The position numbers and the translations under genes are program-made. The notes below the pieces were generated by a model. The model saw only the letters and a program-made list of their open reading frames with translations, was not told the DNA's origin and made no database searches. Source: Candidatus Rokuibacteriota bacterium (GTDB lineage: Bacteria > Methylomirabilota > Methylomirabilia > Rokubacteriales > CSP1-6). From it: a stretch of 64,000 nt of DNA. Below, piece by piece: positions 1-64,000 of this stretch. Location of the stretch: positions 49,383 to 113,382 of the forward strand of contig JACPSW010000059.1 in the NCBI GenBank assembly GCA_016193045.1, in the 5' to 3' direction. Position 1 is the first letter of the stretch, and each line of letters starts with the position of its first letter.

Positions 1-393
1 TGCCCGTACAACGCGTTTTCCTTCGACGACGGCCGCTTCTACACGAAGGACACCCCGGCCCTCCAGGCATACGAGAAGACCCCCACGTTCGAGTACGGCA
101 AGCCTCAGTTGAGGACCAACGGGAAACCCCCGGTCGGGACCGCGCGGAAGTGCCACTTCTGCCTCCAGCGGATCGAGGCGGGGATGCTCCCGGCCTGCAT
201 CACGACCTGCGACGGCGGGGTCAGCTTCTTCGGCGATCTGAGCGACGCCGAGAGCCTGGTCTCCAGGCTCCTCAGGACCCACGGGACGTTCAAGATGCAG
301 GCCGCGCTCAAGACCGAGCCCCGCGTCCATTATCTCGTTGACGACGCCCAAGCGGCCGACAGCCTCAAGGCCTGCCTGGCCTGCCACCGATAG
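1..393 (+). CDS. 4Fe-4S ferredoxin-type iron-sulfur subunit of a molybdopterin oxidoreductase. Only the C-terminal part is in the window; the 5' end lies upstream.
   Basis: Frame 1 is open from base 1 to the TAG at 391-393. It carries Cys-rich motifs (CHFC...C, CITTCDGG) typical of electron-transfer subunits of the TtrB/PsrB/HybA type. It sits immediately upstream of the molybdopterin catalytic subunit. Confidence 0.65.
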
Positions 394-404
394 GGGGAAG
401 ACCG

Positions 405-3400
405 ATGACGACAGAGCACGACATCTCGAACGGCTGCCGGGCCTGGTACCTGGATCGGCGGAACTTCCTCAAGACCGGAGCCTTCCTGGGCGGCTCGGCG
501 CTGCTGGCCGGGCAACTCCAGAGCGCGATGGACCTGATGGGGAGGGCGGAAGCCCAGACCCTCAGCGGCGGCGGCGCATATCCGCTGGCGAAGCCCGAAA
601 ACATCCTCTACTCGGTGTGCCTGCAGTGCAACACAGGGTGCGGGATCAAGGCCAAGGTCCTGAACGGCGTGGTCGTCAAGATCGACGGCAACCCACTCGA
701 CCCCATGAACCTCACCCCTCACCTCCCCTACAAGTCCTCTCCGTTCGACACCGCGACCTACGACGCCATCCTCTGCCCCAAGGGACAGGCCGGGCTCCAG
801 GCCGCTTACGACCCCTACCGGATCGTGAAGGTCTTGAAACGCGCCGGCACGCGCGGGTCGAACGAGTGGACGACGATCCCCTTCGACCAGGCGGTGCGGG
901 AGATTGTCGAGGGCGGCGAGCTCTTCAAGAGCGTGCCCGGGGAGGAAACCCGGAAGGTGGCGGGGCTCAGGGACCTCTGGGCGCTCCGCGACCCCAAGCT
1001 GGCCAAGGCCATGGCCGAGGACGCCAAGGCCGTCCAGGCCAAGAAGATGACCGTGGCGGAGTTCAAGGCCAAGCACGCTGGCCACCTGGACGTCCTGATC
1101 GATCCGGAGCATCCGGATCTGGGAGCCCGGAACAACCAGTTCGTCTTCGCCTGGGGCCGGCTCAAGGCGGGACGCGGGGATTTCATCAACCGGTTCACCA
1201 AGGACGCCTTCGGCTCGGTGAACGCCCACGGCCACACCACCGTCTGCCAGGGGTCGCTCTACTTTTCCGGCAAGGCGATGAGCGAGCAGTACAAGGGGGG
1301 CAAGTGGACGGGCGGGGCCAAGTTCTACTGGCAGGCCGACACGGGCAACTCCGAGTTCATCATCTTCGTGGGGGCCTCGCCCCTCGAGGGCAACTACGGC
1401 CCGCCCCTCAGGATCCCCAAGATCACCGAGGGGCTGACCTCCGGGCGGCTCAGGCTCGCCGTCGTGGACCCGCGCTTCTCCAAGACCGCCGCGAAGGCCT
1501 GGCGCTGGCTCCCCAACAGGCCGGGCACCGAGGGCGCCCTGGCCCTCGCCCTGATCCGCTGGGTCATCGATAACCAGCGCTTCGACGCCCGCTTCCTGGC
1601 CAACGCGAACAAGGCCGCGGCCAAGGCCGACGGAGAGCCCACCTGGACCAACGCCGCCTGGCTCGTCAAGCTGGAAAAGGACGGCGCGCCGGGCGCCTTC
1701 CTCCGCGCCAAGGAGGTCGGGCTCTCGGAGAAGGACCTCTTCGTCGTCCTGAAGGACGGCAAGCCCGTGGCCGTAGACCCCTACGACGAGGCCAACGCGG
1801 TCGAGGGGGACCTCCTCGTCACCGCCGAGGTGTCGGGGATCAAGGTCAAGAGCGGGCTCCAGCTCCTCAAGGAATCGGCCAGCGCCCGCACCATCGAAGA
1901 GTGGGCCGACGTCGCCGGCGTCGGCGCCCGGGACATCGCGGACCTGGCCCAGGAGTTCACCAGCCACGGCAAGAAGGCCGCGGCCGACATCCACCGCGGG
2001 GTCTCCCAGCACACCAATGGCTTCTACAACGTGATCGCCTGGTACGCGCTCAACCTCCTGATCGGCAACTACGACTGGAAGGGCGGGATGATCAAGGCGA
2101 CGACCTACAATCACGCGGGCGCGCGTGAGGGCCAGCCGTTCCCCATCGGCAAGCTCACGCCGGGCAAGGCCGCCCCCTTCGGGCTGAGCCTCATCCGCCA
2201 CGACGCCAAGTACGAGGAGTCCACTCTCTTCACGGGCTACCCGGCCAAGCGGCCCTGGTTCCCGCTCTCCTCCGACCTCTACCAGGAGATCGTCCCGTCG
2301 GCGGGGGACGCCTACCCCTACCCGATCAAGGCCCTCTTCCTCTACATGGGCACGCCAGTGTACTCGCTCCCCGCGGGCCACACGAACATCGAGATCCTCT
2401 CCGACGTGAACAAAGTCCCGCTCTTCGTCGCCTCCGACATCGTGATCGGCGAGACCTCCATGTACGCCGACTACATCTTCCCCGATCTCTCCTACCTCGA
2501 GCGCTGGGAGTTCCACGGCAGCCACCCCTCCGTAGCCCCGAAGATCCAGCCCGTGCGCCAGCCGGTGATCGCCCCCCTTCCCGAGACCGTCCGGGTGTTC
2601 GGCGAGGAGATGCCGATCTCGCTGGAAGCCATGCTGCTGGCGATCGCCGAGCGGCTAGGCCTCGCGGGCTTCGGCAAGGACGGTTTCGGTCCCGGCCGGC
2701 CGTTCACCCGCCCCGATGACTTCTACCTCCGGATGGTGGCCAACGTGGCCGCGGGGGACCGGGCGGGCGACGAGGTGCCCGACGCCAGCGACGAGGAGGT
2801 GAAGCTCTTCCTGGCCTCCCGGCAGCACCTGCCGAAGACCGTCTTCGACTCGGCCCGCTGGGAGCGGATCGTCGGCAACGGCCTGTGGCGCAAGGTGATC
2901 TACGTCCTGAACCGCGGCGGCCGCTTCCAGGACGCCGACAAGGCCTACGACGGCGACAAGGCCGCCAACAAGTACGGCAACCTCATCAACCTCTATCAGG
3001 AGAAAACGGCCAAGACCAAGAACGCGATGACCGGGAAGCCCTTCGCGGGCCTCGCCACCTATTTCCCGGCACCGCTGGACAGCCTGGGACGACCGATCGA
3101 GGATCGCGGGTACGACCTCAGGCTCATCACCTTCCGGGAGATCAGCCACACGAAGTCGCGGACGGCCGCCGACTACTGGCTGCTGCACCTCCTGCCGGAG
3201 AACTCGGTCATCATGAACGAGGTGGACGCCCAGCGGCTCGGGTTCAAGGACGGCCAGACCGTCAAGATCGTCTCGGCCTCGAACCCCGAAGGGGTCTGGG
3301 ACCTGAAGAACGGCCAGAAGCGGCCGATCGCGGGCAAGCTCCGGGTGATCCAGGGGATCCGGCCGGGTGTCGTGGCGTTCTCCCTCGGTCACGGCCACTG

Positions 3401-3587
3401 GGCCTACGGCTCGGCCGATGTCCGCGTGGACGGCAAGGTGGTCAAGGGCGATCCGCGCCGCGGCAAGGGGCTCCACGCCAACGCCGCCCTGCGGGTGGAC
3501 CCGGTTCTCGGCAACACCTGCCTCTCCGACCTGACCGGCGGGAGCGCGGTCTTCTACGACACGCAGGTGAAGGTCGTCAGAGCGTGA
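405..3587 (+). CDS. Molybdopterin (bis-MGD) oxidoreductase catalytic subunit, TAT-exported, of the tetrathionate/polysulfide/thiosulfate-reductase type.
   Basis: 1060 aa. The N-terminus has a twin-arginine signal ([19 protein letters not shown]). A Cys cluster ([11 protein letters not shown]) forms the N-terminal 4Fe-4S motif of the molybdopterin oxidoreductase (MopB) superfamily. The size matches TtrA-like enzymes. A GGGGAAG ribosome-binding site lies upstream of the ATG at 405. Confidence 0.85.
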
Positions 3588-3591
3588 CGGG

Positions 3592-4215
3592 ATGACGGCG
3601 GCCGTCGCCCTCGCTCAGGCACCCCTGGTGGAGCGGCCCGTCGCCGAGCTGGTCGAGGAGGCCGTCGCCTTCCACGGGCATCTCTGTCCCGGCCAGGTCC
3701 TGGGCGTCCGCATGGCGGTCACCGGCTGCCGCGAGGTCGGGATCCCCCTGCCCCGGCAGGCCGGCAAGGGACTGGTGGTGTTCGTGGAGATCGACCGCTG
3801 CGCCACCGACGCGATCCAGGCCCTGACCGGGGTGAGCCTCGGCAAGCGGACGCTCAAGCACCTGGACTACGGCAAGATGGCCGCCACGTTCGTCAACGTG
3901 CCCCGCGGGGCGGCCGTCCGCGTCTCGGCGCGCGACGACGCCCGCGTCCGGGCGCTCGCGTACGCTCCCGGCGAGGCGGACGCGCGCAGGGCCCAGATCG
4001 TCGCGTACCGGCTCATGCCCGAGACCGCGCTGCTCAGCATCGAGCCGGTGGTCGTGAACCCCGGCTGGCTCGACCGGCGCCGCGGCCGCGTGTTCTGCGA
4101 GGAGTGCGGCGAAGGAATCAACTATCAGCGCGAGCTCACGGCCGGCGGGCGGATCCTCTGCCGGCCGTGCGGCGGCCAGGGATACTACTCGGCCCACCCG
4201 TCCGACCGTCGCTGA
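3592..4215 (+). CDS. FmdE-family protein (formylmethanofuran dehydrogenase subunit E-like) with a C-terminal zinc ribbon.
   Basis: Carries the FHGHLCPG motif characteristic of the FmdE domain. A C-terminal CxxC...CxxC motif is present (CEECGEG...CRPCGG). It starts 5 nt after the oxidoreductase stop. Confidence 0.8.
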   Translation: MTAAVALAQAPLVERPVAELVEEAVAFHGHLCPGQVLGVRMAVTGCREVGIPLPRQAGKGLVVFVEIDRCATDAIQALTGVSLGKRTLKHLDYGKMAATFVNVPRGAAVRVSARDDARVRALAYAPGEADARRAQIVAYRLMPETALLSIEPVVVNPGWLDRRRGRVFCEECGEGINYQRELTAGGRILCRPCGGQGYYSAHPSDRR

Positions 4216-4248
4216 CCCGCCCCTCCGAAAAGTCCTCGGCCCCCGGCC

Positions 4249-4617
4249 CTACCGCCGCGTGATCACGACGATCCGGCCGCGATCGCTCAGGAAGACGGTC
4301 AGGAGCCAGCTCACCACACTGACGATCAGCGCCCCGAGGACGGCCGTCCAGAACCCGTGGACCTCGAACCCCTTCACCAGGAGCGAGGTCAGCCAGAGGG
4401 TGAGGCCGTTCAAGACGAAGAGGAAGAGCCCGAGCGTCACCAGCGTCAGGGGAAAGGTCAGGACGACCAGGACCGGGCGGACCACGGCGTTGACGAGCCC
4501 CAGCACGAGCCCGGCCCCGAGCGCGGTGAGGACACCCCGGATCTCGATCCCGGGGACGATGGCCGCGGCGAGAAAAATGGCCAGGGCGTTGGCGAGGACC
4601 CGCAGCAGGAAGCCCAA
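4249..4617 (-). CDS. DUF360 / phage holin 4_2-family small membrane protein (YvlD-like).
   Basis: The C-terminal ~120 aa of the ORF listed at 4249..5049 is a hydrophobic four-helix protein (LGFLLRVLANALAIFLAAAIVPGIEIRG...). The upstream part of that ORF is low-complexity shadow of the converging + frame. A TTG start at 4617 is likely. It lies 15 nt downstream of the DtxR-family gene on the same strand. Confidence 0.55.
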   Translation of the reverse strand: MGFLLRVLANALAIFLAAAIVPGIEIRGVLTALGAGLVLGLVNAVVRPVLVVLTFPLTLVTLGLFLFVLNGLTLWLTSLLVKGFEVHGFWTAVLGALIVSVVSWLLTVFLSDRGRIVVITRR

Positions 4618-4631
4618 GGGCGGCCCGAGCT

Positions 4632-5327
4632 CTACTTCGGCTGGTAGACCCAGATCTTCCCGGCAGCCGCCAGCCCCAGCACGATCGTCTTGCCGTCGCT
4701 CGCCGTCGTGATCGTCCCGGCCCACGGCGCGACGTCCTGGATCTTGAGCCGCATCCCCGGCCTCACCCCGTTCTGCCACAGGTGCTCGAGGAGCTTCCGG
4801 TCCGCCTCCGCCTCCTCGGTGATGCGCTCGACCACGACCGTCGTGCCTTCCTTGGCCTGGTCGAGCGGGAAGGGATGGGATTGCGACGGGCTCGCCATGC
4901 CCGGGATCGGGTTGCCGTGGGGACAGGTGGTCGGCATCCCGAGGATGGCCGCCAGGCGGTCCTCGACCTTGGGGGAGAGGGCGTGCTCGAGCCGGTGGGC
5001 CTCTTCGTGCGCCTCGGTCCAGTCGAGCCCGAGGATGTCCGTCAGCCACCGCTCGAGGAGCCGGTGGCGCCGGGCCATGACCTCGGCCATGGCCCTGCCT
5101 TTCTTGGTAAGCGTGATCTCCTTGCCCGCGGCCAGCCGGATGTAGCCCGCGCGGGCCATGCGGTGGAGGGCCTCGGTCACCGCGGGGGGGGAGACCTTCA
5201 TGTGCTTGGCGAGCCGCGCTCCGATCACCGGCCGGCCGCTCCCGGCGAGGTCGTAGATCGCCGCCAGATAGTCCTGGACTGAGGCGGTCGTCTCCGCGGA
5301 GGGGGCTTTCCGCGCCTCGTGCGCCAT
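4632..5327 (-). CDS. DtxR/IdeR/MntR-family metal-dependent transcriptional regulator with a C-terminal FeoA/SH3-like domain.
   Basis: Contains the VQDYLAAIYDL...GARLAKHMKVSPPAVTEALHRMARAGYI helix-turn-helix, followed by metal-binding and dimerisation regions and a C-terminal SH3-like domain. The start was chosen at the MAHEARK methionine (5327), which is consistent with the ORF frame. It is divergent from the Fe(III) ABC transporter. Confidence 0.85.
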   Translation of the reverse strand: MAHEARKAPSAETTASVQDYLAAIYDLAGSGRPVIGARLAKHMKVSPPAVTEALHRMARAGYIRLAAGKEITLTKKGRAMAEVMARRHRLLERWLTDILGLDWTEAHEEAHRLEHALSPKVEDRLAAILGMPTTCPHGNPIPGMASPSQSHPFPLDQAKEGTTVVVERITEEAEADRKLLEHLWQNGVRPGMRLKIQDVAPWAGTITTASDGKTIVLGLAAAGKIWVYQPK

Positions 5328-5381
5328 CGGTGCCCCATTATGAGGCCTCCCTCGGTCCGGCGCAAACAGGGCAGGCAAAAA

Positions 5382-5422
5382 TTAGGTTGACAGGATGTTT
5401 TGTATTAGGTATGGTTAATGCC
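5382..5422 (+). promoter_or_regulatory. Candidate DtxR-family operator (two TTAGGT half-sites) overlapping a sigma70-like promoter (TTGACA-17 nt-TATGGT) for the ABC transporter operon.
   Basis: The sequence ttaggTTGACAggatgttttgtattaggTATGGTtaatgcc lies 16-56 nt upstream of the ATG at 5438. TTAGGT matches the conserved half-site of IdeR/DtxR boxes. The -35 and -10 elements are spaced 17 nt apart. Confidence 0.35.
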
Positions 5423-5437
5423 ACCAGGAGGCTGGAA

Positions 5438-6457
5438 ATGAAACGCGCCGCGATTCTGCTGCTCGGCCTGGGGCTGGGACTGAGCGCCGCCCTTCCCGCC
5501 CGGGCCTCCGCGTCCGAGGTGGTCGTGTACTCGGCCCGCAAGGAAGATCTGCTCCGCCCCGTCCTGGATGCCTTCCAGAAGGACACGGGGATCAAGGTCA
5601 CGCTGCTGACCGGCAAGGCCGGAGACTTGGCCCGGCGGATCGAAGTCGAGAAGAGTGACCCCAGGGGCGACGTGTTCCTGGGCACCACCGCCGGCATCGC
5701 GGAGCTCCTCCGGCGAAAGGGGCTCCTGTCCCCGTACTTTTCCCCGGCCGCCCAGGAAGTGCCCGAGGAGTTCAAAGCCCCTGATGGAAGCTGGGTCGGC
5801 GTCACGGGCCGGGTGCGGGTCCTGATCTACAACAAGAACCGCGTGTCCGACGCCGAGCTCCCACGCTCGTTCTTCGACTTGACCGACCCGAAGTGGAAGG
5901 GGAAGGTGGCGGTGGCCTCCATGGGTGAGCGCACGACCGTGAGCTGGCTGGCTGCCTCGATGGCGCTGAGGGGCGAGGAGGCCACCCGTCAATACGTCAG
6001 GGGCCTCCGGGACAACGGCCTCAAGGTCCTCAACAACAACACCGAGGTGCGCAAGGCCGTGGCGCGGGGGGAGTACGCCATCGGCATCACGAACCACTAC
6101 TACTACCTGCTCCAGCTCCACGACGACCCCGCAAGCCCCGTGGGGATTCTCTACCCAGACCAGGGAGCCGACGGGATCGGCGCGCCGATGTTCTCCATCA
6201 CGGCCTCGATCCTCAACGGGGCAAAGCATCCGGAGGCGGCTCGCGCCCTGATCGACTACCTGCTCGGCCCAAGAGGGAACCGCCTCCTGGTGCAGGGAGA
6301 GTTCGAAATCCCCCTCATCCCGGGGATCCCCGTGCCGGGGGAGGACAAGGGCGTCAAGGGCCTCGGGCAGTTCAAGAAGGCGCGGGTGACCCAGGTCCAG
6401 CTTGCGGACCTGGAGACGAGGGTCGAGAAGCTCTTCGGGCCCTTCCTCATCCCGTAG
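5438..6457 (+). CDS. ABC transporter substrate-binding protein, Fe(III)/FbpA-type (extracellular solute-binding family 1).
   Basis: Signal peptide MKRAAILLLGLGLGLSAALPARASA. It resembles AfuA/FbpA-like iron-binding proteins. An AGGAGG ribosome-binding site lies 7 nt upstream of the ATG at 5438. Confidence 0.8.
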   Translation: MKRAAILLLGLGLGLSAALPARASASEVVVYSARKEDLLRPVLDAFQKDTGIKVTLLTGKAGDLARRIEVEKSDPRGDVFLGTTAGIAELLRRKGLLSPYFSPAAQEVPEEFKAPDGSWVGVTGRVRVLIYNKNRVSDAELPRSFFDLTDPKWKGKVAVASMGERTTVSWLAASMALRGEEATRQYVRGLRDNGLKVLNNNTEVRKAVARGEYAIGITNHYYYLLQLHDDPASPVGILYPDQGADGIGAPMFSITASILNGAKHPEAARALIDYLLGPRGNRLLVQGEFEIPLIPGIPVPGEDKGVKGLGQFKKARVTQVQLADLETRVEKLFGPFLIP

Positions 6458-6469
6458 GGCCGTGCCGGA

Positions 6470-8050
6470 GTGACGGTCCGCCGCCGCTGGTCCCCGACCG
6501 GGCTCGCTCTCGCCGTCCCGACAGCTCTCTTCGTCCTCGGTCCCCTCGGTTTTCTCGTCTGGATGGGCCTGGCCCAGGAGCGAGCCGACTTCCTCGAGCG
6601 GGCGCAGGACCTGGATCTGCCGATGGTGGTGGGGCAGGTCGCCCTCCTGGCCACGCTGACGACGGTGTGGGCGGGCGCGCTGGGGGTGCCCCTCGCATGG
6701 CTTACGGTGCGCACCGACCTTCCCGCCCGGCGGCTCCTTCACTGGCTGGCTCCGCTGCCGCTGGCCATTCCGCCGTACATCGGCGCCCTGGTCTACCAGA
6801 TCCTGCTGGCCCCGGGAGGAGTGCTTCCGAATTTCCTCGGCGTGACCAGCCTCCCGCTGAATCTCTACGGCGTCGGCGGCGCCGCGTGGATCCTGGGTCT
6901 CTTCACCTACCCGTACCTGTACCTGCTCGTGAGCGGCGCGCTGGAGCGGACGAACCCCGCACTCGAGGAAGCCGCCCGCGGGGCGGGGCTGTCGCCGCGG
7001 CGCGTGCTCACCCGCGTCACCCTCCCGTTGCTCCGCCCGTCCCTGCTGGCCGGCGGGCTCGTCGTCTTCCTCTACAGCTGGGCCGACTTCGGCGTCGTCT
7101 CCCTGCTCCGCGTGCGAACGCTCACCACGATCATCTACGACTACATCCAGGGCACGGCGGACTGGGCGCTCCCCTCCGCTCTCTCGATCCTGCTGACGGC
7201 CATCACGATCCTCGTCCTGCTCCTCCAGCTGCGGGTCCTGGGACGGGCCGGCTACACGCAGATCGTGGGTGCGGTAAAGCCCGCGCCGCTCGTTTCCCTC
7301 GGGGCGTGGCGCTGGCCGGCGTTCGCGTACGTCGGGGGGATGGTCACGCTGACGCTCCTGCTCCCGCTGGGCGTCCTGGGCTATCAGGCGTCCCGGCTGT
7401 CCGCCTCCGACATGGGCGCCTTTGCCCTGACGCAGTGGCCCTATCTCGTGAACAGCCTCTGGACGGCGGTCGCGGGGGCGAGCCTCGCCCTCCTGATCGC
7501 CCTCGGCGTCGCCCGGTCCGAGGGACGCGGCCGGGCGTGGCGCGTGTCCGGGCTCCTGCAGGTCGGCTACGCCATCCCCGGGACGGTGCTCGGGCTCGGC
7601 CTGGCGGGGTTCCTTCACGCGACGCTCCCCTGGATCTATGCGACCCCGTTGGCGCTGATCGTCGCCTATGTCGTCCTCTACATCACGCCGGCCTTCCAGG
7701 CCGTCAAGGCGGCGCTCGCCCAGCTGCACCCGTCGATCGAGGAGGCTGCCCGGAGCCTCGGCCGAGGGCCGCTCGCCGCCTTCCACGCGGTGACCCTGCC
7801 CCTCATCAAGCCGGGCCTCGTTGCCGGCTGGCTCCTGGTGTTCGTCCTCTCCATGCGCGAGCTGGCGGCCACGCTGATCGTGCGCCCGCCGGGCTTCGAT
7901 ACCCTGCCCGTGCGGATCTGGACTCACGCCATGGACGTGGGGCCGGAGCCGCGGGCGGCGGCGCTGGCCCTGGCCCTCGTCCTCACCATCGCGCTCCCCT
8001 GGTTCGCGCTGCTCTCCCGCCGGCTCAGGGGAATCTCCCCGAGCATGTGA
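6470..8050 (+). CDS. ABC transporter permease, FbpB-type (duplicated transmembrane domain).
   Basis: 526 aa. Two tandem six-helix permease domains with EAA-like loops. It follows the binding-protein gene in the operon. Confidence 0.85.
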   Translation: MTVRRRWSPTGLALAVPTALFVLGPLGFLVWMGLAQERADFLERAQDLDLPMVVGQVALLATLTTVWAGALGVPLAWLTVRTDLPARRLLHWLAPLPLAIPPYIGALVYQILLAPGGVLPNFLGVTSLPLNLYGVGGAAWILGLFTYPYLYLLVSGALERTNPALEEAARGAGLSPRRVLTRVTLPLLRPSLLAGGLVVFLYSWADFGVVSLLRVRTLTTIIYDYIQGTADWALPSALSILLTAITILVLLLQLRVLGRAGYTQIVGAVKPAPLVSLGAWRWPAFAYVGGMVTLTLLLPLGVLGYQASRLSASDMGAFALTQWPYLVNSLWTAVAGASLALLIALGVARSEGRGRAWRVSGLLQVGYAIPGTVLGLGLAGFLHATLPWIYATPLALIVAYVVLYITPAFQAVKAALAQLHPSIEEAARSLGRGPLAAFHAVTLPLIKPGLVAGWLLVFVLSMRELAATLIVRPPGFDTLPVRIWTHAMDVGPEPRAAALALALVLTIALPWFALLSRRLRGISPSM

Positions 8051-8054
8051 CGCT

Positions 8055-9092
8055 GTGGAGCTGCTGACCCTCGACCGCGTCACCAAGCGCTACGACCCGG
8101 ACCAGCCGCCGGCCGTGGACGCCCTCACGCTGACGGTCGAGCAGGGGGAGATCCTCGCCCTGCTGGGGCCCTCGGGGTGCGGCAAGACCACCACCCTTCG
8201 TCTGATCGCGGGGTTCGAGGTGCCGGACTCGGGGCGTGTGGTGATCCGCGGAGCGACCATGGCGGGACCGGAGGGCTGGATCCCTCCCGAGGCGCGCGGA
8301 GTCGGGATCATCTTCCAGGATTACGCGCTGTTCCCTCACCTGACCGTCGCCGAGAATGTCGGCTTCGGCCTGCACCACTTCGGCCGGAGCGCCCGGCAGG
8401 AGCGCACCCGGCAGATCCTGGCGCTGGTGGGGCTCGAGAGCTTCGCCCTCCGCTACCCTCACGAACTGTCCGGCGGCCAGCAGCAGCGCGTCGCCCTCGC
8501 CCGGGCCCTGGCCCCCGCCCCGGCCCTCATTCTGCTCGATGAACCCTTCTCGAACCTCGACGCCGACCTCCGCGCCCAGATGCGCGAAGAGGTGGAGCGG
8601 ATCCTGCGCAACACGGGGACGACCGGCATCTTCGTGACTCACGACCAGGAAGAGGCCTTCACCCTCGCGGATCGGGTCGGCGTGTTGAACGAGGGCCGGC
8701 TGGAGCAACTGGACGCGCCCGAAACGATCTACCACCACCCCGCCACGCTGTTCGTCGCCGAGTTCGTGGGGGCCGCCGATTTCCTCCCCGGCCTGGTGAC
8801 CCCCTACGGGATCGTGACGGAGCTCGGTGTCTTCGCCAACACCGAGGCGTGGAAGATCGGCGAAAAGGTGAAAGTCATGCTCCGCCCCGACGACGTCACC
8901 TTCGTCCCCAGCTCCGTTGGAGACGGCATGATCATCCGCCGCGACTTCCGCGGCCCGGAGACCCTCTACTGCATCCGGCTCCCCTCGGGCCAGCGGGTGC
9001 ATTCCTCCCAGGCATCGTCCTCCCTGTACCCCAACGGGACCCGAGTCCGCGCCGAGGCCCACCTCATCCACGTGGTCACCTTTCCAGTGTAG
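8055..9092 (+). CDS. ABC transporter ATP-binding protein, FbpC-type with a TOBE-like C-terminus.
   Basis: Walker A (GPSGCGKTT), ABC signature ([15 protein letters not shown]), Walker B ([11 protein letters not shown]) and H-loop are all present. A C-terminal regulatory domain follows. Confidence 0.9.
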
Positions 9093-9148
9093 GCCGGGGC
9101 CTGCTGATTCGCTCCCCAGGGGTAGATGCGGTAGCATGAAGTGTACCC

Positions 9149-10255
9149 ATGCGAGGCTTTGAGACCACGCCCCCGGATCTGCGGGCCCTCCTGCCGCAGC
9201 GCATCAGCCAGCTGGGCCTCAAGCTCGAAGGCTCGCCGGTGGAGCGCTTCGTCAAGAAGCTCTACCGGGAGGTCGAGCGGAAGGGCCTGAAGCACTTCCG
9301 CCCTCCCTGCTACCTCACCGACGAGTGGGGATGCCCCTCGGGAGAGCCGATCATCGGCATTCCCTTCTACCTCGCCGACGCCAAGCTGGCCCGCCTGGAG
9401 GACGAGATCGACGACGTCGAAGACGAGCGCGAGATCCGCATGTACCTCCGCCACGAGGCCGGACACGCTTTCAACTACGCCTTCAAGCTCTACGAGACCG
9501 CGGAGTGGCGCGAGCTCTTCGGGCCGTTCAACCGGCCGTATCGCGAGCGGTACCGCCCCGTTCCTTTCGACCGGAACTTCGTGCGCCACATCGAGGGCTG
9601 GTACGCCCAGAAGCATCCCGACGAGGACTTCGCCGAGACCTTCGCCGTCTGGCTGACCCCCCGCTCGCGCTGGCGCGCGCGGTACCGCGGCTGGCCGGCC
9701 ATGCGGAAGCTCCGCTACGTGGACCGCGCGGCGCACGCCCTGCGCGACTCCGAGCCGCCGGTCCGCCTGGCCTCCACCGACATCACGGTGGAAGAGATGA
9801 ACATGACCGTGGAGGAGTTCTTCCGCGCCAACCAGGGGGAGATCGCGCCGGTGGAGGTCGCGCTCGAGAACGACCTGCCGGACTTCTTCGTCCGCAAGGG
9901 GCGCCGCACCCGGGGGATCCGGCCAGCCTGGGAGATGGTCCACGAGCACCGCATCCCCCTGATCAACAAGATCGAGTACTGGACGGGGGTGCACCGCGGC
10001 GTCGTGCGGGCGCTGGTGGACAGCATCGCCGACGCCGCGGAGCGGCTCCAGCTCTACGTCGAGACCAAGACCGAGCGCGCCGCGCTCGTCGAGCTCACGA
10101 CTTACGCGACGACCCTCAGCATGAACTATCTGACCCGGGGGAGCTTCGTCCCGAGAGTCCGTCAGCGCATTCCGGAGGCGGCGAAACGGGCCGCCGCCCG
10201 AACGCCCAAGGAGACCGATGGCCAGACTCAGGATCGCGATCGCCCACAGCCCTGA
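9149..10255 (+). CDS. Putative zinc metallopeptidase of unknown specificity, carrying an HExxH motif.
   Basis: 368 aa. A HEAGHAFNY zincin motif is present, with a downstream EDFAETFA segment that is a possible third ligand region. It resembles the peptidase families that co-occur with ATP-grasp ligases. It overlaps the following ATP-grasp gene by 38 nt. Confidence 0.55.
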   Translation: MRGFETTPPDLRALLPQRISQLGLKLEGSPVERFVKKLYREVERKGLKHFRPPCYLTDEWGCPSGEPIIGIPFYLADAKLARLEDEIDDVEDEREIRMYLRHEAGHAFNYAFKLYETAEWRELFGPFNRPYRERYRPVPFDRNFVRHIEGWYAQKHPDEDFAETFAVWLTPRSRWRARYRGWPAMRKLRYVDRAAHALRDSEPPVRLASTDITVEEMNMTVEEFFRANQGEIAPVEVALENDLPDFFVRKGRRTRGIRPAWEMVHEHRIPLINKIEYWTGVHRGVVRALVDSIADAAERLQLYVETKTERAALVELTTYATTLSMNYLTRGSFVPRVRQRIPEAAKRAAARTPKETDGQTQDRDRPQP

Positions 10256-11222
10256 CGGCGACCCCCGGGTCCAGCGACGCCGCGCGGGCCTGCGGAAGAC
10301 CGACGCCCAGGAGGTCGCCGAGGTGCTGCGGCGGGCCGGCCACAAGACGTTCTTCGTCGTCGTGGACGGGGCGCCGAAGTGTCTGAAGCGGCTGGCCAGC
10401 GTGGACGCCGACCTCGTCTTCAACCTGGTCGAGGGCTTCGGTGACGACAACACGAAGGAGCCCCACGTCGCCGCCTATTACGACCTCCTCGGCCTCAGGT
10501 ATACGGGCTCGGGGATGCGCGGCCTCTCGCTCGCCATGGACAAAGCGCTGGCCAAGAAGGTCCTCACCTTTCACCGCGTCCGGACGCCGAAGTTCGCGAC
10601 GGTCTTCCGCGGCCGCCTGGACTGGGCGCACGATATCGAGTTCCCGGTGATCGTCAAGCCCGTCCGCGAGGACGGCTCCATCGGCATCGGCTTCAGCGCG
10701 CTGGCCGGCAGCATCAAGGAGCTGATGGAGCGCATCGACGAGCTCCACGCGGACTTCAACCACCCCGTGCTGATCGAGCAGTACATCGACGGGCGCGAGA
10801 TCTACGTCGGGGTGATCGGCAACGCGCGGGCGGAGGCGTTTCCCCCGGTGGAGCTCGACCTCTCCCACCTGCCCAAGGGCAAGCCCCGGATCGCCAGCGT
10901 GGAGGTGAAGTGGGAGGAGGGCACACGCGCCTACCGCAGCGCCAAGCTGCGGATTCCCGATGACCTGCCGCGCGAGGTCCTGGAGGCGATCCAGCACGCC
11001 GCGCTTACGAGCTTCCAGGCCCTGCAGCTCCGCGACTACGCCCGCTTCGACTTCCGAATCACCCCGGACGGGAAGGTCTTCCTGATCGAGGCGAACCCGA
11101 ACCCCTACCTCTATTCAGGGGCCGAGTTCATCCGGGGCGCCCGCGCCTCCGGCCGGACCCACCCGGAGACCATTCTCGACATTCTGGAGCTGGCCCAGGA
11201 GCGCTACCGCTCCCGCGGCTAG
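10218..11222 (+). CDS. ATP-grasp ligase of the D-alanine-D-alanine ligase family.
   Basis: 334 aa. The fold matches Ddl-type ATP-grasp enzymes (VIVKPVREDGSIGI, EIYVGVIG, FLIEANPNP). It is translationally coupled to the upstream metallopeptidase gene. Confidence 0.8.
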   Translation: MARLRIAIAHSPDGDPRVQRRRAGLRKTDAQEVAEVLRRAGHKTFFVVVDGAPKCLKRLASVDADLVFNLVEGFGDDNTKEPHVAAYYDLLGLRYTGSGMRGLSLAMDKALAKKVLTFHRVRTPKFATVFRGRLDWAHDIEFPVIVKPVREDGSIGIGFSALAGSIKELMERIDELHADFNHPVLIEQYIDGREIYVGVIGNARAEAFPPVELDLSHLPKGKPRIASVEVKWEEGTRAYRSAKLRIPDDLPREVLEAIQHAALTSFQALQLRDYARFDFRITPDGKVFLIEANPNPYLYSGAEFIRGARASGRTHPETILDILELAQERYRSRG

Positions 11223-11304
11223 TCTCAAGGGTCTGGGCTGAGCAGCCGAGTTCGGCACGACCCAGCGGGGATTGGAGTCCCGCATCGCCATTCGGGGGTG
11301 CGGC

Positions 11305-11577
11305 TCAGTGTGAGAAGCCACCACTCGGCTGCGCGAGCTTCTCTCCCTTTTCCCGGAGATACACGAGGCGCGCCCGACCTCGTTCCGAGAGCCGATAGAC
11401 ATGCTTCCCTCGCTTGCCGCGGCGCAGATCAACGACGCGACTGGCCAGGTTTTGGCGCGCGAGACGGAGCAGACCCATTGCCGCCGCTTGATACCGGACG
11501 CCGAATGCACGAGAGACCTCGTCCGAATCCGCCTGGCCCACTTTCGCGAGATATTCGAGGAGCTCGCGCTTCGTCAT
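11305..11577 (-). CDS. Small hypothetical protein, possibly a winged-helix DNA-binding protein.
   Basis: 90 aa, basic. A helix-turn-helix-like segment (SDEVSRAFGVRYQAAAMGLLRLARQNL) is followed by a predicted beta-hairpin wing (GKHVYRLSERGRARL). There is no firm family assignment. It sits at the edge of the AT-rich region. Confidence 0.35.
   Translation of the reverse strand: MTKRELLEYLAKVGQADSDEVSRAFGVRYQAAAMGLLRLARQNLASRVVDLRRGKRGKHVYRLSERGRARLVYLREKGEKLAQPSGGFSH
11312..11353 (+). terminator. Candidate rho-independent terminator for the + strand peptidase/ATP-grasp operon.
   Basis: A hairpin with a 7-bp perfect stem and 18-nt loop (GAGAAGC...GCTTCTC) is followed by TCCCTTTTCC. It lies 90 nt downstream of the ATP-grasp stop and overlaps the 3' end of the convergent small ORF. 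Confidence 0.25.
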
Positions 11578-12053
11578 ATCTCAGGATGCGGGGGATAGAC
11601 CCGCCCAGATCCCGCCTGAGTCATATCAGATTTTCGGGTTGGCGCGCCCGTGAGCAACGAGGCCCCCGAGCCAGCGGGGGCACGACGTTAGGCGGGAAAA
11701 ATGTACTCGCCGACTTGACGCACTTACACACCTTGACGCTCTTGGAGCCTCCAGATCATCGCTAGGTGTTATGATTACTGTGCCCCGTTGGCTCACATTT
11801 TGCTAAGTGTTTCTCCGAATGCTTTTTCGGGGTTTTCACGAAGAGGAACCGAGGGATCGAATCTAACGACAGACAGATAGAAACTACAGAAAGATAAGAG
11901 CTGCGGAGAACCCCTCCCGAGAAGGGCAAACCCGCCGTGAGGCGGGGGCGCAAAGCCACGGATCAGGCGACAGACCTGACAGCCGGGCTGCCGAAGGAAG
12001 GGTATCTCAACCCCCCCGGGACCGTGGTGGTCCTCCGCGCAAGGGGGACCACG

Positions 12054-13883
12054 ATGGTTGGGGGAAGGGGTTCGAGCGCTCACCGCCTCCTCGTCCTTCT
12101 ACTCGGGGGATTACTCGTCGGGGCGTCGCTGGTTCCCCCCGCCCTGGCGGCGCCACTGCCGGGCTTCCCGCTCCAGTCCTCGCAGGCCTCGCCCGTCACC
12201 GGCGCGGTCACGATCTCTGCCCCCTCCATCCTGCCCGAACCGGGCCTGCTGGGCGTCCAGTTCAAGGTCGACGGTTACGTGCTCGACGCGCTCGACGCGA
12301 CGGCGCCCTTCCAGGTCGTGTGGAGTGCCGCCAGTGCAACCAACGGCGACCATACCATCACGGCGGAGGTCCGGTTGACTTCGGGAATCGTCATCGAGTC
12401 GGCCCCGCTCAGTCTGACGGTCGACAACCCGTCGACCTTCAACCGCACGCTTCACGTCGATGCCACTGCCGGCAACGACGGCAACAATGGCCTGACACCC
12501 GACACGGCGTGGCGGACCCTCGACCGGGCCAACAACGCGGTGGTCGCGGGCGACACCGTGCTGCTATGGGGCACCTTCACTGGTCAGTACATTCGTCCCG
12601 CGATCTCAGGAACCCCCGCCACGCCGATCACCTTCAGGAGCGCTCCCGGACAGACCGCCGTGCTCGACGGTGGTCTCTCGGGCGTCGCGGCGCGGCTCAC
12701 CGCCCGCAGCTACATCGTGGTGGAGCAGCTCCGCATCCAGAACGTTCCCGGCCAGGCCGTCGTGCTGGAAGCCGGCGCCCATCACAACGTCCTGCGTGAC
12801 TTGCTTATCACAGATATTATCAACGGCACGGCGTGGGTCAGCGCCATCCGGATCACTCAGTCCAGCGACAACCTCATCGAGCGCAACACGATCACCAACA
12901 TCGGCAACGCGACGGCCGACCAGGGCGACAGCATGTGGATCGACAACGGATCGAGCCGCAACCGCATCCTCAGCAACACGATGCGGAACGGCAGCCATAG
13001 CCTCATCCTGATCGGCGGCGATTCGCCCGGTGACGCCGAGGTGGGCGACAACGTGGTGGCGGGGAACACGCTCTCGAACCCATGGGGGTCCCATATTGGT
13101 CTCTTGCATATGGCCCGACGAACGCTTATCGAGGGGAACCGCTTGTCCGACGCGAACGTGAACGGGACGAACCGCACGTCCGCCACCATTCAGGTGGTGT
13201 CACGCGATCACATCATCCGCTACAACGAGTTTGTCAACAACGGGGCAATCAATGCGGCTCCGGGTGCGGGCGGAACTCCGGGCATCTCGCTCTTGGCGTA
13301 CACCTATACGGCCGGGGTCGAGCAGGACGCGATCGGCAATCGGATATACCATAACGTCTTCTACGGCAACGGGACCTATGGGCTCTGGATGTCGGAGAAG
13401 GGCGGCCGCCGTGTCACCAACAACGTGATCGAGAACAACATCTTCTTCCGGAATGCCGGGTTCCCCCTCGGCAGCCAGACCTACACGATCGGGATTGAGC
13501 ACTACAGCAACCCGACGGCTTGGCCGGTCGGCAGCCTGAATGGCAACCGCATCCAGAACAACATCCTCCTGCGGCAGCCGGGGTCGGCGGGCGAGCCGAT
13601 GGTGCTGCGGATCCGCAACGCCAGCCAGGGCGGCAACCTGACCTACACGCTCTCGGCCTTCCAGCAGACCTACACGGAAGCGGCCAACAATCTGGAGGCC
13701 GACCCCCTGTTCACCGACGCGGTCAGTGGTGTGTTCACACTGCGAGCCGGTAGCCCCGCGGTCGATGCCGGCCTGATCATTCCCGGGATCGCCTACCTCG
13801 GGGCAGCGCCGGATCTGGGAGCCTACGAGTACGGGGCAGGCGGGCCGACACCCGCGGCCCCTTCAGGGTTAAGCCTCCGGTAA
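12054..13883 (+). CDS. Secreted right-handed parallel beta-helix protein (pectate-lyase fold) with an N-terminal Ig-like domain; paralog 1 of 3.
   Basis: Start chosen at the ATG at 12054 (MVGGRGSSAHRLLVLLLGGLLVGASLVPPALAA, a signal peptide; AAGGGGGA ribosome-binding site). An Ig-like domain is followed by the NRTLHVDATAGNDGNNGLTPDTAWRTLDRAN motif and repeated NxxxN/GxN beta-helix coils. It is paralogous to 55783..57633 and 57646..60018. Confidence 0.8.
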   Translation: MVGGRGSSAHRLLVLLLGGLLVGASLVPPALAAPLPGFPLQSSQASPVTGAVTISAPSILPEPGLLGVQFKVDGYVLDALDATAPFQVVWSAASATNGDHTITAEVRLTSGIVIESAPLSLTVDNPSTFNRTLHVDATAGNDGNNGLTPDTAWRTLDRANNAVVAGDTVLLWGTFTGQYIRPAISGTPATPITFRSAPGQTAVLDGGLSGVAARLTARSYIVVEQLRIQNVPGQAVVLEAGAHHNVLRDLLITDIINGTAWVSAIRITQSSDNLIERNTITNIGNATADQGDSMWIDNGSSRNRILSNTMRNGSHSLILIGGDSPGDAEVGDNVVAGNTLSNPWGSHIGLLHMARRTLIEGNRLSDANVNGTNRTSATIQVVSRDHIIRYNEFVNNGAINAAPGAGGTPGISLLAYTYTAGVEQDAIGNRIYHNVFYGNGTYGLWMSEKGGRRVTNNVIENNIFFRNAGFPLGSQTYTIGIEHYSNPTAWPVGSLNGNRIQNNILLRQPGSAGEPMVLRIRNASQGGNLTYTLSAFQQTYTEAANNLEADPLFTDAVSGVFTLRAGSPAVDAGLIIPGIAYLGAAPDLGAYEYGAGGPTPAAPSGLSLR

Positions 13884-13903
13884 ATCGGACCGGAGAGCTG
13901 GAG

Positions 13904-14614
13904 TCAGGTCCTCTTTCCCCCGCCCGAGCGAAGATCTAACGCTTTCCGTGCGCGTTCCCGGCAATCGCCAACGACCATTGGCATGGCGATTGCTGCACAC
14001 TCCCGAAACGCCAGCGGACGGCTTTCGACCCGGATCTGCCCTTTTCGGATGGCTGTGAGGACCGATGCGACCGTCAGATCTCCCTCGATAAGGGAGTAGG
14101 TTGTCCCGAGCTGCCGGACAGAATGGCTGTCCGAGGTGCCTATCAGCGGAAGACCGGCTTCCTTGGCCAGCCGGACCGCGGGCCGGTTGAAGTTGATTCG
14201 CCGGGTGTAGAAATGGCTGAACTCGATCGCATCGAAGAGATCGATTTCGTCGACGAGCCGCTTCCGCAGGGCGTACGAGGCGGGAAAGAACGGGTGGGGC
14301 GCCACCACGAGCCACTCCGGGCGGCGAAGCCGCCGCAGGTCGGCGAAGGTCCGGACCCGCTCCGGCGGCACGTCGAGGTTATAGAGGAGGACGTGCTTGC
14401 CTTCGATCGTCGCTTCGACCCCCGCTATCAGGAGAATTCCGCGCTCCCGCGCATAACCCTTGAGGTCCCCGCCGAAGGTGACGATGTTGTGATTGGTGAT
14501 GCTGAGCACATGAAAGCCGGACGCCGCCGCCCGGTCGATGAGATCCGGCGCATCGTAGGTGATGAACGCATCCCGCTCCCGCGTGTGGAGATGCAGATCA
14601 GCCTTGAGCTCCAT
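13904..14614 (-). CDS. PHP-domain metal-dependent phosphoesterase (CpsB/YwqE-like family).
   Basis: Carries the N-terminal DLHLHT His motif, plus ITNH and GTSDSH motifs typical of the PHP family. It is the last gene of the long minus-strand locus. Confidence 0.7.
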
Positions 14615-15608
14615 ATCCGCTCCTCGTTGCTTCCCTATCCACCGAGTTGAACAGCATGTTCGTAACGCTGCCTCTTATGCCTCCGGCCTTCTGACGGAAC
14701 CACTCGATAGTCCGGCACAGTCCCTCGTCCAGATCGACCGTGGGTTCCCAGCCAAGCAGGGTCCGCGCTCGTGTGATGTCGGGTTGGCGCACCTTCGGAT
14801 CGTCAATGGGGAGCGGTTTGAGGATGATGGAACTCGACGAGTCGCTGAGGGCGAGGATCTTCTTTGCCAGTTCGAGAAGGGTCTTCTCCTCAGGATTCCC
14901 CAGGTTCACGGGTTCGGTGACCGCTGACTGCATGAGCTGCCAGACCCCCGCGACCAGATCGTCAAAGAAGCAGAAGCTCCGTGTTTGAGAGCCATCGCCG
15001 TACACTGTGAGGGGGTCACCGCGGAGCGCCTGGGTGATAAACGTCGGGATGGCCCGGCCGTCGTGAAGCCTCATGCGGGGTCCGTAGGTATTGAAGATCC
15101 GAGCGATCCGGGTATCCAGTCCGTGGAACCGATGGTAGGCCATCGTCATGGCTTCAGCGAAGCGCTTGGCTTCGTCATAGACCCCACGCGGCCCCACGGG
15201 GTTGACGTTCCCCCAGTACTCCTCCCGCTGGGGGTGGACGAGTGGATCGCCGTAGACCTCCGATGTCGAAGCCAGGAGGAACTTGGCTCCCTTCTCCTTG
15301 GCGAGCCCGAGGGCCTTATGGGTGCCGGGCGCCCCCACCTTGAGCGTCTGGATTGGGTGCTGCTGATAGTCGATGGGAGAGGCGGGGCTGGCGAAATGGA
15401 GGACGTAGTCCAGCCGCCCGGCCACGTAGATGTAGTTGGTGACATCGTGCTTGACGAAGGTGAACCGGTGGTCGCGAATGTGAGCGATGTTGTCAATGGT
15501 TCCCGTGAGGAGGTTATCCATGCAGACCACCTCTCCCCCCAGGGCGAGGAGAAACTCGCAGAGGTGGGAGCCGATGAAGCCAGCCCCTCCCGTGATCAGC
15601 ACGCGCAT
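14598..15608 (-). CDS. UDP-glucuronate decarboxylase (UDP-xylose synthase, an extended SDR).
   Basis: Contains [16 protein letters not shown] and the YDEAKR catalytic YxxxK motif. The conservation pattern matches the UXS family. Confidence 0.85.
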
Positions 15609-15615
15609 GGATGAC

Positions 15616-16926
15616 CTATCCAGGGATCACGGGCTTGCGCCCGATGGAGTGATACTCGAAGCCGAGACGCCGCATCCGCTCCGGCTCGTAGAGGTTTCGG
15701 CCGTCGAAGATCACGGGACGGCGCATGAACGATCGGACGCGCTCCAGGTTGAGAAATTTGAATTCATTCCACTCGGTGGTTAGGATGAGGGCGTCTGCCC
15801 CCTCGGCTGCCTCGTACGCCGACATGCAGTAACGGAGGCCCGGAGGAAGGAGGGGCTTGGCGTTCTCAGTCGCCACCGGATCGTAGGCCCTCAGTTCGGC
15901 CCCGTCATCGTGGAGGAGTCGGATCACCTCCGCACTCTTGGCTTGCCGCGTGTCGTCGGTGTTAGGCTTGAAGGCCAACCCCAGCACGCCGATCACCTTC
16001 CCTTCCACCGGCCCCAGCACCTTATGAACCTTCTCGACGAGGACGGCGGCGCGCTCCCGGTTGATCTCCTCAACAGCCTTGAGGAGCTTGAAATCGTAGC
16101 CCAGGGCCGCGGCGGTCTGGATCAAGGAGTCGGTATCCTTTGGAAGGCAGGCGCCCCCGTACCCGAGCCCAGCCTGGAGGAACGTCGTGCCGATCCGCGG
16201 ATCAAGCCCTACGCCCTTGATCACCTGCCCCACGTCGGCGCCGGCCAAGTCACAAATGTTCGCGATGGCGTTGATGAACGAGATCTTGGTAGCGAGAAAT
16301 GCGTTGGAGGCGTACTTGATCATCTCCGCGGAGGGCACATCCGTGATGATCATGGGACGCCCGAGCTGGGCGTAGAGCTCGAGGAGCGTCATGGCGACCT
16401 GCTGAGTCGGCGCCCCGATGACGATCCGGTCGGGGCGGAGAGTGTCCTCGATCGCGGAGCCCTCGCGGAGGAACTCGGGGTTCGAGACGACGTCGAACTC
16501 CACCGGCTTCGGTTGATTGGTCAGGATGATCTCCCGCACCAGCTCACCGGTTCCCACCGGCACCGTGGACTTGTTGACGATGACCTTGTAGCGGTTCAGG
16601 GCCCGCGCGATCCCGCGGGCGACCTCTTCGACCGCCGAGAGGTCCGTCTCCCCGTTAGCCTTGGCCGGCGTGCCGACCGCGATGAAGATGATCTCCGATT
16701 TCCTGACGCCCTCGGCGAGACCGGTCGTGAAGCTGAGGCGGCCGTCGGCGACGTTGCGCGCCACCATCTCCTCCAGCCCGGGCTCGTAGATCGGCATACG
16801 GCCCTGCTTGAGGCCTTCGATCTTCTCGCGCACCTTGTCCACGCAGATGACGTCGTTGCCCAGATCGGCGAAGACCGCTCCGGTCACCAGCCCCACGTAT
16901 CCCGTCCCGACCACGCAGATGTTCAT
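15616..16926 (-). CDS. ugd: UDP-glucose 6-dehydrogenase.
   Basis: Carries the [16 protein letters not shown] Rossmann motif and a central catalytic Cys region (GGACLPKD). At 436 aa it is typical of bacterial Ugd. Confidence 0.85.
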
Positions 16927-16986
16927 CCTACCCTTCTCTCATCGGACGACCGGAATCCCACTAATTGTCATGCGCCACCCCAATGC

Positions 16987-19179
16987 CTAGTGCGGCTCGC
17001 CTTCGACCCCGACGTGGTCGCCTGGTCGCGCTGTGGCGGACGCATGCGCCTCCTCGCGACGATCGAGGATCCCAGGGGTATTGGCGAGATCCCGTCCCAT
17101 CTCGGGCTGACCACCGAGGTACTGCGCCGGGACCCGCCATGCGAGCAGCTGTTTACGCAGGGCGGCGCCCGTCTTTACGCGCGGTCGCCAGCCGAGTTCC
17201 TCGCGCGCCTTGCGGCAGTCGAACACCAGCCGCGCGTACGCAGAGCGCAGGCGGTAGGGAGAGATGGAGGCGGGACGCCCCAGCAGATTCAAGAGCCACT
17301 CAATCCCCCTTGCCAGGAAGCACGCCAGGCCCATCGGCACGTGGATGATCCTCAGGTGCGGTTCGCGCCCCTGAGCGTACAGCGAGGCCAGTTCCTCACG
17401 CGTGAGCGAGCCGTCGCCGACACATTGATAGATGCGACCATCGGTGAACGGGCTCCGCGCGGCCTTCACCATCGCTTCCACCGCGTCGTCCACGTGGATG
17501 AGCGGCAACCGGATCGATCGGTCGCCGATGAGGATCAGCCGTCTGCCGGCGCGCATGCCGACCGCAGCAGTGATCAGCGGGCTGCTCTCGCTCCACATCT
17601 GTCCGAGACGCAGGATCAGCGCGGGCACACTGCGCTCCTGCGCCGCAGCGCGCACGATCCGTTCCGCTTCGAGCTTCGCCCGCGTGTAGTAGCCGCGCTG
17701 CTGAGGGAAAGGTTCGAGCGGTGAATTCTCGGTGACCGGCCTCTCGGCGGGATGCCCCGCCCAGTCAGTCACCGAGAGGGAACTGATATGGATGAGCTTC
17801 CCCACGCGGTGCTTGTGGCAGGCCTCGACGATGTTCCGTGTGCCGGTGATCGTGGCCGCTTCATGCGCCTCCCAACCACCGCCCATCGCCGCGCCGATGT
17901 GGAAGACCGTGGTGGCGTTGGCGAGAGCGCGGTCCACCGCCTCTGGATCGCCCAGGTCGCCGAGCGTGACTTCGACCTGCGGGTGATGGAGGATTTCGGG
18001 CGGTGGCAACCGGCGCACGAAGAGCCGCATGAACTCCCCCTCGTCGATGAGTCGGTTCACGAAAGCGCGGCCGAGATGTCCGTTCGCCCCCGTCACGACG
18101 ACAGCCGGGCGATCGCTCGGCCGATACTGGCTGACAAACTTCGCTTTCGCGTGATCCGCCTCGCGGGCGGCCTGTTCGGTCCAACGCACGATGGCGCGCG
18201 CTTGCTCGACGCCAGCCGGCATCGGTCCGCCCGTGGCGAGCGCGTCGTAGAAGTTACGGACGAAATTGTGGAGGCCCTGATAGGGCTGAATCGAGCCCGC
18301 CATGAACCGCACAGCGTTGGAGCTGACTTGCGCGGCGATCGAACCCGCCTCGCCGATGGCGTTGACGACGCGCTCAACCGCCTTCGGCAGCGGCGTGTGG
18401 AAGCGACGGGTGAGGAACATCGAGAACAAATCCGCGCGCAGCGTCCCGCGCGTTCCCTGGATGATGAGTTGGTGCTGCAACGGCTTGATGCTCCATGAAA
18501 GATGGATGCCTCCGGCACCCCGCGCGCATCGGACAAGGGCGCGCCACTCGTCGAAATGGAGGTTGGGGTCGCGGGACCTCGCCCCTGACGTTCTGAAATC
18601 TATCCGTAGATCCTGAATGTCGCCGAGGAACTCCTGAAGAAGATACAGCGCGTGCACGCCGAGATCCCGGAATGGAAAGCCTCCGTCCCGGCACGGCGGC
18701 GGCAACGGCCCGCCGCGATGGGGCGGGTAGTTGGAGCTGCGGAGGTACTCGACGGCGATGATCTCGCCAATAGCGCCGCTGCGCACAAGGTGGAGCGCCT
18801 TCGCCACAAACGGGTCGCCGAGGAGTGAGTGGCTGACGCACAGGTTCACACCTCGCGACGTCGCTTCTCCGGCGAGCCGGTCGCAATCGTCGACGCTCGT
18901 CGCCAGCGGTTTCTCCACGAGGACGTGGCAGCCGAGGGCAAGGGCTTCAAGCGCGACGATGGCGTGACTGTCCGGCGGCGTGAGAACATGGACGACGTCC
19001 AGACCTTCCGCGGCCATAACGGCGAGGGATCGGAAGGACGGGAGGCCCGTGGCTTGAGCCCGGGCCGGGTCGAGGTCCGTAACGCCGACGATGCGCACAT
19101 GGGGGAGCCGCTTCAGCGCCTTGATATGAAACTCGCTGACGTACCCTGCGCCGACCAATCCGACGCGGAAGGTCTTCAT
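16987..19179 (-). CDS. Bifunctional fusion of a Gfo/Idh/MocA-family oxidoreductase (N-terminal) and an NAD-dependent epimerase/dehydratase SDR (C-terminal).
   Basis: 730 aa. The N-terminal domain has VGLVGAGYVSEFHIKAL...EKPLA. The C-terminal domain has VVVTGANGHLGRAFVNRL...YYTRAKLEAE (YxxxK). The two domains are joined in a single ORF with no internal stop. Confidence 0.8.
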   Translation of the reverse strand: MKTFRVGLVGAGYVSEFHIKALKRLPHVRIVGVTDLDPARAQATGLPSFRSLAVMAAEGLDVVHVLTPPDSHAIVALEALALGCHVLVEKPLATSVDDCDRLAGEATSRGVNLCVSHSLLGDPFVAKALHLVRSGAIGEIIAVEYLRSSNYPPHRGGPLPPPCRDGGFPFRDLGVHALYLLQEFLGDIQDLRIDFRTSGARSRDPNLHFDEWRALVRCARGAGGIHLSWSIKPLQHQLIIQGTRGTLRADLFSMFLTRRFHTPLPKAVERVVNAIGEAGSIAAQVSSNAVRFMAGSIQPYQGLHNFVRNFYDALATGGPMPAGVEQARAIVRWTEQAAREADHAKAKFVSQYRPSDRPAVVVTGANGHLGRAFVNRLIDEGEFMRLFVRRLPPPEILHHPQVEVTLGDLGDPEAVDRALANATTVFHIGAAMGGGWEAHEAATITGTRNIVEACHKHRVGKLIHISSLSVTDWAGHPAERPVTENSPLEPFPQQRGYYTRAKLEAERIVRAAAQERSVPALILRLGQMWSESSPLITAAVGMRAGRRLILIGDRSIRLPLIHVDDAVEAMVKAARSPFTDGRIYQCVGDGSLTREELASLYAQGREPHLRIIHVPMGLACFLARGIEWLLNLLGRPASISPYRLRSAYARLVFDCRKAREELGWRPRVKTGAALRKQLLAWRVPAQYLGGQPEMGRDLANTPGILDRREEAHASATARPGDHVGVEGEPH

Positions 19180-20336
19180 TGCGAACGGGCGCCTTTGGCC
19201 TGACCGACGCGCTCACAGACGTGCTTCATCTTCGCCTCCCACGTCTCGTCGCGCATGGCGTCACTACGTTGATGGCGCTTCGCAGGGGTGTCGTCGCGCA
19301 ATGCGTGTTCGAGGCTGGCGATGAACTCGTCGTGCCCGTGCGCAACAGAGCAGATGTCGCTGTAATACTTCACTTCCGGCAGGTCTGTCGAGACGACTGG
19401 CAGGCCGGCGCTGAGGTACTCGCGAAGCTTGATCGGATTGACGGCGCGCGAAAGGTCGCTCACGACGAACGGGATGATCCCGACGTCGAAGCCTTTGCAG
19501 TACGCAGGGAGCGTGTCGTAAGGCCGTCGGCCCAGGATGCGGATGTTGGGTAGCTCCCGCACACCGTCCAACGACACGCACACTTCTCCAATGAGGACGA
19601 CTGACCATTCGGGGTGGGTGCGTCCAACCTCCGCAATGAGCTTCAGATCGATCCAGTCGTGGATGAGACCGAAGAACCCGATGACGGGGTGCGGCAGGTG
19701 CCCGATGTCCTCGGGGACGTTCGTCTCCGGGGCGAGCGCCTTCGCGAAATGCTGGTAGTCCACGCCGTGCGACGACAGAAAGGTGTTCGGGTTATATTCC
19801 CTCTTCGACGTGACGAGCGTGTGCGCCGTCGCCAGGCATATGTCGGCTTTCCTCAGCAGGTCGCGCTCCATTGCGGCCATCTTCTCTCCGTCGAGGTACG
19901 AGAAGGCGGACCACTCATCGATGCAGTAGTACACGACGAGCGATTCGTCGAGCTGCCCGACCATGTCCGCGACGTTCGGCAGGAAGGTCCACATCTGGGG
20001 GCGGGCCATGCCGAGCTTGCGCGCCTGGCGCTGGAGGAACCAGCGCAGGAGCCTGCGGTTGACGATCCTCGCGAGGCTGGAGTAGGGCAGCGGGATGACC
20101 ATGGGCTGATACACCCAGGCCCGCGGGCCGACCTGTCGGAGGCCGCCGAGGCACATGCGCAACTTCCGGAGAATCTTCTTCAGGTCGCGGGCTGAAGCGA
20201 GGCTCGGGCTGCGCATCGAGATGGAGTTGACCCAGAGCACCTTGTTGTCGGCCGCGAGATGCTTGAACACGTGGTCGCAGCTTGTCGGATCTCCACCCCA
20301 TTCCTTCGCAAAGTAGATGATCGATTCGCCTTTCAC
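19176..20336 (-). CDS. Glycosyltransferase, GT1/GT4-like (TuaH-type group 1).
   Basis: 386 aa with a GTG start. The C-terminal domain carries the IGFFGLIHDWIDLKLI...EYLSAGLPVVSTDL nucleotide-sugar-binding pattern of group 1 glycosyltransferases. Confidence 0.7.
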   Translation of the reverse strand: MKGESIIYFAKEWGGDPTSCDHVFKHLAADNKVLWVNSISMRSPSLASARDLKKILRKLRMCLGGLRQVGPRAWVYQPMVIPLPYSSLARIVNRRLLRWFLQRQARKLGMARPQMWTFLPNVADMVGQLDESLVVYYCIDEWSAFSYLDGEKMAAMERDLLRKADICLATAHTLVTSKREYNPNTFLSSHGVDYQHFAKALAPETNVPEDIGHLPHPVIGFFGLIHDWIDLKLIAEVGRTHPEWSVVLIGEVCVSLDGVRELPNIRILGRRPYDTLPAYCKGFDVGIIPFVVSDLSRAVNPIKLREYLSAGLPVVSTDLPEVKYYSDICSVAHGHDEFIASLEHALRDDTPAKRHQRSDAMRDETWEAKMKHVCERVGQAKGARSQ

Positions 20337-21358
20337 TCGGATTCCCCTTGTGGCTTGCCGATCCTTACTACGCGCGGGTCAGTTGATCTAATTGGAAGCG
20401 ACGCCCAATGCGCAATCGGTTTCTTCAGGACACAAAAGACCGCAAAGACGAAAAATTCGTCCAGCAGGGGAATTTGGCTCAGGCCCCTCAACCAGTGGCC
20501 GACTCTGAACGCCTTTCCAGAAAATCCGATGCGCTCAAAGTGAACAGTTTCAAATGGTAGAACCTTGAGCATCCGCCGGAATTGACGGATCGTCATGTGG
20601 TTGAGGTACTCCTTCCAATGTTGGTGATCCGTGTAGGGATTCGGGCGACGTTTTCCGGTGTCGGGATCGAACCAATAGTAGGCAGGTGTGTATTCGTCTG
20701 AGGCGTAAAGGTAAGCCGCGGCGTTCAGGAGTGTCTCCATCGAGAAGACCGTATGGAGCCACGGAAGCGGAAGGATGTCCTCAAGGTGTGAACCATACGG
20801 ACCAAGCCAGGGATGAAAGTGGACCAGAAACACACCCCCCGGGCGCAAGAGGCGATAGCACTCCCTGAAAATGTCTTCGGCCCGGCTGAGATGTTCAACG
20901 GTGTCTACGGTGTAGACCACATCGACGGACTCGTTGGGCAGGGGAATGCCCGAGGCCGTGGATTCCACAAAATGGATTCCGTTGCCGTGCTCGGCGCGCC
21001 CACGGGCCAGAGCCGATCTATCAATGTCAATTCCGATTGGCGAAAACTGCTCCTGCTGGCGAAAGGCCTTGAGGAGGTATCCCGTCGAGCATCCGAGCTC
21101 AGCGACCGACTTTCCACTGAACCGGGCGAAACGAGCGAACAGGCCGTAGTATCTCTCGATGTTTGACAAGCGGTCATCCACATGGTTCTGAGCGCTATCG
21201 TATCTCGCTCCCAGTCGGCCGTATCTCAAACCGAACCGTCGGAGTCGTCCGCTAAGAAACACTCGAGCGACGGCCAAACATACCTTCTCCGAAACCCGTG
21301 TGAGCTCTGGCCGCCCATTCAGTGCGACATCCTGCATTTTCGCCTCATGCTGGCCCAC
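20333..21358 (-). CDS. Class I SAM-dependent methyltransferase.
   Basis: SAM-binding motif I (VAELGCSTGYL), motif post-I (IGIDID) and LLRPGGVF are present. Confidence 0.75.
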   Translation of the reverse strand: MGQHEAKMQDVALNGRPELTRVSEKVCLAVARVFLSGRLRRFGLRYGRLGARYDSAQNHVDDRLSNIERYYGLFARFARFSGKSVAELGCSTGYLLKAFRQQEQFSPIGIDIDRSALARGRAEHGNGIHFVESTASGIPLPNESVDVVYTVDTVEHLSRAEDIFRECYRLLRPGGVFLVHFHPWLGPYGSHLEDILPLPWLHTVFSMETLLNAAAYLYASDEYTPAYYWFDPDTGKRRPNPYTDHQHWKEYLNHMTIRQFRRMLKVLPFETVHFERIGFSGKAFRVGHWLRGLSQIPLLDEFFVFAVFCVLKKPIAHWASLPIRSTDPRVVRIGKPQGESE

Positions 21359-21743
21359 GGAACCCTCCGTCAGAAGGTCCTAACAGTCGTTCGAAGGCCC
21401 ACAAGCAAGGTGTGCCGTGAGGAGGGCGGCTGGAGAAGTCCGGGGCGTCATCACGGTTCCCATCGCCGAGCTGGCCGTAGTCGTTCAGCCCCCAGCACCG
21501 CACCGTGGCCTCCTCCAGGAGCGCGCAGGTGTGGAAGGCGCCGGCTTCGACGGCGGTGGCCGTGCTGATTACGGTCGCCGTGAACTGCTGGGTCTGGCCG
21601 ACGGCGATGGTGGGATCCGCCGGCGTGACGCTGATGGCCTGGGCGGCGACCTCATCTGTAGCCAGAGCGAGCACGAGGCTGAAGACGCCGGACAAAACCA
21701 GTGCTCTTGCCTTCCATTGTGGACCACGCCCATGTGGCTTCAT
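21345..21743 (-). pseudogene. Truncated paralog of the RCC1-repeat secreted protein. Only the signal peptide, Ig-like (Big_2) segment and first RCC1 blade survive before the frame diverges.
   Basis: About 300 bp (roughly 21440-21745) are near-identical to the 5' end of the full gene (roughly 24185-24444), including a 53-bp identical run (gccgtgaactgctgggtctggccgacggcgatggtgggatccgccggcgtgac). After about 100 codons the homology ends, and the ORF runs into the start of the methyltransferase gene. Confidence 0.5.
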
Positions 21744-21787
21744 GCGATGAAGGCGCCTCTAGAGCAGCAGCACCGCGGCGACGCCTC

Positions 21788-22885
21788 CTAGCGGACGCGA
21801 TAGACCGCGACAAACAGGCTGTTCAACACGGGAGCGTCGGCCAGCCGGCCCAACACGCCGAAGCTCATGCCAAGCTTGGCGTAAAAGTGTGCCTCGACCA
21901 GAGCCGCGCCCCGCGGAGCCAACTGCCGCGTAAGCTCGCCCAAGGTCGCGACGTTCTTGATGTGAGCAAAGTACGAGGGCCGGCCCGTCAGTCGGAACGT
22001 GAGCTGCTCCACCTTGCGGTAAATCGCCGACTTGTTTGGGAGCGAAACAATCAGGTGCCCGCCCTTGTTAAGCAGGTTCACAACGACATTCAGGCAGTGG
22101 GGCAGATCATCCACGTAATCCAGCACACTCGAACACAAGAGCAGGTCCGCCTTGGCGAGACCCGCGCCCGGCAAGTCCTCCAGCCGGTTGCAGCCAAACC
22201 TCACGTTCAGCACCTTCAACTCCGCCTGTTTCTGCTTGCAAAATTCGATCATCTCCGGGCTGGCGTCGATGCCAACGACCATCTTGTTGAATTTGGCCGC
22301 CGCGAAGCTGAACATCCCGACCCCACAGCCCACATCCAGGACCGAGGCAGCTGGCGAACTGTACTTCTCGATCAGCTTCGTCCAGACCGAGTAGCGCTCG
22401 CGGAAATCGGGGGCCTTTTGGTATTTCGCCGCAAATCCGTGGACGCATCGCGAGTGGAACTCGATGGCGTCTTTGGCCTTCATGCTTCGACTGACGTTCC
22501 CGCACATTGTGGTGTCATCCTGCGAACGGCGGCCCACACCGCTGCATATGAGCGCGACGAGCAGAACGCCAGTGAGGTTGAGGCCGACATCCATCGGCGA
22601 CAGGCTTCGGCCTGGCACCCCGCCCTGGTACCACTCGACGGAGAGCCCCAAGGCGCTGCCGACTGCAAGCACCAGCGCGGCGCGCTGCCGGACCGGCCAC
22701 CGGCGGAAGGCCAAGGTCAGGCACAAGGCGAGGCACGCGAAAAGCGGGATATGCGAGGCATTCCAAGCGAACCGCCAGAACCCCCTGCCCGCCGGTGTCG
22801 CGCCTCCGGGGAGAGACGATACGTAGAAGAGGGCCCCTACGTAAGCCAGGCTCAGAACGGTATAGACGGGAGACAGTCGTTTCAA
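21788..22885 (-). CDS. Fusion protein of a VanZ-like membrane domain (N-terminal) and a class I SAM-dependent methyltransferase (C-terminal).
   Basis: Residues 1-120 form four hydrophobic helices with a VanZ-like signature (VSSLPG...H, SVEWYQ). The C-terminal part has the VLDVGCGVGMFS SAM motif I, GIDAS, and LNKGGHLIV. Confidence 0.7.
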   Translation of the reverse strand: MKRLSPVYTVLSLAYVGALFYVSSLPGGATPAGRGFWRFAWNASHIPLFACLALCLTLAFRRWPVRQRAALVLAVGSALGLSVEWYQGGVPGRSLSPMDVGLNLTGVLLVALICSGVGRRSQDDTTMCGNVSRSMKAKDAIEFHSRCVHGFAAKYQKAPDFRERYSVWTKLIEKYSSPAASVLDVGCGVGMFSFAAAKFNKMVVGIDASPEMIEFCKQKQAELKVLNVRFGCNRLEDLPGAGLAKADLLLCSSVLDYVDDLPHCLNVVVNLLNKGGHLIVSLPNKSAIYRKVEQLTFRLTGRPSYFAHIKNVATLGELTRQLAPRGAALVEAHFYAKLGMSFGVLGRLADAPVLNSLFVAVYRVR

Positions 22886-22997
22886 AACCTGTCAGGCTGT
22901 CACGGCGGCGCTGATGCGTTTGCTGGACCTGCTGCTGATCGAAGAACGACCTGATCCGAACCTCATCACAGGCCCCTCAATGACGGTGGCTAGCTTG

Positions 22998-23026
22998 AAT
23001 CCCCGCAGTTGATCGCCGCGGGGATT
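22998..23026 (-). terminator. Perfect 9-bp stem hairpin immediately downstream of the RCC1 gene; an intra-locus terminator- or attenuator-like element.
   Basis: AATCCCCGC-11 nt loop-GCGGGGATT begins 6 nt after the RCC1 gene stop (23032). No U-tract follows. Confidence 0.25.
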
Positions 23027-23031
23027 GGAGG

Positions 23032-24444
23032 TCACGGTAACACTGTGAGCGTGGTGCTCCCACTCCGGCCGCCGGAGGTCGCGGTGATCGTCGTGAATCC
23101 CGGGAGGAGGCCCGTGGCCAACCCAGTCGCAGTGATCGTGGCGACCGTCTCGTCGTCGCTCGTCCACGTCGCGCCGAGCCCGACCACTGTCACGGGAGTG
23201 AAGGCATCGGTGGTGGCGCCGTTGCCGAGCCGGCCGAACAGGCCCCGCCCCCAGCATTGCACCGTTCCGCCCGGAAGGAGCGCGCAGCCATGCTCGGCGC
23301 CCGATGTGGCGGCGGTGGCGGTAGTGATTCCGGTGACCCCGGCTCCCGGGGTGGCAAAAACGCCTCTCGGGCTCCCGTCGCCGCGCTGGCCGTAGTTGTT
23401 GTCCCCCCAGCATTGCACCCTTCCGTCCCCAAGGAGCACGCAGGTGTGCTCGGCGCCGGGTGCGAGGGCGGCGGGGGTGATGCCGCTGATGGTCACTGGG
23501 GTGGAGGACGAATTGAATGCTGGTGTCTGGCCGAGCTGGCCAAACTCGTTCCAGCCCCAGCATTGCATCGTGCCGTCCTGAAGGAGCGCGCAAGTGTGGA
23601 AGATGCCGGACTTGATGGCGACGTCCGTGGTGATTCCGGTGACCTCCACCGGGATGGGGGTGGGCCTGGGGGCGGGGGGGGCGGGGCGTTGAGTGATCGG
23701 GCTCCCATCGCCGAGCTGGCCGTACTCGTTCCGCCCCCAGCAGCGCACCCTGCCGTCCTGAAGGAGCGCGCAGGTGTGCCACCCGCCGGCGGAGACGGCG
23801 GTGGCCGTGGTGATTCCGAACACTTCCACCGGGGTGGAGTTGGTGAATAGTGGGAATAGCGCGGGTGCAGTGGTCCCGTTGCCAAGCTGGCCGTAGTCGT
23901 TCTGCCCCCAGCACCGCACGGTGCCGTTCTGAAGCAGCGCGCAGGTGTGGTAACCGCCGCCCGTCACGGCCGTGGCAGTGGTCATTCCGGTGACCGGCAC
24001 CGGCGTGGCGGAGAAGAAGGCAGTGGTGGCGGGGTCGCCGAGCTGGCCTTCACTGTTCCGCCCCCAGCATCCGAGCGTGCCGTCGGGAAAGCGCGCGCAG
24101 GTGTGGAAGCCGCCGCCCGTGACCGCCGCGGCGCCCGTGACCCCGGCGACCGCCACCGGGGTGGAGGAATCGGTTCGGGTCCCGTCGCCGAGCTGGCTGT
24201 AGTCGTTCAGCCCCCAGCAGCGCAGCGTGGCATCCTCCAAGAGCGCGCAGGTGTGGAAGGCCCCGGCTTCGACAGCGGAAGCCGTGTCGATTCCGGTCGC
24301 CGTGAACTGCTGGGTCTGGCCGACGGCGATGGTGGGATCCGCCGGCGTGACCGCGATGGTCTGCGCCACGACCTCGTCGGCGGCCAGAAGAGAGACGAGG
24401 CCGAGGACACCTAAGACAAGGACGAGGCTCGCATTTCTCTTCAT
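23032..24444 (-). CDS. Secreted RCC1-repeat (seven-blade beta-propeller) protein flanked by bacterial Ig-like (Big_2) domains.
   Basis: Signal peptide MKRNASLVLVLGVLGLVSLLAA. Seven repeats of the GxHTCALLxDGxxxCWGxNxxGQLGDG consensus follow. Big_2-like segments sit at the N-terminus (IAVTPADPTIAVGQTQQFTATG) and C-terminus. Confidence 0.8.
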   Translation of the reverse strand: MKRNASLVLVLGVLGLVSLLAADEVVAQTIAVTPADPTIAVGQTQQFTATGIDTASAVEAGAFHTCALLEDATLRCWGLNDYSQLGDGTRTDSSTPVAVAGVTGAAAVTGGGFHTCARFPDGTLGCWGRNSEGQLGDPATTAFFSATPVPVTGMTTATAVTGGGYHTCALLQNGTVRCWGQNDYGQLGNGTTAPALFPLFTNSTPVEVFGITTATAVSAGGWHTCALLQDGRVRCWGRNEYGQLGDGSPITQRPAPPAPRPTPIPVEVTGITTDVAIKSGIFHTCALLQDGTMQCWGWNEFGQLGQTPAFNSSSTPVTISGITPAALAPGAEHTCVLLGDGRVQCWGDNNYGQRGDGSPRGVFATPGAGVTGITTATAATSGAEHGCALLPGGTVQCWGRGLFGRLGNGATTDAFTPVTVVGLGATWTSDDETVATITATGLATGLLPGFTTITATSGGRSGSTTLTVLP

Positions 24445-24802
24445 CTCGTACCCTCCGCTCTACTTCTCTTTCGTAATCCACTCACCTTTTCGGGAGCCAC
24501 GCTCCACGATCAGTGCCGTCATCCTGACGCCATCCTAGAATCTCGAGCGGGGAAGGACAATCAGGTGGAAACCCGCATCAACCATGGGGGAATCCCCGAA
24601 CAGGTGGGGGAGGCGGCCTACAGTCGAGGCGTGCGGTTTGCGGTTCGATTTTGTAGCCAGTCAGGCTATGAGAGTTGATGCGATCGAGTCACGCTCGCTG
24701 CAGAGCGACCGATCGCTGTCTCGGGACCGAGAGACGAAGACCCTGTGGGGTGCCCGCCCTCCGTCAGTACCGCCCGGGGGCGGGCACCCCATCAATTGGC
24801 CT

Positions 24803-26452
24803 TCAGCCCAGCTTCTGGAACGCGTCGGCGGCGCGGAGCACCGTACCATCCTCCCAATGACGTCCAATCAGCATCATGCCGACTGGGAGTCCCGCGGACA
24901 TGCCGGCCGGGACGGTAGCTGCGGGATGGCCGGTCACGTCGAAGGGGGCGGTGTTGGCGATCATCTCGAGGGCCCGCGCCACGTACTCCTCGCGGCTGGC
25001 GTTGGGCGCGGGGAGCAGAGTAGCCTTCAGCGGCAGCGTCGGCATCAGGAGCAGATCCACGTTCTTCAGGGCCTCGTCGTAGGCGGCCCGGAGCACGCGG
25101 GCCAGGTTCTGGGCCTTGGCGTAGTAGCGGCCCTGGTAGTTGTCCTGCATGTACTGGCCGAGCAGGATGACCAGCTTGACGGTCTCCGACAGGTCATTGG
25201 CGCGCGCCCGTCGGCTCCGGCCGTAGAAGTCCAGCAGCGAGGTGGTATAGTGGCCCTTCCAGTTCGTCCCCATGCTGTTGCCGGCGACCATCAGCATAGT
25301 CGCGCCCTCGACGGCGATCGCATTCCAGATGTCGAGGCCGTCACGGTGGAGCGGGATGGACACCTCGCTCACGGAGGCCCCGGCCCCTGTCAAGCGCTGC
25401 CCGGCCTGGCGCACCATGTCATCCACGTCCCGCTCGGAGTTAGGCCAGGCGAACCCCTCCTTCACGATCCCGATGCGCAGGCCCCGGGCGTCTCCGGTGA
25501 GCCGCTTCGTGTACGCATCCGTGCGGAGCCCGGCTGGCTGGCGTGGGTCGAGGCCGTCGGGCCCGGCGATCACCTCCAGGAGCAGGGCGCAGTCAGCGGC
25601 GCTGCGGGCGATGGGGCCGGTGTGATCCAGCGTGAGCTCGATCGGGAAGACACCCGTGTAGGGCACCAGACCATAGGTCGGCTTGTGGCCGACGGCGCCG
25701 CAGAATGAACTCGGGATCCGGATCGATCCGCCCTGATCGCCGCCCATGGCCATGTCGCACTCGCGGGCTACCACCAGGGCCGCGCTACCGCTGGAGGAGC
25801 CGCCGGCCGATCGCTTCGGGTCGTGGGGGTTGAGGACGGGTCCCGTATCCGAGGTGTGGCTGCCGCCCGAGAAGCAAAGGTGCTCGCAGACCGACTTGCC
25901 AATGATCTCCCCGCCCGCGTCCAGAATGCGGGTCACGATGGTCGCGTCGACGTCGGGCACATAGCCTTCGAGGACGTTGGAACCGTTCATCATCGGGATC
26001 CCGGCGACGCAGACGTTGTCCTTGATCGCGATCTTCTTGCCGGCGAGCAGCCCGGAGGGCGCACCCTTGATCGAGGACTTCCAGTACCACGCGTTGAGCC
26101 GATTCTCAGAGGCGGGCGGACGGTGTCCCGCGTCCCGCGGGTACTTCACCGGCAGCGTGGGCTCCGCGAACTGGTCGAGGCGGCGGTACGAGGCGAGCAC
26201 CCCGTCCATAAGATTACGGAACGACGCGAGGTCCTCACGGCTCAGGTCCAGGCCGTAGGACCTGGCAATGCGCTCCAACTCGCCTAGCGGCGGCTTGCGC
26301 AGGATCCGCGGGGCGGTCGCGGCTGGTGGCGGGGCCTGCACCTCTGCGGCCCCGGCCTGGCTAGGCCTTGTCGGAGTGACGAGGGTCGCCGCCATGGCGG
26401 CCGCGCTCGTACGGAGAAACTGGCGACGCGAATGTTTCGGCGAACCTAGCAT
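24803..26452 (-). CDS. Amidase-signature-family amidase, TAT-exported.
   Basis: Start at MLGSPKHSRRQFLRTSAAAMAATLV (twin-arginine motif; GAGGAGG ribosome-binding site). The amidase-signature core (GGSSSGSAALVA) and Ser-cisSer-Lys triad region are present. Confidence 0.85.
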   Translation of the reverse strand: MLGSPKHSRRQFLRTSAAAMAATLVTPTRPSQAGAAEVQAPPPAATAPRILRKPPLGELERIARSYGLDLSREDLASFRNLMDGVLASYRRLDQFAEPTLPVKYPRDAGHRPPASENRLNAWYWKSSIKGAPSGLLAGKKIAIKDNVCVAGIPMMNGSNVLEGYVPDVDATIVTRILDAGGEIIGKSVCEHLCFSGGSHTSDTGPVLNPHDPKRSAGGSSSGSAALVVARECDMAMGGDQGGSIRIPSSFCGAVGHKPTYGLVPYTGVFPIELTLDHTGPIARSAADCALLLEVIAGPDGLDPRQPAGLRTDAYTKRLTGDARGLRIGIVKEGFAWPNSERDVDDMVRQAGQRLTGAGASVSEVSIPLHRDGLDIWNAIAVEGATMLMVAGNSMGTNWKGHYTTSLLDFYGRSRRARANDLSETVKLVILLGQYMQDNYQGRYYAKAQNLARVLRAAYDEALKNVDLLLMPTLPLKATLLPAPNASREEYVARALEMIANTAPFDVTGHPAATVPAGMSAGLPVGMMLIGRHWEDGTVLRAADAFQKLG

Positions 26453-26575
26453 CGCACATCCTCCTCTTGACCGGCGGGTTGTGAAACCAATCACCAGGAA
26501 AGCGTCGCCCCACGGTCTGCCGCTTCGTCTGGAAACATGACCGGGCGCCACTTCCCGTCAACACACATTCCTAAT

Positions 26576-29089
26576 TCATCGCGCAACCGCGCTAGATGGT
26601 GGGAAATCTGGGAGAAGGTCACCTGCGCTCGTCTCACCCGCCAAATCATGGACTCCACTGCGCAGCTTCCTGAATACGGCAAAAGCCAGCGCGTACAAAC
26701 CCAGTGCGACCAGGATAGCGACGTTCAAACCGAACGCTATGCTGATTGGCACGCTCAGTAGACCACCAACGACGGTAAACAAGCCGTTCATCCCCCACGC
26801 CCAAGCGATTGCACCACGAGGCTGGTTTGCGATCGCTAGAATGCCCAGAGGGAACGGCATACCGAGGAGAAACCCTACAGGAAATATCATAACCCCCGAC
26901 GCGAGGATTCTACCGGTAAGAGGCAATCCGAGAACCAGACCGGATAGCCATGGATAGAGTATCACAAACGCAAGACCCACGGCGAGGACTCCCAGGAACG
27001 GTATCGCCCATCTGCGCCGACATTCAATCCCCAACATCTCCGACGACCCGCTGCCGATTCCCGCTGCAAGCAGCAATGTGAATATGACCGTCGAATACGT
27101 GTGCAGTGGGCTGCCGATCAGTTGCATGAATTTTTGTATGAAGACGAGCTCAAGAATAATGAACCCCGCACCCAGGCAAGAAAAGTACAAGAGCAACGGT
27201 ACAGCGCTCGTCCCCCTTTCTCTGCCAATCTTCGAGAATCGCAGAGGAACCAGAACAAACAGCAATACAAATACAGCAGAAGCGAATCCGGTAAAGAATA
27301 AGTGCACCCAATCCATCGGAATGACGCCTTTGATGAGTGATTGGTTCAGAACAGCTGCAGTCCCCACATCCAGATAGTTCCTTGCATCCGGGTCCAAGCG
27401 CTCGATCGTCTTTCGAAGCAATCCAAAATAGGGTCTGTCGTCCGTGCGCGGCGTGACGTGAACGGCCATCCGGTCGGCCAGCTCATCGGGAAAACCCCCG
27501 GAATAAAACTCCTGCGACAGGAACCTCTCCTTCGGCTCCAGCGGATTCTCAACAAGACTCAGACGATGGTCTTCATCAGCCTCAGGCGGCGCCAGGAACT
27601 TGTTCAGCGACGCAATTTCCGCGGCTGTCCATGGCTGATTCTTTACCAGCAGAGTGGGCAGCAGAGGTTCCAGTGGGTAGGCATAGACAGCAACGTGGCG
27701 TGCAAAATCGGTTCGTCCCATGCGCTTCCACGCCAGCGCAGCGGTCGTAATCATTCTCGGATATGCATAGTGATTAATGTGCAGTATGCCATTGGCGGTC
27801 AGCCGCGAGAAATACTCCTGATAAGCCTCGGCAGTCTGCAGATACACCGGCGCTAGGGCGCCCGTGCCCTGCGCAACGCTCGAGCTTGTGTGATTGCTAT
27901 AGATCTGAATGACGTCGTACTTGCGGTCGCTGTGGCGTAAGAAGCTTCGACCTTCACCAGCCTGAACGCGCACAGCCGGGTTGTGAAATATGTGGCCGAT
28001 ATACTTCGAGTACCGACCGGTCGCGAGTTCGACTACGGTCGGCACCAGCTCTACAGCATCGATATAGGTCGCACCGTACATCAGGGCGGCTTTTGTTTCC
28101 TGGCCGCCTGCGCTCCCAATTACCAAGACCCTGTGCCCCGCATCGCGTTTCAGGTAGTGCGACGCCAAAACGCCGATCTGCCAGAAGTGCTCAGTAATAC
28201 GGGATTTGTCGTGCTCGATATGTTCCCGAAGAGACTTCAGATCGCCGTCAAACTTATAGAAGTAACTCGTCTGATTACCGCCGTCGTACTGAATGGCCTT
28301 TCGATCACCGTACCGATGCCATGGCGTGGATATTTCAGGTGACCACGTTTCATCGATCACCTCGATCTTTGATATCGGATCCCAGCGAACGAGCTCGCGC
28401 CTGCCTTTTTCGACGGCGTCCTTCACCCTCCCCTGCTTGTCCATGTGCTGCACAAAGTCAATATAGTCTGGTGCTTTGACCATTGGCAGGGCGACGGCCA
28501 GGACCGCTAGAACACCAGCAGCGCGACTGCGGAATCGCGACTCTGTAAACAACGCCGCCGCCAGGAGTCCCAGTCCCGCCGCACACACAATAAGGCCGCC
28601 AGGGCCGAGTGTTGATATGAATGGAACGACGATCACACTCCCCAAGCCCGCGCCGATCAGATCCCAGAAATACAATCTTTGAATCCTCAGCGCATATTTT
28701 GAGAACGTTGCAATGAGTACGTAACCGGCCAGAAAGAATGGAAGAAGCAGAGCCACGTACAGAAGGGCGAACGATGCCACGGTGATGAACGGACGTCGGA
28801 CGATGCTCGTGTAGTCAAGCGGCAAGACGTTGATCAGTGGGATCACCAACGCAGTCGTCGCCGCAAATCCAACGCTTCCTGTAAAAAGAATCTCACTGAT
28901 CTCTCGATCTACCGGAATCGGGCGCAGGGTCGCCCACACTCCAGCCAGACCAAAGGCGAATACGGCGACTGTTACGACGAAATAGGCGATGTTAGGGGCC
29001 AGCATCACGTCAAACACACGCGTAAGCATGAGCTCAAGCACCAGCGTCGCAAGAGCAATCAACAGGATTCCGCACGAAAGCCTGCGCAT
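26576..29089 (-). CDS. Large polytopic membrane protein with a central spermidine/spermine-synthase-like (aminopropyltransferase-fold) domain.
   Basis: 837 aa. An N-terminal block of about 7 transmembrane helices is followed by a soluble domain with VLVIGSAGGQETKAALMYGATYIDAVELVP...DVIQIY (a SpeE-like class I methyltransferase fold), then a second multi-helix membrane block. Its GC content is markedly lower than that of its neighbours. Confidence 0.65.
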   Translation of the reverse strand: MRRLSCGILLIALATLVLELMLTRVFDVMLAPNIAYFVVTVAVFAFGLAGVWATLRPIPVDREISEILFTGSVGFAATTALVIPLINVLPLDYTSIVRRPFITVASFALLYVALLLPFFLAGYVLIATFSKYALRIQRLYFWDLIGAGLGSVIVVPFISTLGPGGLIVCAAGLGLLAAALFTESRFRSRAAGVLAVLAVALPMVKAPDYIDFVQHMDKQGRVKDAVEKGRRELVRWDPISKIEVIDETWSPEISTPWHRYGDRKAIQYDGGNQTSYFYKFDGDLKSLREHIEHDKSRITEHFWQIGVLASHYLKRDAGHRVLVIGSAGGQETKAALMYGATYIDAVELVPTVVELATGRYSKYIGHIFHNPAVRVQAGEGRSFLRHSDRKYDVIQIYSNHTSSSVAQGTGALAPVYLQTAEAYQEYFSRLTANGILHINHYAYPRMITTAALAWKRMGRTDFARHVAVYAYPLEPLLPTLLVKNQPWTAAEIASLNKFLAPPEADEDHRLSLVENPLEPKERFLSQEFYSGGFPDELADRMAVHVTPRTDDRPYFGLLRKTIERLDPDARNYLDVGTAAVLNQSLIKGVIPMDWVHLFFTGFASAVFVLLFVLVPLRFSKIGRERGTSAVPLLLYFSCLGAGFIILELVFIQKFMQLIGSPLHTYSTVIFTLLLAAGIGSGSSEMLGIECRRRWAIPFLGVLAVGLAFVILYPWLSGLVLGLPLTGRILASGVMIFPVGFLLGMPFPLGILAIANQPRGAIAWAWGMNGLFTVVGGLLSVPISIAFGLNVAILVALGLYALAFAVFRKLRSGVHDLAGETSAGDLLPDFPPSSAVAR

Positions 29090-29099
29090 TCTCCTGCTC

Positions 29100-29525
29100 C
29101 TAGAAGGTGTTTACCGCCCTCATCGCACAGAGACGAGCCTCGGTCGCTGACAGGACCCAGCCTCTAACGTTGACTACGCGGCCATGCAGGAAATCGTCAC
29201 GTTGCTGCTGGTGCACCAAGTCGCGGAGTTTTTCTATGTCAGTGTCCAGGAGCTCGGCACCACGGCCTGGCCACGTTGAACAAATCACACCAAGCAGCAA
29301 CTGCACGTTCGCCTCGCTGGGGACCTGCTTAAGGTATTCTCGTCCAACGATCGCGGCGCTTTCTTTACAGGCCAACACACCAGCGAGTTTCGAAGCGCCC
29401 GGATCGTGGACTCTGCTCCTACGCACGGCACCCCACGTGCCTAGTGGGCGGCAGAGACCAAGGGCCCCCACCCAAAGCATGAAAGTCAGGAAACGTCGTC
29501 TGAGGATGCTTGTAGACGGGCTCAT
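29100..29525 (-). CDS. Gluconate 2-dehydrogenase subunit-3-family small TAT-exported subunit, the partner of the GMC oxidoreductase.
   Basis: Carries the RRRFLTF twin-arginine signal at the N-terminus and is the small subunit typically encoded beside GMC flavoproteins. It overlaps the upstream GMC gene by 4 nt. Confidence 0.6.
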   Translation of the reverse strand: MSPSTSILRRRFLTFMLWVGALGLCRPLGTWGAVRRSRVHDPGASKLAGVLACKESAAIVGREYLKQVPSEANVQLLLGVICSTWPGRGAELLDTDIEKLRDLVHQQQRDDFLHGRVVNVRGWVLSATEARLCAMRAVNTF

Positions 29526-31102
29526 GTCATAAGCCTCTTTACGTGGTCGGCTAGTCTCAGTGAAAGGGCCACGATCGTAAGCGTCGGATTCGAGGCGCCG
29601 GACGTGGGGAAGACAGAGCTCCCGGCTATGAACAGATTCGAGATATCGTGCACCCGGCAGTTCTCATCAACGACCCCCTTCTTGGGGTCGCGGTGCATGC
29701 GAGTCGTTCCTATGTGGTGAAAACCAATCAACGGCTGAGATGGGCCATTCTCTTCGTCAAGAATGATTTTGACGCGTCCCAGGCCAGCCCGGCCGAATTC
29801 TTCGGCGATAAGCTCGGTCGCCCGTCTGATGGCGTGCTTGTACGCCGCTGTCAAGCCCCAATGCAAGACTACGCGGTTCTGGCCAAGCACATCTCGCTCG
29901 GTACTGAGCGTCACGCGGCTATGTGGATCCGGGACTTGTTCAATGCCGCAAAAGAGTTCTGCCATGCGAACCGGGGTCACCCCCTTGAAGACTCTTCCAT
30001 AGCCGAGCCTCGCGACATCATCGATGTCAGCAATGACGTTGCCTAGATGTTCGGAGAGATCGTCGGGCATAGAGGGCTTGCGCACAGCGTCGAAGAGAAA
30101 CTGAAGAGAGGCTATCCCTTTGGGTTGTATCGGCGCCAGATGTACCCGAAAATTCACAAGGTTGAAGCTACGCTGCGTCTCTCGGGTAGGCACGAGGGCG
30201 CCCTTGATCGCTGTCCGTCGTCGGCTTCCTGGAGGATTCTCGTGTCTCGGGGACGTGTAGGATTCGTATAGGCGAATGGGGAGGTAGGGATTCGAGAGCA
30301 GGAGAACGGCGGATTGTTGCCACGGGTGTTCCATGAAGAATCTTCCGACCAGGTCGTACTGGTTGCCGAGCCCGGCCCTTCGGACTTGATTGGACAAGAG
30401 TAACAAGCGGGCGTTCTCGATGACGCCCGTTGCGAGGATGAAGATCTTCGCTGCGACCCAATATCTATTGCCTTGCAGGCTGGCCACGCGGACCCGTGTG
30501 ACGGTTCTGCCGTTGGGGGGCGTCTCGATGTTGATCACGTTGGCGTAGAGGTTGAGGGTGATATTGCCCGCTCGCACGATTTCATCGCGGTAAACCTTGC
30601 CAAACCGGGTGGGCGGACTCAGCTGAATGATCTTGGTGATCACGCGGTCGCCATTGAAGTGGAAGCGGGGGGCACTTGGAGTCTCCCAAGCGTCCGCGTC
30701 ATAGAGAAAGGGCCCCAACTCGCAGATTGATTGAGCGCGCTCGTAAAACGGATCGAGATGATTCTTATTGAAAGGCCAACCGCTGTACGGAATCCAGTCG
30801 CGTGACTCGAAGTCGATTTCGTCCAGGGGTTGGCACCAACCTGTCCAGTGGTTGGTCGTACCACCGAAGTAACGGAGGCGGGCCACGTCCAGCGGCGGAT
30901 AGGGAAATCCCGTGTTCTCGCCGGCGTAAAGTGACTGCGTACCCTTCTCGAACTCGAGGCCTCCACTCTCGAGGAGGCAGACCCGGAACGGCTGGCCGAC
31001 GAACTGACGCGCCAGGGTAATTCCGGCCGCTCCGGCTCCGATGATGCAGACGTCGGTCTGGATGGTTTGGTCGCCTGGCACCGCGTGGGCATCAATGACC
31101 AA
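29522..31102 (-). CDS. GMC-family FAD-dependent oxidoreductase.
   Basis: N-terminal DVCIIGAGAAGITLA FAD-binding motif. The GMC family typically carries a C-terminal His/Asn active-site region (not checked here). Confidence 0.85.
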   Translation of the reverse strand: MVIDAHAVPGDQTIQTDVCIIGAGAAGITLARQFVGQPFRVCLLESGGLEFEKGTQSLYAGENTGFPYPPLDVARLRYFGGTTNHWTGWCQPLDEIDFESRDWIPYSGWPFNKNHLDPFYERAQSICELGPFLYDADAWETPSAPRFHFNGDRVITKIIQLSPPTRFGKVYRDEIVRAGNITLNLYANVINIETPPNGRTVTRVRVASLQGNRYWVAAKIFILATGVIENARLLLLSNQVRRAGLGNQYDLVGRFFMEHPWQQSAVLLLSNPYLPIRLYESYTSPRHENPPGSRRRTAIKGALVPTRETQRSFNLVNFRVHLAPIQPKGIASLQFLFDAVRKPSMPDDLSEHLGNVIADIDDVARLGYGRVFKGVTPVRMAELFCGIEQVPDPHSRVTLSTERDVLGQNRVVLHWGLTAAYKHAIRRATELIAEEFGRAGLGRVKIILDEENGPSQPLIGFHHIGTTRMHRDPKKGVVDENCRVHDISNLFIAGSSVFPTSGASNPTLTIVALSLRLADHVKRLMT

Positions 31103-31141
31103 GAGAGGTCCTCCTCAAGGCGTGGCGGCCCCGCACCGGCC

Positions 31142-32062
31142 TCATCGCCGAGCCCCCGAATCGGCGGAGGCGGCGTGGCGCACGTCCGGGCGGTCGCGGA
31201 CGGCCAGCATGGCTGCGACGAGCCGAATGAGATCGCGGTGATGCAGGAGGGGATCGTGGCCCACCCGGGCCCGAAACAGGAAGTTCCCCGGGCTGGTCTC
31301 CTCGGCGGGCACGCCGGCCGGAATGTCCAGGGGAATACCCCCCGCGCCGTCCAGCACCGCGCTCCGCTCCGGCGCGATCCACCGGTCGGGCTCGATCCGG
31401 ACGGTCAGGTAGAGGATGCTGCGGCGGCTGTCGGGCGGGACGCGCGGGCCCCCGGGTCGGTCGCTCCCGAGGCCGTGCGGTGTCTCGTCGACCCACGCCC
31501 CGTCGGCGCCGTTGAGGGCCACCTGCAGGGGGTGCGTCTGGGCGCTGGTCGCGAAGGCCGGGCACATCTCTCGCGCAGCCTCATGGGTGAAGCGGCAGAG
31601 CGCGTTGGTGCCGTGGTTGGCTCCGACAAGGCTGACCCACGTGCGCACGACCTCGGGATGAAGCTTGGCGGCGTACCACCGGCTGCTCACCGCCCCCATG
31701 CTGTGCGACACGATGTCGAGCCGTTGGGGCATTTCGCCCCGGTATCCGCCACCCTGGGCGGCGGCGTTCGCCCTGACGAGGAGCGCTGCCGCCGCCGGCG
31801 CGATCACCGAGGTCGCCGCCGGGATGTTGGCCATGGTGTTCGGGACAATGTCCACGGCGTGCAGGTATTCGCTCGGGTACCCGATGCCGACCAGATACCT
31901 GATGAGAGGTCGCCAGTCGGCCGAGGACAGCCCGTGACCGTGGACGAAAAGCACCGGCGTCCGCGCATAGTCGGCGGTCTCCGAGCGAACTGCCGAGCAT
32001 CCCGACGCGAGCCCGAGCAGCAGCGACATCGCCCACAGTCGCAAGGGCCGGCAGCGTTGCAT
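31142..32062 (-). CDS. Lipoprotein lipase/esterase of the alpha/beta-hydrolase fold (triacylglycerol-lipase-like).
   Basis: Start at MQRCRPLRLWAMSLLLGLASGC (lipobox L-A-S-G-C). Motifs include PVLFVHGHG, the nucleophile elbow HSMG, and VGANHGT. The start codon overlaps the upstream acyltransferase stop. Confidence 0.7.
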   Translation of the reverse strand: MQRCRPLRLWAMSLLLGLASGCSAVRSETADYARTPVLFVHGHGLSSADWRPLIRYLVGIGYPSEYLHAVDIVPNTMANIPAATSVIAPAAAALLVRANAAAQGGGYRGEMPQRLDIVSHSMGAVSSRWYAAKLHPEVVRTWVSLVGANHGTNALCRFTHEAAREMCPAFATSAQTHPLQVALNGADGAWVDETPHGLGSDRPGGPRVPPDSRRSILYLTVRIEPDRWIAPERSAVLDGAGGIPLDIPAGVPAEETSPGNFLFRARVGHDPLLHHRDLIRLVAAMLAVRDRPDVRHAASADSGARR

Positions 32063-32763
32063 CACATGGCACTCACGTGAAACGCATCGACGTTGCCCGT
32101 CGCCCCAGGCGCGCCGCGCCGGCGCAATGGTCGTGCCGGGTTGCCGACCACGATCGTGAACTCGGGCACCGGCTTGTTGACGACGGCACCCGCGCCGACG
32201 AGAGCGCCGCGACCCACGTCCTCCATCACCACGCAGTGGGCGCCGATCCAGCAGTCGTCGCCGATCGCGATGCGCTTCTTGCGGCCTCGCTGCAGGGCCA
32301 TCGGGATGTCGGTCCGGTCGATGTTGTGTTGCCGCGACCCGCTCAACAGCACCGAGTGCTCGCCCACGAGCGCGTAGTTGCCGAAGTCGCAGTGATGGAT
32401 GACGCAATACCGGTTGATGGTCACGTTGTCCCCGATGGAGACGTCGTGGTAGATGAAGACGGCACCGAGCTCGATGAGGACGTTCCGGCCACAGCGCGTG
32501 AGCGCGAAGCGATAGAACTCGGCGCGTACCACGACGCCGAAGACGTAGGGGATCAGGCTGAGAAGCTCGGAGACGGTGCGGAAGACGATGTCCGGGGGGA
32601 AGACCAGGTCCGCGGCCCGGCAGAGCATGGCGAGCGGCCACACGAAGGGCCAGGTCAAGGCCCCCACGACCGCGCGGGCGATGGTGAGCCACCGAGGTGG
32701 TCGAAACTGCAAGTAGTCGACGTCCGTGTATCGTCCGTGCTCGATTCGCGCCTCTCTTTGCAT
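32062..32763 (-). CDS. Hexapeptide-repeat (left-handed beta-helix) acyltransferase, of the WcaF / colanic-acid acetyltransferase type.
   Basis: The N-terminus is hydrophobic. Tandem [LIV]GxxxxI hexapeptide repeats are present (IGDNVTINRYCVI, IGDDCWIGAHCVV, VGAGAVVNKPV). Confidence 0.75.
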   Translation of the reverse strand: MQREARIEHGRYTDVDYLQFRPPRWLTIARAVVGALTWPFVWPLAMLCRAADLVFPPDIVFRTVSELLSLIPYVFGVVVRAEFYRFALTRCGRNVLIELGAVFIYHDVSIGDNVTINRYCVIHHCDFGNYALVGEHSVLLSGSRQHNIDRTDIPMALQRGRKKRIAIGDDCWIGAHCVVMEDVGRGALVGAGAVVNKPVPEFTIVVGNPARPLRRRGAPGATGNVDAFHVSAM

Positions 32764-32773
32764 GGCTATCCCC

Positions 32774-33526
32774 TCAACTCATCGTGCCGCCGCGTCCCGG
32801 GAACGTCCGCGCGCGCTCGACATCGAGCGCGATGGGGGCGGCCAGGTCGAACCACACCTGGACCATCGGTTCACCGGCGCGCTCGTACGGCTCGAAGCGT
32901 CCACCCAGCTGGTGGTAGAAGAGAAGCGCCGGCTTGTTCGGGGCGTCGACGACCGCCCGCATCCGGTCGACGCCCACGCGCTGGAGATAGGCCACGACGT
33001 GCGCAATGAGCGCTTCCCCGATCCGGAGAGCGGTCCGGCGCACGAAGTGCGGGGTCCGGTACTCGGGCAGCACCCCGATCGCGAGGACCTCTCCCAGCGG
33101 CTCCTGGCCAAGGTGGAGCTCGGCGCGCCGCGAGAACATGAGCCACACGGCCCTGAGCAGGCGCGGGACCAGGCGGGGAGCGCGGAGGACGGACAGCGCG
33201 ATCAGCCACGCCGCGTAGGCCCAGTGGCGCCGGATGGCCTGGCGGTGGAAGGTGATCGAGCGGTCCGTGTAGGCGACGAATCCGGCCGGCCGACCGTCCA
33301 CCTCGAAGAGCGCGGCCCGCATGAGACCGTCGCGCAGGAGGACGGTGTAGCAGAACCGTCGCAGAAAGAGTTCGCCGAGACGCGCCATCGGGCCCCACTC
33401 GAGGAGTACCTGGTGCAGGCGGGTGATGGTGGCCACATCCTCCCGCCGGGTGGGGTCGATCTCACGAAGCCGGTGCCCGACGGGAGGCTCCGCTCGCCGG
33501 TCCCGCGCGCCGACGCTCTGGATCAC
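32774..33526 (-). CDS. GNAT-family N-acyltransferase.
   Basis: Motif A-like LAIGVLPEYRTPHFVRRTAL and motif B-like AVVDAPNKPALLFYHQLGG are present. Sequence divergence is considerable. Confidence 0.5.
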   Translation of the reverse strand: MIQSVGARDRRAEPPVGHRLREIDPTRREDVATITRLHQVLLEWGPMARLGELFLRRFCYTVLLRDGLMRAALFEVDGRPAGFVAYTDRSITFHRQAIRRHWAYAAWLIALSVLRAPRLVPRLLRAVWLMFSRRAELHLGQEPLGEVLAIGVLPEYRTPHFVRRTALRIGEALIAHVVAYLQRVGVDRMRAVVDAPNKPALLFYHQLGGRFEPYERAGEPMVQVWFDLAAPIALDVERARTFPGRGGTMS

Positions 33527-34863
33527 GAGGCTCTCCTCATCTTCTTGAACCGCTCACCGTGCATCTTTTCGTCAACGATCAGCACCTTCTGGGGGATCTT
33601 GAATCCCGACAGCCTGTCCCGGCAAAAGATCCGCATCCGCCTCCTGAACTCGGGGAGCGTCTCCCCGGTGCTGAGGCTGACCTTGACCGCCACGATCTGT
33701 CCGGTGATGGGATTCGCTTCGGCACTAACGGTGACGTCCTTCACGCCCTCCATGCACAGGAGAACGCTCTCCACCTCCGCCGGGTAGACCTTTTCCCCGC
33801 CGACATTGATGATCTCGGATGGACGTCCGAGAATGCGGAGGTACTCCCCGTCCACTTCCACGGCGTCGCCCGTCGGGAACCAGCCATCGGGCGTGAACGG
33901 GCTCGGGGCGTTCAAATACCCCAGCATGGCCGACTGGGCCCGGATCTGGAGCATCCCATCGACGACACGCGTCTCGAATCCTTCCCCGCCCACCTTGACC
34001 CAGAGCGAGTCGGAGGATCTGGACTGCGAGCGCAGGATGCCGACTTCCGAGAGGCCGTAGGTCTGCAGCAAACGGATGCCAGGAAACAGCTGGCGGAACC
34101 GGGTCAGGGTGCTCTCCGGCATCACCTCGGTCCCGTACGTCACCAGCTCCAGGCTGGAGAGGTCGTGGTCCTTGTAGGCCTCGCTCGCCAGCAGGAGGTT
34201 GATGAACGTCGGGGAGGTAGGGAGCAGCTGGACCCGGTATTTCTCGATGGCTGCGCAGACCACCTCGGGCGAGCGGTCCTGGACCGTCACGATGCAGCCG
34301 GCGTTGGACAGGACGTACAGCAGCGTGTTCACGCCGCCGATGTGGTCGAAGAGCAGAAACGTCAGGGTGCGGAGCGCGTGCCGTGGGACCTTGAACTTCT
34401 CGAGAAGCGGGACGAAATCGTGGACCGCGGCCTTGCTCTTTCCGGTGGACCCGGACGAGAAGAGGACGAGCCCGGGATGCTGCGCGCTCCGCAACCTCGT
34501 GAACAGCTCGTGGCTCGGTCGGGCAGCCGTGTGCGCCGGGCGGGCCTGATCGTCGGCGCTCACGGAAACGATCGCCTCCACCTGGGCGATGGCCCGGAAC
34601 TCCGGCTTCTTCATCTCGACCGAGGAGGTCAGCGGGACGACGATGCATCCCCGCTCGACCAGGGCGAGGAGGAGCGCGATCGCGTTGGGCGAGAAGTCGC
34701 CTTCCAGGCTGACGACCGTGCCCGGAGCGGCGTCGGCGAGGGACCGGCCCCAGCGATCGACGGCGTCCGCCAGCCAGCCGTACGAGACGACCTGCTCGCG
34801 CCAGACGACCGCGTCCTTCGTGTGATTCGCGCGAAACCCGTCGAGCAAGAAGTCGATATGCAT
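33523..34863 (-). CDS. AMP-dependent synthetase/ligase (ANL superfamily), likely a fatty-acyl-AMP / acyl-ACP ligase.
   Basis: The AMP-binding motif LFSSGSTGKSKAAV, the YGLSE motif and the TGD hinge are present. A short C-terminal domain (446 aa total) and proximity to an ACP gene favour an acyl-AMP ligase role. Confidence 0.8.
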   Translation of the reverse strand: MHIDFLLDGFRANHTKDAVVWREQVVSYGWLADAVDRWGRSLADAAPGTVVSLEGDFSPNAIALLLALVERGCIVVPLTSSVEMKKPEFRAIAQVEAIVSVSADDQARPAHTAARPSHELFTRLRSAQHPGLVLFSSGSTGKSKAAVHDFVPLLEKFKVPRHALRTLTFLLFDHIGGVNTLLYVLSNAGCIVTVQDRSPEVVCAAIEKYRVQLLPTSPTFINLLLASEAYKDHDLSSLELVTYGTEVMPESTLTRFRQLFPGIRLLQTYGLSEVGILRSQSRSSDSLWVKVGGEGFETRVVDGMLQIRAQSAMLGYLNAPSPFTPDGWFPTGDAVEVDGEYLRILGRPSEIINVGGEKVYPAEVESVLLCMEGVKDVTVSAEANPITGQIVAVKVSLSTGETLPEFRRRMRIFCRDRLSGFKIPQKVLIVDEKMHGERFKKMRRAS

Positions 34864-36605
34864 CAGCCACCGCGCCGGGCATGAACGAGTTCGCCCGGCG
34901 ATCCCGCGACCGCGGCCCCGTCAACCCGATACAGTCGGACGTCGGGCGCAGCCAGGACCGCCACCAGCCATGGGGGGACGTCCCCGCGCTCGAGCTGCTG
35001 GAAGAACGGCCGGTTGCCATCCGAGGGATGGGTCGGGTCGAACAGGCCAGGGAAGAAGATGACGTAGGCCACCCCGTACGAGGCGACGAGCCGCCTGACC
35101 TGGTCGTCCGTCCACACCCGCCGGGTATACGCCGCTTGCGTGAGGCCCAGCACGGGCCGATCCAGCACGGCTCCCAGCATCTGGGCTTCGTTGCCGAGGA
35201 GCGGGCTGGCCGTCGTGACCCGTTGGCGCAGGAACAGGACCAGGGGCTCGCCAGCGAGAGGGCCCTCCAGGGCGTCCCGTATCGTGCGGTAGGGATTGGC
35301 CTGGGTGAGCGGGCGCCAGTGGTGGTGGAACACGTTGACCTGCCCTGCCAGGAGAGTGACCACGGCGGCCCCCACCCACAGCCGGGCCGCCCACGCATGC
35401 CGCGAGCGGCTCGGCGTGAAGCGGATCACCCTCACCCCATCCGCGAGGCAGAGGAGTCCGAACGGGATCAGGGCCAGGAGGTAACGCGGGCTGATGTGTC
35501 CGGAGGCGTAATTCCGGGCCCCCTGGACCATGAGAATGATGCTGACGGCCATGTACGCCAGCGAGAGGGAGACATGAGTCTCCGCAAGGGCGGCCCGCAG
35601 GGCGGACCTGTCGATCTTGAGGCGACCGATCCAGCACACCCCACCAACAAGACCGGCCGCCGCGACGATGACGAACGCGACCTCCGGCGCGCTCCCGCCC
35701 AGAAGTCCGGACTTCGTGAATCCGAAGATCCCTCCTAACGCCCACCCGACAGTCCGGTGTAACTCCATCAGCGGGTCCCCGGGGAGCATGGTGCCCGTCA
35801 GTTTTCCCGTCAGCACGAGATTGCGAAGGAACAGGGCCACCACGAACACGGACGCCGGGCCAGTGGCGAGAATCAGGGCGCGGGCGGACTGCCAGTCTCG
35901 CTGGCGGATGACCCGCACCAGGAAAAAGAGCCCCAGGCTGATGACATAGTAGACCCCCTGGTAGCGGACGGTGAAGGCCAGCCCGGCCACTGTCCCCGCC
36001 GCTGCCAGCCAGAGGTCGCGCCGCCCGGGATCCCGTTCCCCCTGCATGGCGCACCTCAGGCTGACCAGCGTCAGCAGAGTGAAGGGCATCTCGCTCATAC
36101 AGCCGAGCACGTTGAACCAGGCGAACGGAGAACCGAGCCAGACCGCGCTGACTGCGAACGAGCGCAGGGGCGTATGGCCTGCGGTCCTGAGGATGTCGTA
36201 GATGACCAGCGCGACGGCCCCGAACGAGAGCAGCGAGACCAGGAAGGCGGCATAGGGCGGATCGAGACCCAGCCGGCTGCCCAGCGCGATGAGCAGCGGA
36301 TAGCCCGGCGGGAAGACCGTCTGCGGGGCGGGCACCCCGCCCAGGCGGTATTGCTCTTCGTGCCAGACGATACTGGTGGCGAAGCCGTGGCCGCTAGCCA
36401 GGTTCTTGGCGGCGTTCACGAAAAACGCGCCGTCGATGCCGATGAACGAGCGATCGTAGAGCGCGGTGAGGCCGCCCAGCGACGCGCCGAGCAGGAGCGC
36501 CCACAGCGCGAGCGCCAGCCCGGCCGAGCCTGCGGCCGCTCTCCCGGCCGCGCGCCCTTCCCCGGCCTCACTCGCGATACCGTCCAGCCGGACGTCGGGC
36601 CACAT
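34863..36605 (-). CDS. GT-C fold membrane glycosyltransferase of the ArnT/PMT family (GT39/GT83-like), dependent on a polyprenyl-phosphate sugar donor.
   Basis: Start at MWPDVRLDG (36605), giving 580 aa. The shadow N-terminal extension of the ORF listed at 34863..37208 is excluded. It has about 13 transmembrane helices, a PMT_2-like loop and a C-terminal soluble domain. Confidence 0.7.
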   Translation of the reverse strand: MWPDVRLDGIASEAGEGRAAGRAAAGSAGLALALWALLLGASLGGLTALYDRSFIGIDGAFFVNAAKNLASGHGFATSIVWHEEQYRLGGVPAPQTVFPPGYPLLIALGSRLGLDPPYAAFLVSLLSFGAVALVIYDILRTAGHTPLRSFAVSAVWLGSPFAWFNVLGCMSEMPFTLLTLVSLRCAMQGERDPGRRDLWLAAAGTVAGLAFTVRYQGVYYVISLGLFFLVRVIRQRDWQSARALILATGPASVFVVALFLRNLVLTGKLTGTMLPGDPLMELHRTVGWALGGIFGFTKSGLLGGSAPEVAFVIVAAAGLVGGVCWIGRLKIDRSALRAALAETHVSLSLAYMAVSIILMVQGARNYASGHISPRYLLALIPFGLLCLADGVRVIRFTPSRSRHAWAARLWVGAAVVTLLAGQVNVFHHHWRPLTQANPYRTIRDALEGPLAGEPLVLFLRQRVTTASPLLGNEAQMLGAVLDRPVLGLTQAAYTRRVWTDDQVRRLVASYGVAYVIFFPGLFDPTHPSDGNRPFFQQLERGDVPPWLVAVLAAPDVRLYRVDGAAVAGSPGELVHARRGG

Positions 36606-37303
36606 CACACGCCCCCGAGAAACAGGCACTGCCCGGTGATAAAGCCGCTTGTTCTCAGCAGATAGAAGTCGATCACGTTGGCGACGTCGGCCGCGGTTCC
36701 CAGCCGGGGGATGGCCTGTCTCGACACCAGGCGGTCGATCTTTTCCTTGGGCACCGAGCGGATCAGGTCCGTCTCGATGGCCACCGGCCCCACGGCGTTC
36801 ACGGTGATGCCGAAGGGGGCTAGTTCCCTGGCCAGGACTCCGGTCAGCGAGAGGACTGCTGCTTTGGAGGCGACGTAGATCGCCTCCCCCTCCAGCTTCA
36901 GCGGCACCGCCACCGTGGTGAGATTGACGATACGGCCATACGCGTTCGTCTTCATGAGCTTCGCCGCCTCGCGGCAGAAGAGAAATGTTCCAACGACGTT
37001 GGTGTTGAGGACGGCGTTCACCGTGGAGAGAGGGGTGAGCAGCGAGTGGTTCATCGAGCCGATGCCCGCGTTGTTGATGAGGTGGTCCAGCCGTCCGTAT
37101 TTCTTCCGCACATCCGTGAAGATCCGCCTCGCCGCCTGTTCGTCGGAGACGTCCGCGACGTAGTGCTGGTAGCCGTCGAGACTCCAATCGACGTCGCCCC
37201 GACTGCATCCGACCACGCGGTGGCCGCAGCGGACGTAGTGTTCGGCGAGATACCTGCCGATTCCCTTTCGCGTGCCGGTGATCAGGGTGATGGGGGTGTC
37301 CAT
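36605..37303 (-). CDS. Short-chain dehydrogenase/reductase of the 3-oxoacyl-ACP reductase (FabG)-like type.
   Basis: Start at MDTPITLITGTRKGIGRYLA (Rossmann TGxxxGIG). Motifs include NNAG and a YVASKAAV catalytic YxxxK. 232 aa. Confidence 0.85.
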   Translation of the reverse strand: MDTPITLITGTRKGIGRYLAEHYVRCGHRVVGCSRGDVDWSLDGYQHYVADVSDEQAARRIFTDVRKKYGRLDHLINNAGIGSMNHSLLTPLSTVNAVLNTNVVGTFLFCREAAKLMKTNAYGRIVNLTTVAVPLKLEGEAIYVASKAAVLSLTGVLARELAPFGITVNAVGPVAIETDLIRSVPKEKIDRLVSRQAIPRLGTAADVANVIDFYLLRTSGFITGQCLFLGGV

Positions 37304-37304
37304 C

Positions 37305-37601
37305 TCAGGCGGCGGCCCGGATGAGGCTGCCCGCGTAATCGGCCAGTGCGCCGACGGTGCGGTAGGGGCTCGCTCGCTGCGACAAGGCTCGCTCGTCGGC
37401 GAGACTGACGCTGACGCCCAACTCGTCTTCGATCGCCTGTTCCACGGCGACGACCAGCGTGACCAGCCCCAGCGAATCCAGCAAGCCGTCGCGGCCGAAG
37501 AGGGGCGTGTCGCCATCGAGGGCCGTGGGAAGCGGCACGCCGTTGTGCTCACCGAGCTCCTGAACAGCGTTGAGGATCAGGGATACGAGTTCTGGTTTCA
37601 T
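37305..37601 (-). CDS. Acyl carrier protein.
   Basis: 98 aa, acidic. The phosphopantetheine attachment motif GLDSLGLV is present with the conserved Ser. Confidence 0.8.
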   Translation of the reverse strand: MKPELVSLILNAVQELGEHNGVPLPTALDGDTPLFGRDGLLDSLGLVTLVVAVEQAIEDELGVSVSLADERALSQRASPYRTVGALADYAGSLIRAAA

Positions 37602-37613
37602 CAGGTGACCTCG

Positions 37614-38648
37614 TCAGGTGGAGGTGGCGCCGGGGAAGGCCCGCGACGTCGCGGCGGCCACGGGGAAGCGGGGTTCACGCACCGGGAGCTGCGACGCGCG
37701 GGCGGCGGCTTCGGCGTGCTGCTCGAGGGTGAGCACCGCGAATCGGGCGGTCAGGAGATCGACCGCCTCGCCAACCAGCTCGAGCTTCCTTCCAAGGGGG
37801 AGGTTCATGGCTGGGAAGAAGGCAAGATCGCGTGTATCGTCGCAGCCGAGAAAATCCAGCGGATGCAGAAGCAGCGACGGGTGGGTCGCAGTCCACCGGC
37901 AGAGGCTGAGAGCGGCGCGGAAGTAGAGCAGAGCCAGGGCCGGCGCCAGCGCGCTCAGGTAGAGGAGGTAGCTGACGTGGATCGGGACCCTGAATACGGG
38001 CATGGTCGTCACCGGGATCTCGATGATCTCGCCGGCGTCCGTCCGCAATCGGTACGGCCGGATCGGCCGCAACCCGTCCCGAAAGCTGCCGAAGAGCGCC
38101 CGGCGTTGCCGGATCTCCTCCCGGCTCATCCCGCTCGTCCTCAAGTAATAGGCCCGGGCCAGCGGCCCCAGAAAGGTGGGCAGGGTCGAGGCGTCATAGA
38201 GGTAGCCTCGCCGCACAAGCACCTGCACCACCGTCCGAGAGAGACTGAATCCCGGGCCGCGGAAGCCGCAGGGGATCCGTCCGGTGGCACGCTCGATGTG
38301 CTCTTCCGCCCGCTCGAGCTCGACCCCGATCTGCTGCTCGGAATACAGGTGCAGCCAGGGCTCGTGGTGGAAAGAGTGGTTGCCGATCTCGTGCCCAGCC
38401 GCCGCGATCGCGGACAGCAGCGGCCGATTCTCTGCCACCGCTGCATCCTGGCCGACGATGAACACGGTGATGGCGAGGTTTCGTGCGCCGAGAAAGTCGA
38501 GGACCCGAGGCACGACGAGGTCCAGGTAGGACGGAAACCGCTCCCACCCTGGCTCCCCGCGGGTCTTCATGTACGACCACTTGTTGTCAAGGTCGAGTGA
38601 CAAGCTCGCGATGGGCTTCCTGGTCGTCATGGTCGTCCTTGTCATCAA
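37614..38648 (-). CDS. Polysaccharide deacetylase (NodB homology domain, carbohydrate esterase family 4).
   Basis: The LSLDLDNKW (TFDD-like) motif and the HEIGNHSFHH His-His metal motif are present. 344 aa. Confidence 0.8.
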   Translation of the reverse strand: MMTRTTMTTRKPIASLSLDLDNKWSYMKTRGEPGWERFPSYLDLVVPRVLDFLGARNLAITVFIVGQDAAVAENRPLLSAIAAAGHEIGNHSFHHEPWLHLYSEQQIGVELERAEEHIERATGRIPCGFRGPGFSLSRTVVQVLVRRGYLYDASTLPTFLGPLARAYYLRTSGMSREEIRQRRALFGSFRDGLRPIRPYRLRTDAGEIIEIPVTTMPVFRVPIHVSYLLYLSALAPALALLYFRAALSLCRWTATHPSLLLHPLDFLGCDDTRDLAFFPAMNLPLGRKLELVGEAVDLLTARFAVLTLEQHAEAAARASQLPVREPRFPVAAATSRAFPGATST

Positions 38649-39661
38649 AAGGTCGGCGCGATCGGCACGGGAGCTCCGTTTTTCTCGAGCGATCGCTGAG
38701 CCGCCTCCAAGACCTTGACCACCCGCAATCCGTCTCGTCCGTCGCTGAGCGGTCGCCTCCGCTCACGGACGCAGTCGAGAAAGTGCTGGCATTCCAGCCG
38801 GAGTGGTTCGTCGACCTTGACATGGGGAATGATGATGTCGCCAAAACGGATCGTGATATACTCCGCGAACGTATTGTAGTCGGTCGTGTGCTCGGCGCTC
38901 TTGTCATAGATCCTGAGTTTTTCGGTGCCCTCTAGATCGTCGAACACGACCATCTTCTTGCTGCCCACGATGGTCAGCTTGCGAATCTTATGCGGGTCCA
39001 ACCAGCTGATATGGATGTGCGCCATCGATCGTTGATTGAAATTGAGGGTCACGAAGACGACATCTTCGATCCCCGGCTGAAGATAGGATTGTCCGCGCGC
39101 CGTCACATCCGTTGGATCGAGGCCGAGCAAGTGGAGGATGACGGATATGTCGTGGGGGGCGAAGCTCCACAGCGCGTTCTCGTCCCCACGCACCGTGCCG
39201 AGATTCACCCGCTGGTTATACACGTAATAGATGTCGCCGAGCTCGTTCGAATCGACCATCTGCTTGATGCGGCCTACGACCGGGTGATACAGGAGCAGGT
39301 GACCGACCATGAGGATCCGACGTTCGTCCTCGGCGATCTTGATCAGTTCCTGCGCCTGAATGGCGAAGAGCACGAAAGGCTTCTCAACGTAGACATCCTT
39401 GCCGGCCCTCAAAGCGGCCTTGCAAAGGGCGTAGTGCGTGGACGCGGGGGTGGCGATCACGATGGCGTCGAGGTCCGGGTCCTTCAAGAGGTCCTCGAAA
39501 CGACTGGTGGTGCGGGTTCCCGGCACGAGCCCCCGCATCTGGTCGAGCTTTCGCTGATCGAGATCGCAGATGAACTTGAGCGAACAGTCGGGGATCTGAA
39601 AGTAATTGCGGGCCAGATTCTTCCCCCAACCTCCGACTCCGGCCACGGCGACCTGGACCAT
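38645..39661 (-). CDS. Gfo/Idh/MocA-family oxidoreductase, WbpB/WlbA-like (UDP-GlcNAcA 3-dehydrogenase candidate).
   Basis: Start at MVQVAVAGVGGWGKNLA (39661). The EKP motif (YVEKPFV) is present. It sits in a wbpB/wecB/wbpE/wbpD-like block. Confidence 0.7.
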   Translation of the reverse strand: MVQVAVAGVGGWGKNLARNYFQIPDCSLKFICDLDQRKLDQMRGLVPGTRTTSRFEDLLKDPDLDAIVIATPASTHYALCKAALRAGKDVYVEKPFVLFAIQAQELIKIAEDERRILMVGHLLLYHPVVGRIKQMVDSNELGDIYYVYNQRVNLGTVRGDENALWSFAPHDISVILHLLGLDPTDVTARGQSYLQPGIEDVVFVTLNFNQRSMAHIHISWLDPHKIRKLTIVGSKKMVVFDDLEGTEKLRIYDKSAEHTTDYNTFAEYITIRFGDIIIPHVKVDEPLRLECQHFLDCVRERRRPLSDGRDGLRVVKVLEAAQRSLEKNGAPVPIAPTF

Positions 39662-39683
39662 CGGCTTCTCCCTCGGGCCGTCC

Positions 39684-40850
39684 TCAGAGGAGAGCATGTG
39701 AGGCCCGTTCACGCGGGGCGATGAAGGCCAAGACCGCATCGCGGATCCGGTCGGCCGCGTGGCCGTCGCCGAACGCGGCAGCCGCGGCAGCCGAGAAATC
39801 AGCCTGTCCTGCTGGAGCGCGGGCTTCCCATGCCGATACGGCCGCACGGATCGCCTCGGGTTCGATTCCGGCGAGAATGTTGCCACCCCCCTGGAGCGTT
39901 TCGACCCATTCGGTCTCTTCCCGCAGCGTGATACAGGGGCAGCCCAAGAAGAACGCCTCCTTCTGAAGACCTCCGGAGTCCGTGAGGAGCATCCTGGCAT
40001 GGCCGACGAGGGAGAGGGTGTCGAGGTATCCAGCGGGCGGAATGAGTTGCAGGCGCGGATGCGGTGACCACGCGGGGAACCGGGACTGGAGCACCTTCGC
40101 GGTGCGCGGATGGAGGGGAAAGACGAGCCGGGCCGCCGTTGCCGCGATTTCGTTGAGCGCTGACAGCACCTTCCGGAGTCGCTTCTCGTCGTCGGTGTTT
40201 TCCGCCCGATGGATCGTCACCACCCCGTAGCGGCGAGGCTCCAGGGCCAGTCGATCGAGAATGCTCGACCGCTGCGCGGCCAGCCTACGGTTGAACAGTA
40301 CGGCGTCGTACATGATGTCGCCAGTCAGGACCGCACGCTCGGCGAGCCCCTCCTTTTCCAGATTCGCAATCGCGGTTGGAGTGGGCGCCAGCAGGAGGTC
40401 CGACACGTGGTCCGCGACGACCCGGTTGATTTCCTCCGGCATCCGCCGGTTGAAGCTACGGAGGCCGGCTTCGACGTGAGCGACCGGGATGTGGAGTTTC
40501 GCCGCCGACAGCGTGGCGGCGAGGGTGGAGTTGGTGTCGCCGTACGTCACCACGATGTCGGGGCGACCGTTCAGGAGCGCCCCTTCGATTCTGGCGAGCA
40601 TCTGGTCGGTTTGGCTCCCGTGGCTCCCCGAGCCCACACCGAGATTGAACGTGGCGGGTGGAATCGCGAGCTCGTCGAAGAACACGTCGGACATGCCCGC
40701 ATCGTAGTGCTGACCGGTGTGGACGATGATGTGGTCAATGGGCGGACCGCCACGGCGTGTGAAATGCTCGAAGGAGCGCAAGAGGGGCGCGATCTTGATG
40801 AACTGGGGTCGTGCCCCGACAATGCTGACCAGCTTAATGGCCGTCGTCAT
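39684..40850 (-). CDS. wecB: UDP-N-acetylglucosamine 2-epimerase, non-hydrolysing (WecB/WbpI-like).
   Basis: Full-length WecB pattern is present: VGARPQFIKIAPL, HTGQHYD, and DSGGLQKEA. Confidence 0.9.
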   Translation of the reverse strand: MTTAIKLVSIVGARPQFIKIAPLLRSFEHFTRRGGPPIDHIIVHTGQHYDAGMSDVFFDELAIPPATFNLGVGSGSHGSQTDQMLARIEGALLNGRPDIVVTYGDTNSTLAATLSAAKLHIPVAHVEAGLRSFNRRMPEEINRVVADHVSDLLLAPTPTAIANLEKEGLAERAVLTGDIMYDAVLFNRRLAAQRSSILDRLALEPRRYGVVTIHRAENTDDEKRLRKVLSALNEIAATAARLVFPLHPRTAKVLQSRFPAWSPHPRLQLIPPAGYLDTLSLVGHARMLLTDSGGLQKEAFFLGCPCITLREETEWVETLQGGGNILAGIEPEAIRAAVSAWEARAPAGQADFSAAAAAAFGDGHAADRIRDAVLAFIAPRERASHALL

Positions 40851-42039
40851 AGAACTCCACGACCGTGCTCACGACGTGGCGCTGCTGGTCTGCAGTCAAT
40901 TCGGGATAGATTGGAATCGCGAGGGTCTCCCTGGCGGCGCGAAGGGCCTCGGGGCAGTGCGCGGATCCATAACCGAAATGGGCGAAACACCTCTGGAGGT
41001 GAAGCGGCACAGGGTAGTAGATCTCCGAACCCACTTCCGCCCGTGTGAGGTGGTCTTTGAGGTCGTCCCGCCGCTCCGCCCGGACGACGTACTGGTTGAA
41101 AATGTGGCGACAGCCTTCCATCGCGCGAGGAGTTGAGATGTGATCGCCGACGCCCGCCTTCTGGAAAGCAGTGTGGTAATAGCGCGCGTTCTCCTGGCGA
41201 CGCCTCGTCCACCCGTCTAGATATTTGAGCTTGACGAGCAGGACGGCGGCCTGCAGCTCATCGAGCCGGAAGTTGCCGCCGACGACGAGATGGTGGTACC
41301 TGGGCCTGCTGCCGTGGACTCGTAAGATTTTCAGGCGCTCCGCCAGGGTGGGATCGTTGGTCACGCACATTCCCGCGTCACCGAACGCGCCCAGGTTCTT
41401 GCTAGGAAAGAAGGAGAAGCAGCCGATGTCGCCGATACTGCCGGCCCGACGGCGGCCCGGATATTCCGCGCCGATGGCCTGGGCCGCGTCCTCAACCACC
41501 CTGAGGCCATGCCGTCGTGCCAGCTCCATCAACGCATCCATGGCGGCCATCTGTCCGAAAAGATGGACGGGCATCAGGACCTTGACGACGCCCCCGGTAT
41601 TCCGGTCGATCAGACGGCCGGCCCGCATCTCGCACTGCGTCCCGATGAGATCCTCGACGCCAGCCGGCGAGAGGTTGTACGTCTTCGGATCGATGTCGAC
41701 GAAGAGCGGACGGGCGCCGAGGCGCGCGATCGTGCCCGCGGTGGCGAAGAAGCTGAACGCGGTCGTGATGACCCCGTCGCCGGGTCCGACCTCAAGCGCC
41801 ATGAGCGCCGCCAGGAGGGCATCGGTCCCCGATGAGACGCCGACGCCGTACCTGCACCCAGAGTACTCCGCGATACGTTCCTCGAGTTCAGTCACGCGTG
41901 GGCCGAGAATGAACTGCTGTCGCGCGCATACTTCGCGGAGAGCCTCCATGATCTCGGGCTCGATCGCACCATACTGAGCCTGAAGGTCGAGGAGGGGCAC
42001 CGCCAACCGGCGTATCGGTTCTCTCGTCAGGAGCTTCAC
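40834..42039 (-). CDS. DegT/DnrJ/EryC1/StrS-family PLP-dependent sugar aminotransferase (WbpE-like).
   Basis: GTG start at VKLLTREPIRRLAVPLLDLQAQY (42039). The PLP Lys region FSFFPSKNLGAFGDAG is present. Confidence 0.85.
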   Translation of the reverse strand: MKLLTREPIRRLAVPLLDLQAQYGAIEPEIMEALREVCARQQFILGPRVTELEERIAEYSGCRYGVGVSSGTDALLAALMALEVGPGDGVITTAFSFFATAGTIARLGARPLFVDIDPKTYNLSPAGVEDLIGTQCEMRAGRLIDRNTGGVVKVLMPVHLFGQMAAMDALMELARRHGLRVVEDAAQAIGAEYPGRRRAGSIGDIGCFSFFPSKNLGAFGDAGMCVTNDPTLAERLKILRVHGSRPRYHHLVVGGNFRLDELQAAVLLVKLKYLDGWTRRRQENARYYHTAFQKAGVGDHISTPRAMEGCRHIFNQYVVRAERRDDLKDHLTRAEVGSEIYYPVPLHLQRCFAHFGYGSAHCPEALRAARETLAIPIYPELTADQQRHVVSTVVEFYDDGH

Positions 42040-42047
42040 CCGTTCTC

Positions 42048-42650
42048 TCACGTTGGGACGACTTCGGAGACAGTGAGGCCCTTCTTCCGATAGCTGCGAC
42101 GGCAGGCGGCGCAACTCGTCGTCTCGTCCCCATCGTTCGCGATCCCCAGTCCGAGCTTGACACCGCAGGAGCACATCCACCCCCGCAACCGGGCCGGGTT
42201 GCCGTAGACCATCGCGTAGTCCGGAACATCCCGCGTGACGACCGCCCCGGCACCGACGAAGGAATAGCGCCCCAGCGTGGCGCCGCAGATCAGCGTCGCA
42301 TTGGCGCCGATCGTGGCGCCCCGCCGGACGAGCGTGGGCTGGTATTCGTTCTTCCGAGGCACGTGGCTGCGCGGGTTTTCCACGTTGGTGAACACCGACG
42401 ACGGCCCGCAGAACACGTCGTCCTCGAGGATGACTCTCTCGTACACCGAGACATTGTTCTGGATCTTGACGTTGTTACCGATGACGCAGCCCGACCCCAC
42501 GAACACGTTCTGACCGAGGCTGCAGTGTTCGCCGATGACTGCGCCCGTCATGATGTGGCAGAAATGCCAGATCTTCGTGCCCTTCCCGACCGAACAGGGC
42601 TCATCGATGAGCGCCGAGTCGTGGGCAAAATAGCCGCTGCCTTCCTTCAT
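42048..42650 (-). CDS. Hexapeptide-repeat N-acyltransferase, WbpD/WlbB-like, with an unusual C-terminal Cys cluster.
   Basis: Start at [17 protein letters not shown]. Left-handed beta-helix repeats are present. The C-terminal tail (WMCSCG...CAACRR) adds four Cys residues not typical of WbpD. Confidence 0.7.
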   Translation of the reverse strand: MKEGSGYFAHDSALIDEPCSVGKGTKIWHFCHIMTGAVIGEHCSLGQNVFVGSGCVIGNNVKIQNNVSVYERVILEDDVFCGPSSVFTNVENPRSHVPRKNEYQPTLVRRGATIGANATLICGATLGRYSFVGAGAVVTRDVPDYAMVYGNPARLRGWMCSCGVKLGLGIANDGDETTSCAACRRSYRKKGLTVSEVVPT

Positions 42651-44023
42651 TGGATGACGACCTTCGATCCGCGAAGTCGCTCCTGGCACGCCGCCGGCGA
42701 CCCAGCCGAGACCTCACGGTCTTCGAGTCGATTACCGTAATCCCTGAGGAATTCGTCGACCGCCCGCGCGACTTCGTTGTTGTTGAGGGTGGCGTTGACG
42801 AACTGGGCCGTGTTGAGCACAAAGAAGTCTTCATGCCGGGTGGTGACTCGAGGGATGAGGCTGGAGTAATTCAGGACCTGAAGGGGCTGCACCTTGAAGG
42901 CGCGGTTGATGTGGAGGCCCTGGATGTCGTCGGCGGTGAGGCCGGGGAACATCAGCCGCAGTCCATCAGAGAATACCCGGCGGAGCTGGTCATCGGTCCG
43001 GCGCAAGAAGGGATCACCGGACAGCACGTACTTGGGCAGGTACGTGAGGTGATAGCCCCCAAGCTCTTGCGGCGAGACGAGGTTGCTCATGCCGATGACA
43101 CCGGTGAACGGGATCCGGCCGTCCGCAATGTTGACGACGTAATACGGGACGAGCGGCTTCCGGGTGACGAGGACCGCGCAGACGACGCCCAGATACTCGA
43201 CGCCGCCCTCCCCGTTGGCGACTCTGACGAGTTCGCCTCCGGCGACCTCCTGGAGGACGTTGACGGGGCTCGTGAAGATGACCTTGTCGAAGGCCTCGCG
43301 TTCCTGATCGTGGGAGACCCACAGACCCCCCTTGGGACGAGGATCGATATGCTTCACAGCGACCCCCATTCGGATGTCGCCTCCGGCGGACCGGATAAGC
43401 TTCTCGAGCCGCTCGAACACCGCCTTGTAGCCGCCGGAGATATGACCGAGATGCTCGCGTTTGGCGGCGGCGTCGCGCGCGGAGAAGAGACGCTTGATGT
43501 AGGACCAGATAAAGACGGCCGAGACCCGGCGATAGCTGTCTCCCAACTTCGCCAACAGCAGAGGCTTCCAGAGCTTCTCGTAGGTGGCTCTGCCACAAGT
43601 GTGGATGAGCCACTCTTCGACAGGAATCCTCTCAAGGCGCTGCCAGTCACGAATGCGTGCGCAGTATAAGATGGTCAAGGCCAGGCGGATTTTGCCCCAG
43701 AGACCGACAAGGGGGAACCGCAGGAATTCCAGGTTGGAGCTGATGGAGTAGAACCGCCGGTCCACGTAGAACCCCGTCAAGGTTCTTGTCCAGCGCAGTT
43801 GATCCCCGAGACCGACCTCATTGAGAAAACGGATCAGATGAGTGTCGGAGGGCAGGATGCAATGGTAGAAGCGATCCCAGAAGAACGGGCCGTAGTCGTG
43901 GTACGTGGCCAGGCCGCCGACCTGGTTATCACGTTCAAACACGGTGACGGCATGCCCCCGGCGGGCGAGACGATATGCGAGCGCCATCCCCATGAAGCCG
44001 CCGCCGATGATTCCGATTTTCAC
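42647..44023 (-). CDS. FAD/NAD(P)-binding oxidoreductase, amine-oxidase/protoporphyrinogen-oxidase-like.
   Basis: GTG start at [30 protein letters not shown] (a dinucleotide-binding beta-alpha-beta with GxGxxG and an acidic end). 458 aa. Confidence 0.7.
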
Positions 44024-45045
44024 GAGTTCGACGCTTCCCCGTTCGGGGACGTGGTGTGGCGGCGCGTGACCGTGCGCTGCCATTCGATGGTCCGGGCCAG
44101 ACCCTCCTCCAGCCCCACCGTCGCTTTCACCCCCAGAATCCGCTCGCAGCGGGAGACGTCGGGGACGCGGCGTCGGACGTCCTCGTAGCTTCTTCCCGTG
44201 AACGACTCGTACGGCACGAACCGGAGTTTGAGGTCCGCGGGAGTGTTGCACAGGCGCTTGACGATTCTGGCCAGGTCGAGAATGGTGATCTCATGGGAAC
44301 TGCCGATGTTGAAGATTTCGCCGTTCGCCTCGGCCGTCACCATCGACGCGTATATGCCCTCAACGGTGTCGCTCACATACGTGAAGCTTCTCGTCTGGAG
44401 CCCGTCGCCATGAATCGGGATCTCGCGACCATTCAGCACGGCTTCGATGAAGACGGCCTGCGGGCCGCCCCACCAGCTGAGGTGCTGGCGGGGTCCATAG
44501 GAGCCGAAAAACCGGAGGACGGTGATCGGCAGACCGAAGCTCTCCTGGTAGGCGAAGGCGAGGTGCTCGTCGAACAACTTGGACACTGCATAACTCCATC
44601 GGGCGACTTTGGAGGAGCCGATCACGCACTCATCATCCTCCGCGAAGGGGACCCTCCCGTTGCGCCCGTACACGTCGGAGGTGGAGGCCAGCACCAACTT
44701 GGCGCGATTCTGCCTGGCGAATTCGAGAACATTCTCGGTACCCCTGGAGTTGATCCTCAACGTCTTCAGGGCATCCCCGTAGCGGGGAATCTTGAACGCG
44801 GCCAGGTGGACCACGCAGTCGAACTCCTTCGGCAGATCACCAAAGACCGATGCCTCCGTGACGTCCCTCTCAAGGAAGCGAAACGCAGCGCTATTCAAGT
44901 GCGCGGCGATATTCTCGAGCTTGCCCATCGAGAGATTGTCAATGCCAACCACTACATGACCAGCCGCCAGCAACTTGTCGAGCAGGTGAGATCCCAGAAA
45001 CCCTGCGGCGCCCGTGAGCAGGATCCTGTCGGGCGGATTCCTCAT
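44020..45045 (-). CDS. NAD-dependent nucleotide-sugar epimerase/dehydratase (an extended SDR).
   Basis: Start at [27 protein letters not shown] catalytic YxxxK is present. Confidence 0.85.
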
Positions 45046-46220
45046 GGTCTGGCGCTCCCGTCGTCCCGGGTCGTTCGGTAGATGGTGCTGCCGAGGTGGA
45101 AGATCTCCTCGAAGTAGCGCTTGCTCTGCAGCGCCAGGATGCCCAGGCTGATGAACTGGATCGCGAGCGTCAGACTCATGAGGCCGACGAAGAAGGTGTG
45201 GGGCGCCTGATGATAGGCGGTGGCCACCGCCGCCGAAGCCCGGGAAAAGAACCACGTGTACTGGGGAAACTTCTGATACTCAGCAAGGAAGTGGACGAGC
45301 ATCCAGGCATTGACGTAGAGGGAAAAGAGGAGCAGCACGAAGCCGGGGATGATGAAGAACATGAACGGCTTGAAGAGGAAACCGGATAACAGGGTGGACA
45401 TGGTGTGCCGGAGGACCTTCATGCTCGACTTGCGCCTCGGGCCGGCGGCGTTCTGGAGGCGCCAGTCCAGGTCGGCGGGAATCTCCTCGATCCGGGCGCG
45501 CAGCAGCATGGCCTTGTAGATCACCTCGGGGTTGATGTCCATACCCATGGACCGCAGGTTGAGCGCCCGTACGAATTTCGCGTCGTACACTCGGACCATG
45601 CTGGTCAGCGTCGACAGGCCGCCCTTGGCGGTGGCTGACAGAAAGCGATTGGCGCAGACACTCAACGTCCGTCGCAGCCAGGGGACGTTCGAGATGTAAC
45701 CGCCCTTCATGTAGGGGGATGCCACCACGACCTTGGCCCTCGTCTCCCTGATCCTGGTCAGCAGCCGGCGGATGTGATCGGCCGAGTAGCTCAGGTCCAC
45801 GTCCATCGTGACGATGTACTCGCCCCGGCAGTGGTTGAAGGCGAACTTGAGCGCCTGGCCGAGGCCGAAGTTGATCGCGTGGTGGAGGACGCGGATGTTG
45901 TCCCGCGTCCTGGCGAAGGCCTCCACCAGGCTGCCGGTATCGTCGCTGCTGCCGTCGTTGATGACGACGACCTCCCAGTTGTACTCGTCCTCGAGGGACT
46001 CCATGTACCGGCAGAGCACCGCCAGGTTGGCCTCGACGATGGCCGCCTCGTTGTAGGCCGGCACGACCACCGAGACGAGGGGCTTGGGCGCCGGCCGCTC
46101 TGCCGCGCCGTTGCCCCGTCCAACAAACGTGGATGCAGCTTCCGTCTGCGCGGACAGACCCATCACGCTCACCTCCCCAACATTCGATCCCATGTCCTCT
46201 TCTCCCCAGGGAAAGGGCAT
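45042..46220 (-). CDS. GT2-family polyprenyl-phosphate glycosyltransferase (DPM1/GtrB/ArnC-like) with C-terminal transmembrane helices.
   Basis: Motifs VSVVVPAYNEA, DGSSD, and DVDL (DxD) are present. C-terminal hydrophobic helices match ArnC/GtrB-type enzymes. The exact start is uncertain (alternative Met residues at +10 and +20). Confidence 0.75.
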   Translation of the reverse strand: MPFPWGEEDMGSNVGEVSVMGLSAQTEAASTFVGRGNGAAERPAPKPLVSVVVPAYNEAAIVEANLAVLCRYMESLEDEYNWEVVVINDGSSDDTGSLVEAFARTRDNIRVLHHAINFGLGQALKFAFNHCRGEYIVTMDVDLSYSADHIRRLLTRIRETRAKVVVASPYMKGGYISNVPWLRRTLSVCANRFLSATAKGGLSTLTSMVRVYDAKFVRALNLRSMGMDINPEVIYKAMLLRARIEEIPADLDWRLQNAAGPRRKSSMKVLRHTMSTLLSGFLFKPFMFFIIPGFVLLLFSLYVNAWMLVHFLAEYQKFPQYTWFFSRASAAVATAYHQAPHTFFVGLMSLTLAIQFISLGILALQSKRYFEEIFHLGSTIYRTTRDDGSARP

Positions 46221-46239
46221 CCCCTCTGCACCAGCTCCG

Positions 46240-47559
46240 TCACGCCGTTCGTCGATGGGCAGGATCTTCGGCTTCTACCCGCGCATCACCGACGCGAACA
46301 TCTCGACGATCCCGTGGCTCGCGCGAGGCGGCCGGGCCGCCCGGGCGGCCGGCGCGAGCGACGGCGAGAAGCAGCCCCGGACTCGGGACCTCGCCCGTAC
46401 GCGGCGTCGTGTTCCAGAGGGGGCGCGCCAGGCCCAGGGCGCCGCGCGCGAACCCAAGCAGGAGCCCAGTGTTCAACGCGAGAAAGTACCGTACCGCGGA
46501 GGCCACCAACGCGAGAACCCGGACGAACCCGGCCCCCAGCCCGAGCCCGTAGAAGGCGAGCTGGCCGATGAAGAGCCACCGGAAAAAGGGCGTGCCGAGA
46601 AGCCAGAGATTCGCCCCGAAGGCAATGAGCAGAAGCCAAGGCCCGAACCATCGAAGAACCTTGTGTGAGAAGTAGGTAAGCGCCACCATTCCCTTCCACG
46701 GAAGCAGGAGCTGCCACGTCCAGAGCAGGGCCTGAAGATCACCCGCTCCGATCCGCGCCCGTCGGCGAAACTCGTCCCGGACCTGCTGAGGCGAGGTCTC
46801 CCAGGCTCGGGCTTCCGGTACGAAAAACACACCACCGCCCGAGCGCACCCGCATCAGCATCGGAATCAGGAAGTCGTCGACGATCGCTCGGGTGGGAAGC
46901 GGCTGATATCGCTTGCGACGAAACGCGTAGATGGCGCCGTTCGCCCCCAAAACGCAGCCGAAATGCGACTCGAGGGTTTTCATCCACGTTTCGTACCGCC
47001 AGTAGGGGCCGTCGAGGTTCCCAGCCGCCACTGACGACCGCAGCTCCAGTCGTCCCACGACCGCACACGCCGACGGATAGCGCCAGAGCGCGTCGACCAG
47101 CTTCCGGACGGCGTCGGGAAGAAAGAAGGTGTTGGCGTCGGTGCAGACGATGATCTCACCCCGCGCCTGGGCGACGAGGTCGTTCAAGACGCTCGCCTTC
47201 CCTCTTCTCGGCTCGAAGGCAATGAGGCGAACGCCCGGGGCGGCGCACCCGGCGATCACCTCGCACGTTCGATCCGTGGAGCCGTCGGACCCGACGAGGA
47301 TCTCGAGATGTTCCACGGGGTAGTCAAGCTCGAGGAAGTTTCTCACGCGGTCGCCGATGACGTGCTCCTCGTTGTACGCCGAGAGCACGATGCTGACGTC
47401 TGGCCACGCCGGCCTCGGACCGCCGGGGCCGCCACCGGCGGAGGGGATGAGCCGGCTCAGCACCCAGAGGCATCCCGGGTAGATCCCATAGGCGTAGACC
47501 AACAACCCCACCGAGGCGACCAGGAGCCATCCGGCGAGAATCTCACCGTCCGCCATCAC
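46240..47559 (-). CDS. GT2-family membrane glycosyltransferase (processive/CsbB-like).
   Basis: An N-terminal transmembrane helix is present. Motifs VSIVLSAYNE, DGSTD and TDAN are present, followed by C-terminal transmembrane helices. Confidence 0.8.
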   Translation of the reverse strand: MMADGEILAGWLLVASVGLLVYAYGIYPGCLWVLSRLIPSAGGGPGGPRPAWPDVSIVLSAYNEEHVIGDRVRNFLELDYPVEHLEILVGSDGSTDRTCEVIAGCAAPGVRLIAFEPRRGKASVLNDLVAQARGEIIVCTDANTFFLPDAVRKLVDALWRYPSACAVVGRLELRSSVAAGNLDGPYWRYETWMKTLESHFGCVLGANGAIYAFRRKRYQPLPTRAIVDDFLIPMLMRVRSGGGVFFVPEARAWETSPQQVRDEFRRRARIGAGDLQALLWTWQLLLPWKGMVALTYFSHKVLRWFGPWLLLIAFGANLWLLGTPFFRWLFIGQLAFYGLGLGAGFVRVLALVASAVRYFLALNTGLLLGFARGALGLARPLWNTTPRTGEVPSPGLLLAVARAGRPGGPAASREPRDRRDVRVGDARVEAEDPAHRRTA

Positions 47560-47668
47560 GCGCTCCGCTTGGTCAGCAGGGACCAGGCGGTCTGGACCAG
47601 GACAGCGCCAACGCCGCAGAGCGGGAGGTCCTCCACCTTCGCCTCACCGCGTTGCGAGAGAAACTGTT

Positions 47669-49726
47669 TCACGAGAGCTCCATGGCCCAGCGGAGCAGCG
47701 GCTCGATCGCGGGCGAGACACCGCCTCGGACAGGCATCAGGACGAAGCGGATTTCGATCGGGACCACGCCCCGCCTCTCGTAGGTGACGACCGGGGCCCT
47801 CTCGATCACCCCGTACCGAGGGGAGAGCCAGCCGTCGCTCACCGCCACGGACAGCTCCGGATCCTGGTTCCAGACCACCATCAACCGCCGGTCGCGGTCT
47901 CCGACGTGGATCACCCACGGATCCATCGAGGCGACGGCGACCTCCAGAGGGGCCAGGTGCAGGAACCCCCGGACGGTGTGCGTCCCCTTGCCCGTGAGGA
48001 GGTCACGAACAGTCCAGACACCCAGCCGTTTGTCGAACCAGATCTGGCGGCGGTGGACGACGGGCTCGGGCAGACGGGTATAACCGTTGTGCTCCCCGTC
48101 GAAGCGGTCGAGGTCGTCGTGGACCTCCCAGCCGCGCAGGGTGAAGAGCACGGTTTCGTCCCGCTCGACCGGGAAGAGGTTCGGGTCGTCGAGGAGCCGC
48201 GTCTGCTCGTATCCGTCGACCATGACCGTGTTGTGCGACGCCGTGCTCCGGAACCGGTTCCTCCACTCGGGGGAGACGGTGTAGGCGTACGTCCCGGGAT
48301 CCTGCACGTACGCCGTCCCAGCGGCCCAGCACTCGAACGAGAGGAGGTCATGGTGCAGGTGGCCAGCCGGCCCCGTGCTCGGGCCACTCACCACCAGGTG
48401 GCGCCCCTCGCCCCGCATCACGAAGAACCCACCGTGGGGAAAGGCCCGGGAGGGCACGGTCTCGGGCTTCTCCGGAATGGCGTCATAGGTTCGGAGCCCG
48501 GTCAGCCCGAGCCACCAGAGGTTCGCCGCCCCGAGGGCCCCGCTTGCCGCCTTGAAATCAGATCGGCCGAAGAGCGCGGCGCCGGCGGCCAGCAAGGCCC
48601 GGTGACTCCGCGGGTCTCGGCTGCCCAGGTCAATCAGACTGCCGTCATCGCAGTCCCCGATGGCGGGGAAGGTCCCGTCCGGGCGGGTATAGGCGAGGGT
48701 GAACTCCAGCATGCGCTCGACGCGCTCGAGAGCCGCCGGCGGCGGCTCCAGGCCGTTTCGCCGGCAGAGGCTCAGGGCCACGAGCAAGCAATGGAGGACG
48801 TCACCGTGATATCCGATGGCATGCTCGTAATCGACCCCGTCGGCCGTTACCTGGCGGGTGACCTCGCCCCACACGATGCGCCAGCCTCGCCCGAGCCACC
48901 GGCGGGAGTCCCGGACCTCGCGCAGTACCACCCCCAGCGCGAGGAGCCCGAGCCCGTCGGTTATAAAGTGGTTCCCGGGAAGCGGGCAGATCTCCAGGTT
49001 CTGGAGGATGAACCGGGCGTGATCAGCCAGGGCGGCCAGGAAACGCCGCTGGCGCCCCTCGTCGAAGACCGGCGCCTCCAGAAACAGGAAGAACGCCCAC
49101 AGCCAGTTGACGGCGCGAACGGCGGCCTCCATGGCGCATGTCCAGTTCACGCCGAATCCGGCAGGGTTGGCAGCCATCCAGCTCTCCCACTGGGCCACGA
49201 ACTCGGCAGCGTACCGTTCGCTCCCCGTGAGCCAGTAGGCCTGGCCGAGAGTCACCCACTGATGGCAGCGGGAGAGCTCCCAGACCACCCTGACGTCAGA
49301 GGGGCGGCCGGGGTCCAGGTAGTCGATCGCCGTGTGATGGCGAAGCTCCCACCGCAAGCCTGAGATCGGGTCCCGGTGCCAGTCGATCGGGTGGGCCAGC
49401 TCGACGGGTCCTCGACCCAGCAGCGGAACCCGATGGCCGCACACCTCGTCCGCGGCGCGTACCGTGGCCGCCACCGCCTCGGGCTCGTGGGCCTGCAGCG
49501 CCTCGACCAGGGCCCACCGGTCCGCCGGATGCACGAAGAAGCGGGAGGCGGCGCTCGCCCGGAGGTCTCGATGCACCTCCACAGTGACGCCGTTCGTCCG
49601 CCACGCCGACGCGCTATCGGTCATCAGCCGATGGGTCAACGCCCGGCCCCGCTGCGTGAGCTTCTGGGCTAGGATCGGAAGCGGCATCTTCAGCGCCCTC
49701 GCCACGTTCGTGCCACGCGTCCTCAT
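47669..49726 (-). CDS. Heparinase II/III-like protein (alpha/alpha-toroid plus beta-sandwich); a candidate polymer-level uronate epimerase or lyase.
   Basis: Start at MRTRGTN (49726). Large conserved blocks (WELSRCHQW, AEFVAQWESWMAANP...NWTCAMEAAVRAVNW, HGHADLLSF-like HHDLLSFE) are typical of the Hepar_II_III family. There is no signal peptide. Confidence 0.7.
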   Translation of the reverse strand: MRTRGTNVARALKMPLPILAQKLTQRGRALTHRLMTDSASAWRTNGVTVEVHRDLRASAASRFFVHPADRWALVEALQAHEPEAVAATVRAADEVCGHRVPLLGRGPVELAHPIDWHRDPISGLRWELRHHTAIDYLDPGRPSDVRVVWELSRCHQWVTLGQAYWLTGSERYAAEFVAQWESWMAANPAGFGVNWTCAMEAAVRAVNWLWAFFLFLEAPVFDEGRQRRFLAALADHARFILQNLEICPLPGNHFITDGLGLLALGVVLREVRDSRRWLGRGWRIVWGEVTRQVTADGVDYEHAIGYHGDVLHCLLVALSLCRRNGLEPPPAALERVERMLEFTLAYTRPDGTFPAIGDCDDGSLIDLGSRDPRSHRALLAAGAALFGRSDFKAASGALGAANLWWLGLTGLRTYDAIPEKPETVPSRAFPHGGFFVMRGEGRHLVVSGPSTGPAGHLHHDLLSFECWAAGTAYVQDPGTYAYTVSPEWRNRFRSTASHNTVMVDGYEQTRLLDDPNLFPVERDETVLFTLRGWEVHDDLDRFDGEHNGYTRLPEPVVHRRQIWFDKRLGVWTVRDLLTGKGTHTVRGFLHLAPLEVAVASMDPWVIHVGDRDRRLMVVWNQDPELSVAVSDGWLSPRYGVIERAPVVTYERRGVVPIEIRFVLMPVRGGVSPAIEPLLRWAMELS

Positions 49727-49733
49727 CGGCTGG

Positions 49734-50855
49734 CTAGCCTCTCGCGAAGCCGGCGGCGGCCACTCCGCTCTCGCTCCGGAGTGGGCCGATCCCGACGCGC
49801 TCGTAGACGTCGAGCAGCCGATCCTGGGCGCCCGCGTCTTCGCATCGCGAGCGCCAGTCGCCGGTGAGCCGCAGGTGCAAGGCCCGGGCGACCTTCTCGG
49901 CGAGATCTTGTACGTCCCCTCGGCGACAGAGGAGGACGCCGGCCGGCCGGAAGTCCGTATCGGTGGCGACGACGGGGACGCCCAGCGCCAAGGCCTCCCG
50001 CACCGAGGAGGCGTCGCCATCGATGTAGCTCGGCCGGACATAGACGTCGGCTCGTGCCAGGAGGGCCAGGCATCGCTCGTGGGCGACCTCTCCTAGGCAG
50101 AGGACGCGATCCTCGAGCCCGCGCTCGGCTATGAGGCGGCGCAGCGCGGCGTCGCCCCCGGAGCCGATCACGATGCATCCCAAGCGGGGGAAGTGCGCGC
50201 TGAGACGGGCGACCGCGTCCACCACGATCGGAAGGCCGTACCACTCCGGCTCACGTCCGCCTATCGTGGCCACCAGCGGCGTGAAGGCGCTCAGCATGCG
50301 CTGGTCCGCCTCCGTCAGCGGGGCAGTCGCGCGGATCCCCAGGTAAGCGGGGATGACGGACAGCCGGTCCGTCTGGACGCCGAGGCCCGCGACCGCCTCG
50401 CGGATCTTGGCGTTGACGCAGATGACGTGGGCGAACGACGCGATGCCGAGGCGCACCAGGGAGCGGCTGGCGGGGTTGAGACTCAGCAGGTACCCCGGGG
50501 CCAGGCCAGAGTGAAGCGTGAGCAGGCCCGTCGCCCCACGCATCCGGAGGACCATGGCCGCCACCACGACCATCAAGCAGCTCTTCCGGTTGTCGCAGTT
50601 GGTGTGGAGGTGGAGTAGCGCCCCGGGCACGAGGCTTTCGCATAGCGCGGTGAGGAAGTCGACACGCCGGGCGATGGCACGGTACTCCGCGCTCGGCGGC
50701 GCGCCCCGACGGAGGTTGAGGATCTTGACGGGCACGCCGTGCGTCCGGAGCCGCTGGGCCAGCTCGCTGATGTGCAGACCTTCCCCGCCCATGGGCGGGG
50801 GGTAGTAACCAGCCAACACCACGGGCCTCAGGCCGACGCCTACGGTCGCCCGCAT
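49734..50855 (-). CDS. Glycosyltransferase family 4 (GT-B fold).
   Basis: Pattern includes the C-terminal EALALGVPVVATD (the E-x7-E region). Confidence 0.75.
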   Translation of the reverse strand: MRATVGVGLRPVVLAGYYPPPMGGEGLHISELAQRLRTHGVPVKILNLRRGAPPSAEYRAIARRVDFLTALCESLVPGALLHLHTNCDNRKSCLMVVVAAMVLRMRGATGLLTLHSGLAPGYLLSLNPASRSLVRLGIASFAHVICVNAKIREAVAGLGVQTDRLSVIPAYLGIRATAPLTEADQRMLSAFTPLVATIGGREPEWYGLPIVVDAVARLSAHFPRLGCIVIGSGGDAALRRLIAERGLEDRVLCLGEVAHERCLALLARADVYVRPSYIDGDASSVREALALGVPVVATDTDFRPAGVLLCRRGDVQDLAEKVARALHLRLTGDWRSRCEDAGAQDRLLDVYERVGIGPLRSESGVAAAGFARG

Positions 50856-50865
50856 CGGTGCCGCC

Positions 50866-52020
50866 TCATGCCGCGAGGACCTGGTCGTACAGAGCAGCGT
50901 ACCTGTCCACCATGAGCTCGAGGCGCGCGTGGGCGTTCACGTAATCCTCTCCGGCCTTGGCCAGCCTTCGACCTAGCCCGCCGTCCCGGCGCAGCTGGAG
51001 CAGCGCCCGGGCCAGGGCGGCTGAATCGCCGGGAGGCACCAACAGTCCGGTTTCCCCGTCGGCGATGACCTCCCGGATGCCCAGCACGCGAGTCGCCACG
51101 ACGGGCTTTCCCGCCGACATAGCCTCGAAGACTGTGAGGGGCATGCCCTCGTAGTGGGAGGGTAGGCAGTAGACGTCGAACACCGAATACAGTTCGGGGA
51201 CGTCGAGGCGAGCGCCGAGGAAGCGCACCCGGTCCCGCACGGTCAGCGCCCCAGCGAGCGCCTCGAGCTGCTCGCGCCGCTCCCCCTCGCCCACCAGGAC
51301 CAGCCAGGCATCCGGAACGACCAGTCGGAGTTGGGCAAAGGCCCGGAGGAGCCCCTCGTGGTTCTTCTGAGGCCGAAGATTGCCTACGAGGCCGATCACC
51401 CACGCGTCGGACGGAAGGCCGAGTTCACGTCGTTTCGCCGCGCTGTCGTGAGGTTGGCCGAAGCGCCGGACGTCCACGCAGTTATAGATCACTTTGACAC
51501 GATCGGGGGACACGCCGGCTTCGTCGAGCAAATAGGCGCCCACGGCGTCGGAGGCGCCGGTCACGAGATCGGGACGCGACAGGAGCCAGCGGCCGACCCA
51601 CACCAGCCATCGGGGATACCCGCCGTCGACGTCGGGACGGATCTGCTCGGTGTGCACCCAGCGCCACCGCCGTGCCCTCCGACCGGCAAGGAACGCGTGC
51701 AGGAGTGGAGTCAGGTGGTGCGTGTGGAGGATGTCGATCTCATCGCGCTCCATCAGGGCCTCGAGCCGGGCCACCCGGGCCCGCAGTGCGTGAAGCTTCC
51801 CCATGGCGCGCGGCCGACGTCCGTTGACCGGATCGCCGATCGTGTGCACGGGACATCCTCGCGCCGCCAGAGCTTCCCCGACCAGCCCCCCGGTCTGGCT
51901 ACACGCGAACACCCGAAACCGGTCCGGGTCCAAGTGGGCGGCCAGGTCGGCGACCAGACGCTCCGTCCCTCCGGTCGCGAACGCGGGAAGGAAAAACAGG
52001 ACGTTCGTCCGTGAAACCAT
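50866..52020 (-). CDS. Glycosyltransferase family 4 (GT-B fold).
   Basis: Motifs LPSHYEGMPLTVFEAMSAGKPVVAT and GETGLLV are present. Confidence 0.8.
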   Translation of the reverse strand: MVSRTNVLFFLPAFATGGTERLVADLAAHLDPDRFRVFACSQTGGLVGEALAARGCPVHTIGDPVNGRRPRAMGKLHALRARVARLEALMERDEIDILHTHHLTPLLHAFLAGRRARRWRWVHTEQIRPDVDGGYPRWLVWVGRWLLSRPDLVTGASDAVGAYLLDEAGVSPDRVKVIYNCVDVRRFGQPHDSAAKRRELGLPSDAWVIGLVGNLRPQKNHEGLLRAFAQLRLVVPDAWLVLVGEGERREQLEALAGALTVRDRVRFLGARLDVPELYSVFDVYCLPSHYEGMPLTVFEAMSAGKPVVATRVLGIREVIADGETGLLVPPGDSAALARALLQLRRDGGLGRRLAKAGEDYVNAHARLELMVDRYAALYDQVLAA

Positions 52021-52029
52021 TCTCCAGAC

Positions 52030-53337
52030 TCACCGCGTCGGGGAGACCAACACCGCCAGCCGAGCGCCGATCACCCGGATGGCCGCCGCGAGGCCGGCCA
52101 GGTAAAAGAGCAGGAAGCCGTAGGAAATGGGCAGGAAGGAGGCGCCGACCAGAAAGCTGTAGATCGCCAGTTCCAGGCCGCTGGCTATGGCGATGACCTC
52201 GCGCGCCTCCGGGACCGGCCTGAGCCGCCTCTGCGTCTGTCGGAGCCCTCGCAGGCTCTGAACGAACAGCAGGACGTAGACGAGCAGTCCCGGAAGGCCG
52301 AGGTCGGCCCCCACCCGCAGAAATACGCTGTGGGTCACGTGTTCCCCCTTGAACCCCTTCTCGACGTACACAAGGCCCTCCATCCCCAGGCCTGCGCCGA
52401 TCAACGGATTCTCCAGCATGGACCTGAAGGCGACCTGCATCTGTTGCGAGCGGCTCTGGATGGAGCCGGCGCGGTCGCGGTCCCAATCGAAGAGGCTGTA
52501 CAGCCGGTCGGCGTAGCCGTCCGGAGCCAGGAAGATGCCCACGACGACAAGCGCCGATGCCCACAGCAGCGCCACGGGCCCCCGTGCCCGGACCCATCTT
52601 GCCAGCAGCACCGCAACAATCAGCGTCAAGCCGAGGAACCCACCGCGGGAAAAGCTGACGATGACCCCTGCCACCGCCAGACCCATCCCCGCCAGGAGCA
52701 GCACCTTCACGAGGCGCCGCCGCGCCACGAAATAGAGCCCGATCGTGAGCGCGAGGATCACGTTGAGGGTGAGGGCGAGATCGACGGCGTTGTCGGCCAA
52801 CTGGTTGGCGTAGCCCCAGATGCGGCCAGGCTCACGGGACATCGTGTGCTCGGTGGCGAAGTTGCGCAGCGCCGTCGCCGAGATGATGAAGCCGTAGAGG
52901 ACGATGGACGCGACGAGCAGCTTGAGGCGTCGCATCGTCTCCAGTAGATTGGCGATCAGAAAGAAGACGATGACGCTCTTCACGAAAGTGCTGAGGAAGA
53001 ACTCGAGGCTGCCGCCGGGCGAGAGCGAGAACGGGATCGACACCACGGCCGCGAGCGCGAACCACAAGACCAGGCGAACCTCGGGCGTGACGACCGTCAC
53101 GGGCCGCCGGTTCATGAGACGGCTCAGGACATAGGCGACCGCGGCCAGGCCTGCCGACGTCGCCGCGAGACGGAGCGGCTCCAGGCTCGGGAAGATGTTT
53201 TGTGGCGCGATGAACAGGACGAACGTGAAGAACATGAGGCACCAGAACGGGACGACGTTCTCCCGGGGTGGGGCCGCCGACGTCCGGGACGCGCCGGAGC
53301 GGGCCCGCGCCTCGCTCACGATCCCGGCGGCCGTCAC
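52030..53337 (-). CDS. O-antigen/EPS polymerase or ligase-family membrane protein (Wzy_C domain).
   Basis: About 10 transmembrane helices, with the characteristic periplasmic loop FSRGGFLGL. Confidence 0.65.
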   Translation of the reverse strand: MTAAGIVSEARARSGASRTSAAPPRENVVPFWCLMFFTFVLFIAPQNIFPSLEPLRLAATSAGLAAVAYVLSRLMNRRPVTVVTPEVRLVLWFALAAVVSIPFSLSPGGSLEFFLSTFVKSVIVFFLIANLLETMRRLKLLVASIVLYGFIISATALRNFATEHTMSREPGRIWGYANQLADNAVDLALTLNVILALTIGLYFVARRRLVKVLLLAGMGLAVAGVIVSFSRGGFLGLTLIVAVLLARWVRARGPVALLWASALVVVGIFLAPDGYADRLYSLFDWDRDRAGSIQSRSQQMQVAFRSMLENPLIGAGLGMEGLVYVEKGFKGEHVTHSVFLRVGADLGLPGLLVYVLLFVQSLRGLRQTQRRLRPVPEAREVIAIASGLELAIYSFLVGASFLPISYGFLLFYLAGLAAAIRVIGARLAVLVSPTR

Positions 53338-53380
53338 CGCGTCACCTCGCCGAGCACGGCCATGAGGTCGCTCACCGCGG

Positions 53381-54910
53381 TCACCCCTCTAGAGCTTCCC
53401 GGGCGGGGAGACCACCCAGCGCGCGGAGCCTTCGGCCCAGGGCCTGGATGGCTTTCTTTTCGCCGCTGCTGAGCACCGCAAACCGCCACAGCATCACGAC
53501 GTAGATCGCCCCGAAGGCCACACCGGCGGCGGCGAGGATCAGCCAGGAGGCCAGGAGTCCCGTTGTCTTCACCAGCAGCACCGGAATCGCCGACACGAGA
53601 GAGGCCGCGACGATCCGGGCCAGCACGCCGAGCGGCCATACCTTCGCGTACGGCAGGCCGGTGAGGCGGCTGACGCGGACGAGCAGGATCACGTGGGTGG
53701 CCGCGAGCGCCAGGACGAAGGCGAGCGGCGCGCCCGGGAGGCCGAGCGTCGGGGGAAGCACGGTCAGGAGCCCCACACACACCATGCCGCGGACCGCGTA
53801 CATGAAGAACAAGAAGCGCGTGTCGGCCCACGCCCGGGGCACGTAGTCGAGCTGGGTCGCCATGAGGGGAAGCACCAGCAGGGACACCCGGAAGACCGGC
53901 ACGGCGTCCACGAAACGGTGCGTGTACAGGAGCGTGATCACCTCGCCGGCGAGGAGCTCGAGCAAGACGAACAGGGGCAGGCAAACCAGCGCCACCAGCC
54001 GGATGCCGGCGCCGATCGTGTCGTGGATCTGGTCGCGGGCGCCGACCTGCGCCAGCCGGGTGACCTGCACAACGACCATACTGACGACAGCGCTGTAGAT
54101 CACATCGACGAACGGGACACTCATGGAGCCCACCGCGAACACGGCGAACGTCCGGGTGTCATACCCCCAGGCGACGTAGTACTGCGGCGCCGCCAAGGCG
54201 AGGACCTCCACGATGTGGCCGCCCCAAAAAGGGATCGCGTAGTTCCACTGGCGCCCCACGGGCCCCCAGGACAGCGCCCGGAAGGACAGGAGGCGGGCCC
54301 GACGGAGATAGAGGAGGAGCGCGGTGATCCGTGCGGCGTGGACCACGGTCACGGCCCACAGAATGGCGGGCACGCCTCCCCCGGCCAGGAGCACTCCCAG
54401 GACGAGGGCGGCGAGAGCGAGATCTGAGACGCCGTAGGCCACCGCCGCCTGGCGGGCGCGCTGCCGCGCGATGAGGATGGCTTCCAGCACGGAGCTGACG
54501 AGCGTCGCGCCCAGAAACACCGCCAGTTGAGGCGCCAGGGGACCCAGGAGATTCTCGTAAAAGGCTGCCCCCCACCACGGCGCCCCAGCAACGAGCGCCG
54601 CCCCGCCGACGACGGCCACGAGCGCCAGCACGGCCAGGCTCTGGGAGACGTACTGGGGTCTGGCCCGCTCGTCGCGCTGGAGGAAGTAGTACAGGCTGGC
54701 GGGCAGGCCGAGATCCAGCAGCAGAATGAACGTGGTCTGCAGCAGGAAGGCCTGCTTGTACAGTCCGAACTCGATCTGGGGCAACTGCCGGGCCAGGACC
54801 ACGGCCATGGCGAACCGGCAGACGAACCCCGCCCCCCGTCCCACCACCAGCGCGGCGGTGCCTCGCCCGAAGCTCGAGTCCACGGCTGGCCGCGAGGGGG
54901 CCTTAAGCAC
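53381..54910 (-). CDS. Wzx-type oligosaccharide flippase (MOP superfamily polysaccharide biosynthesis protein).
   Basis: 509 aa with 12-14 transmembrane helices. The composition and length are typical of Wzx/RfbX flippases. Confidence 0.75.
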   Translation of the reverse strand: MLKAPSRPAVDSSFGRGTAALVVGRGAGFVCRFAMAVVLARQLPQIEFGLYKQAFLLQTTFILLLDLGLPASLYYFLQRDERARPQYVSQSLAVLALVAVVGGAALVAGAPWWGAAFYENLLGPLAPQLAVFLGATLVSSVLEAILIARQRARQAAVAYGVSDLALAALVLGVLLAGGGVPAILWAVTVVHAARITALLLYLRRARLLSFRALSWGPVGRQWNYAIPFWGGHIVEVLALAAPQYYVAWGYDTRTFAVFAVGSMSVPFVDVIYSAVVSMVVVQVTRLAQVGARDQIHDTIGAGIRLVALVCLPLFVLLELLAGEVITLLYTHRFVDAVPVFRVSLLVLPLMATQLDYVPRAWADTRFLFFMYAVRGMVCVGLLTVLPPTLGLPGAPLAFVLALAATHVILLVRVSRLTGLPYAKVWPLGVLARIVAASLVSAIPVLLVKTTGLLASWLILAAAGVAFGAIYVVMLWRFAVLSSGEKKAIQALGRRLRALGGLPAREALEG

Positions 54911-55904
54911 GGGACGTTCCTCCGAAGGTCTCCACCAGGATCTTCACGATCCGGCTCGCCGCCTGCCCGTCCCACAGCGGCGGAGGATCGTTCGGACAGG
55001 GCGGGTGCTCCAGAGTCCACAATGCTTCCGCCACGATGCGCGCCGGATCGGCGCCGATTACCCTATTCGTCCCGTGGCTGACGGTGACCGGACGCTCGGT
55101 GGTGTCCCGGAGGGTCAGGCAAGGCACGCCAAGGACCGTCGTCTCCTCCTGGACCCCTCCAGAATCGGTGAGGACGAGACGGGCACGGCTCATGAGGGCG
55201 ATGAAGTCGAGGTATCCCAGGGGATCGAGATAGGTGATGCCCTTTCTGGACAGAGGTCCACTGGAATCCGGCATCCCCTTGAACAGGTAACTTTGGCGGA
55301 GGAGCTGGTGCTTCACGCGCGGGTGGACGGGAAAGACAATGGGCACCTGGCGAGCCAGCTCCTCGAGCGCTTCCAGGTAGTTCATCAGGGTCAGGGGGTC
55401 GTCCACGTTGGAAGGGCGGTGGAGGGTCAAGACCGCGTACGACTCACCGTCCAGCCCCAGCCGGCTCAGGATCGCCGACCGTTCCCATCTCGACCGGAAC
55501 GTCTGCAGGGCGTCGATCATGAGGTTGCCGACGAAATGGACCTTCTCCGGCGTGATGCCCTCCCGGAGCAGGTTCTGCCGGCCGCTCTCTTCCGTGACGA
55601 ACAGCAGGTCGGCCACGGCGTCCGTCAGCACCCGGTTGATTTCCTCGGGCATGGTCCGGTCGAAGGAGCGGAGACCGGCCTCGACGTGGGCGACCGGGAT
55701 GCGAAGCTTCACCGCCGTGAGGGCGGCGGCCAGTGTTGAGTTCACATCCCCCACGACCAGCACGAGGCCCGGGCGCGTCGATTCAAGAAGAGGCTCCAGC
55801 CGCCGCATCACCTCGGCGGTCTGAACCGCGTGGGAGCCCGAGCCCACGCCGAGGTTGAAGTCCGGCGGACGGATGTCCAGCTCGGTGAAGAACTGCGCCG
55901 ACAT
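54903..55904 (-). pseudogene. Second UDP-GlcNAc 2-epimerase (wecB) copy, missing the N-terminal ~40 codons (Rossmann beta1-alpha1).
   Basis: The first ATG of the ORF (MSAQFFTELD) aligns to about residue 53 of the intact copy. Homology continues upstream in the same frame (LLVHTGQHYDGPM) to about 55,940 and then stops abruptly inside the 3' end of the beta-helix gene. No in-frame start codon was identified in the homologous upstream stretch. Confidence 0.5.
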
Positions 55905-57633
55905 CGGACCGTCGTAGTGCTGGCCGGTGTGGACGAGCAGCGGGGTCAGAGCGGACGCCTGGGATGCGCAGTCCCCGGTCCACGGCCGGACTGCCCGCCC
56001 GCAGCGTGAAGACCCGCTTGGCCTCGTCGGTGAACAGCGGGTCGATCTCGAGGTTGTCGGTGGCCTCGCGGTGAGTCTCCTGGAACTGCGCCAGGGTGTA
56101 TGTCAGGTTCTCGCCCTGGCTCGTGTTGCGGATCCGCAGCACCGCCGACTTGCCCGCCGATCCGGGCTCGCCCAGGAGGATGTTGTTCACAATCCGATTG
56201 CCATTCAGGCTCCCCACGGGCCAGGCCGTCGGGTTGTGGTAATGCTCGATCCCGATCGTGTAAGGCCCGCTGTTCCGGAAGAAAATATTGTTGGCGATCA
56301 GGTTGTCGCGCACGCTGCGGCCGTCCTTTTCAGACATCCAGATCGCGTATGACCCGTTGCCGTAGAAGACGTTGTGGTAGATCTGGTTGCCGATCGCGTC
56401 TTGGGGGAGGGCCTCACCTTTCTCCGTGTAGACATACCCGAGCAGCAAGAATGAGGTCGCGTTGTTGAAGACCTCGTTGTAGCGGATGATGTGGTCGCGC
56501 GACATAATCTGGATCGCCGTGGCAGTAAAGTTCACATTGGCCCGCTTCGCATCGGAGATGCGGTTGCGCTCGACGAGCGTTCGTCGGGCCATCCCGCCCA
56601 GCCCCATCCCCGTCCCCCACGGATTCGACAGGCTGTTCCCCGCCACCACGTTGTCTGCCACCTCGGCCTGGCCGGCCCTGTCACCGCCGACCTGGATCAG
56701 GGCGTGACCGGCGTTGCGCAGGGTGTTCTTCAGGACGCGGTTGCGGCTCGATCCGTTGTCGATCCAGATGCTGTCTCCCTTGTCGCCATTCAGATCACCG
56801 ACGTCGATGATCTGGTTCCGCTCGATGAGATTGTCGCTGGACCTGGTGATTCGAATAGCGTGGCCATAGGCGCCGGGTGCCGTGCCGGTATCCGCGATAT
56901 AGGAGTCGCGCACGACGTTGTGATGCGCGCCGGCGTCGAGCATGACGGCATTACCGGGGACGTTCTGGATCCGGAGCCGCTCCACCACGATGTGGCCGCG
57001 AGCCTCGAGCCTCACCGCGACGCCGGAGCGGCCGCCGGCGAGCACGGCGGTCTGGTTGGGATAGCTCTTGAAGGTGATCGGCTTCGCGGGAGTTCCCGAG
57101 ACCGCGGGACGAATCTGCTGGGCCGTGAAAGTCCCACGCAAGAGCACCGTATCACCCGCGACGACGGAGCGGTTGGCCTTCTCCAGGGTCCGCCACGCCG
57201 TCTCCGGGCTAGCCCCGTCCTTGCCGTCGTCGCCGCTGGCGGCATCGACGTAGAGGACCCGGTTGAAGGTCGGCGGGTTCACGACGGTCAGCCGGAGGGG
57301 GGCGGACACGATCACGGCCCCCGAACGGTAGTGGGCCTCCGCTGTGACCGTATACTCTCCAGGGGTCGCGCTGGCGGCGCTCCAGACCACCTCGTACGGA
57401 CGCGTGGTGTCCGGCGCGTCCAGGACGTAGCCATCCAGCTTGAACTGGACGGCGAGCAACCCCGGGTCCGGCGGCACCTCGGCGGTGAGCATCACGGCTC
57501 CGCTCACCGGGGATGGTTGAGAGGACCGGAGTGAGACGGGCAAGGACTGCGCGTGGCTGGAAACCGGGCCGCACACCAGCAGCAGGGCCACGAGGAGCGG
57601 GAGACCCCTTGCCAAGCTTCGGTGGTCGTTCAC
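55783..57633 (-). CDS. Secreted right-handed beta-helix protein with an N-terminal Ig-like domain (paralog 2). Its C-terminal tail is replaced by read-through into wecB-derived sequence.
   Basis: GTG start and signal peptide (LARGLPLLVALLLVCGPVSSHA). Motifs match paralogs 1 and 3 up to ...GLRIPGV. The last 56 aa (RSDPAARPHRP...) are unrelated and are encoded by an alternative frame of the truncated wecB. Confidence 0.75.
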   Translation of the reverse strand: MNDHRSLARGLPLLVALLLVCGPVSSHAQSLPVSLRSSQPSPVSGAVMLTAEVPPDPGLLAVQFKLDGYVLDAPDTTRPYEVVWSAASATPGEYTVTAEAHYRSGAVIVSAPLRLTVVNPPTFNRVLYVDAASGDDGKDGASPETAWRTLEKANRSVVAGDTVLLRGTFTAQQIRPAVSGTPAKPITFKSYPNQTAVLAGGRSGVAVRLEARGHIVVERLRIQNVPGNAVMLDAGAHHNVVRDSYIADTGTAPGAYGHAIRITRSSDNLIERNQIIDVGDLNGDKGDSIWIDNGSSRNRVLKNTLRNAGHALIQVGGDRAGQAEVADNVVAGNSLSNPWGTGMGLGGMARRTLVERNRISDAKRANVNFTATAIQIMSRDHIIRYNEVFNNATSFLLLGYVYTEKGEALPQDAIGNQIYHNVFYGNGSYAIWMSEKDGRSVRDNLIANNIFFRNSGPYTIGIEHYHNPTAWPVGSLNGNRIVNNILLGEPGSAGKSAVLRIRNTSQGENLTYTLAQFQETHREATDNLEIDPLFTDEAKRVFTLRAGSPAVDRGLRIPGVRSDPAARPHRPALRRSDVGAVLHRAGHPSAGLQPRRGLGLPRGSDRRGDAAAGASS

Positions 57634-57645
57634 CAGTAATCGCGC

Positions 57646-60018
57646 CTACGACGTGACCCGCGTGTCCATGGCCTCTTGCACCTCCGCCTGGGTCAGCGCG
57701 CGGTTGTAGACCCGAACCTCGTCGATCAGCCCGCCGAAGAAGTCGAGGTTCGACGCGCCGTAGATCCAAGCCCCGATCTGGAGCGCATCAGTGACTGCGG
57801 GCAGCGATACCGATCGGGCGGTCCCCTGCGGTGCCCCGTTCAGGTAGGCGCGCAGGGTCGCGCCATCGTAGACAAGCGCTACGTGATGCCAGGTGTTCGT
57901 CGAGATGGCCGTGCCGAAGGTGCGGCCGCCGGAGAAGGTGATCACGCCGTTCCTGAGGAAAAAGGCTCGCGTACTCCCGACCGTCATGATCGTCTCGTAC
58001 GCCTCGTTGCTCGGGTTGAAGACCCAGGCCATCATGGTGAAGGCCGGACCGAGCGTCACTGTGCCCGCAGCGACGCGATCGTGGACGCCGTCGAAGGCAA
58101 GTGCCCTCCCCAAACCCCCCGGCGTGTGCGTCGTCCTGGTGGCGCCCGAGATGGTGGCACTGCGGTTGTTTCCCGAGGAGTCGACGGCGGTGGCGCCACT
58201 CCCTTCGTCGAACCCGTAGGCGGCCACGAGGCCGCCGGCCGCGGCGACCTCGAAGATGCCGATATCCGGGGCGGCCCCCTGGAAGTGGACGCCGGGGATG
58301 ATCACGCCCTCATCGATGGCAGAGCTCCCCGCCTGGAGGGCGAACACCCGGTTCGCCTCGTCGGCGAAGCGCGGGTCGGTCTCGAGGTTGTTGGCCGCCT
58401 CTGGGTAAAGGGCCTCGAATTGAGCCAGGGTGTAATCGACGTTGCCCCCCTGGTCGGGGCGGCGAATGCGCAGCACGGCGAGCTCCCCGGCGGAGCCGGG
58501 CTCCCGGAGGAGGATGTTGTTCTGGATCCGATTCCCGTTCAGGCTGCCTTCCGGCCACGCCACCGGCGTCTGGAAATGCTCGATGACGACCGAATAGATG
58601 GCGCCCCCGAAGGCAAAACCGCTGTTTCGGAAGAAGACGTTGTTCGCGATGAGGTTGTCGCGAACCGTGCGGCCGTCCTGTTCGAACAACAGGATCGCGA
58701 CCCCGGCCTGTCCCGCGTTGGCGGGCGCGGCCGTCCCCCCGTTGCCGTAGAAGACGTTGTGGTAAATCTGGTTGCCGATCGAGTCCTGCCCGATGGGTCC
58801 GAAGGCGAAGCCGCCCACGTGGATGCCCGCGCCCGCGTTGTCGAAGACCTCGTTGTACCTGATGATGTTGTCGCCGGCCGCGATCTGAATCCCCGGCCCG
58901 GGGGGGTTGACGCCGTTGCGGGCCCCGTCGGAAATCCGGTTGCCCTCGACGAGCGTCCGCCGGGCTCGCCACGAGAGGATAAGGGGCGTCGCCCACCGGT
59001 TGGACAGCACGTTGTTGGCCACGACGTTGTCGAGGACATCGGCGTCATCCGGCCGGTCGCCGCCGATCTGGATCAGGCTGTGGCCGCCGTTCGTCAAACG
59101 GTTGTTGAGGATCAGGTTCCGGCTGGCGCCGTTCGCGATCCAGACCGAGTCGCCGATGTTGGCCGCCTCGTCGCCCACATCCCGGATGATGTTGGCGTCG
59201 ATGACGTTGTCGCTGGAGCCGTCGTAGATGAGGATGTCGGTGCCCGTGAGGTCAGAGTTCCTGACCACGTTGTGGTGCGCGCCCTCGGCCAAGAAGACGC
59301 CGGACACTCCGATCGGGCTGCCGATGTTCGTCATGGCGAGGCCGTCGACGATGATGTAGCTCTCGGCCGAGCCCCTGTCGAGCCACACGACAGCGGCGAA
59401 CCATCCGCCGTCGAGCACGGCGGTCGCCCCCGGCGCGCTGCGGAAGGTGATCGGCCGGTCGGCCGTCCCCGACGTGAGGGGCCGGATCACCTGGCCCACG
59501 AATGTGCCCCGCAGCAAGACCGTGTCGCCTGCTACGACCGACTGGTTGGCCCTGTCGAGCGTCCGCCAGGCCGTGCTCGGGCCCAGTCCGTCGTTCGCGT
59601 CGTCGCCGCTGGCAGCATCCACGTAGAGCGTTCGGTTGAAGGCCAGGGGGTTGGCCACGGTGAGGTGGAACGGGGCGGATTCGATCACTTCGCCCGAGGC
59701 GTAGCGGGCTTCAGCGGTGATCGTGTGCTCGCCGTTCACGGCGCTGGCCGCGCTCCACAGGATCTCGTAGGGAAAGGCGGTATCGAGCGCTTCCAGCGGG
59801 TAGCCGTCGAGTTTGAACTGCACGCCGAGGAGCCCAGCCTCGGGCGGGACGTCGGCGGAGAGCGTCACGACGCCGGTCACCGGCGACGACTGGGACGCGC
59901 AGATCGCGAACCCCGGGAGCGCGGCCGGTTGGGCGGCCACGGGCAGGGGCAGGGCGGCCCAGGCCGCGAGCAGCAGGAGCGCCCGGCAGGCCCGAGCGAG
60001 GATCGAGTGTGCGTTCAC
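57646..60018 (-). CDS. Secreted right-handed beta-helix protein with an N-terminal Ig-like domain and a C-terminal LamG/concanavalin-A-like lectin domain (paralog 3).
   Basis: Signal peptide ILARACRALLLLAAWAALPLPVAA. The beta-helix core is paralogous to 12054..13883. A C-terminal ~200 aa LamG-like domain is present (FDGVHDRVA...WHHVALVYDG...LRAYLNG...IDEVRVYNRALT). Confidence 0.8.
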   Translation of the reverse strand: MNAHSILARACRALLLLAAWAALPLPVAAQPAALPGFAICASQSSPVTGVVTLSADVPPEAGLLGVQFKLDGYPLEALDTAFPYEILWSAASAVNGEHTITAEARYASGEVIESAPFHLTVANPLAFNRTLYVDAASGDDANDGLGPSTAWRTLDRANQSVVAGDTVLLRGTFVGQVIRPLTSGTADRPITFRSAPGATAVLDGGWFAAVVWLDRGSAESYIIVDGLAMTNIGSPIGVSGVFLAEGAHHNVVRNSDLTGTDILIYDGSSDNVIDANIIRDVGDEAANIGDSVWIANGASRNLILNNRLTNGGHSLIQIGGDRPDDADVLDNVVANNVLSNRWATPLILSWRARRTLVEGNRISDGARNGVNPPGPGIQIAAGDNIIRYNEVFDNAGAGIHVGGFAFGPIGQDSIGNQIYHNVFYGNGGTAAPANAGQAGVAILLFEQDGRTVRDNLIANNVFFRNSGFAFGGAIYSVVIEHFQTPVAWPEGSLNGNRIQNNILLREPGSAGELAVLRIRRPDQGGNVDYTLAQFEALYPEAANNLETDPRFADEANRVFALQAGSSAIDEGVIIPGVHFQGAAPDIGIFEVAAAGGLVAAYGFDEGSGATAVDSSGNNRSATISGATRTTHTPGGLGRALAFDGVHDRVAAGTVTLGPAFTMMAWVFNPSNEAYETIMTVGSTRAFFLRNGVITFSGGRTFGTAISTNTWHHVALVYDGATLRAYLNGAPQGTARSVSLPAVTDALQIGAWIYGASNLDFFGGLIDEVRVYNRALTQAEVQEAMDTRVTS

Positions 60019-60023
60019 GTGCG

Positions 60024-61334
60024 CTACAGCCTGAGAATCCGGTCGGCCGGAGCGGGGATCCCCCAGGTGGCGTTCCGCGTGTCCACGACGAGCGCCGCCG
60101 CCTCGACGATCCGCCGGTAGTCGAACTCCGGATGGTCGGCGAGGATCAGCGCGCAGTCGGTCGCTCGGAGCTCCTCGTCCGTCACCGCCACGGCCTTCAG
60201 CACAGCCCCGTCAAGCACGATCGAGGGGACGTAAGGGTCGGCGTAAGAGACCTCGGCCCCCCTGTCGCGGAGCTTCGCGACGATCTCCAGGGCAGGCGAC
60301 TCCCGCATATCGCCGACGCCGCGCTTGTACGCGACCCCGAGCGCGAGGATCCTAGCGGCGTTCACACAGCGGGCCCGCCGGTTCAGCGCCTCGGTCACCA
60401 GCTCCACCACGTGGCGGGGCATCGCGCGATTGATCTCGTCGGCCAGCGCGATGAAGCGCGCCTCGTAGCCGTTGAGGCGCATCTTCCAGGCGAGATAGAG
60501 GGGGTCGACGGGGATGCAGTGCCCGCCGATGCCCGGCCCCGGGTAGAAGGGCATGAAGCCGAAGGGCTTCGTGGCGGCGGCGTCGATCACCTCCCTGGTG
60601 CTCACGCCGAGGCGCTGGCACATGAGGGCGAACTCGTTCGCCAGCGCGATGTTGACGTTCCGGAAAACGTTTTCGTAGAGCTTGGCCAGCTCGGCGACCT
60701 TCGGGCTGGAGACCTCGACGACCTTGGTGATGATCTGACGGTAGAGGAAGGCGGCGAGGTGTGCGCACTCGGGCGTGACGCCCCCCACCACCTTCGGGAT
60801 GTCTCGCACCTTGAAGGTCGCGTTGCCCGGGTCGATGCGTTCCGGCGAGAAGGCGAGGAACAGGTTGACGCCCACCCTGGCCTGCCGGCCCTCGAACAGG
60901 GAGAGTAGGAGCTCCTCGGTGGTCCCCGGATAGGTCGTGGATTCCAGAATCACCAGCTGACCGGGCCTGAAGCGGGCGGCGGCCTGCTCTGCCGCGGCGA
61001 CCACGAAGGAGATGTCCGGGTCCTTGGATTTCCTCAGCGGCGTCGGCACACAGATGAGCACGGCTTCGCTCTGTTCCAGGACGGAGAAGTCCGACGTCGC
61101 CTCGTACCGGCCTTGGCGGAGCAGTGTCGCCAGGTCCTCGCTCTCCACGTCGGGGCTGCACGACCGGCCGGCGTTGAGCGCCGTGACTCGGTCCAGGTCG
61201 GTGTCGAGGCCCGTCACCGGAAAGCCGGCGCGGGCGAACTCGACGGCCAGAGGGAGCCCCACGTACCCCTGGCCGATGACGGTGAGGCGTGCCTCCCGGT
61301 TTCGGATGCGTTCGACGAGGCCTGCGTGACTCAT
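60024..61334 (-). CDS. UDP-N-acetyl-D-glucosamine (or mannosamine) 6-dehydrogenase, WbpA/WecC-like.
   Basis: The Rossmann motif TVIGQGYVGLPLA and a catalytic Cys region (GGHCIPVD) are present. 436 aa, in the nucleotide-sugar dehydrogenase family. Confidence 0.85.
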   Translation of the reverse strand: MSHAGLVERIRNREARLTVIGQGYVGLPLAVEFARAGFPVTGLDTDLDRVTALNAGRSCSPDVESEDLATLLRQGRYEATSDFSVLEQSEAVLICVPTPLRKSKDPDISFVVAAAEQAAARFRPGQLVILESTTYPGTTEELLLSLFEGRQARVGVNLFLAFSPERIDPGNATFKVRDIPKVVGGVTPECAHLAAFLYRQIITKVVEVSSPKVAELAKLYENVFRNVNIALANEFALMCQRLGVSTREVIDAAATKPFGFMPFYPGPGIGGHCIPVDPLYLAWKMRLNGYEARFIALADEINRAMPRHVVELVTEALNRRARCVNAARILALGVAYKRGVGDMRESPALEIVAKLRDRGAEVSYADPYVPSIVLDGAVLKAVAVTDEELRATDCALILADHPEFDYRRIVEAAALVVDTRNATWGIPAPADRILRL

Positions 61335-62368
61335 TCCCGCACCTCCGCGGCCAGCTCCAGGACGGCCTGGGCCAGTCTCTGTGGGTCGTGGCGGATCTTG
61401 GGGCCCACCCCGAGAAGGTCGCGCGCGATCGGCCGGACGCCCAGCGCCCCTAGGGGCGGGACTTCCATGGGGACGGGGACAGTACCTTCGGCGGCATAAT
61501 GCTCGATCAGCTCAGGGGGGATGGGGGCAGTATTAAAGAGCACATCGTGAATGGGGACCTGGGGCGCATGGCCACGGATGGCCATGACAAAGTCGGCCGC
61601 GGTGTAGCCGTCGGTCTCCCCCGGCTCGGTCATCAGGTTCATCACGAGCACGATCCGGGCACGGGAATGCGCCACGGCCTCCGCGAGCTCCTCGATCAGG
61701 AGGATAGGGATGAGGCTGGTGTAAAGACTTCCGGGGCCGATGACGATCAGATCCGCCGCCCCGATGGCGTCCCGGGCCTGGGGGAGGGCCCGGGCGCCTT
61801 CCGGCTTCAGCCGAACCCGCCGGATGGGGCGGCGGGCCGAGGCGATCCGTGATTCTCCTTCCACGCAGCTGCCGTCGGCAAACTCAGCCAGGAGGACGAC
61901 ATCGTCCCCGGTGGATGGCAAGACTCGCCCCCGGATCGCCAGGATCTCGCCTCCCCGCTCCACCGCCCTGGAGAAGTCGCTCTCGAGCTGGCTGAGGGCG
62001 GTCAGGATGAGGTTCCCCAGGCTATGGCCTCCAATTTCTTCTCCGCCATTGAATCGGAAGCTGAAGATGGCCGCCATTCGGGGATCGCCATCCGCGAGGG
62101 CGAGAAGGCAGTTCCGGAGGTCGCCCGGAGGGAGCACCCGGTACGCCTGTCTCAGGCGCCCGGAACTGCCTCCGTCGTCCGCGACCGTGACGATGGCCGT
62201 GAGTCGATCCCGGTCTCGGGACGGTTCCCACATCCATCCGGGAGGAAACAAGGCCGCTCTCATGCCCTGGAGCAGAATGGGGAGACCGGTGCCGCCCCCC
62301 AGCGCGACCACCCTGGGAGTTCGACGGGCGGGCCGGAAGGCCGGGGCCAGGAGCCGCTCCCCCGGCAT
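61331..62368 (-). CDS. YvcK/CofD-family (UPF0052) protein.
   Basis: Start at MPGERLL. The VVALGGGTGL motif and conserved DGGSSG and GPGSLYTS blocks are present. Confidence 0.75.
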   Translation of the reverse strand: MPGERLLAPAFRPARRTPRVVALGGGTGLPILLQGMRAALFPPGWMWEPSRDRDRLTAIVTVADDGGSSGRLRQAYRVLPPGDLRNCLLALADGDPRMAAIFSFRFNGGEEIGGHSLGNLILTALSQLESDFSRAVERGGEILAIRGRVLPSTGDDVVLLAEFADGSCVEGESRIASARRPIRRVRLKPEGARALPQARDAIGAADLIVIGPGSLYTSLIPILLIEELAEAVAHSRARIVLVMNLMTEPGETDGYTAADFVMAIRGHAPQVPIHDVLFNTAPIPPELIEHYAAEGTVPVPMEVPPLGALGVRPIARDLLGVGPKIRHDPQRLAQAVLELAAEVRE

Positions 62369-62478
62369 GGCCTGCCACCGGTAGAGCCCTATGTGGCTGT
62401 CGTACTCGACCAGGTAGCGTGGCTCGCCCACGGCCTCACTCCGTCTTGATGCCCCGCACTTCCTCGCTCTTCCACCAA

Positions 62479-63774
62479 TCACGCCGCCTTCGTCTGGTCG
62501 AGCTTCTTGCGTAGTGTCCATTTGCCGGTCACTCCCGTGAGGGGCTCGGCCCGGCGGGCATCGGGCGCCGCTGAACGGCAAGCTAAGAGAACGATCTTGA
62601 ATGTCTCGAAGAGGATACGGAGATCGAGCCGGAACGACCGGTGCTTGACGTAGTAGACGTCGTACCGCAGCTTCTCGATCTCTTCCTCGAGGTTGTTCGC
62701 GTAGCGGTAGCGGACCTGGGCCCAGCCCGTGATTCCTGGCCGGACCATCGAGCGGAGGCAGTAGTACGGGATGGCTTCGCCGCTCTCGGGGGTGTTTCGA
62801 GCTACCAGGGCAAACAGCTCGAAGTTTGAGGCCGGATGGGGCCGCGGACCTACGAGATTCATGTCGCCCCGGACGATGTTCACCAACTGAGGAAGCTCAT
62901 CGAGGTGAAACTTCCGGAGCCACTTCCCGACCCGGGTGATGCGGTCGCCGTTGTCCCCGACCCACTCGGACGTCCGCCCGCTGGCGGGGCGCATGGTGCG
63001 AAACTTGACTAACGTGAAACGCTTCCCGCGCAGGCCCACCCGCTCCTGAACGAAAAACACGGGCCCCCGGGAATCCAGCTTGATCGCCAGGGCGATGAAG
63101 CCGAAAAGGAGGGCAAGGCTGATGAGCCCCATCAGAGAGGCGAGAAAGCTCATGGCGCGCACGAGCACCAGGTAGGTCCAGGGCTTGGGGAAATCCCTGG
63201 AGAAGACGAGGTGGTTCGACGTGAGCGACTCGATGGCGAGCTTCCCCGTGAGGCGCTCGTAGACCTCGACACCGTCGTCGACAGCAACGCCCCTCAACAT
63301 CCGGGCCTCCAGGAGCGGCTCGATACGCAACCTCCCTCGCAGCTCGTCGAGCGCCACGATGATCCGGTCAGGACGGACCTGCTCAACAATCTTGCCGATC
63401 TGCTCCAGTGGCCCCAACAGGGGATAGCCGAGCGGTAGGTCTTGGGGCCCGCCGGGATCATCCGCCACGCCCACGATGGCGTACCGGCCACGGGGGTCAG
63501 CCTCGATCTCCTCGATGAGCTTCCGGGTGAGCAGGCTCGTCCCCACGATCAGCACGCGCTCCCTGAAGGCGCGGCTTCTGAGAATCCGGTATGTGGCGGC
63601 GTGGAGCGGCAGAACCAGCCCGAGGCCGATCAGGACACTCGCGAGGACAGGACCTCGGGCGAGCATTTCTGGGAAAAGCACGTAAAGGGCGCCCACCACG
63701 GGTAAGGCGATGCCGAGGGATACCGCGCAGGCGAACGACAGTGCGGAGGCTAGCTTCAGCCGCGTCAGCGTCAT
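62479..63774 (-). CDS. Polyprenyl-phosphate glycosyl-1-phosphate transferase (WbaP/EpsB-type bacterial sugar transferase); initiates repeat-unit assembly.
   Basis: N-terminal transmembrane helices and a CoA-binding-like linker are present. A C-terminal catalytic domain has KFRTM, DELPQLVNIVRGDMNLVGPRP and ITGWAQV motifs. Confidence 0.85.
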   Translation of the reverse strand: MTLTRLKLASALSFACAVSLGIALPVVGALYVLFPEMLARGPVLASVLIGLGLVLPLHAATYRILRSRAFRERVLIVGTSLLTRKLIEEIEADPRGRYAIVGVADDPGGPQDLPLGYPLLGPLEQIGKIVEQVRPDRIIVALDELRGRLRIEPLLEARMLRGVAVDDGVEVYERLTGKLAIESLTSNHLVFSRDFPKPWTYLVLVRAMSFLASLMGLISLALLFGFIALAIKLDSRGPVFFVQERVGLRGKRFTLVKFRTMRPASGRTSEWVGDNGDRITRVGKWLRKFHLDELPQLVNIVRGDMNLVGPRPHPASNFELFALVARNTPESGEAIPYYCLRSMVRPGITGWAQVRYRYANNLEEEIEKLRYDVYYVKHRSFRLDLRILFETFKIVLLACRSAAPDARRAEPLTGVTGKWTLRKKLDQTKAA

Positions 63775-64000
63775 CGTTCGCGGGGCTCTCTCAGGCGGTC
63801 CAGGCTGACAACGGAGCCTGACTCACGCCCGTTGCCCCCGGTGACCGGCCACCCGATCCTCATTCTCCGGCGGGGGTGGCCGGCAACCAGCTGGCAGAGG
63901 AGGGGCCCCAGCTTGTCGGGATCGTGCCGAACCACGGGCGCCGGCTCGAGGAGGTCAGTGGTCACGACCAGCGGATGCCCGGACGGGGCCGCGAAGTCGA
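63771..64000 (-). CDS. 3' end of an unidentified upstream gene (partial); the reading frame is open to the window edge.
   Basis: The minus-strand frame is open from 64000 down to the TGA at 63771-63773, which overlaps the start of the priming transferase (ATGA). The encoded C-terminus has no recognisable motif. Confidence 0.35.
   Translation of the reverse strand, partial: DFAAPSGHPLVVTTDLLEPAPVVRHDPDKLGPLLCQLVAGHPRRRMRIGWPVTGGNGRESGSVVSLDRLREPRER

What the first reader, a model, noticed from the sequence alone, without database searches (positions are those of the whole stretch)
47669..49726. A cytoplasmic heparinase-II/III-like protein embedded among glycosyltransferases is a candidate uronate C5-epimerase.
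The Hepar_II_III fold (alpha/alpha toroid plus beta-sandwich) is shared by polysaccharide lyases and by animal heparan-sulfate glucuronyl C5-epimerase. A bacterial member of this family has been reported to epimerise glucuronate in heparosan.

Here the protein has no signal peptide and sits between two GT2 genes and two GT4 genes, in a locus that makes uronic acids (Ugd, WbpA). A biosynthetic, polymer- or oligomer-level epimerase role is therefore more plausible than a degradative lyase role.
Basis: inference. Interest (0 to 1): 0.55.

Follow-up and report, generated by a model that had tools for sequence, protein, structure and literature searches.

The report
Cytoplasmic heparinase-like enzyme in polysaccharide synthesis
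A gene that looks like a sugar-chain-cutting heparinase sits inside a polysaccharide-building operon and belongs to a very large uncharacterised family that probably flips (epimerises) acidic sugars during synthesis rather than cutting them, but this remains unproven.

Summary
Window 47669-49726 (-) encodes a 685-aa Hepar_II_III_N + Hepar_II_III_C protein with no signal peptide. It lies 7 bp downstream of two GT4 genes and upstream of two GT2 genes, in a Wzx/Wzy locus.

It is closest to PL12 heparinase III. It keeps that enzyme's Asn/Tyr/His catalytic triad (N252/Y306/H458).

It belongs to a very large unnamed clade (4,046 50%-identity clusters at E<=1e-30). All 81 sampled homologous loci are biosynthetic. 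Rare GT4-heparinase fusions exist.

Close relatives (64-74% identity) sit in a module of AsnB-like amidotransferase, this gene, and a 712-aa ADH/GFO bi-domain oxidoreductase. The same module, with an orthologous oxidoreductase, lies in the Ralstonia solanacearum EPS-I operon. EPS-I contains L-GalNAcA, although the operon supplies UDP-D-ManNAcA.

In the window that module is broken. AsnB is cleanly deleted, and only a 38-codon relic of the oxidoreductase remains.

The epimerase idea is therefore plausible and gains new circumstantial support, but is untested. The animal analogue by fold is dermatan-sulfate epimerase 1, not heparan-sulfate Glce. Catalytic residues cannot separate lyase from epimerase.

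The parts
47669..49726 (-). Heparinase II/III-family protein, 685 aa. It is cytoplasmic. Predicted (alpha/alpha) toroid (about residues 50-416) plus beta-sandwich (about residues 427-667). Putative catalytic residues are N252, Y306 and H456/H458. Further clade-invariant residues are D476 and H498-N499.
47556..47672 (-). 38-codon relic of the N-terminus of an ADH_zinc_N + GFO/IDH/MocA bi-domain oxidoreductase. Its GTG overlaps the heparinase-like gene's TGA, and its own TGA overlaps the GT2 start. The rest of that gene and about 5.6 kb more are deleted relative to relative L092.
   Evidence: phmmer hit to residues 2-36 of the L088 fusion. Sequence VKQFLSQRGEAKVEDLPLCGVGAVLVQTAWSLLTKRSA* against MKQVFVQRGQVAVEEAPVPLCRPGGVLVRTAWSVLS. 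tblastn 51% identity over 37 aa, E 1e-6. The blastn alignment to L092 runs about 100 bp past the stop codon.
49734..50855 (-). GT4 glycosyltransferase immediately upstream (7-bp gap). In relative L090 an AsnB-like amidotransferase gene lies between this gene and the heparinase-like gene. It is precisely absent here.
   Evidence: Pfam. blastn synteny: window 53598-49731 matches L090 1-3823, and window 49728-47668 matches L090 5635-7695. L090 gene table.
50866..52020 (-). GT4 glycosyltransferase, nearest to the TIGR03088 PEP-CTERM/XrtA-type GT at 183 bits (below cut-off).
46240..47559 (-). GT2 glycosyltransferase with an N-terminal hydrophobic segment, immediately downstream.
45042..46220 (-). 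GT2 glycosyltransferase.
52030..53337 (-). Wzy-type polymerase (Wzy_C).
53381..54910 (-). Wzx-type flippase (Polysacc_synt).
60024..61334 (-). Nucleotide-sugar 6-dehydrogenase of the UDP-ManNAc/UDP-GlcNAc type. It is the likely source of the N-acetyl-hexosaminuronic acid.
62479..63774 (-). Initiating polyprenyl-phosphate glycosylphosphotransferase (Bac_transf, TIGR03025).
38645..42180 (-). WbpB-like GFO 3-dehydrogenase (38645-40000), intact WecB/WbpI-like 2-epimerase (39684-40850) and DegT aminotransferase (40834-42180). Together they suggest a 2,3-diamino- or ManNAc(A)-type sugar pathway.

Best explanation
Proposal. The gene encodes a cytoplasmic, probably membrane-peripheral enzyme that works together with glycosyltransferases. 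It uses the Asn/Tyr/His machinery of the heparinase/alginate-lyase/DS-epimerase fold to abstract the C5 proton of a 4-O-substituted N-acetyl-hexosaminuronic acid residue. The residue is probably ManNAcA-type and sits on the undecaprenyl-diphosphate-linked repeat unit. The enzyme then re-protonates C5 from the other face. This is a C5-epimerisation giving an L-configured uronic acid (L-gulo from D-manno).

Role of the lost partners. In the ancestral module, an adjacent bi-domain oxidoreductase would additionally invert C3 through a keto intermediate, giving L-galacto as in EPS-I L-GalNAcA. An AsnB-like enzyme would amidate the carboxyl group. This window has lost both partners, so here only the C5 step would remain.

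Shown: fold, conserved triad, cytoplasmic location, strictly biosynthetic context, GT4 fusions, a shared module with the EPS-I operon, and purifying selection.

Inferred: epimerisation rather than elimination, the identity of the substrate, and action at the lipid-linked level.
For: 1) Family and fold. Pfam N and C domains. PL12 HepIII is the best sequence and structure match. The HepIII triad Asn240/Tyr294/His424 aligns to N252/Y306/H458, which are invariant in 32 clade members.

3) Cytoplasmic location and coupling to glycosyltransferases. There is no signal peptide or TM segment. The gap to the upstream GT4 is 7 bp. Two GT4-heparinase fusion proteins (1105 and 1197 aa) are among the best 150 representatives.

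4) Context. Of 40 homologous loci with about 10 kb on both sides, 32 have an AsnB-like gene, at least 29 a GT4, 23 a WecB and 20 a UDP-sugar 6-dehydrogenase. None looks catabolic.

5) The module. Relatives at 64-74% identity have AsnB-GT4-AsnB-HEP-[712-aa ADH/GFO fusion]. That fusion is 41% identical over its full length to the one next to the heparinase-family gene in the R. solanacearum EPS-I operon.

6) The EPS-I argument. EPS-I contains alpha-L-GalNAcA-(1->3)-beta-D-Bac (composition). The operon encodes WecB and WecC, which make UDP-D-ManNAcA. From my reading of the annotated products, only these two genes lack an obvious role, and they would have to account for the C3 and C5 inversions. 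Mutants of both behave like other eps biosynthesis mutants.

7) Selection. The gene is intact and under purifying selection (dN/dS 0.25 against L090, the same as pairs that keep the full module). It was retained through two independent deletions of the oxidoreductase, in the window and in L090.
Against: - The complete lyase triad is retained, including the Tyr that protonates the leaving O4 in lyases. Nothing in the sequence excludes beta-elimination.
- No family member has been assayed, and no glycan structure is known for this organism.
- The link to EPS-I runs through a paralogous clade that is only 27% identical (95 bits, no closer than PL12 lyases). That clade lacks the His at the H456/H458 columns.
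- The window has lost both conserved partners, AsnB and the oxidoreductase, and its first wecB copy is 5'-truncated. The gene's role here may therefore be altered or residual.
- Only half of the full-flank loci carry a sugar 6-dehydrogenase within 10 kb.
- The sampled loci over-represent Pyrinomonadaceae.
Confidence: 0.45

Rival explanations
1. It is a true beta-eliminating lyase working in the cytoplasm for biosynthetic housekeeping. It could trim or terminate chains, or cleave stalled undecaprenyl-diphosphate-linked intermediates to recycle the lipid carrier. This would parallel the role of AlgL-type lyases encoded in alginate operons.
For: The closest sequence and structure relatives are all lyases. 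The Asn/Tyr/His triad is fully conserved. From established knowledge, glycanases and lyases encoded inside biosynthetic operons are a known theme.
Against: The known operon-encoded lyases and glycanases are periplasmic, whereas this protein has no signal peptide and occurs fused to cytoplasmic GT4 domains. In a Wzx/Wzy pathway only short repeat units exist in the cytoplasm. Tight conservation next to sugar-modifying enzymes (AsnB, bi-domain oxidoreductase, WecB) fits a modification step better than a clearance step.
Confidence: 0.2
2. It is a C5-epimerase acting on the nucleotide sugar (for example UDP-ManNAcA to UDP-L-GulNAcA), not on a lipid-linked oligosaccharide. It would supply the adjacent GT4 with an L-configured donor.
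For: WecB lies immediately upstream in 20 of 73 loci. A GT4 fusion is equally compatible with channelling of a donor. Some clade-B loci show the module next to nucleotide-sugar pathway genes.
Against: All characterised members of this fold bind oligo- or polysaccharide in a cleft, with the uronate 4-O-substituted. From memory, no nucleotide-level uronate C5-epimerase of any fold is known.
Confidence: 0.12
3. In this particular locus the gene is a functionless survivor of a decayed module. It is still intact, but it no longer contributes to the polymer.
For: AsnB is precisely deleted. The partner oxidoreductase is reduced to 38 codons and about 5.6 kb is missing. The first wecB copy is 5'-truncated.
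Against: The reading frame is full length and every clade-invariant residue is kept. dN/dS is 0.25, the same as in lineages with the intact module. L090 lost the oxidoreductase independently, at different breakpoints, and also kept this gene. The tight operon spacing is preserved.
Confidence: 0.1
4. It is a catabolic cytoplasmic oligo-uronate lyase, like the exo-acting PL15/PL17 enzymes, that happens to lie in a glycan locus.
For: Fold similarity to PL15 Atu3025 and PL17 Alg17c. Absence of a signal peptide is compatible with this.
Against: None of the 81 related loci shows transporters or uronate-catabolism genes. All show glycosyltransferases, flippases or polymerases, and sugar-nucleotide enzymes. 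The NCBIfam HepC models score only 60-105 bits against cut-offs of 600-700.
Confidence: 0.03

Closest known systems
PL12 heparinase III (HepC; PDB 4MMH, 4FNV, 5JMD)
   Different: Only 17-23% identity. The NCBIfam HepC equivalog models score 60-105 bits against cut-offs of 600-700. HepIII is secreted and catabolic. This protein has no signal peptide and occurs only in biosynthetic operons.
Human dermatan-sulfate epimerase 1 (DS-epi1, PDB 6HZN)
   Different: 13-14% identity, with no detectable sequence relationship. DS-epi1 is a Golgi-luminal glycoprotein acting on chondroitin, whereas this is a bacterial cytoplasmic protein. The resemblance suggests how the protein may work, not that it belongs to the DS-epi1 family.
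Heparinase-family protein of the Ralstonia solanacearum EPS-I operon (RS_RS21995; QKZ34664.1) and its roughly 610-aa clade
   Same: Hepar_II_III family, no signal peptide, embedded between an ADH/GFO bi-domain oxidoreductase and a GT4. That oxidoreductase is orthologous (41% identity, full length) to the one next to close relatives of the window gene. AsnB is a frequent neighbour. 39 columns are invariant across both clades, including N252, H253 and Y306.
   Different: Only 27% identical to the window protein. It is shorter and lacks the H456/H458 histidines at the aligned columns. It is itself uncharacterised, known only from fitness data. In the window the partner genes are deleted.
Heparan-sulfate glucuronyl C5-epimerase (Glce) and its bacterial homologue
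   Same: The same proposed chemistry: C5 inversion of a polymer-bound hexuronate through Tyr-based acid/base catalysis.
Mannuronan C5-epimerases AlgG/AlgE
   Same: Bacterial polymer-level uronate C5-epimerases encoded in biosynthetic operons.
   Different: From established knowledge, these are right-handed beta-helix proteins that are periplasmic or secreted. The heparinase-like protein has a different fold and compartment. The window does encode three secreted beta-helix proteins of unknown function.

Membership tests
Pfam Hepar_II_III (PF16889 + PF07940) | Both domain models match above their gathering scores. | tested here: met
   125.2 bits (cut-off 22) and 131.5 bits (cut-off 24).
Pfam Hepar_II_III (PF16889 + PF07940) | (alpha/alpha) toroid followed by an antiparallel beta-sandwich. 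| tested here: met
   AlphaFold model with pTM 0.90. Two-domain matches to PL12, PL15, PL17, PL21, PL33 and PL35 structures.
CAZy PL12 heparinase III lyases | Catalytic Tyr/His base-acid pair plus an Asn neutraliser. | tested here: met
   N252/Y306/H458 align to Asn240/Tyr294/His424 of 4MMH and are invariant in the clade.
CAZy PL12 heparinase III lyases | Sequence membership at the equivalog level (NCBIfam HepC models). | tested here: not met
   105 bits against cut-off 700, and 60 bits against cut-off 600. Only residues 144-359 match.
CAZy PL12 heparinase III lyases | Secreted or periplasmic location and a catabolic gene context. | tested here: not met
   No signal peptide. All sampled loci are biosynthetic.
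CAZy PL12 heparinase III lyases | Beta-elimination activity yielding 4,5-unsaturated uronates. | not testable with these tools
   Requires an enzyme assay.
DS-epimerase-type C5-epimerases | Toroid + beta-sandwich architecture superposable on DS-epi1. | tested here: met
DS-epimerase-type C5-epimerases | His/double-Tyr motif and a metal site on the His-x-His loop. | tested here: inconclusive
   H456-x-H458, D476, H498 and Y482 are invariant in the clade.
DS-epimerase-type C5-epimerases | C5-epimerase activity (C5-H exchange, appearance of the epimer). | not testable with these tools
   Requires a D2O/NMR assay.
Glce / bacterial heparosan C5-epimerase | C5-epimerase C-terminal domain, or structural similarity to Glce. 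| tested here: not met
AsnB / bi-domain oxidoreductase / heparinase-like / GT4 module (EPS-I type, uncharacterised) | An adjacent ADH_zinc_N+GFO bi-domain oxidoreductase. | tested here: not met
   Only a 38-codon relic remains at 47556-47672. The gene is intact in relatives L088 and L092.
AsnB / bi-domain oxidoreductase / heparinase-like / GT4 module (EPS-I type, uncharacterised) | An adjacent AsnB-like amidotransferase. | tested here: not met
   No AsnB homologue anywhere in the window. It is precisely deleted relative to L090.
AsnB / bi-domain oxidoreductase / heparinase-like / GT4 module (EPS-I type, uncharacterised) | An adjacent, translationally coupled GT4. | tested here: met
   GT4 at 49734-50855 with a 7-bp gap.

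The most novel reading that the evidence does not exclude
The cytoplasmic heparinase II/III-like proteins of bacterial glycan loci (thousands of sequence clusters across many phyla) would be the bacterial counterparts of dermatan-sulfate epimerase. They would invert C5 of lipid-linked N-acetyl-hexosaminuronic acids. Alone, or combined with a bi-domain oxidoreductase (C3 inversion) and an AsnB-like amidotransferase, they would generate the L-GulNAcA / L-GalNAcA(N) residues of bacterial polysaccharides. To my knowledge the biosynthetic origin of these residues is unknown. The window would show the minimal, partner-less version of the module.
Probability: 0.4. Interest if true: 0.8.

Novelty: new variant of a known kind. 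Interest (0 to 1): 0.6.

Why it matters
L-configured hexuronic acids occur in virulence polysaccharides. Examples are L-GalNAcA in Ralstonia EPS-I and in several Pseudomonas aeruginosa and Vibrio vulnificus antigens. To my knowledge no enzyme has been assigned to their C5 inversion.

If this family does that step, three things follow:
- A 'heparinase' annotation present in thousands of genomes would be wrong in kind, because the enzymes would be biosynthetic rather than degradative.
- A second, independent bacterial solution to polymer-level uronate epimerisation would be defined, in a different fold from AlgG/AlgE.
- Animal DS-epimerase would gain plausible bacterial functional relatives.

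It would also give a concrete, assayable target in the EPS-I pathway of a major plant pathogen.

For this window specifically, the gene is an ordinary member of that family. It lies in a locus that has recently lost the gene's usual partners.

Tried and rejected
Literature.
- No paper describes a biosynthetic Hepar_II_III protein.
- Only one 2026 preprint mentions the EPS-I 'heparinase-family protein', and only through fitness data.
- Two papers wanted for checking were not held: the bacterial Glce homologue (JBC 2013) and the P. aeruginosa LPS review. One EPS paper did not give the sugar configuration.

A second structure-gene correlation.
- I searched with the P. mosselii clade-B protein, hoping for P. 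aeruginosa or V. vulnificus strains with known L-GalNAcA antigens.
- Many Pseudomonas species appeared, but none with a known structure.

Other checks that led nowhere.
- An exact-sequence look-up of the 685-aa product found nothing, because the public gene call starts at Met14.
- I tested whether the GT4 adjacent to the gene is orthologous between the two clades. No clear orthology was found.
- I looked for the oxidoreductase relic in L090. There is none. L090 instead keeps a frameshifted GT4-like gene that the window lacks, so the two deletions are independent.

Ideas rejected.
- Glce as the structural analogue.
- Catalytic-residue comparison as a way to tell lyase from epimerase.
- A catabolic PUL-type role.
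- A 4-keto route for the C3/C5 inversion. I rejected this on chemical grounds only: 4-keto-hexuronates decarboxylate, as in UXS/ArnA chemistry. This is inference.
Full report
1. THE OBSERVATION

The window is about 65-70% G+C. The minus-strand ORF 47669-49726 begins at an ATG 7 bp after the TAG of the upstream gene.

Its 685-aa product matches Pfam Hepar_II_III_N (4.9e-36) and Hepar_II_III_C (4.7e-38).

One public gene call of the identical protein starts at Met14 (P0001, 672 aa). The residues upstream of Met14 are conserved in homologues, and one homologue has Leu at that position. I therefore keep the 685-aa form.

The surrounding genes all lie on the minus strand with tiny spacers. In order they are:
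- an initiating phosphoglycosyltransferase (62479-63774);
- a YvcK/CofD-like protein;
- a UDP-ManNAc/GlcNAc-type 6-dehydrogenase (60024-61334);
- two secreted beta-helix proteins;
- a 5'-truncated wecB;
- Wzx;
- Wzy;
- two GT4 genes;
- the heparinase-like gene;
- two GT2 genes;
- an SDR;
- an FAD oxidoreductase;
- DegT;
- an intact wecB-type 2-epimerase;
- a WbpB-like GFO dehydrogenase;
- a polysaccharide deacetylase;
- a GT-C-like membrane protein;
- an AMP-ligase;
- acetyltransferases.

The 'Ugd' (15616-16926) belongs to a separate sugar cluster 31 kb away.

2. WHAT THE PROTEIN IS

Sequence. Among solved structures, the best sequence hits are PL12 heparinase III proteins (1e-24).

Structure. 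An AlphaFold model built on 32 homologues is confident (pLDDT 85, pTM 0.90). It shows a helical toroid followed by a beta-sandwich.
- Next come PL35, PL17, PL39, PL15, PL40 and PL33 lyases.
- Heparinase II comes after that.
- Heparan-sulfate Glce does not appear in either list.

Catalytic residues. The published triad of heparinase III 4MMH is Tyr294/His424 with Asn240 as neutraliser. With a numbering offset of 24 in the phmmer alignment, these map to Y306, H458 and N252.
- All three are invariant in a 32-member alignment of the clade. So are H456, D476, Y482 and H498-N499.
- The machinery for abstracting the C5 proton of a uronate is therefore intact.

Limits of the residue argument. The DS-epi1 structure paper states that all catalytic residues of that epimerase are conserved in heparinase II. 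It also states that minute active-site changes may switch lyase to epimerase.

3. LOCATION

The N-termini of the query and 31 homologues are arginine-rich and amphipathic, without a hydrophobic core. No 19-residue window in the query reaches TM-like hydrophobicity.

As an internal control, three beta-helix proteins in the same window have textbook signal peptides.

Two of the best 150 family representatives are GT4-heparinase fusions (1105 and 1197 aa). A third is a methyltransferase fusion. GT4 enzymes use nucleotide sugars in the cytoplasm, so these fusions support both a cytoplasmic location and functional coupling to a glycosyl-transfer step.

One caveat applies. Fused gene calls in metagenomes can be assembly or frameshift artefacts.

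4. THE FAMILY AND ITS CONTEXT

Size. The family is very large: 4,046 50%-identity clusters at E<=1e-30 and 10,670 at E<=1e-10. It spans Chloroflexota, Acidobacteriota, Nitrospirota, Bacteroidota, Planctomycetota, Spirochaetota, Bacillota, Actinomycetota and Proteobacteria. The only names it carries are 'heparinase II/III family' or 'alginate lyase family'.

Sampling. I fetched 80 genome loci plus several metagenome loci and scored the neighbours.

Immediately adjacent genes, out of 73 non-redundant loci:
- AsnB-like glutamine amidotransferase: 33 (27 downstream, 6 upstream);
- WecB: 20, mostly in Pyrinomonadaceae, so phylogenetically biased;
- GT4: roughly 24;
- a GFO/ADH_zinc_N oxidoreductase: 5;
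- also Wzx, methyltransferases, APS kinase and GT2.

In the 40 loci with about 10 kb on both sides:
- 32 have AsnB;
- at least 29 have a GT4;
- 23 have WecB;
- 20 have a nucleotide-sugar 6-dehydrogenase.

No locus shows transporters or uronate catabolism genes. This is a biosynthetic clade.

5. THE MODULE AND THE RALSTONIA LEAD

Finding the lead. A tblastn search of plasmids found a distant homologue (27% identity) on the R. solanacearum megaplasmid. It lies inside the EPS-I operon.

Operon order: epsA/P/B, wecB, wecC, a flippase-like and a polymerase-like gene, GT4, acyltransferase, a 713-aa ADH_zinc_N+GFO 'bi-domain' oxidoreductase, the heparinase-family gene, GT4, and PglC/D/E/F-like genes.

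What EPS-I contains. EPS-I is built from GalNAc, a bacillosamine derivative and galactosaminuronic acid. The uronic acid is alpha-L-GalNAcA linked 1->3 to beta-D-Bac (citing Orgambide 1991).

The argument by elimination.
- WecB and WecC give UDP-D-ManNAcA.
- L-galacto differs from D-manno at C3 and C5.
- From my reading of the annotated products, every other gene in the operon has an obvious role. The two unexplained enzymes would therefore correspond to the two unexplained inversions. This is my inference.
- A 2026 RB-TnSeq preprint lists both genes as uncharacterised. Their mutants show eps-like mild fitness defects.

The clade. This roughly 610-aa clade is tightly conserved (55-60% identity across Pseudomonas, Thiothrix, Rhodoferax and Marinobacterium). 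In P. mosselii and Marinobacterium it sits in the order AsnB, bi-domain oxidoreductase, heparinase-like, GT4, PglC, PglD, PglE, PglF. That gene set fits an L-GalNAcA-(1->3)-Bac disaccharide.

The connection to the window.
- The window protein is no closer to this clade (95 bits) than to PL12 lyases (90 bits).
- However, its own close relatives (64-74% identity; L088, L089, L092) carry AsnB-GT4-AsnB-HEP-[711/712-aa bi-domain oxidoreductase].
- The L088 oxidoreductase is 41% identical over 690 residues to the Ralstonia one.
- 17 of the 81 non-redundant sampled clade-A loci have such a fusion gene.
- The two heparinase-like clades thus share an orthologous partner, which argues for equivalent roles.

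6. WHAT HAPPENED IN THIS WINDOW

The relic. Directly after the stop codon, a GTG that overlaps the TGA opens a 38-codon frame. It reads VKQFLSQRGEAKVEDLPLCGVGAVLVQTAWSLLTKRSA*.
- This matches the N-terminus of the bi-domain oxidoreductase (L088: MKQVFVQRGQVAVEEAPVPLCRPGGVLVRTAWSVLS...).
- tblastn gives 51% identity over 37 residues, E 1e-6.

DNA synteny.
- Compared with L092, about 5.6 kb is missing. That stretch holds the rest of the oxidoreductase, an SQHop-cyclase-like gene, a formyltransferase and a GT4-like gene.
- Compared with L090 (80% identical protein), the AsnB gene between the second GT4 and the heparinase-like gene is precisely absent.

Independent losses. L090 lost the oxidoreductase with different breakpoints. 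It has no relic, and it retains the GT4-like gene, which is frameshifted. The two losses are therefore independent, and the heparinase-like gene survived both.

Selection. Pairwise dN/dS is 0.25 between the window and L090. Pairs that keep the full module give 0.23-0.25. I see no sign of relaxed constraint, although pairwise values cannot isolate one branch.

Other signs of rearrangement. The first wecB copy lacks about 40 N-terminal residues, because the adjacent beta-helix gene runs into it. The locus is a rearranged mosaic.

7. MECHANISM

Proposal. I propose that the protein abstracts H5 of a 4-O-substituted N-acetyl-hexosaminuronate. Asn252 would neutralise the carboxylate, and Tyr306 and His456/458 would act as acid/base. 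The protein would then return a proton to the opposite face.

Substrate and timing. It would act on the undecaprenyl-PP-linked repeat unit right after the neighbouring GT4.

Role of the partners. In the full module, the bi-domain oxidoreductase would invert C3 through a 3-keto intermediate, and AsnB would amidate C6. Without these partners, as here, the product would be the L-gulo epimer.

Shown: fold, triad, compartment, context, fusions, shared module, selection.

Inferred: epimerisation rather than elimination, the substrate, and the lipid-linked level.

The main rival is a genuine cytoplasmic lyase with an editing or recycling role. The sequence cannot exclude it.

8. NOVELTY AND VERDICT

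The gene is a typical member of a very large family that has only a misleading name. I found no characterised member and no paper proposing a function, within the limits of a capped full-text search. Its supporting statements about Glce and about a characterised bacterial family member are inaccurate.

The new elements from this analysis are:
- the family-wide biosynthetic context;
- the GT4 fusions;
- the AsnB / bi-domain oxidoreductase module shared with the EPS-I operon, whose product contains an L-hexuronic acid;
- the demonstration that this window carries a decayed version of that module.

Noticed in passing
window 47556-47672 (-): A 38-codon relic of an ADH_zinc_N+GFO bi-domain oxidoreductase gene lies between the heparinase-like gene and the GT2 gene. 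It marks a deletion of about 5.6 kb relative to relative L092.
   Followed up: yes
window 49727-49733 versus L090 3823-5635: An AsnB-like amidotransferase gene present in the 80%-identical relative is precisely absent between the second GT4 and the heparinase-like gene.
   Followed up: yes
window 54903-55940 (-): The first wecB copy lacks about 40 N-terminal residues, including the nucleotide-binding start. The preceding beta-helix gene runs into it. It is probably a truncated pseudogene. A second, intact wecB lies at 39684-40850.
   Followed up: partly
window 55783-57633 (-), 57646-60018 (-), 11937-13883 (+): Three paralogous secreted proteins carry a signal peptide, a Big_7 Ig domain and a right-handed beta-helix. 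One also has a C-terminal LamG domain. Two of them sit inside the polysaccharide locus. They could be extracellular polymer-modifying enzymes (lyase, hydrolase or AlgG-like epimerase). They have no NCBIfam match.
   Followed up: partly
window 13904-21358 (-): A second sugar cluster holds a PHP_C protein, an SDR epimerase/dehydratase, a TuaD-like UDP-glucose 6-dehydrogenase, a 730-aa GFO+SDR bi-domain oxidoreductase (a different fusion from the ADH+GFO one) and a GT4-like gene.
   Followed up: partly
window 61331-62581 (-): A YvcK/CofD-related UDP-GlcNAc-binding protein is encoded between the initiating transferase and the sugar dehydrogenase of the locus.
   Followed up: no
window 26000-30000: G+C drops to 0.56-0.58 against 0.62-0.71 elsewhere. 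The region contains an 837-aa ORF (26576-29089, -) with a multi-TM-looking N-terminus and no Pfam match, next to a GMC oxidoreductase. It may be horizontally acquired.
   Followed up: no
window 23032-24444 (-): An RCC1-repeat (beta-propeller) protein with a C-terminal Big_2 domain.
   Followed up: no
L092 10113-12169; L089 19051-20124; four clade-A loci: Relatives of the locus carry an SQHop-cyclase-like gene plus a formyltransferase, a sulfotransferase, or an APS kinase next to the module. This hints at further modification (formylation, sulfation) of the same polymers.
   Followed up: no
P0345, P0356, P0270: Natural fusions of the heparinase-like protein with an N-terminal GT4 (two cases) or a methyltransferase (one case). 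About eight other representatives have unexplained extensions of 100-170 residues.
   Followed up: partly

Follow-up and report, generated by a model that had tools for sequence, protein, structure and literature searches.

A 126-bp gap across a beta-helix/wecB gene boundary in a conserved polysaccharide operon of Candidatus Rokubacteria, probably a deletion allele

The window, i.e., the whole 64,000-nucleotide stretch of DNA analysed here, carries on its minus strand a nucleotide-sugar dehydrogenase gene followed by two tandem beta-helix genes, a 5'-truncated wecB-type gene, and a Wzx-type flippase gene that overlaps the wecB stop by 8 nt (Table 1). An earlier, sequence-only reading had described the truncated beta-helix and wecB genes as converging, but both lie on the minus strand, in tandem and co-directional. 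For the dehydrogenase, the best equivalog-level matches are UDP-ManNAc dehydrogenases, all under the curated cut-offs, and its designation therefore stays "WecC or WbpA".

Table 1. Features of the window that bear on the beta-helix/wecB junction.
Feature	Position	Strand	Basis or remark
Wzx-type flippase gene	53381..54910	-	own GGAGG upstream
5'-truncated wecB-type UDP-GlcNAc 2-epimerase remnant	54903..55953	-	profile search, comparison with intact allele P0121
Out-of-frame tail of beta-helix ORF, 56 codons + stop	55783..55953	-	+1 frame of wecB remnant
Deletion junction (probable)	55953..55955	-	blastn of L168 vs window, pairwise alignment A5
Native part of beta-helix protein, 560 codons	55954..57633	-	identical to intact allele in L168
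Upstream tandem beta-helix paralog, 790 aa	57646..60018	-	58% identical to truncated copy
Nucleotide-sugar dehydrogenase (wbpA in the sequence-only reading)	60024..61334	-	profile search
Third beta-helix paralog, 648 aa	11937..13883	+	native ...IPGIAYLGAAPDLGAYEY... C-terminal region
UDP-GlcNAc 3-dehydrogenase-like (WbpB-like) gene beside second epimerase	38645..39700		profile search
Intact second 2-epimerase, 388 aa	39684..40850	-	47% identical to truncated copy
DegT aminotransferase (WbpE-like) gene beside second epimerase	40834..42180		profile search

The truncated beta-helix gene encodes a protein of a secreted type, in which domain search identified Big_7 and right-handed beta-helix (Pel9A-like / PF13229) domains, both still present in the window copy. 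Its 616-aa ORF (55783..57633, minus strand) matches its relatives and both paralogs as far as ...GLRIPGV, past which all five relatives and paralogs have the motif x-Y-x-G-x-A-P-D-I-G-x-F-E. The window copy lacks this motif, and its native C-terminus (VYHGSAPDIGAFEVDR, then stop) is replaced by an Arg/Pro/Gly-rich tail unrelated to the family, which bears out the abrupt end of similarity and the 56 out-of-frame codons reported previously. Two true paralogs of the gene are present in the window, of which the upstream tandem one carries a C-terminal Laminin_G_3 domain and occupies the same position in the relatives; ORF 47669..50041 was rejected as a paralog, being a heparinase II/III protein with 25% identity. 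With one ORF running over the sequence of two genes, the arrangement resembles an in-frame fusion or chimeric protein, but no epimerase domain is fused here. An in-frame beta-helix/wecB fusion was rejected because the two parental frames lie +1 apart; the tail consists of unrelated codons that end at 55783.

The wecB frame (ATG 55904 to stop 54903, minus strand) continues upstream through ...SALTPLLVHTGQHYDGPM, and farther upstream in this frame neither epimerase similarity nor a canonical start was found. Against TIGR00236 (wecB; cut-off 210.15) and PF02350, the remnant reaches 315.9 and 358 bits, respectively, and it covers positions 33-363 of the 366 in TIGR00236, positions 1-32 being absent, compared with 1-364 for the ortholog P0002. 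Its counterpart in the intact 376-aa allele P0121, which is carried by the near-identical contig L168, is codons 27/28-376, with 347/347 residues identical. Compared with WecB/MnaA non-hydrolysing UDP-GlcNAc 2-epimerases (TIGR00236, PF02350; 1F6D, 4NEQ), the remnant keeps the catalytic Asp/Glu/His, the allosteric GQHYD, and the conserved Arg, but has no start codon or Shine-Dalgarno sequence and is missing beta1 and the GARPNFVK motif (GxRPxxxK; Arg10, Asn12, and Lys15, E. coli numbering), all present in the L168 allele; the N-terminal Rossmann-like domain (beta1 plus GxRPxxxK loop/alpha1) is thus incomplete. Among the catalytic-site residues listed for the T. thermophilus enzyme (PMC10622841), Asp98, Glu120, Glu132, His208, Ser284, Glu290, Arg302, and Glu306 are kept, in invariant columns of alignment A6. 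The deleted segment aligns with Arg12, Gln14, and Lys17 (the latter being E. coli Lys15), which contact the pyrophosphoryl/uracil and pyranosyl groups (PMC10622841).

For both epimerase copies of the window, the best PDB match is the WbpI/WlbD-type UDP-2,3-diacetamido-2,3-dideoxy-glucuronic acid 2-epimerase (T. thermophilus 8SXV; 309 and 370 bits). The deleted copy, however, has Arg and Val at the Trp307 and Tyr96 positions and is therefore not of the WbpI subtype. This Arg (...TTERP... in the window copy, P0121, P0003, and P0006; alignment A6) is conserved in UDP-GlcNAc-acting enzymes, where it forms a hydrogen bond to the C-3' hydroxyl of UDP-GlcNAc (PMC10622841). The second epimerase carries Trp307 (...EETEWVE...) and Tyr96 (...TYGDT...; T. 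thermophilus numbering, alignment A6), which are signature residues of UDP-GlcNAc3NAcA 2-epimerases (PMC10622841). Its WbpB- and WbpE-like neighbours also agree with the WbpI type, and it scores 370 bits to 8SXY vs 288 to 4NEQ in a PDB sequence search; at position 18 (FIKIAP) it has Ile, not the Ala of that type. Going by the signature residues, its substrate is probably not that of the truncated wecB. The proposal that this intact copy makes the loss tolerable is therefore doubtful, all the more at 47% identity. In a metagenome scan with the second epimerase, the best match was 65% identical, and among the matches listed none lay on syntenic contigs.

In four related loci (L001, L002, L003, and L085), the dehydrogenase and the tandem beta-helix genes are followed by a full-length wecB (374-386 aa) with 81-85% protein identity to the window copy. 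The same gene order is found in L168, a Logan contig assembled from the public run SRR12113385, in which the intact allele assembles cleanly, with both the beta-helix gene (576 aa, counted from the same GTG start) and wecB intact. Comparison with L168 (blastn and pairwise alignment A5) showed that the window lacks 126 bp (L168 positions 2426-2551), while identity on the two sides of the gap is 100% (2425/2425 nt) and 99.97% (3613/3614 nt); the gap is a deterministic alignment result, and chance similarity is excluded. On the minus strand, the junction reads ...ATCCCAGGCGT-C-CGCTCTGACC..., where the single C at 55954 can be assigned to either flank, i.e., a 1-bp microhomology. The missing 126 bp take in the final 16 codons of the beta-helix gene with their stop, the ATGA in which wecB starts, and wecB codons 1-26 (MRIVNIVGARPNFVKVAPLIRAMAGH); codon 27 is altered at the junction. 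In the intact allele, the beta-helix stop overlaps the wecB start at this ATGA, and a GAGG Shine-Dalgarno sequence lies shortly before it. The +1 offset is the same before and after the deletion: the two genes did not share a frame beforehand, and the loss of 126 bp, a multiple of three, left this unchanged.

These comparisons uphold the sequence-only reading in its placement of the end of wecB similarity near 55,940-55,955, its view that the junction could be resolved to a few bp, and the removal of the wecB 5' end together with the beta-helix 3' end. Its estimate that about 40 N-terminal codons were missing was right about the loss of the nucleotide-binding beta1-alpha1 segment and too high in number, since the reference was the 47%-identical paralog, whose N-terminus carries insertions. 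A GTDB genome scan with the remnant, whose matches did not include the source MAG, gave a best match of only 74% identity (Rokuibacteriota AR22), and at this distance the ancestral state of the junction could not be rebuilt.

The junction had been attributed to an insertion of the tandem beta-helix genes between the dehydrogenase gene and wecB, deleting the wecB 5' and beta-helix 3' ends. In the window alone, paralogous beta-helix genes indeed separate wecB and a UDP-sugar dehydrogenase gene, which are often adjacent, and one end is ragged. However, the same order with intact genes is present in the four related loci, so that the beta-helix genes are ancestral and not inserted, and it is present in L168 as well, from which the window differs over 6.1 kb only by the 126-bp gap and one SNP. 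Synteny has thus already refuted the insertion, to which practically no credence is given.

A shortened epimerase, translated from CTG 55949 or ATG 55904, may on sequence grounds still be made and retain some function, e.g., regulatory/allosteric UDP-GlcNAc binding or a role as a subunit with the paralog. The ORF is open for 347 codons, all C-terminal-domain and allosteric-site residues are conserved, and GenBank lists a normal CDS (MBI3029559.1, 348 aa from CTG 55949; the longest ATG ORF gives 333 aa). Neither candidate start, however, is preceded by a GGAGG-like Shine-Dalgarno sequence, in contrast to the starts of the intact allele and of the flippase gene downstream, and ribosomes translating the beta-helix ORF cross both starts in another frame. 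No start restores the N-terminus, as had been noted before, and a product of either start would lack the central beta1 strand together with two conserved active-site residues. The segment is present in all 118 other full-length homologs within the best 120, leaving no naturally short homolog; P0107 (342 aa), considered as a second short epimerase, was rejected as a miscalled start only, because the complete LRIVNVVGARPNFVK... N-terminus can be read in frame on its contig. Residual function is thus considered very unlikely.

Apart from the missing segment, the remnant is free of decay. Its dN/dS vs orthologs is 0.17-0.23, equal to the values among intact orthologs, and it shows 0 deviations at columns at least 97% conserved across 120 homologs. 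The event is therefore either very recent or artefactual, and the zero decay agrees equally well with an artefact and with a very recent event. In an artefact of assembly, scaffolding, or consensus building, the organism would have the intact allele only, and the 126 bp would have been dropped while the 144-kb MAG contig was built. This is the less probable alternative, though a substantial one: both flanks agree almost perfectly with an intact contig from an independent assembly, and the truncated form is carried by just one contig in the collections searched, where exact look-ups of P0001 and of the window flippase and dehydrogenase gave no record and no further contigs with either allele. 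MAG pipelines that pair a contig assembler with a separate scaffolder also exist, e.g., MEGAHIT with IDBA-UD scaffolding (PMC7906910).

Several observations speak against such an artefact. No direct repeat of at least 8 nt was found at the breakpoints, which share only the 1-bp microhomology, so that the assembly collapse of a repeat offers no ready explanation; repeat-mediated deletion or misassembly was rejected on the same ground. De Bruijn graph contigs traverse only k-mers found in the reads, and scaffold gaps are normally N-filled; the window sequence has no N at the junction. Moreover, the sole SNP (54666, in the flippase; R82 in the window, Q in L168) is linked to the deletion at about 1.3 kb from the junction and marks the two assemblies as distinct haplotypes. 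A weak inverted repeat (15 nt, 80%) lies near the deletion ends.

Taken together, the junction reflects either a very recent knockout variant of an ordinary kind or a mistake in assembly. It is probably a plain 126-bp deletion allele that a Candidatus Rokubacteria population carries in a conserved exopolysaccharide/O-antigen-type operon, and not the scar of an insertion. Such a deletion would have arisen by illegitimate, microhomology-level recombination or replication error and would span the gene boundary, removing the beta-helix 3' end and the wecB Shine-Dalgarno sequence, start, and codons 1-26. It would be very recent and exist as a real strain-level variant alongside the intact allele. 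As a consequence, the beta-helix ORF has lost its conserved APDIGAFE C-terminal motif for codons in the +1 frame of wecB. The wecB gene has lost beta1 and the GARPNFVK loop/alpha1, with their UDP-sugar-contacting Arg and Lys, as well as its canonical start and ribosome-binding site, and is predicted from its sequence to be a null allele; the supply of UDP-ManNAc for the polysaccharide of the locus would therefore be lost or altered.

Surface-polysaccharide loci vary within populations. The finding is ordinary and shares its pattern with small-deletion pseudogenes and strain-level structural variants in such loci: a short stretch is lost where two genes meet, with 1-bp microhomology, leaving a truncated gene and a read-through tail that is frameshifted. 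Nothing is distinctive here, and only the exact intact allele being at hand is unusual. It is improbable, though conceivable, that the knockout allele segregates in a natural Rokubacteria population and is maintained by escape from phages or predators, because a ManNAc(A)-containing surface polysaccharide is lost or altered and an associated beta-helix glycan-modifying enzyme no longer has its native C-terminus; if so, this glycan locus would offer a momentary view of negative frequency-dependent selection in an uncultivated phylum.

The main value of the finding lies in annotation quality. Two entries deserve to be flagged as disrupted: MBI3029559.1, recorded in GenBank as an ordinary non-hydrolysing UDP-GlcNAc 2-epimerase that starts at a CTG, and the beta-helix ORF with its spurious 56-aa tail. 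In metabolic reconstructions of this MAG, the truncated copy should not be counted as a working wecB, nor should the second epimerase be taken to replace it, given signature residues that suggest another substrate. Should the deletion prove real, it would provide a small strain-level example of loss of function in a Rokubacteria surface-polysaccharide operon, useful but unsurprising.

The junction between the beta-helix gene and the truncated wecB-type gene is present in the sequence and was mapped to the base as a deletion of 126 bp within a conserved operon; the insertion or recombination scar joining unrelated segments that the sequence-only reading had proposed was not borne out. On the minus strand, the beta-helix ORF (Big_7 and Beta_helix domains) overlaps the wecB-frame ORF, and both genes run in the same direction, although they had been stated to converge. 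Translated upstream of its first ATG, the wecB frame reads ...CASQASALTPLLVHTGQHYDGPMSAQFF..., preceded by unrelated sequence up to a stop without any in-frame ATG, GTG or TTG, in agreement with the earlier view that the remnant lacks a plausible start. Pfam Epimerase_2 and NCBIfam TIGR00236 match the remnant strongly, the latter over 33-363 of its 366 profile positions vs 1-364 in the ortholog P0002. BLASTP against the second, intact epimerase of the window begins at LLVHTGQHYD, i.e., residue 41 of that copy (47% identity). A protein-collection search with the remnant retrieved its GenBank protein, P0001 (MBI3029559.1; 348 aa, from the 144-kb contig of a Candidatus Rokubacteria MAG), which is annotated as a normal non-hydrolysing UDP-GlcNAc 2-epimerase with CTG as Met, not as a disrupted gene.

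The 90% cluster of this protein has a single further member, P0121 (376 aa), which is encoded by a 6165-bp contig, L168, of the Logan assembly of SRR12113385, and which is identical to the remnant at 347/347 comparable residues. Exactly one segment of L168 is absent from the window, with a single C at the junction being ambiguous. In L168, the beta-helix gene ends in ...IPGVVYHGSAPDIGAFEVDR, its TGA overlaps the wecB ATG (ATGA), a GAGG lies 8 nt upstream of the wecB start, and wecB begins with MRIVNIVGARPNFVKVAPLIRAMAGHPALTPLLVHTG. The deletion removes 16 codons and the stop of the beta-helix gene, and the Shine-Dalgarno sequence (SD), start and codons 1-26 of wecB, with codon 27 being changed; the N-terminus is thus gone as first described, but the count is 26 codons, not roughly 40. 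The two reading frames differed by +1 before the deletion, and the loss of 126 bp, a multiple of 3, keeps this offset, so that read-through is out of frame; an in-frame fusion of the two genes was ruled out on that ground. The C-terminal alignment, which contained the window beta-helix ORF, its two window paralogs and three orthologs, confirmed that similarity is lost right after GLRIPGV: following IPG[VI], both paralogs and all three orthologs read x-Y-x-G-x-A-P-D-I-G-x-F-E, and the window ORF continues into 56 unrelated, Arg/Pro/Gly-rich codons.

Coordinates of the features discussed (strand in brackets where reported)
Feature	Window	Other contig	Property
Matching block, beta-helix side	58378..55954	L168 1-2425	100% identity
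Matching block, wecB side	55954..52341	L168 2552-6165	99.97% identity, one mismatch (54666)
Segment absent from window		L168 2426-2551	126 bp
wecB-frame ORF	stop 54903, first ATG 55904 (minus)
MBI3029559.1	54903..55949 (minus)
Truncated beta-helix ORF	55783..57633 (minus)		616 aa
Upstream beta-helix gene	57646..60018		58% identical to truncated ORF; additional Laminin_G_3
Third beta-helix paralog	11937..13883 (plus)		~75% nucleotide-identical over 1 kb to truncated gene
Second epimerase	39684..40850 (minus)
Gfo/Idh/MocA gene	38645..39700		UDP-GlcNAc 3-dehydrogenase-like
DegT aminotransferase	40834..42180
Dehydrogenase	60024..61334
CofD/YvcK-family gene	61331..62581 (minus)	L001 1536-2510; L003 1411-2391
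Beta-propeller gene		L003 8520-10004	494 aa, PD40/Tricorn-like
Heparinase II/III-like ORF	47669..50041 (minus)		790 aa
ORF overlapping heparinase-like ORF	49734..50855		373 aa
Low-GC region	26576..31000		GC 0.54-0.58 vs ~0.67 elsewhere
ORF in low-GC region	26576..29089		837 aa, no Pfam match

The closest solved relatives of the intact allele are the Thermus thermophilus UDP-GlcNAc3NAcA 2-epimerase (8SXV family, 309 bits), the Methanocaldococcus jannaschii UDP-GlcNAc 2-epimerase (4NEQ, 285 bits) and Escherichia coli WecB (1F6D, 186 bits). According to PMC10622841, the substrate contacts of the T. thermophilus enzyme include Arg12 at the pyrophosphoryl and uracil groups, and Gln14 and Lys17 at the pyranosyl group. 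The conserved catalytic-site residues include Arg12 as well as Lys17, whose E. coli counterpart, Lys15, was among five residues chosen for mutagenesis (PMC10622841). Arg12, Gln14 and Lys17 align with Arg10, Asn12 and Lys15 of P0121 (alignment A6), all inside the deleted 26 codons; the N-terminal seven-stranded sheet also loses its strand beta1, and all other catalytic and allosteric residues are kept (alignment A6). No GGAGG-like SD precedes the candidate starts CTG 55949 and ATG 55904, both of which are crossed in another frame by ribosomes on the beta-helix ORF; the downstream flippase start has a GGAGG at 8-nt spacing. From these sequence features, we infer that the truncated wecB would be a null allele.

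A naturally short epimerase was not found among the best 120 homologs. The remaining close matches to the remnant (81-85% identity and below) are 370-400 aa long and begin with M[KR]I[VL]N[IV]VGARPNFVK, and in the alignment of the best 120 homologs only P0001 and P0107 start late. P0107 was rejected as such an enzyme because the complete N-terminus is present in frame on its contig, which makes its late start a start-calling error. The gene order in relatives is CofD-like, sugar transferase, nucleotide-sugar dehydrogenase, beta-helix (with LamG), beta-helix, wecB, (flippase), Wzy, glycosyltransferases and heparinase-like, as seen in loci L001 and L002, with L003 being a variant and L085 a partial view. 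Because ortholog contigs share this order, the tandem beta-helix pair that separates the dehydrogenase from wecB is ancestral, and its proposed insertion between wbpA and wecB is rejected. DNA alignments with the relatives' loci show a clean 162-237 bp gap in the window at the junction.

Several further features of these loci were recorded. The second beta-helix gene and wecB are spaced by -4, 7 or 82 bp, or by one whole added gene (the beta-propeller gene of L003), which indicates that this boundary is variable among relatives. In all syntenic relatives, the CofD/YvcK-family gene adjoins the priming sugar transferase at the operon head, an unusual yet conserved association. The heparinase II/III-like ORF, ruled out as a beta-helix paralog, is 690-691 aa in the relatives' called genes, and the N-terminus of the mechanical ORF is probably over-extended. 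The secreted Pel9A-like family has three copies within one 64-kb window, the third lying ~42 kb off on the opposite strand. The ORF in the low-GC region may have been horizontally acquired.

The remnant carries no sign of decay: pairwise Nei-Gojobori dN/dS against five orthologs is 0.16-0.23, indistinguishable from 0.14-0.23 among intact orthologs, and it has no substitution at columns at least 97% conserved across 120 homologs (mean per sequence, 0.96). Considered alongside the near-identity to L168, the lack of decay implies a deletion that is either extremely recent or not biological. No direct repeats of at least 8 nt were found flanking the breakpoints, so an assembler had no repeat to collapse there, and the event resembles an illegitimate recombination or an error of replication, which would have used 1-bp microhomology. 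Over 6 kb, the sole SNP vs L168 (54666) places Arg in the window and Gln in L168 at flippase residue 82, and this linked difference sets the two assemblies apart as different haplotypes. Assembler graph contigs follow k-mers that occur in reads, whereas scaffolders fill gaps with N, and there is no N at the deletion junction in the window. On these grounds a real strain variant is the favoured and reasonably likely explanation, and an artefact appears rather unlikely.

The loss had been considered tolerable owing to an intact wecB elsewhere in the window, a view that the second epimerase does not support. In UDP-GlcNAc-acting enzymes, the WbpI-type positions Trp307, Tyr96 and Ala18 are occupied by a conserved Arg, by His or Gln, and by Leu or Met, respectively (PMC10622841). 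At positions 307, 96 and 18 (T. thermophilus numbering, alignment A6), the deleted copy and its orthologs have Arg, Val and Val, and the paralog has Trp, Tyr and Ile. Given these residues, its score of 370 bits to 8SXY vs 288 to 4NEQ, and its WbpB-like (Gfo/Idh/MocA) and WbpE-like (DegT) neighbours, the paralog probably functions as a UDP-GlcNAc3NAcA 2-epimerase rather than as a redundant WecB. No orthologs of it above 65% identity were found among the matches listed in the metagenome scan. The dehydrogenase scores best with UDP-ManNAc dehydrogenase models but below all their cut-offs, so its designation as wbpA is not established. The event type is ordinary, namely, either a strain variant with a recent loss of function or an assembly error, and the 126-bp deletion has consequences for annotation and little wider significance. 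The Trp/Tyr signature of the paralog and its WbpB-/WbpE-like flanks suggest a ManNAc3NAcA-type pathway at this Rokubacteria locus.
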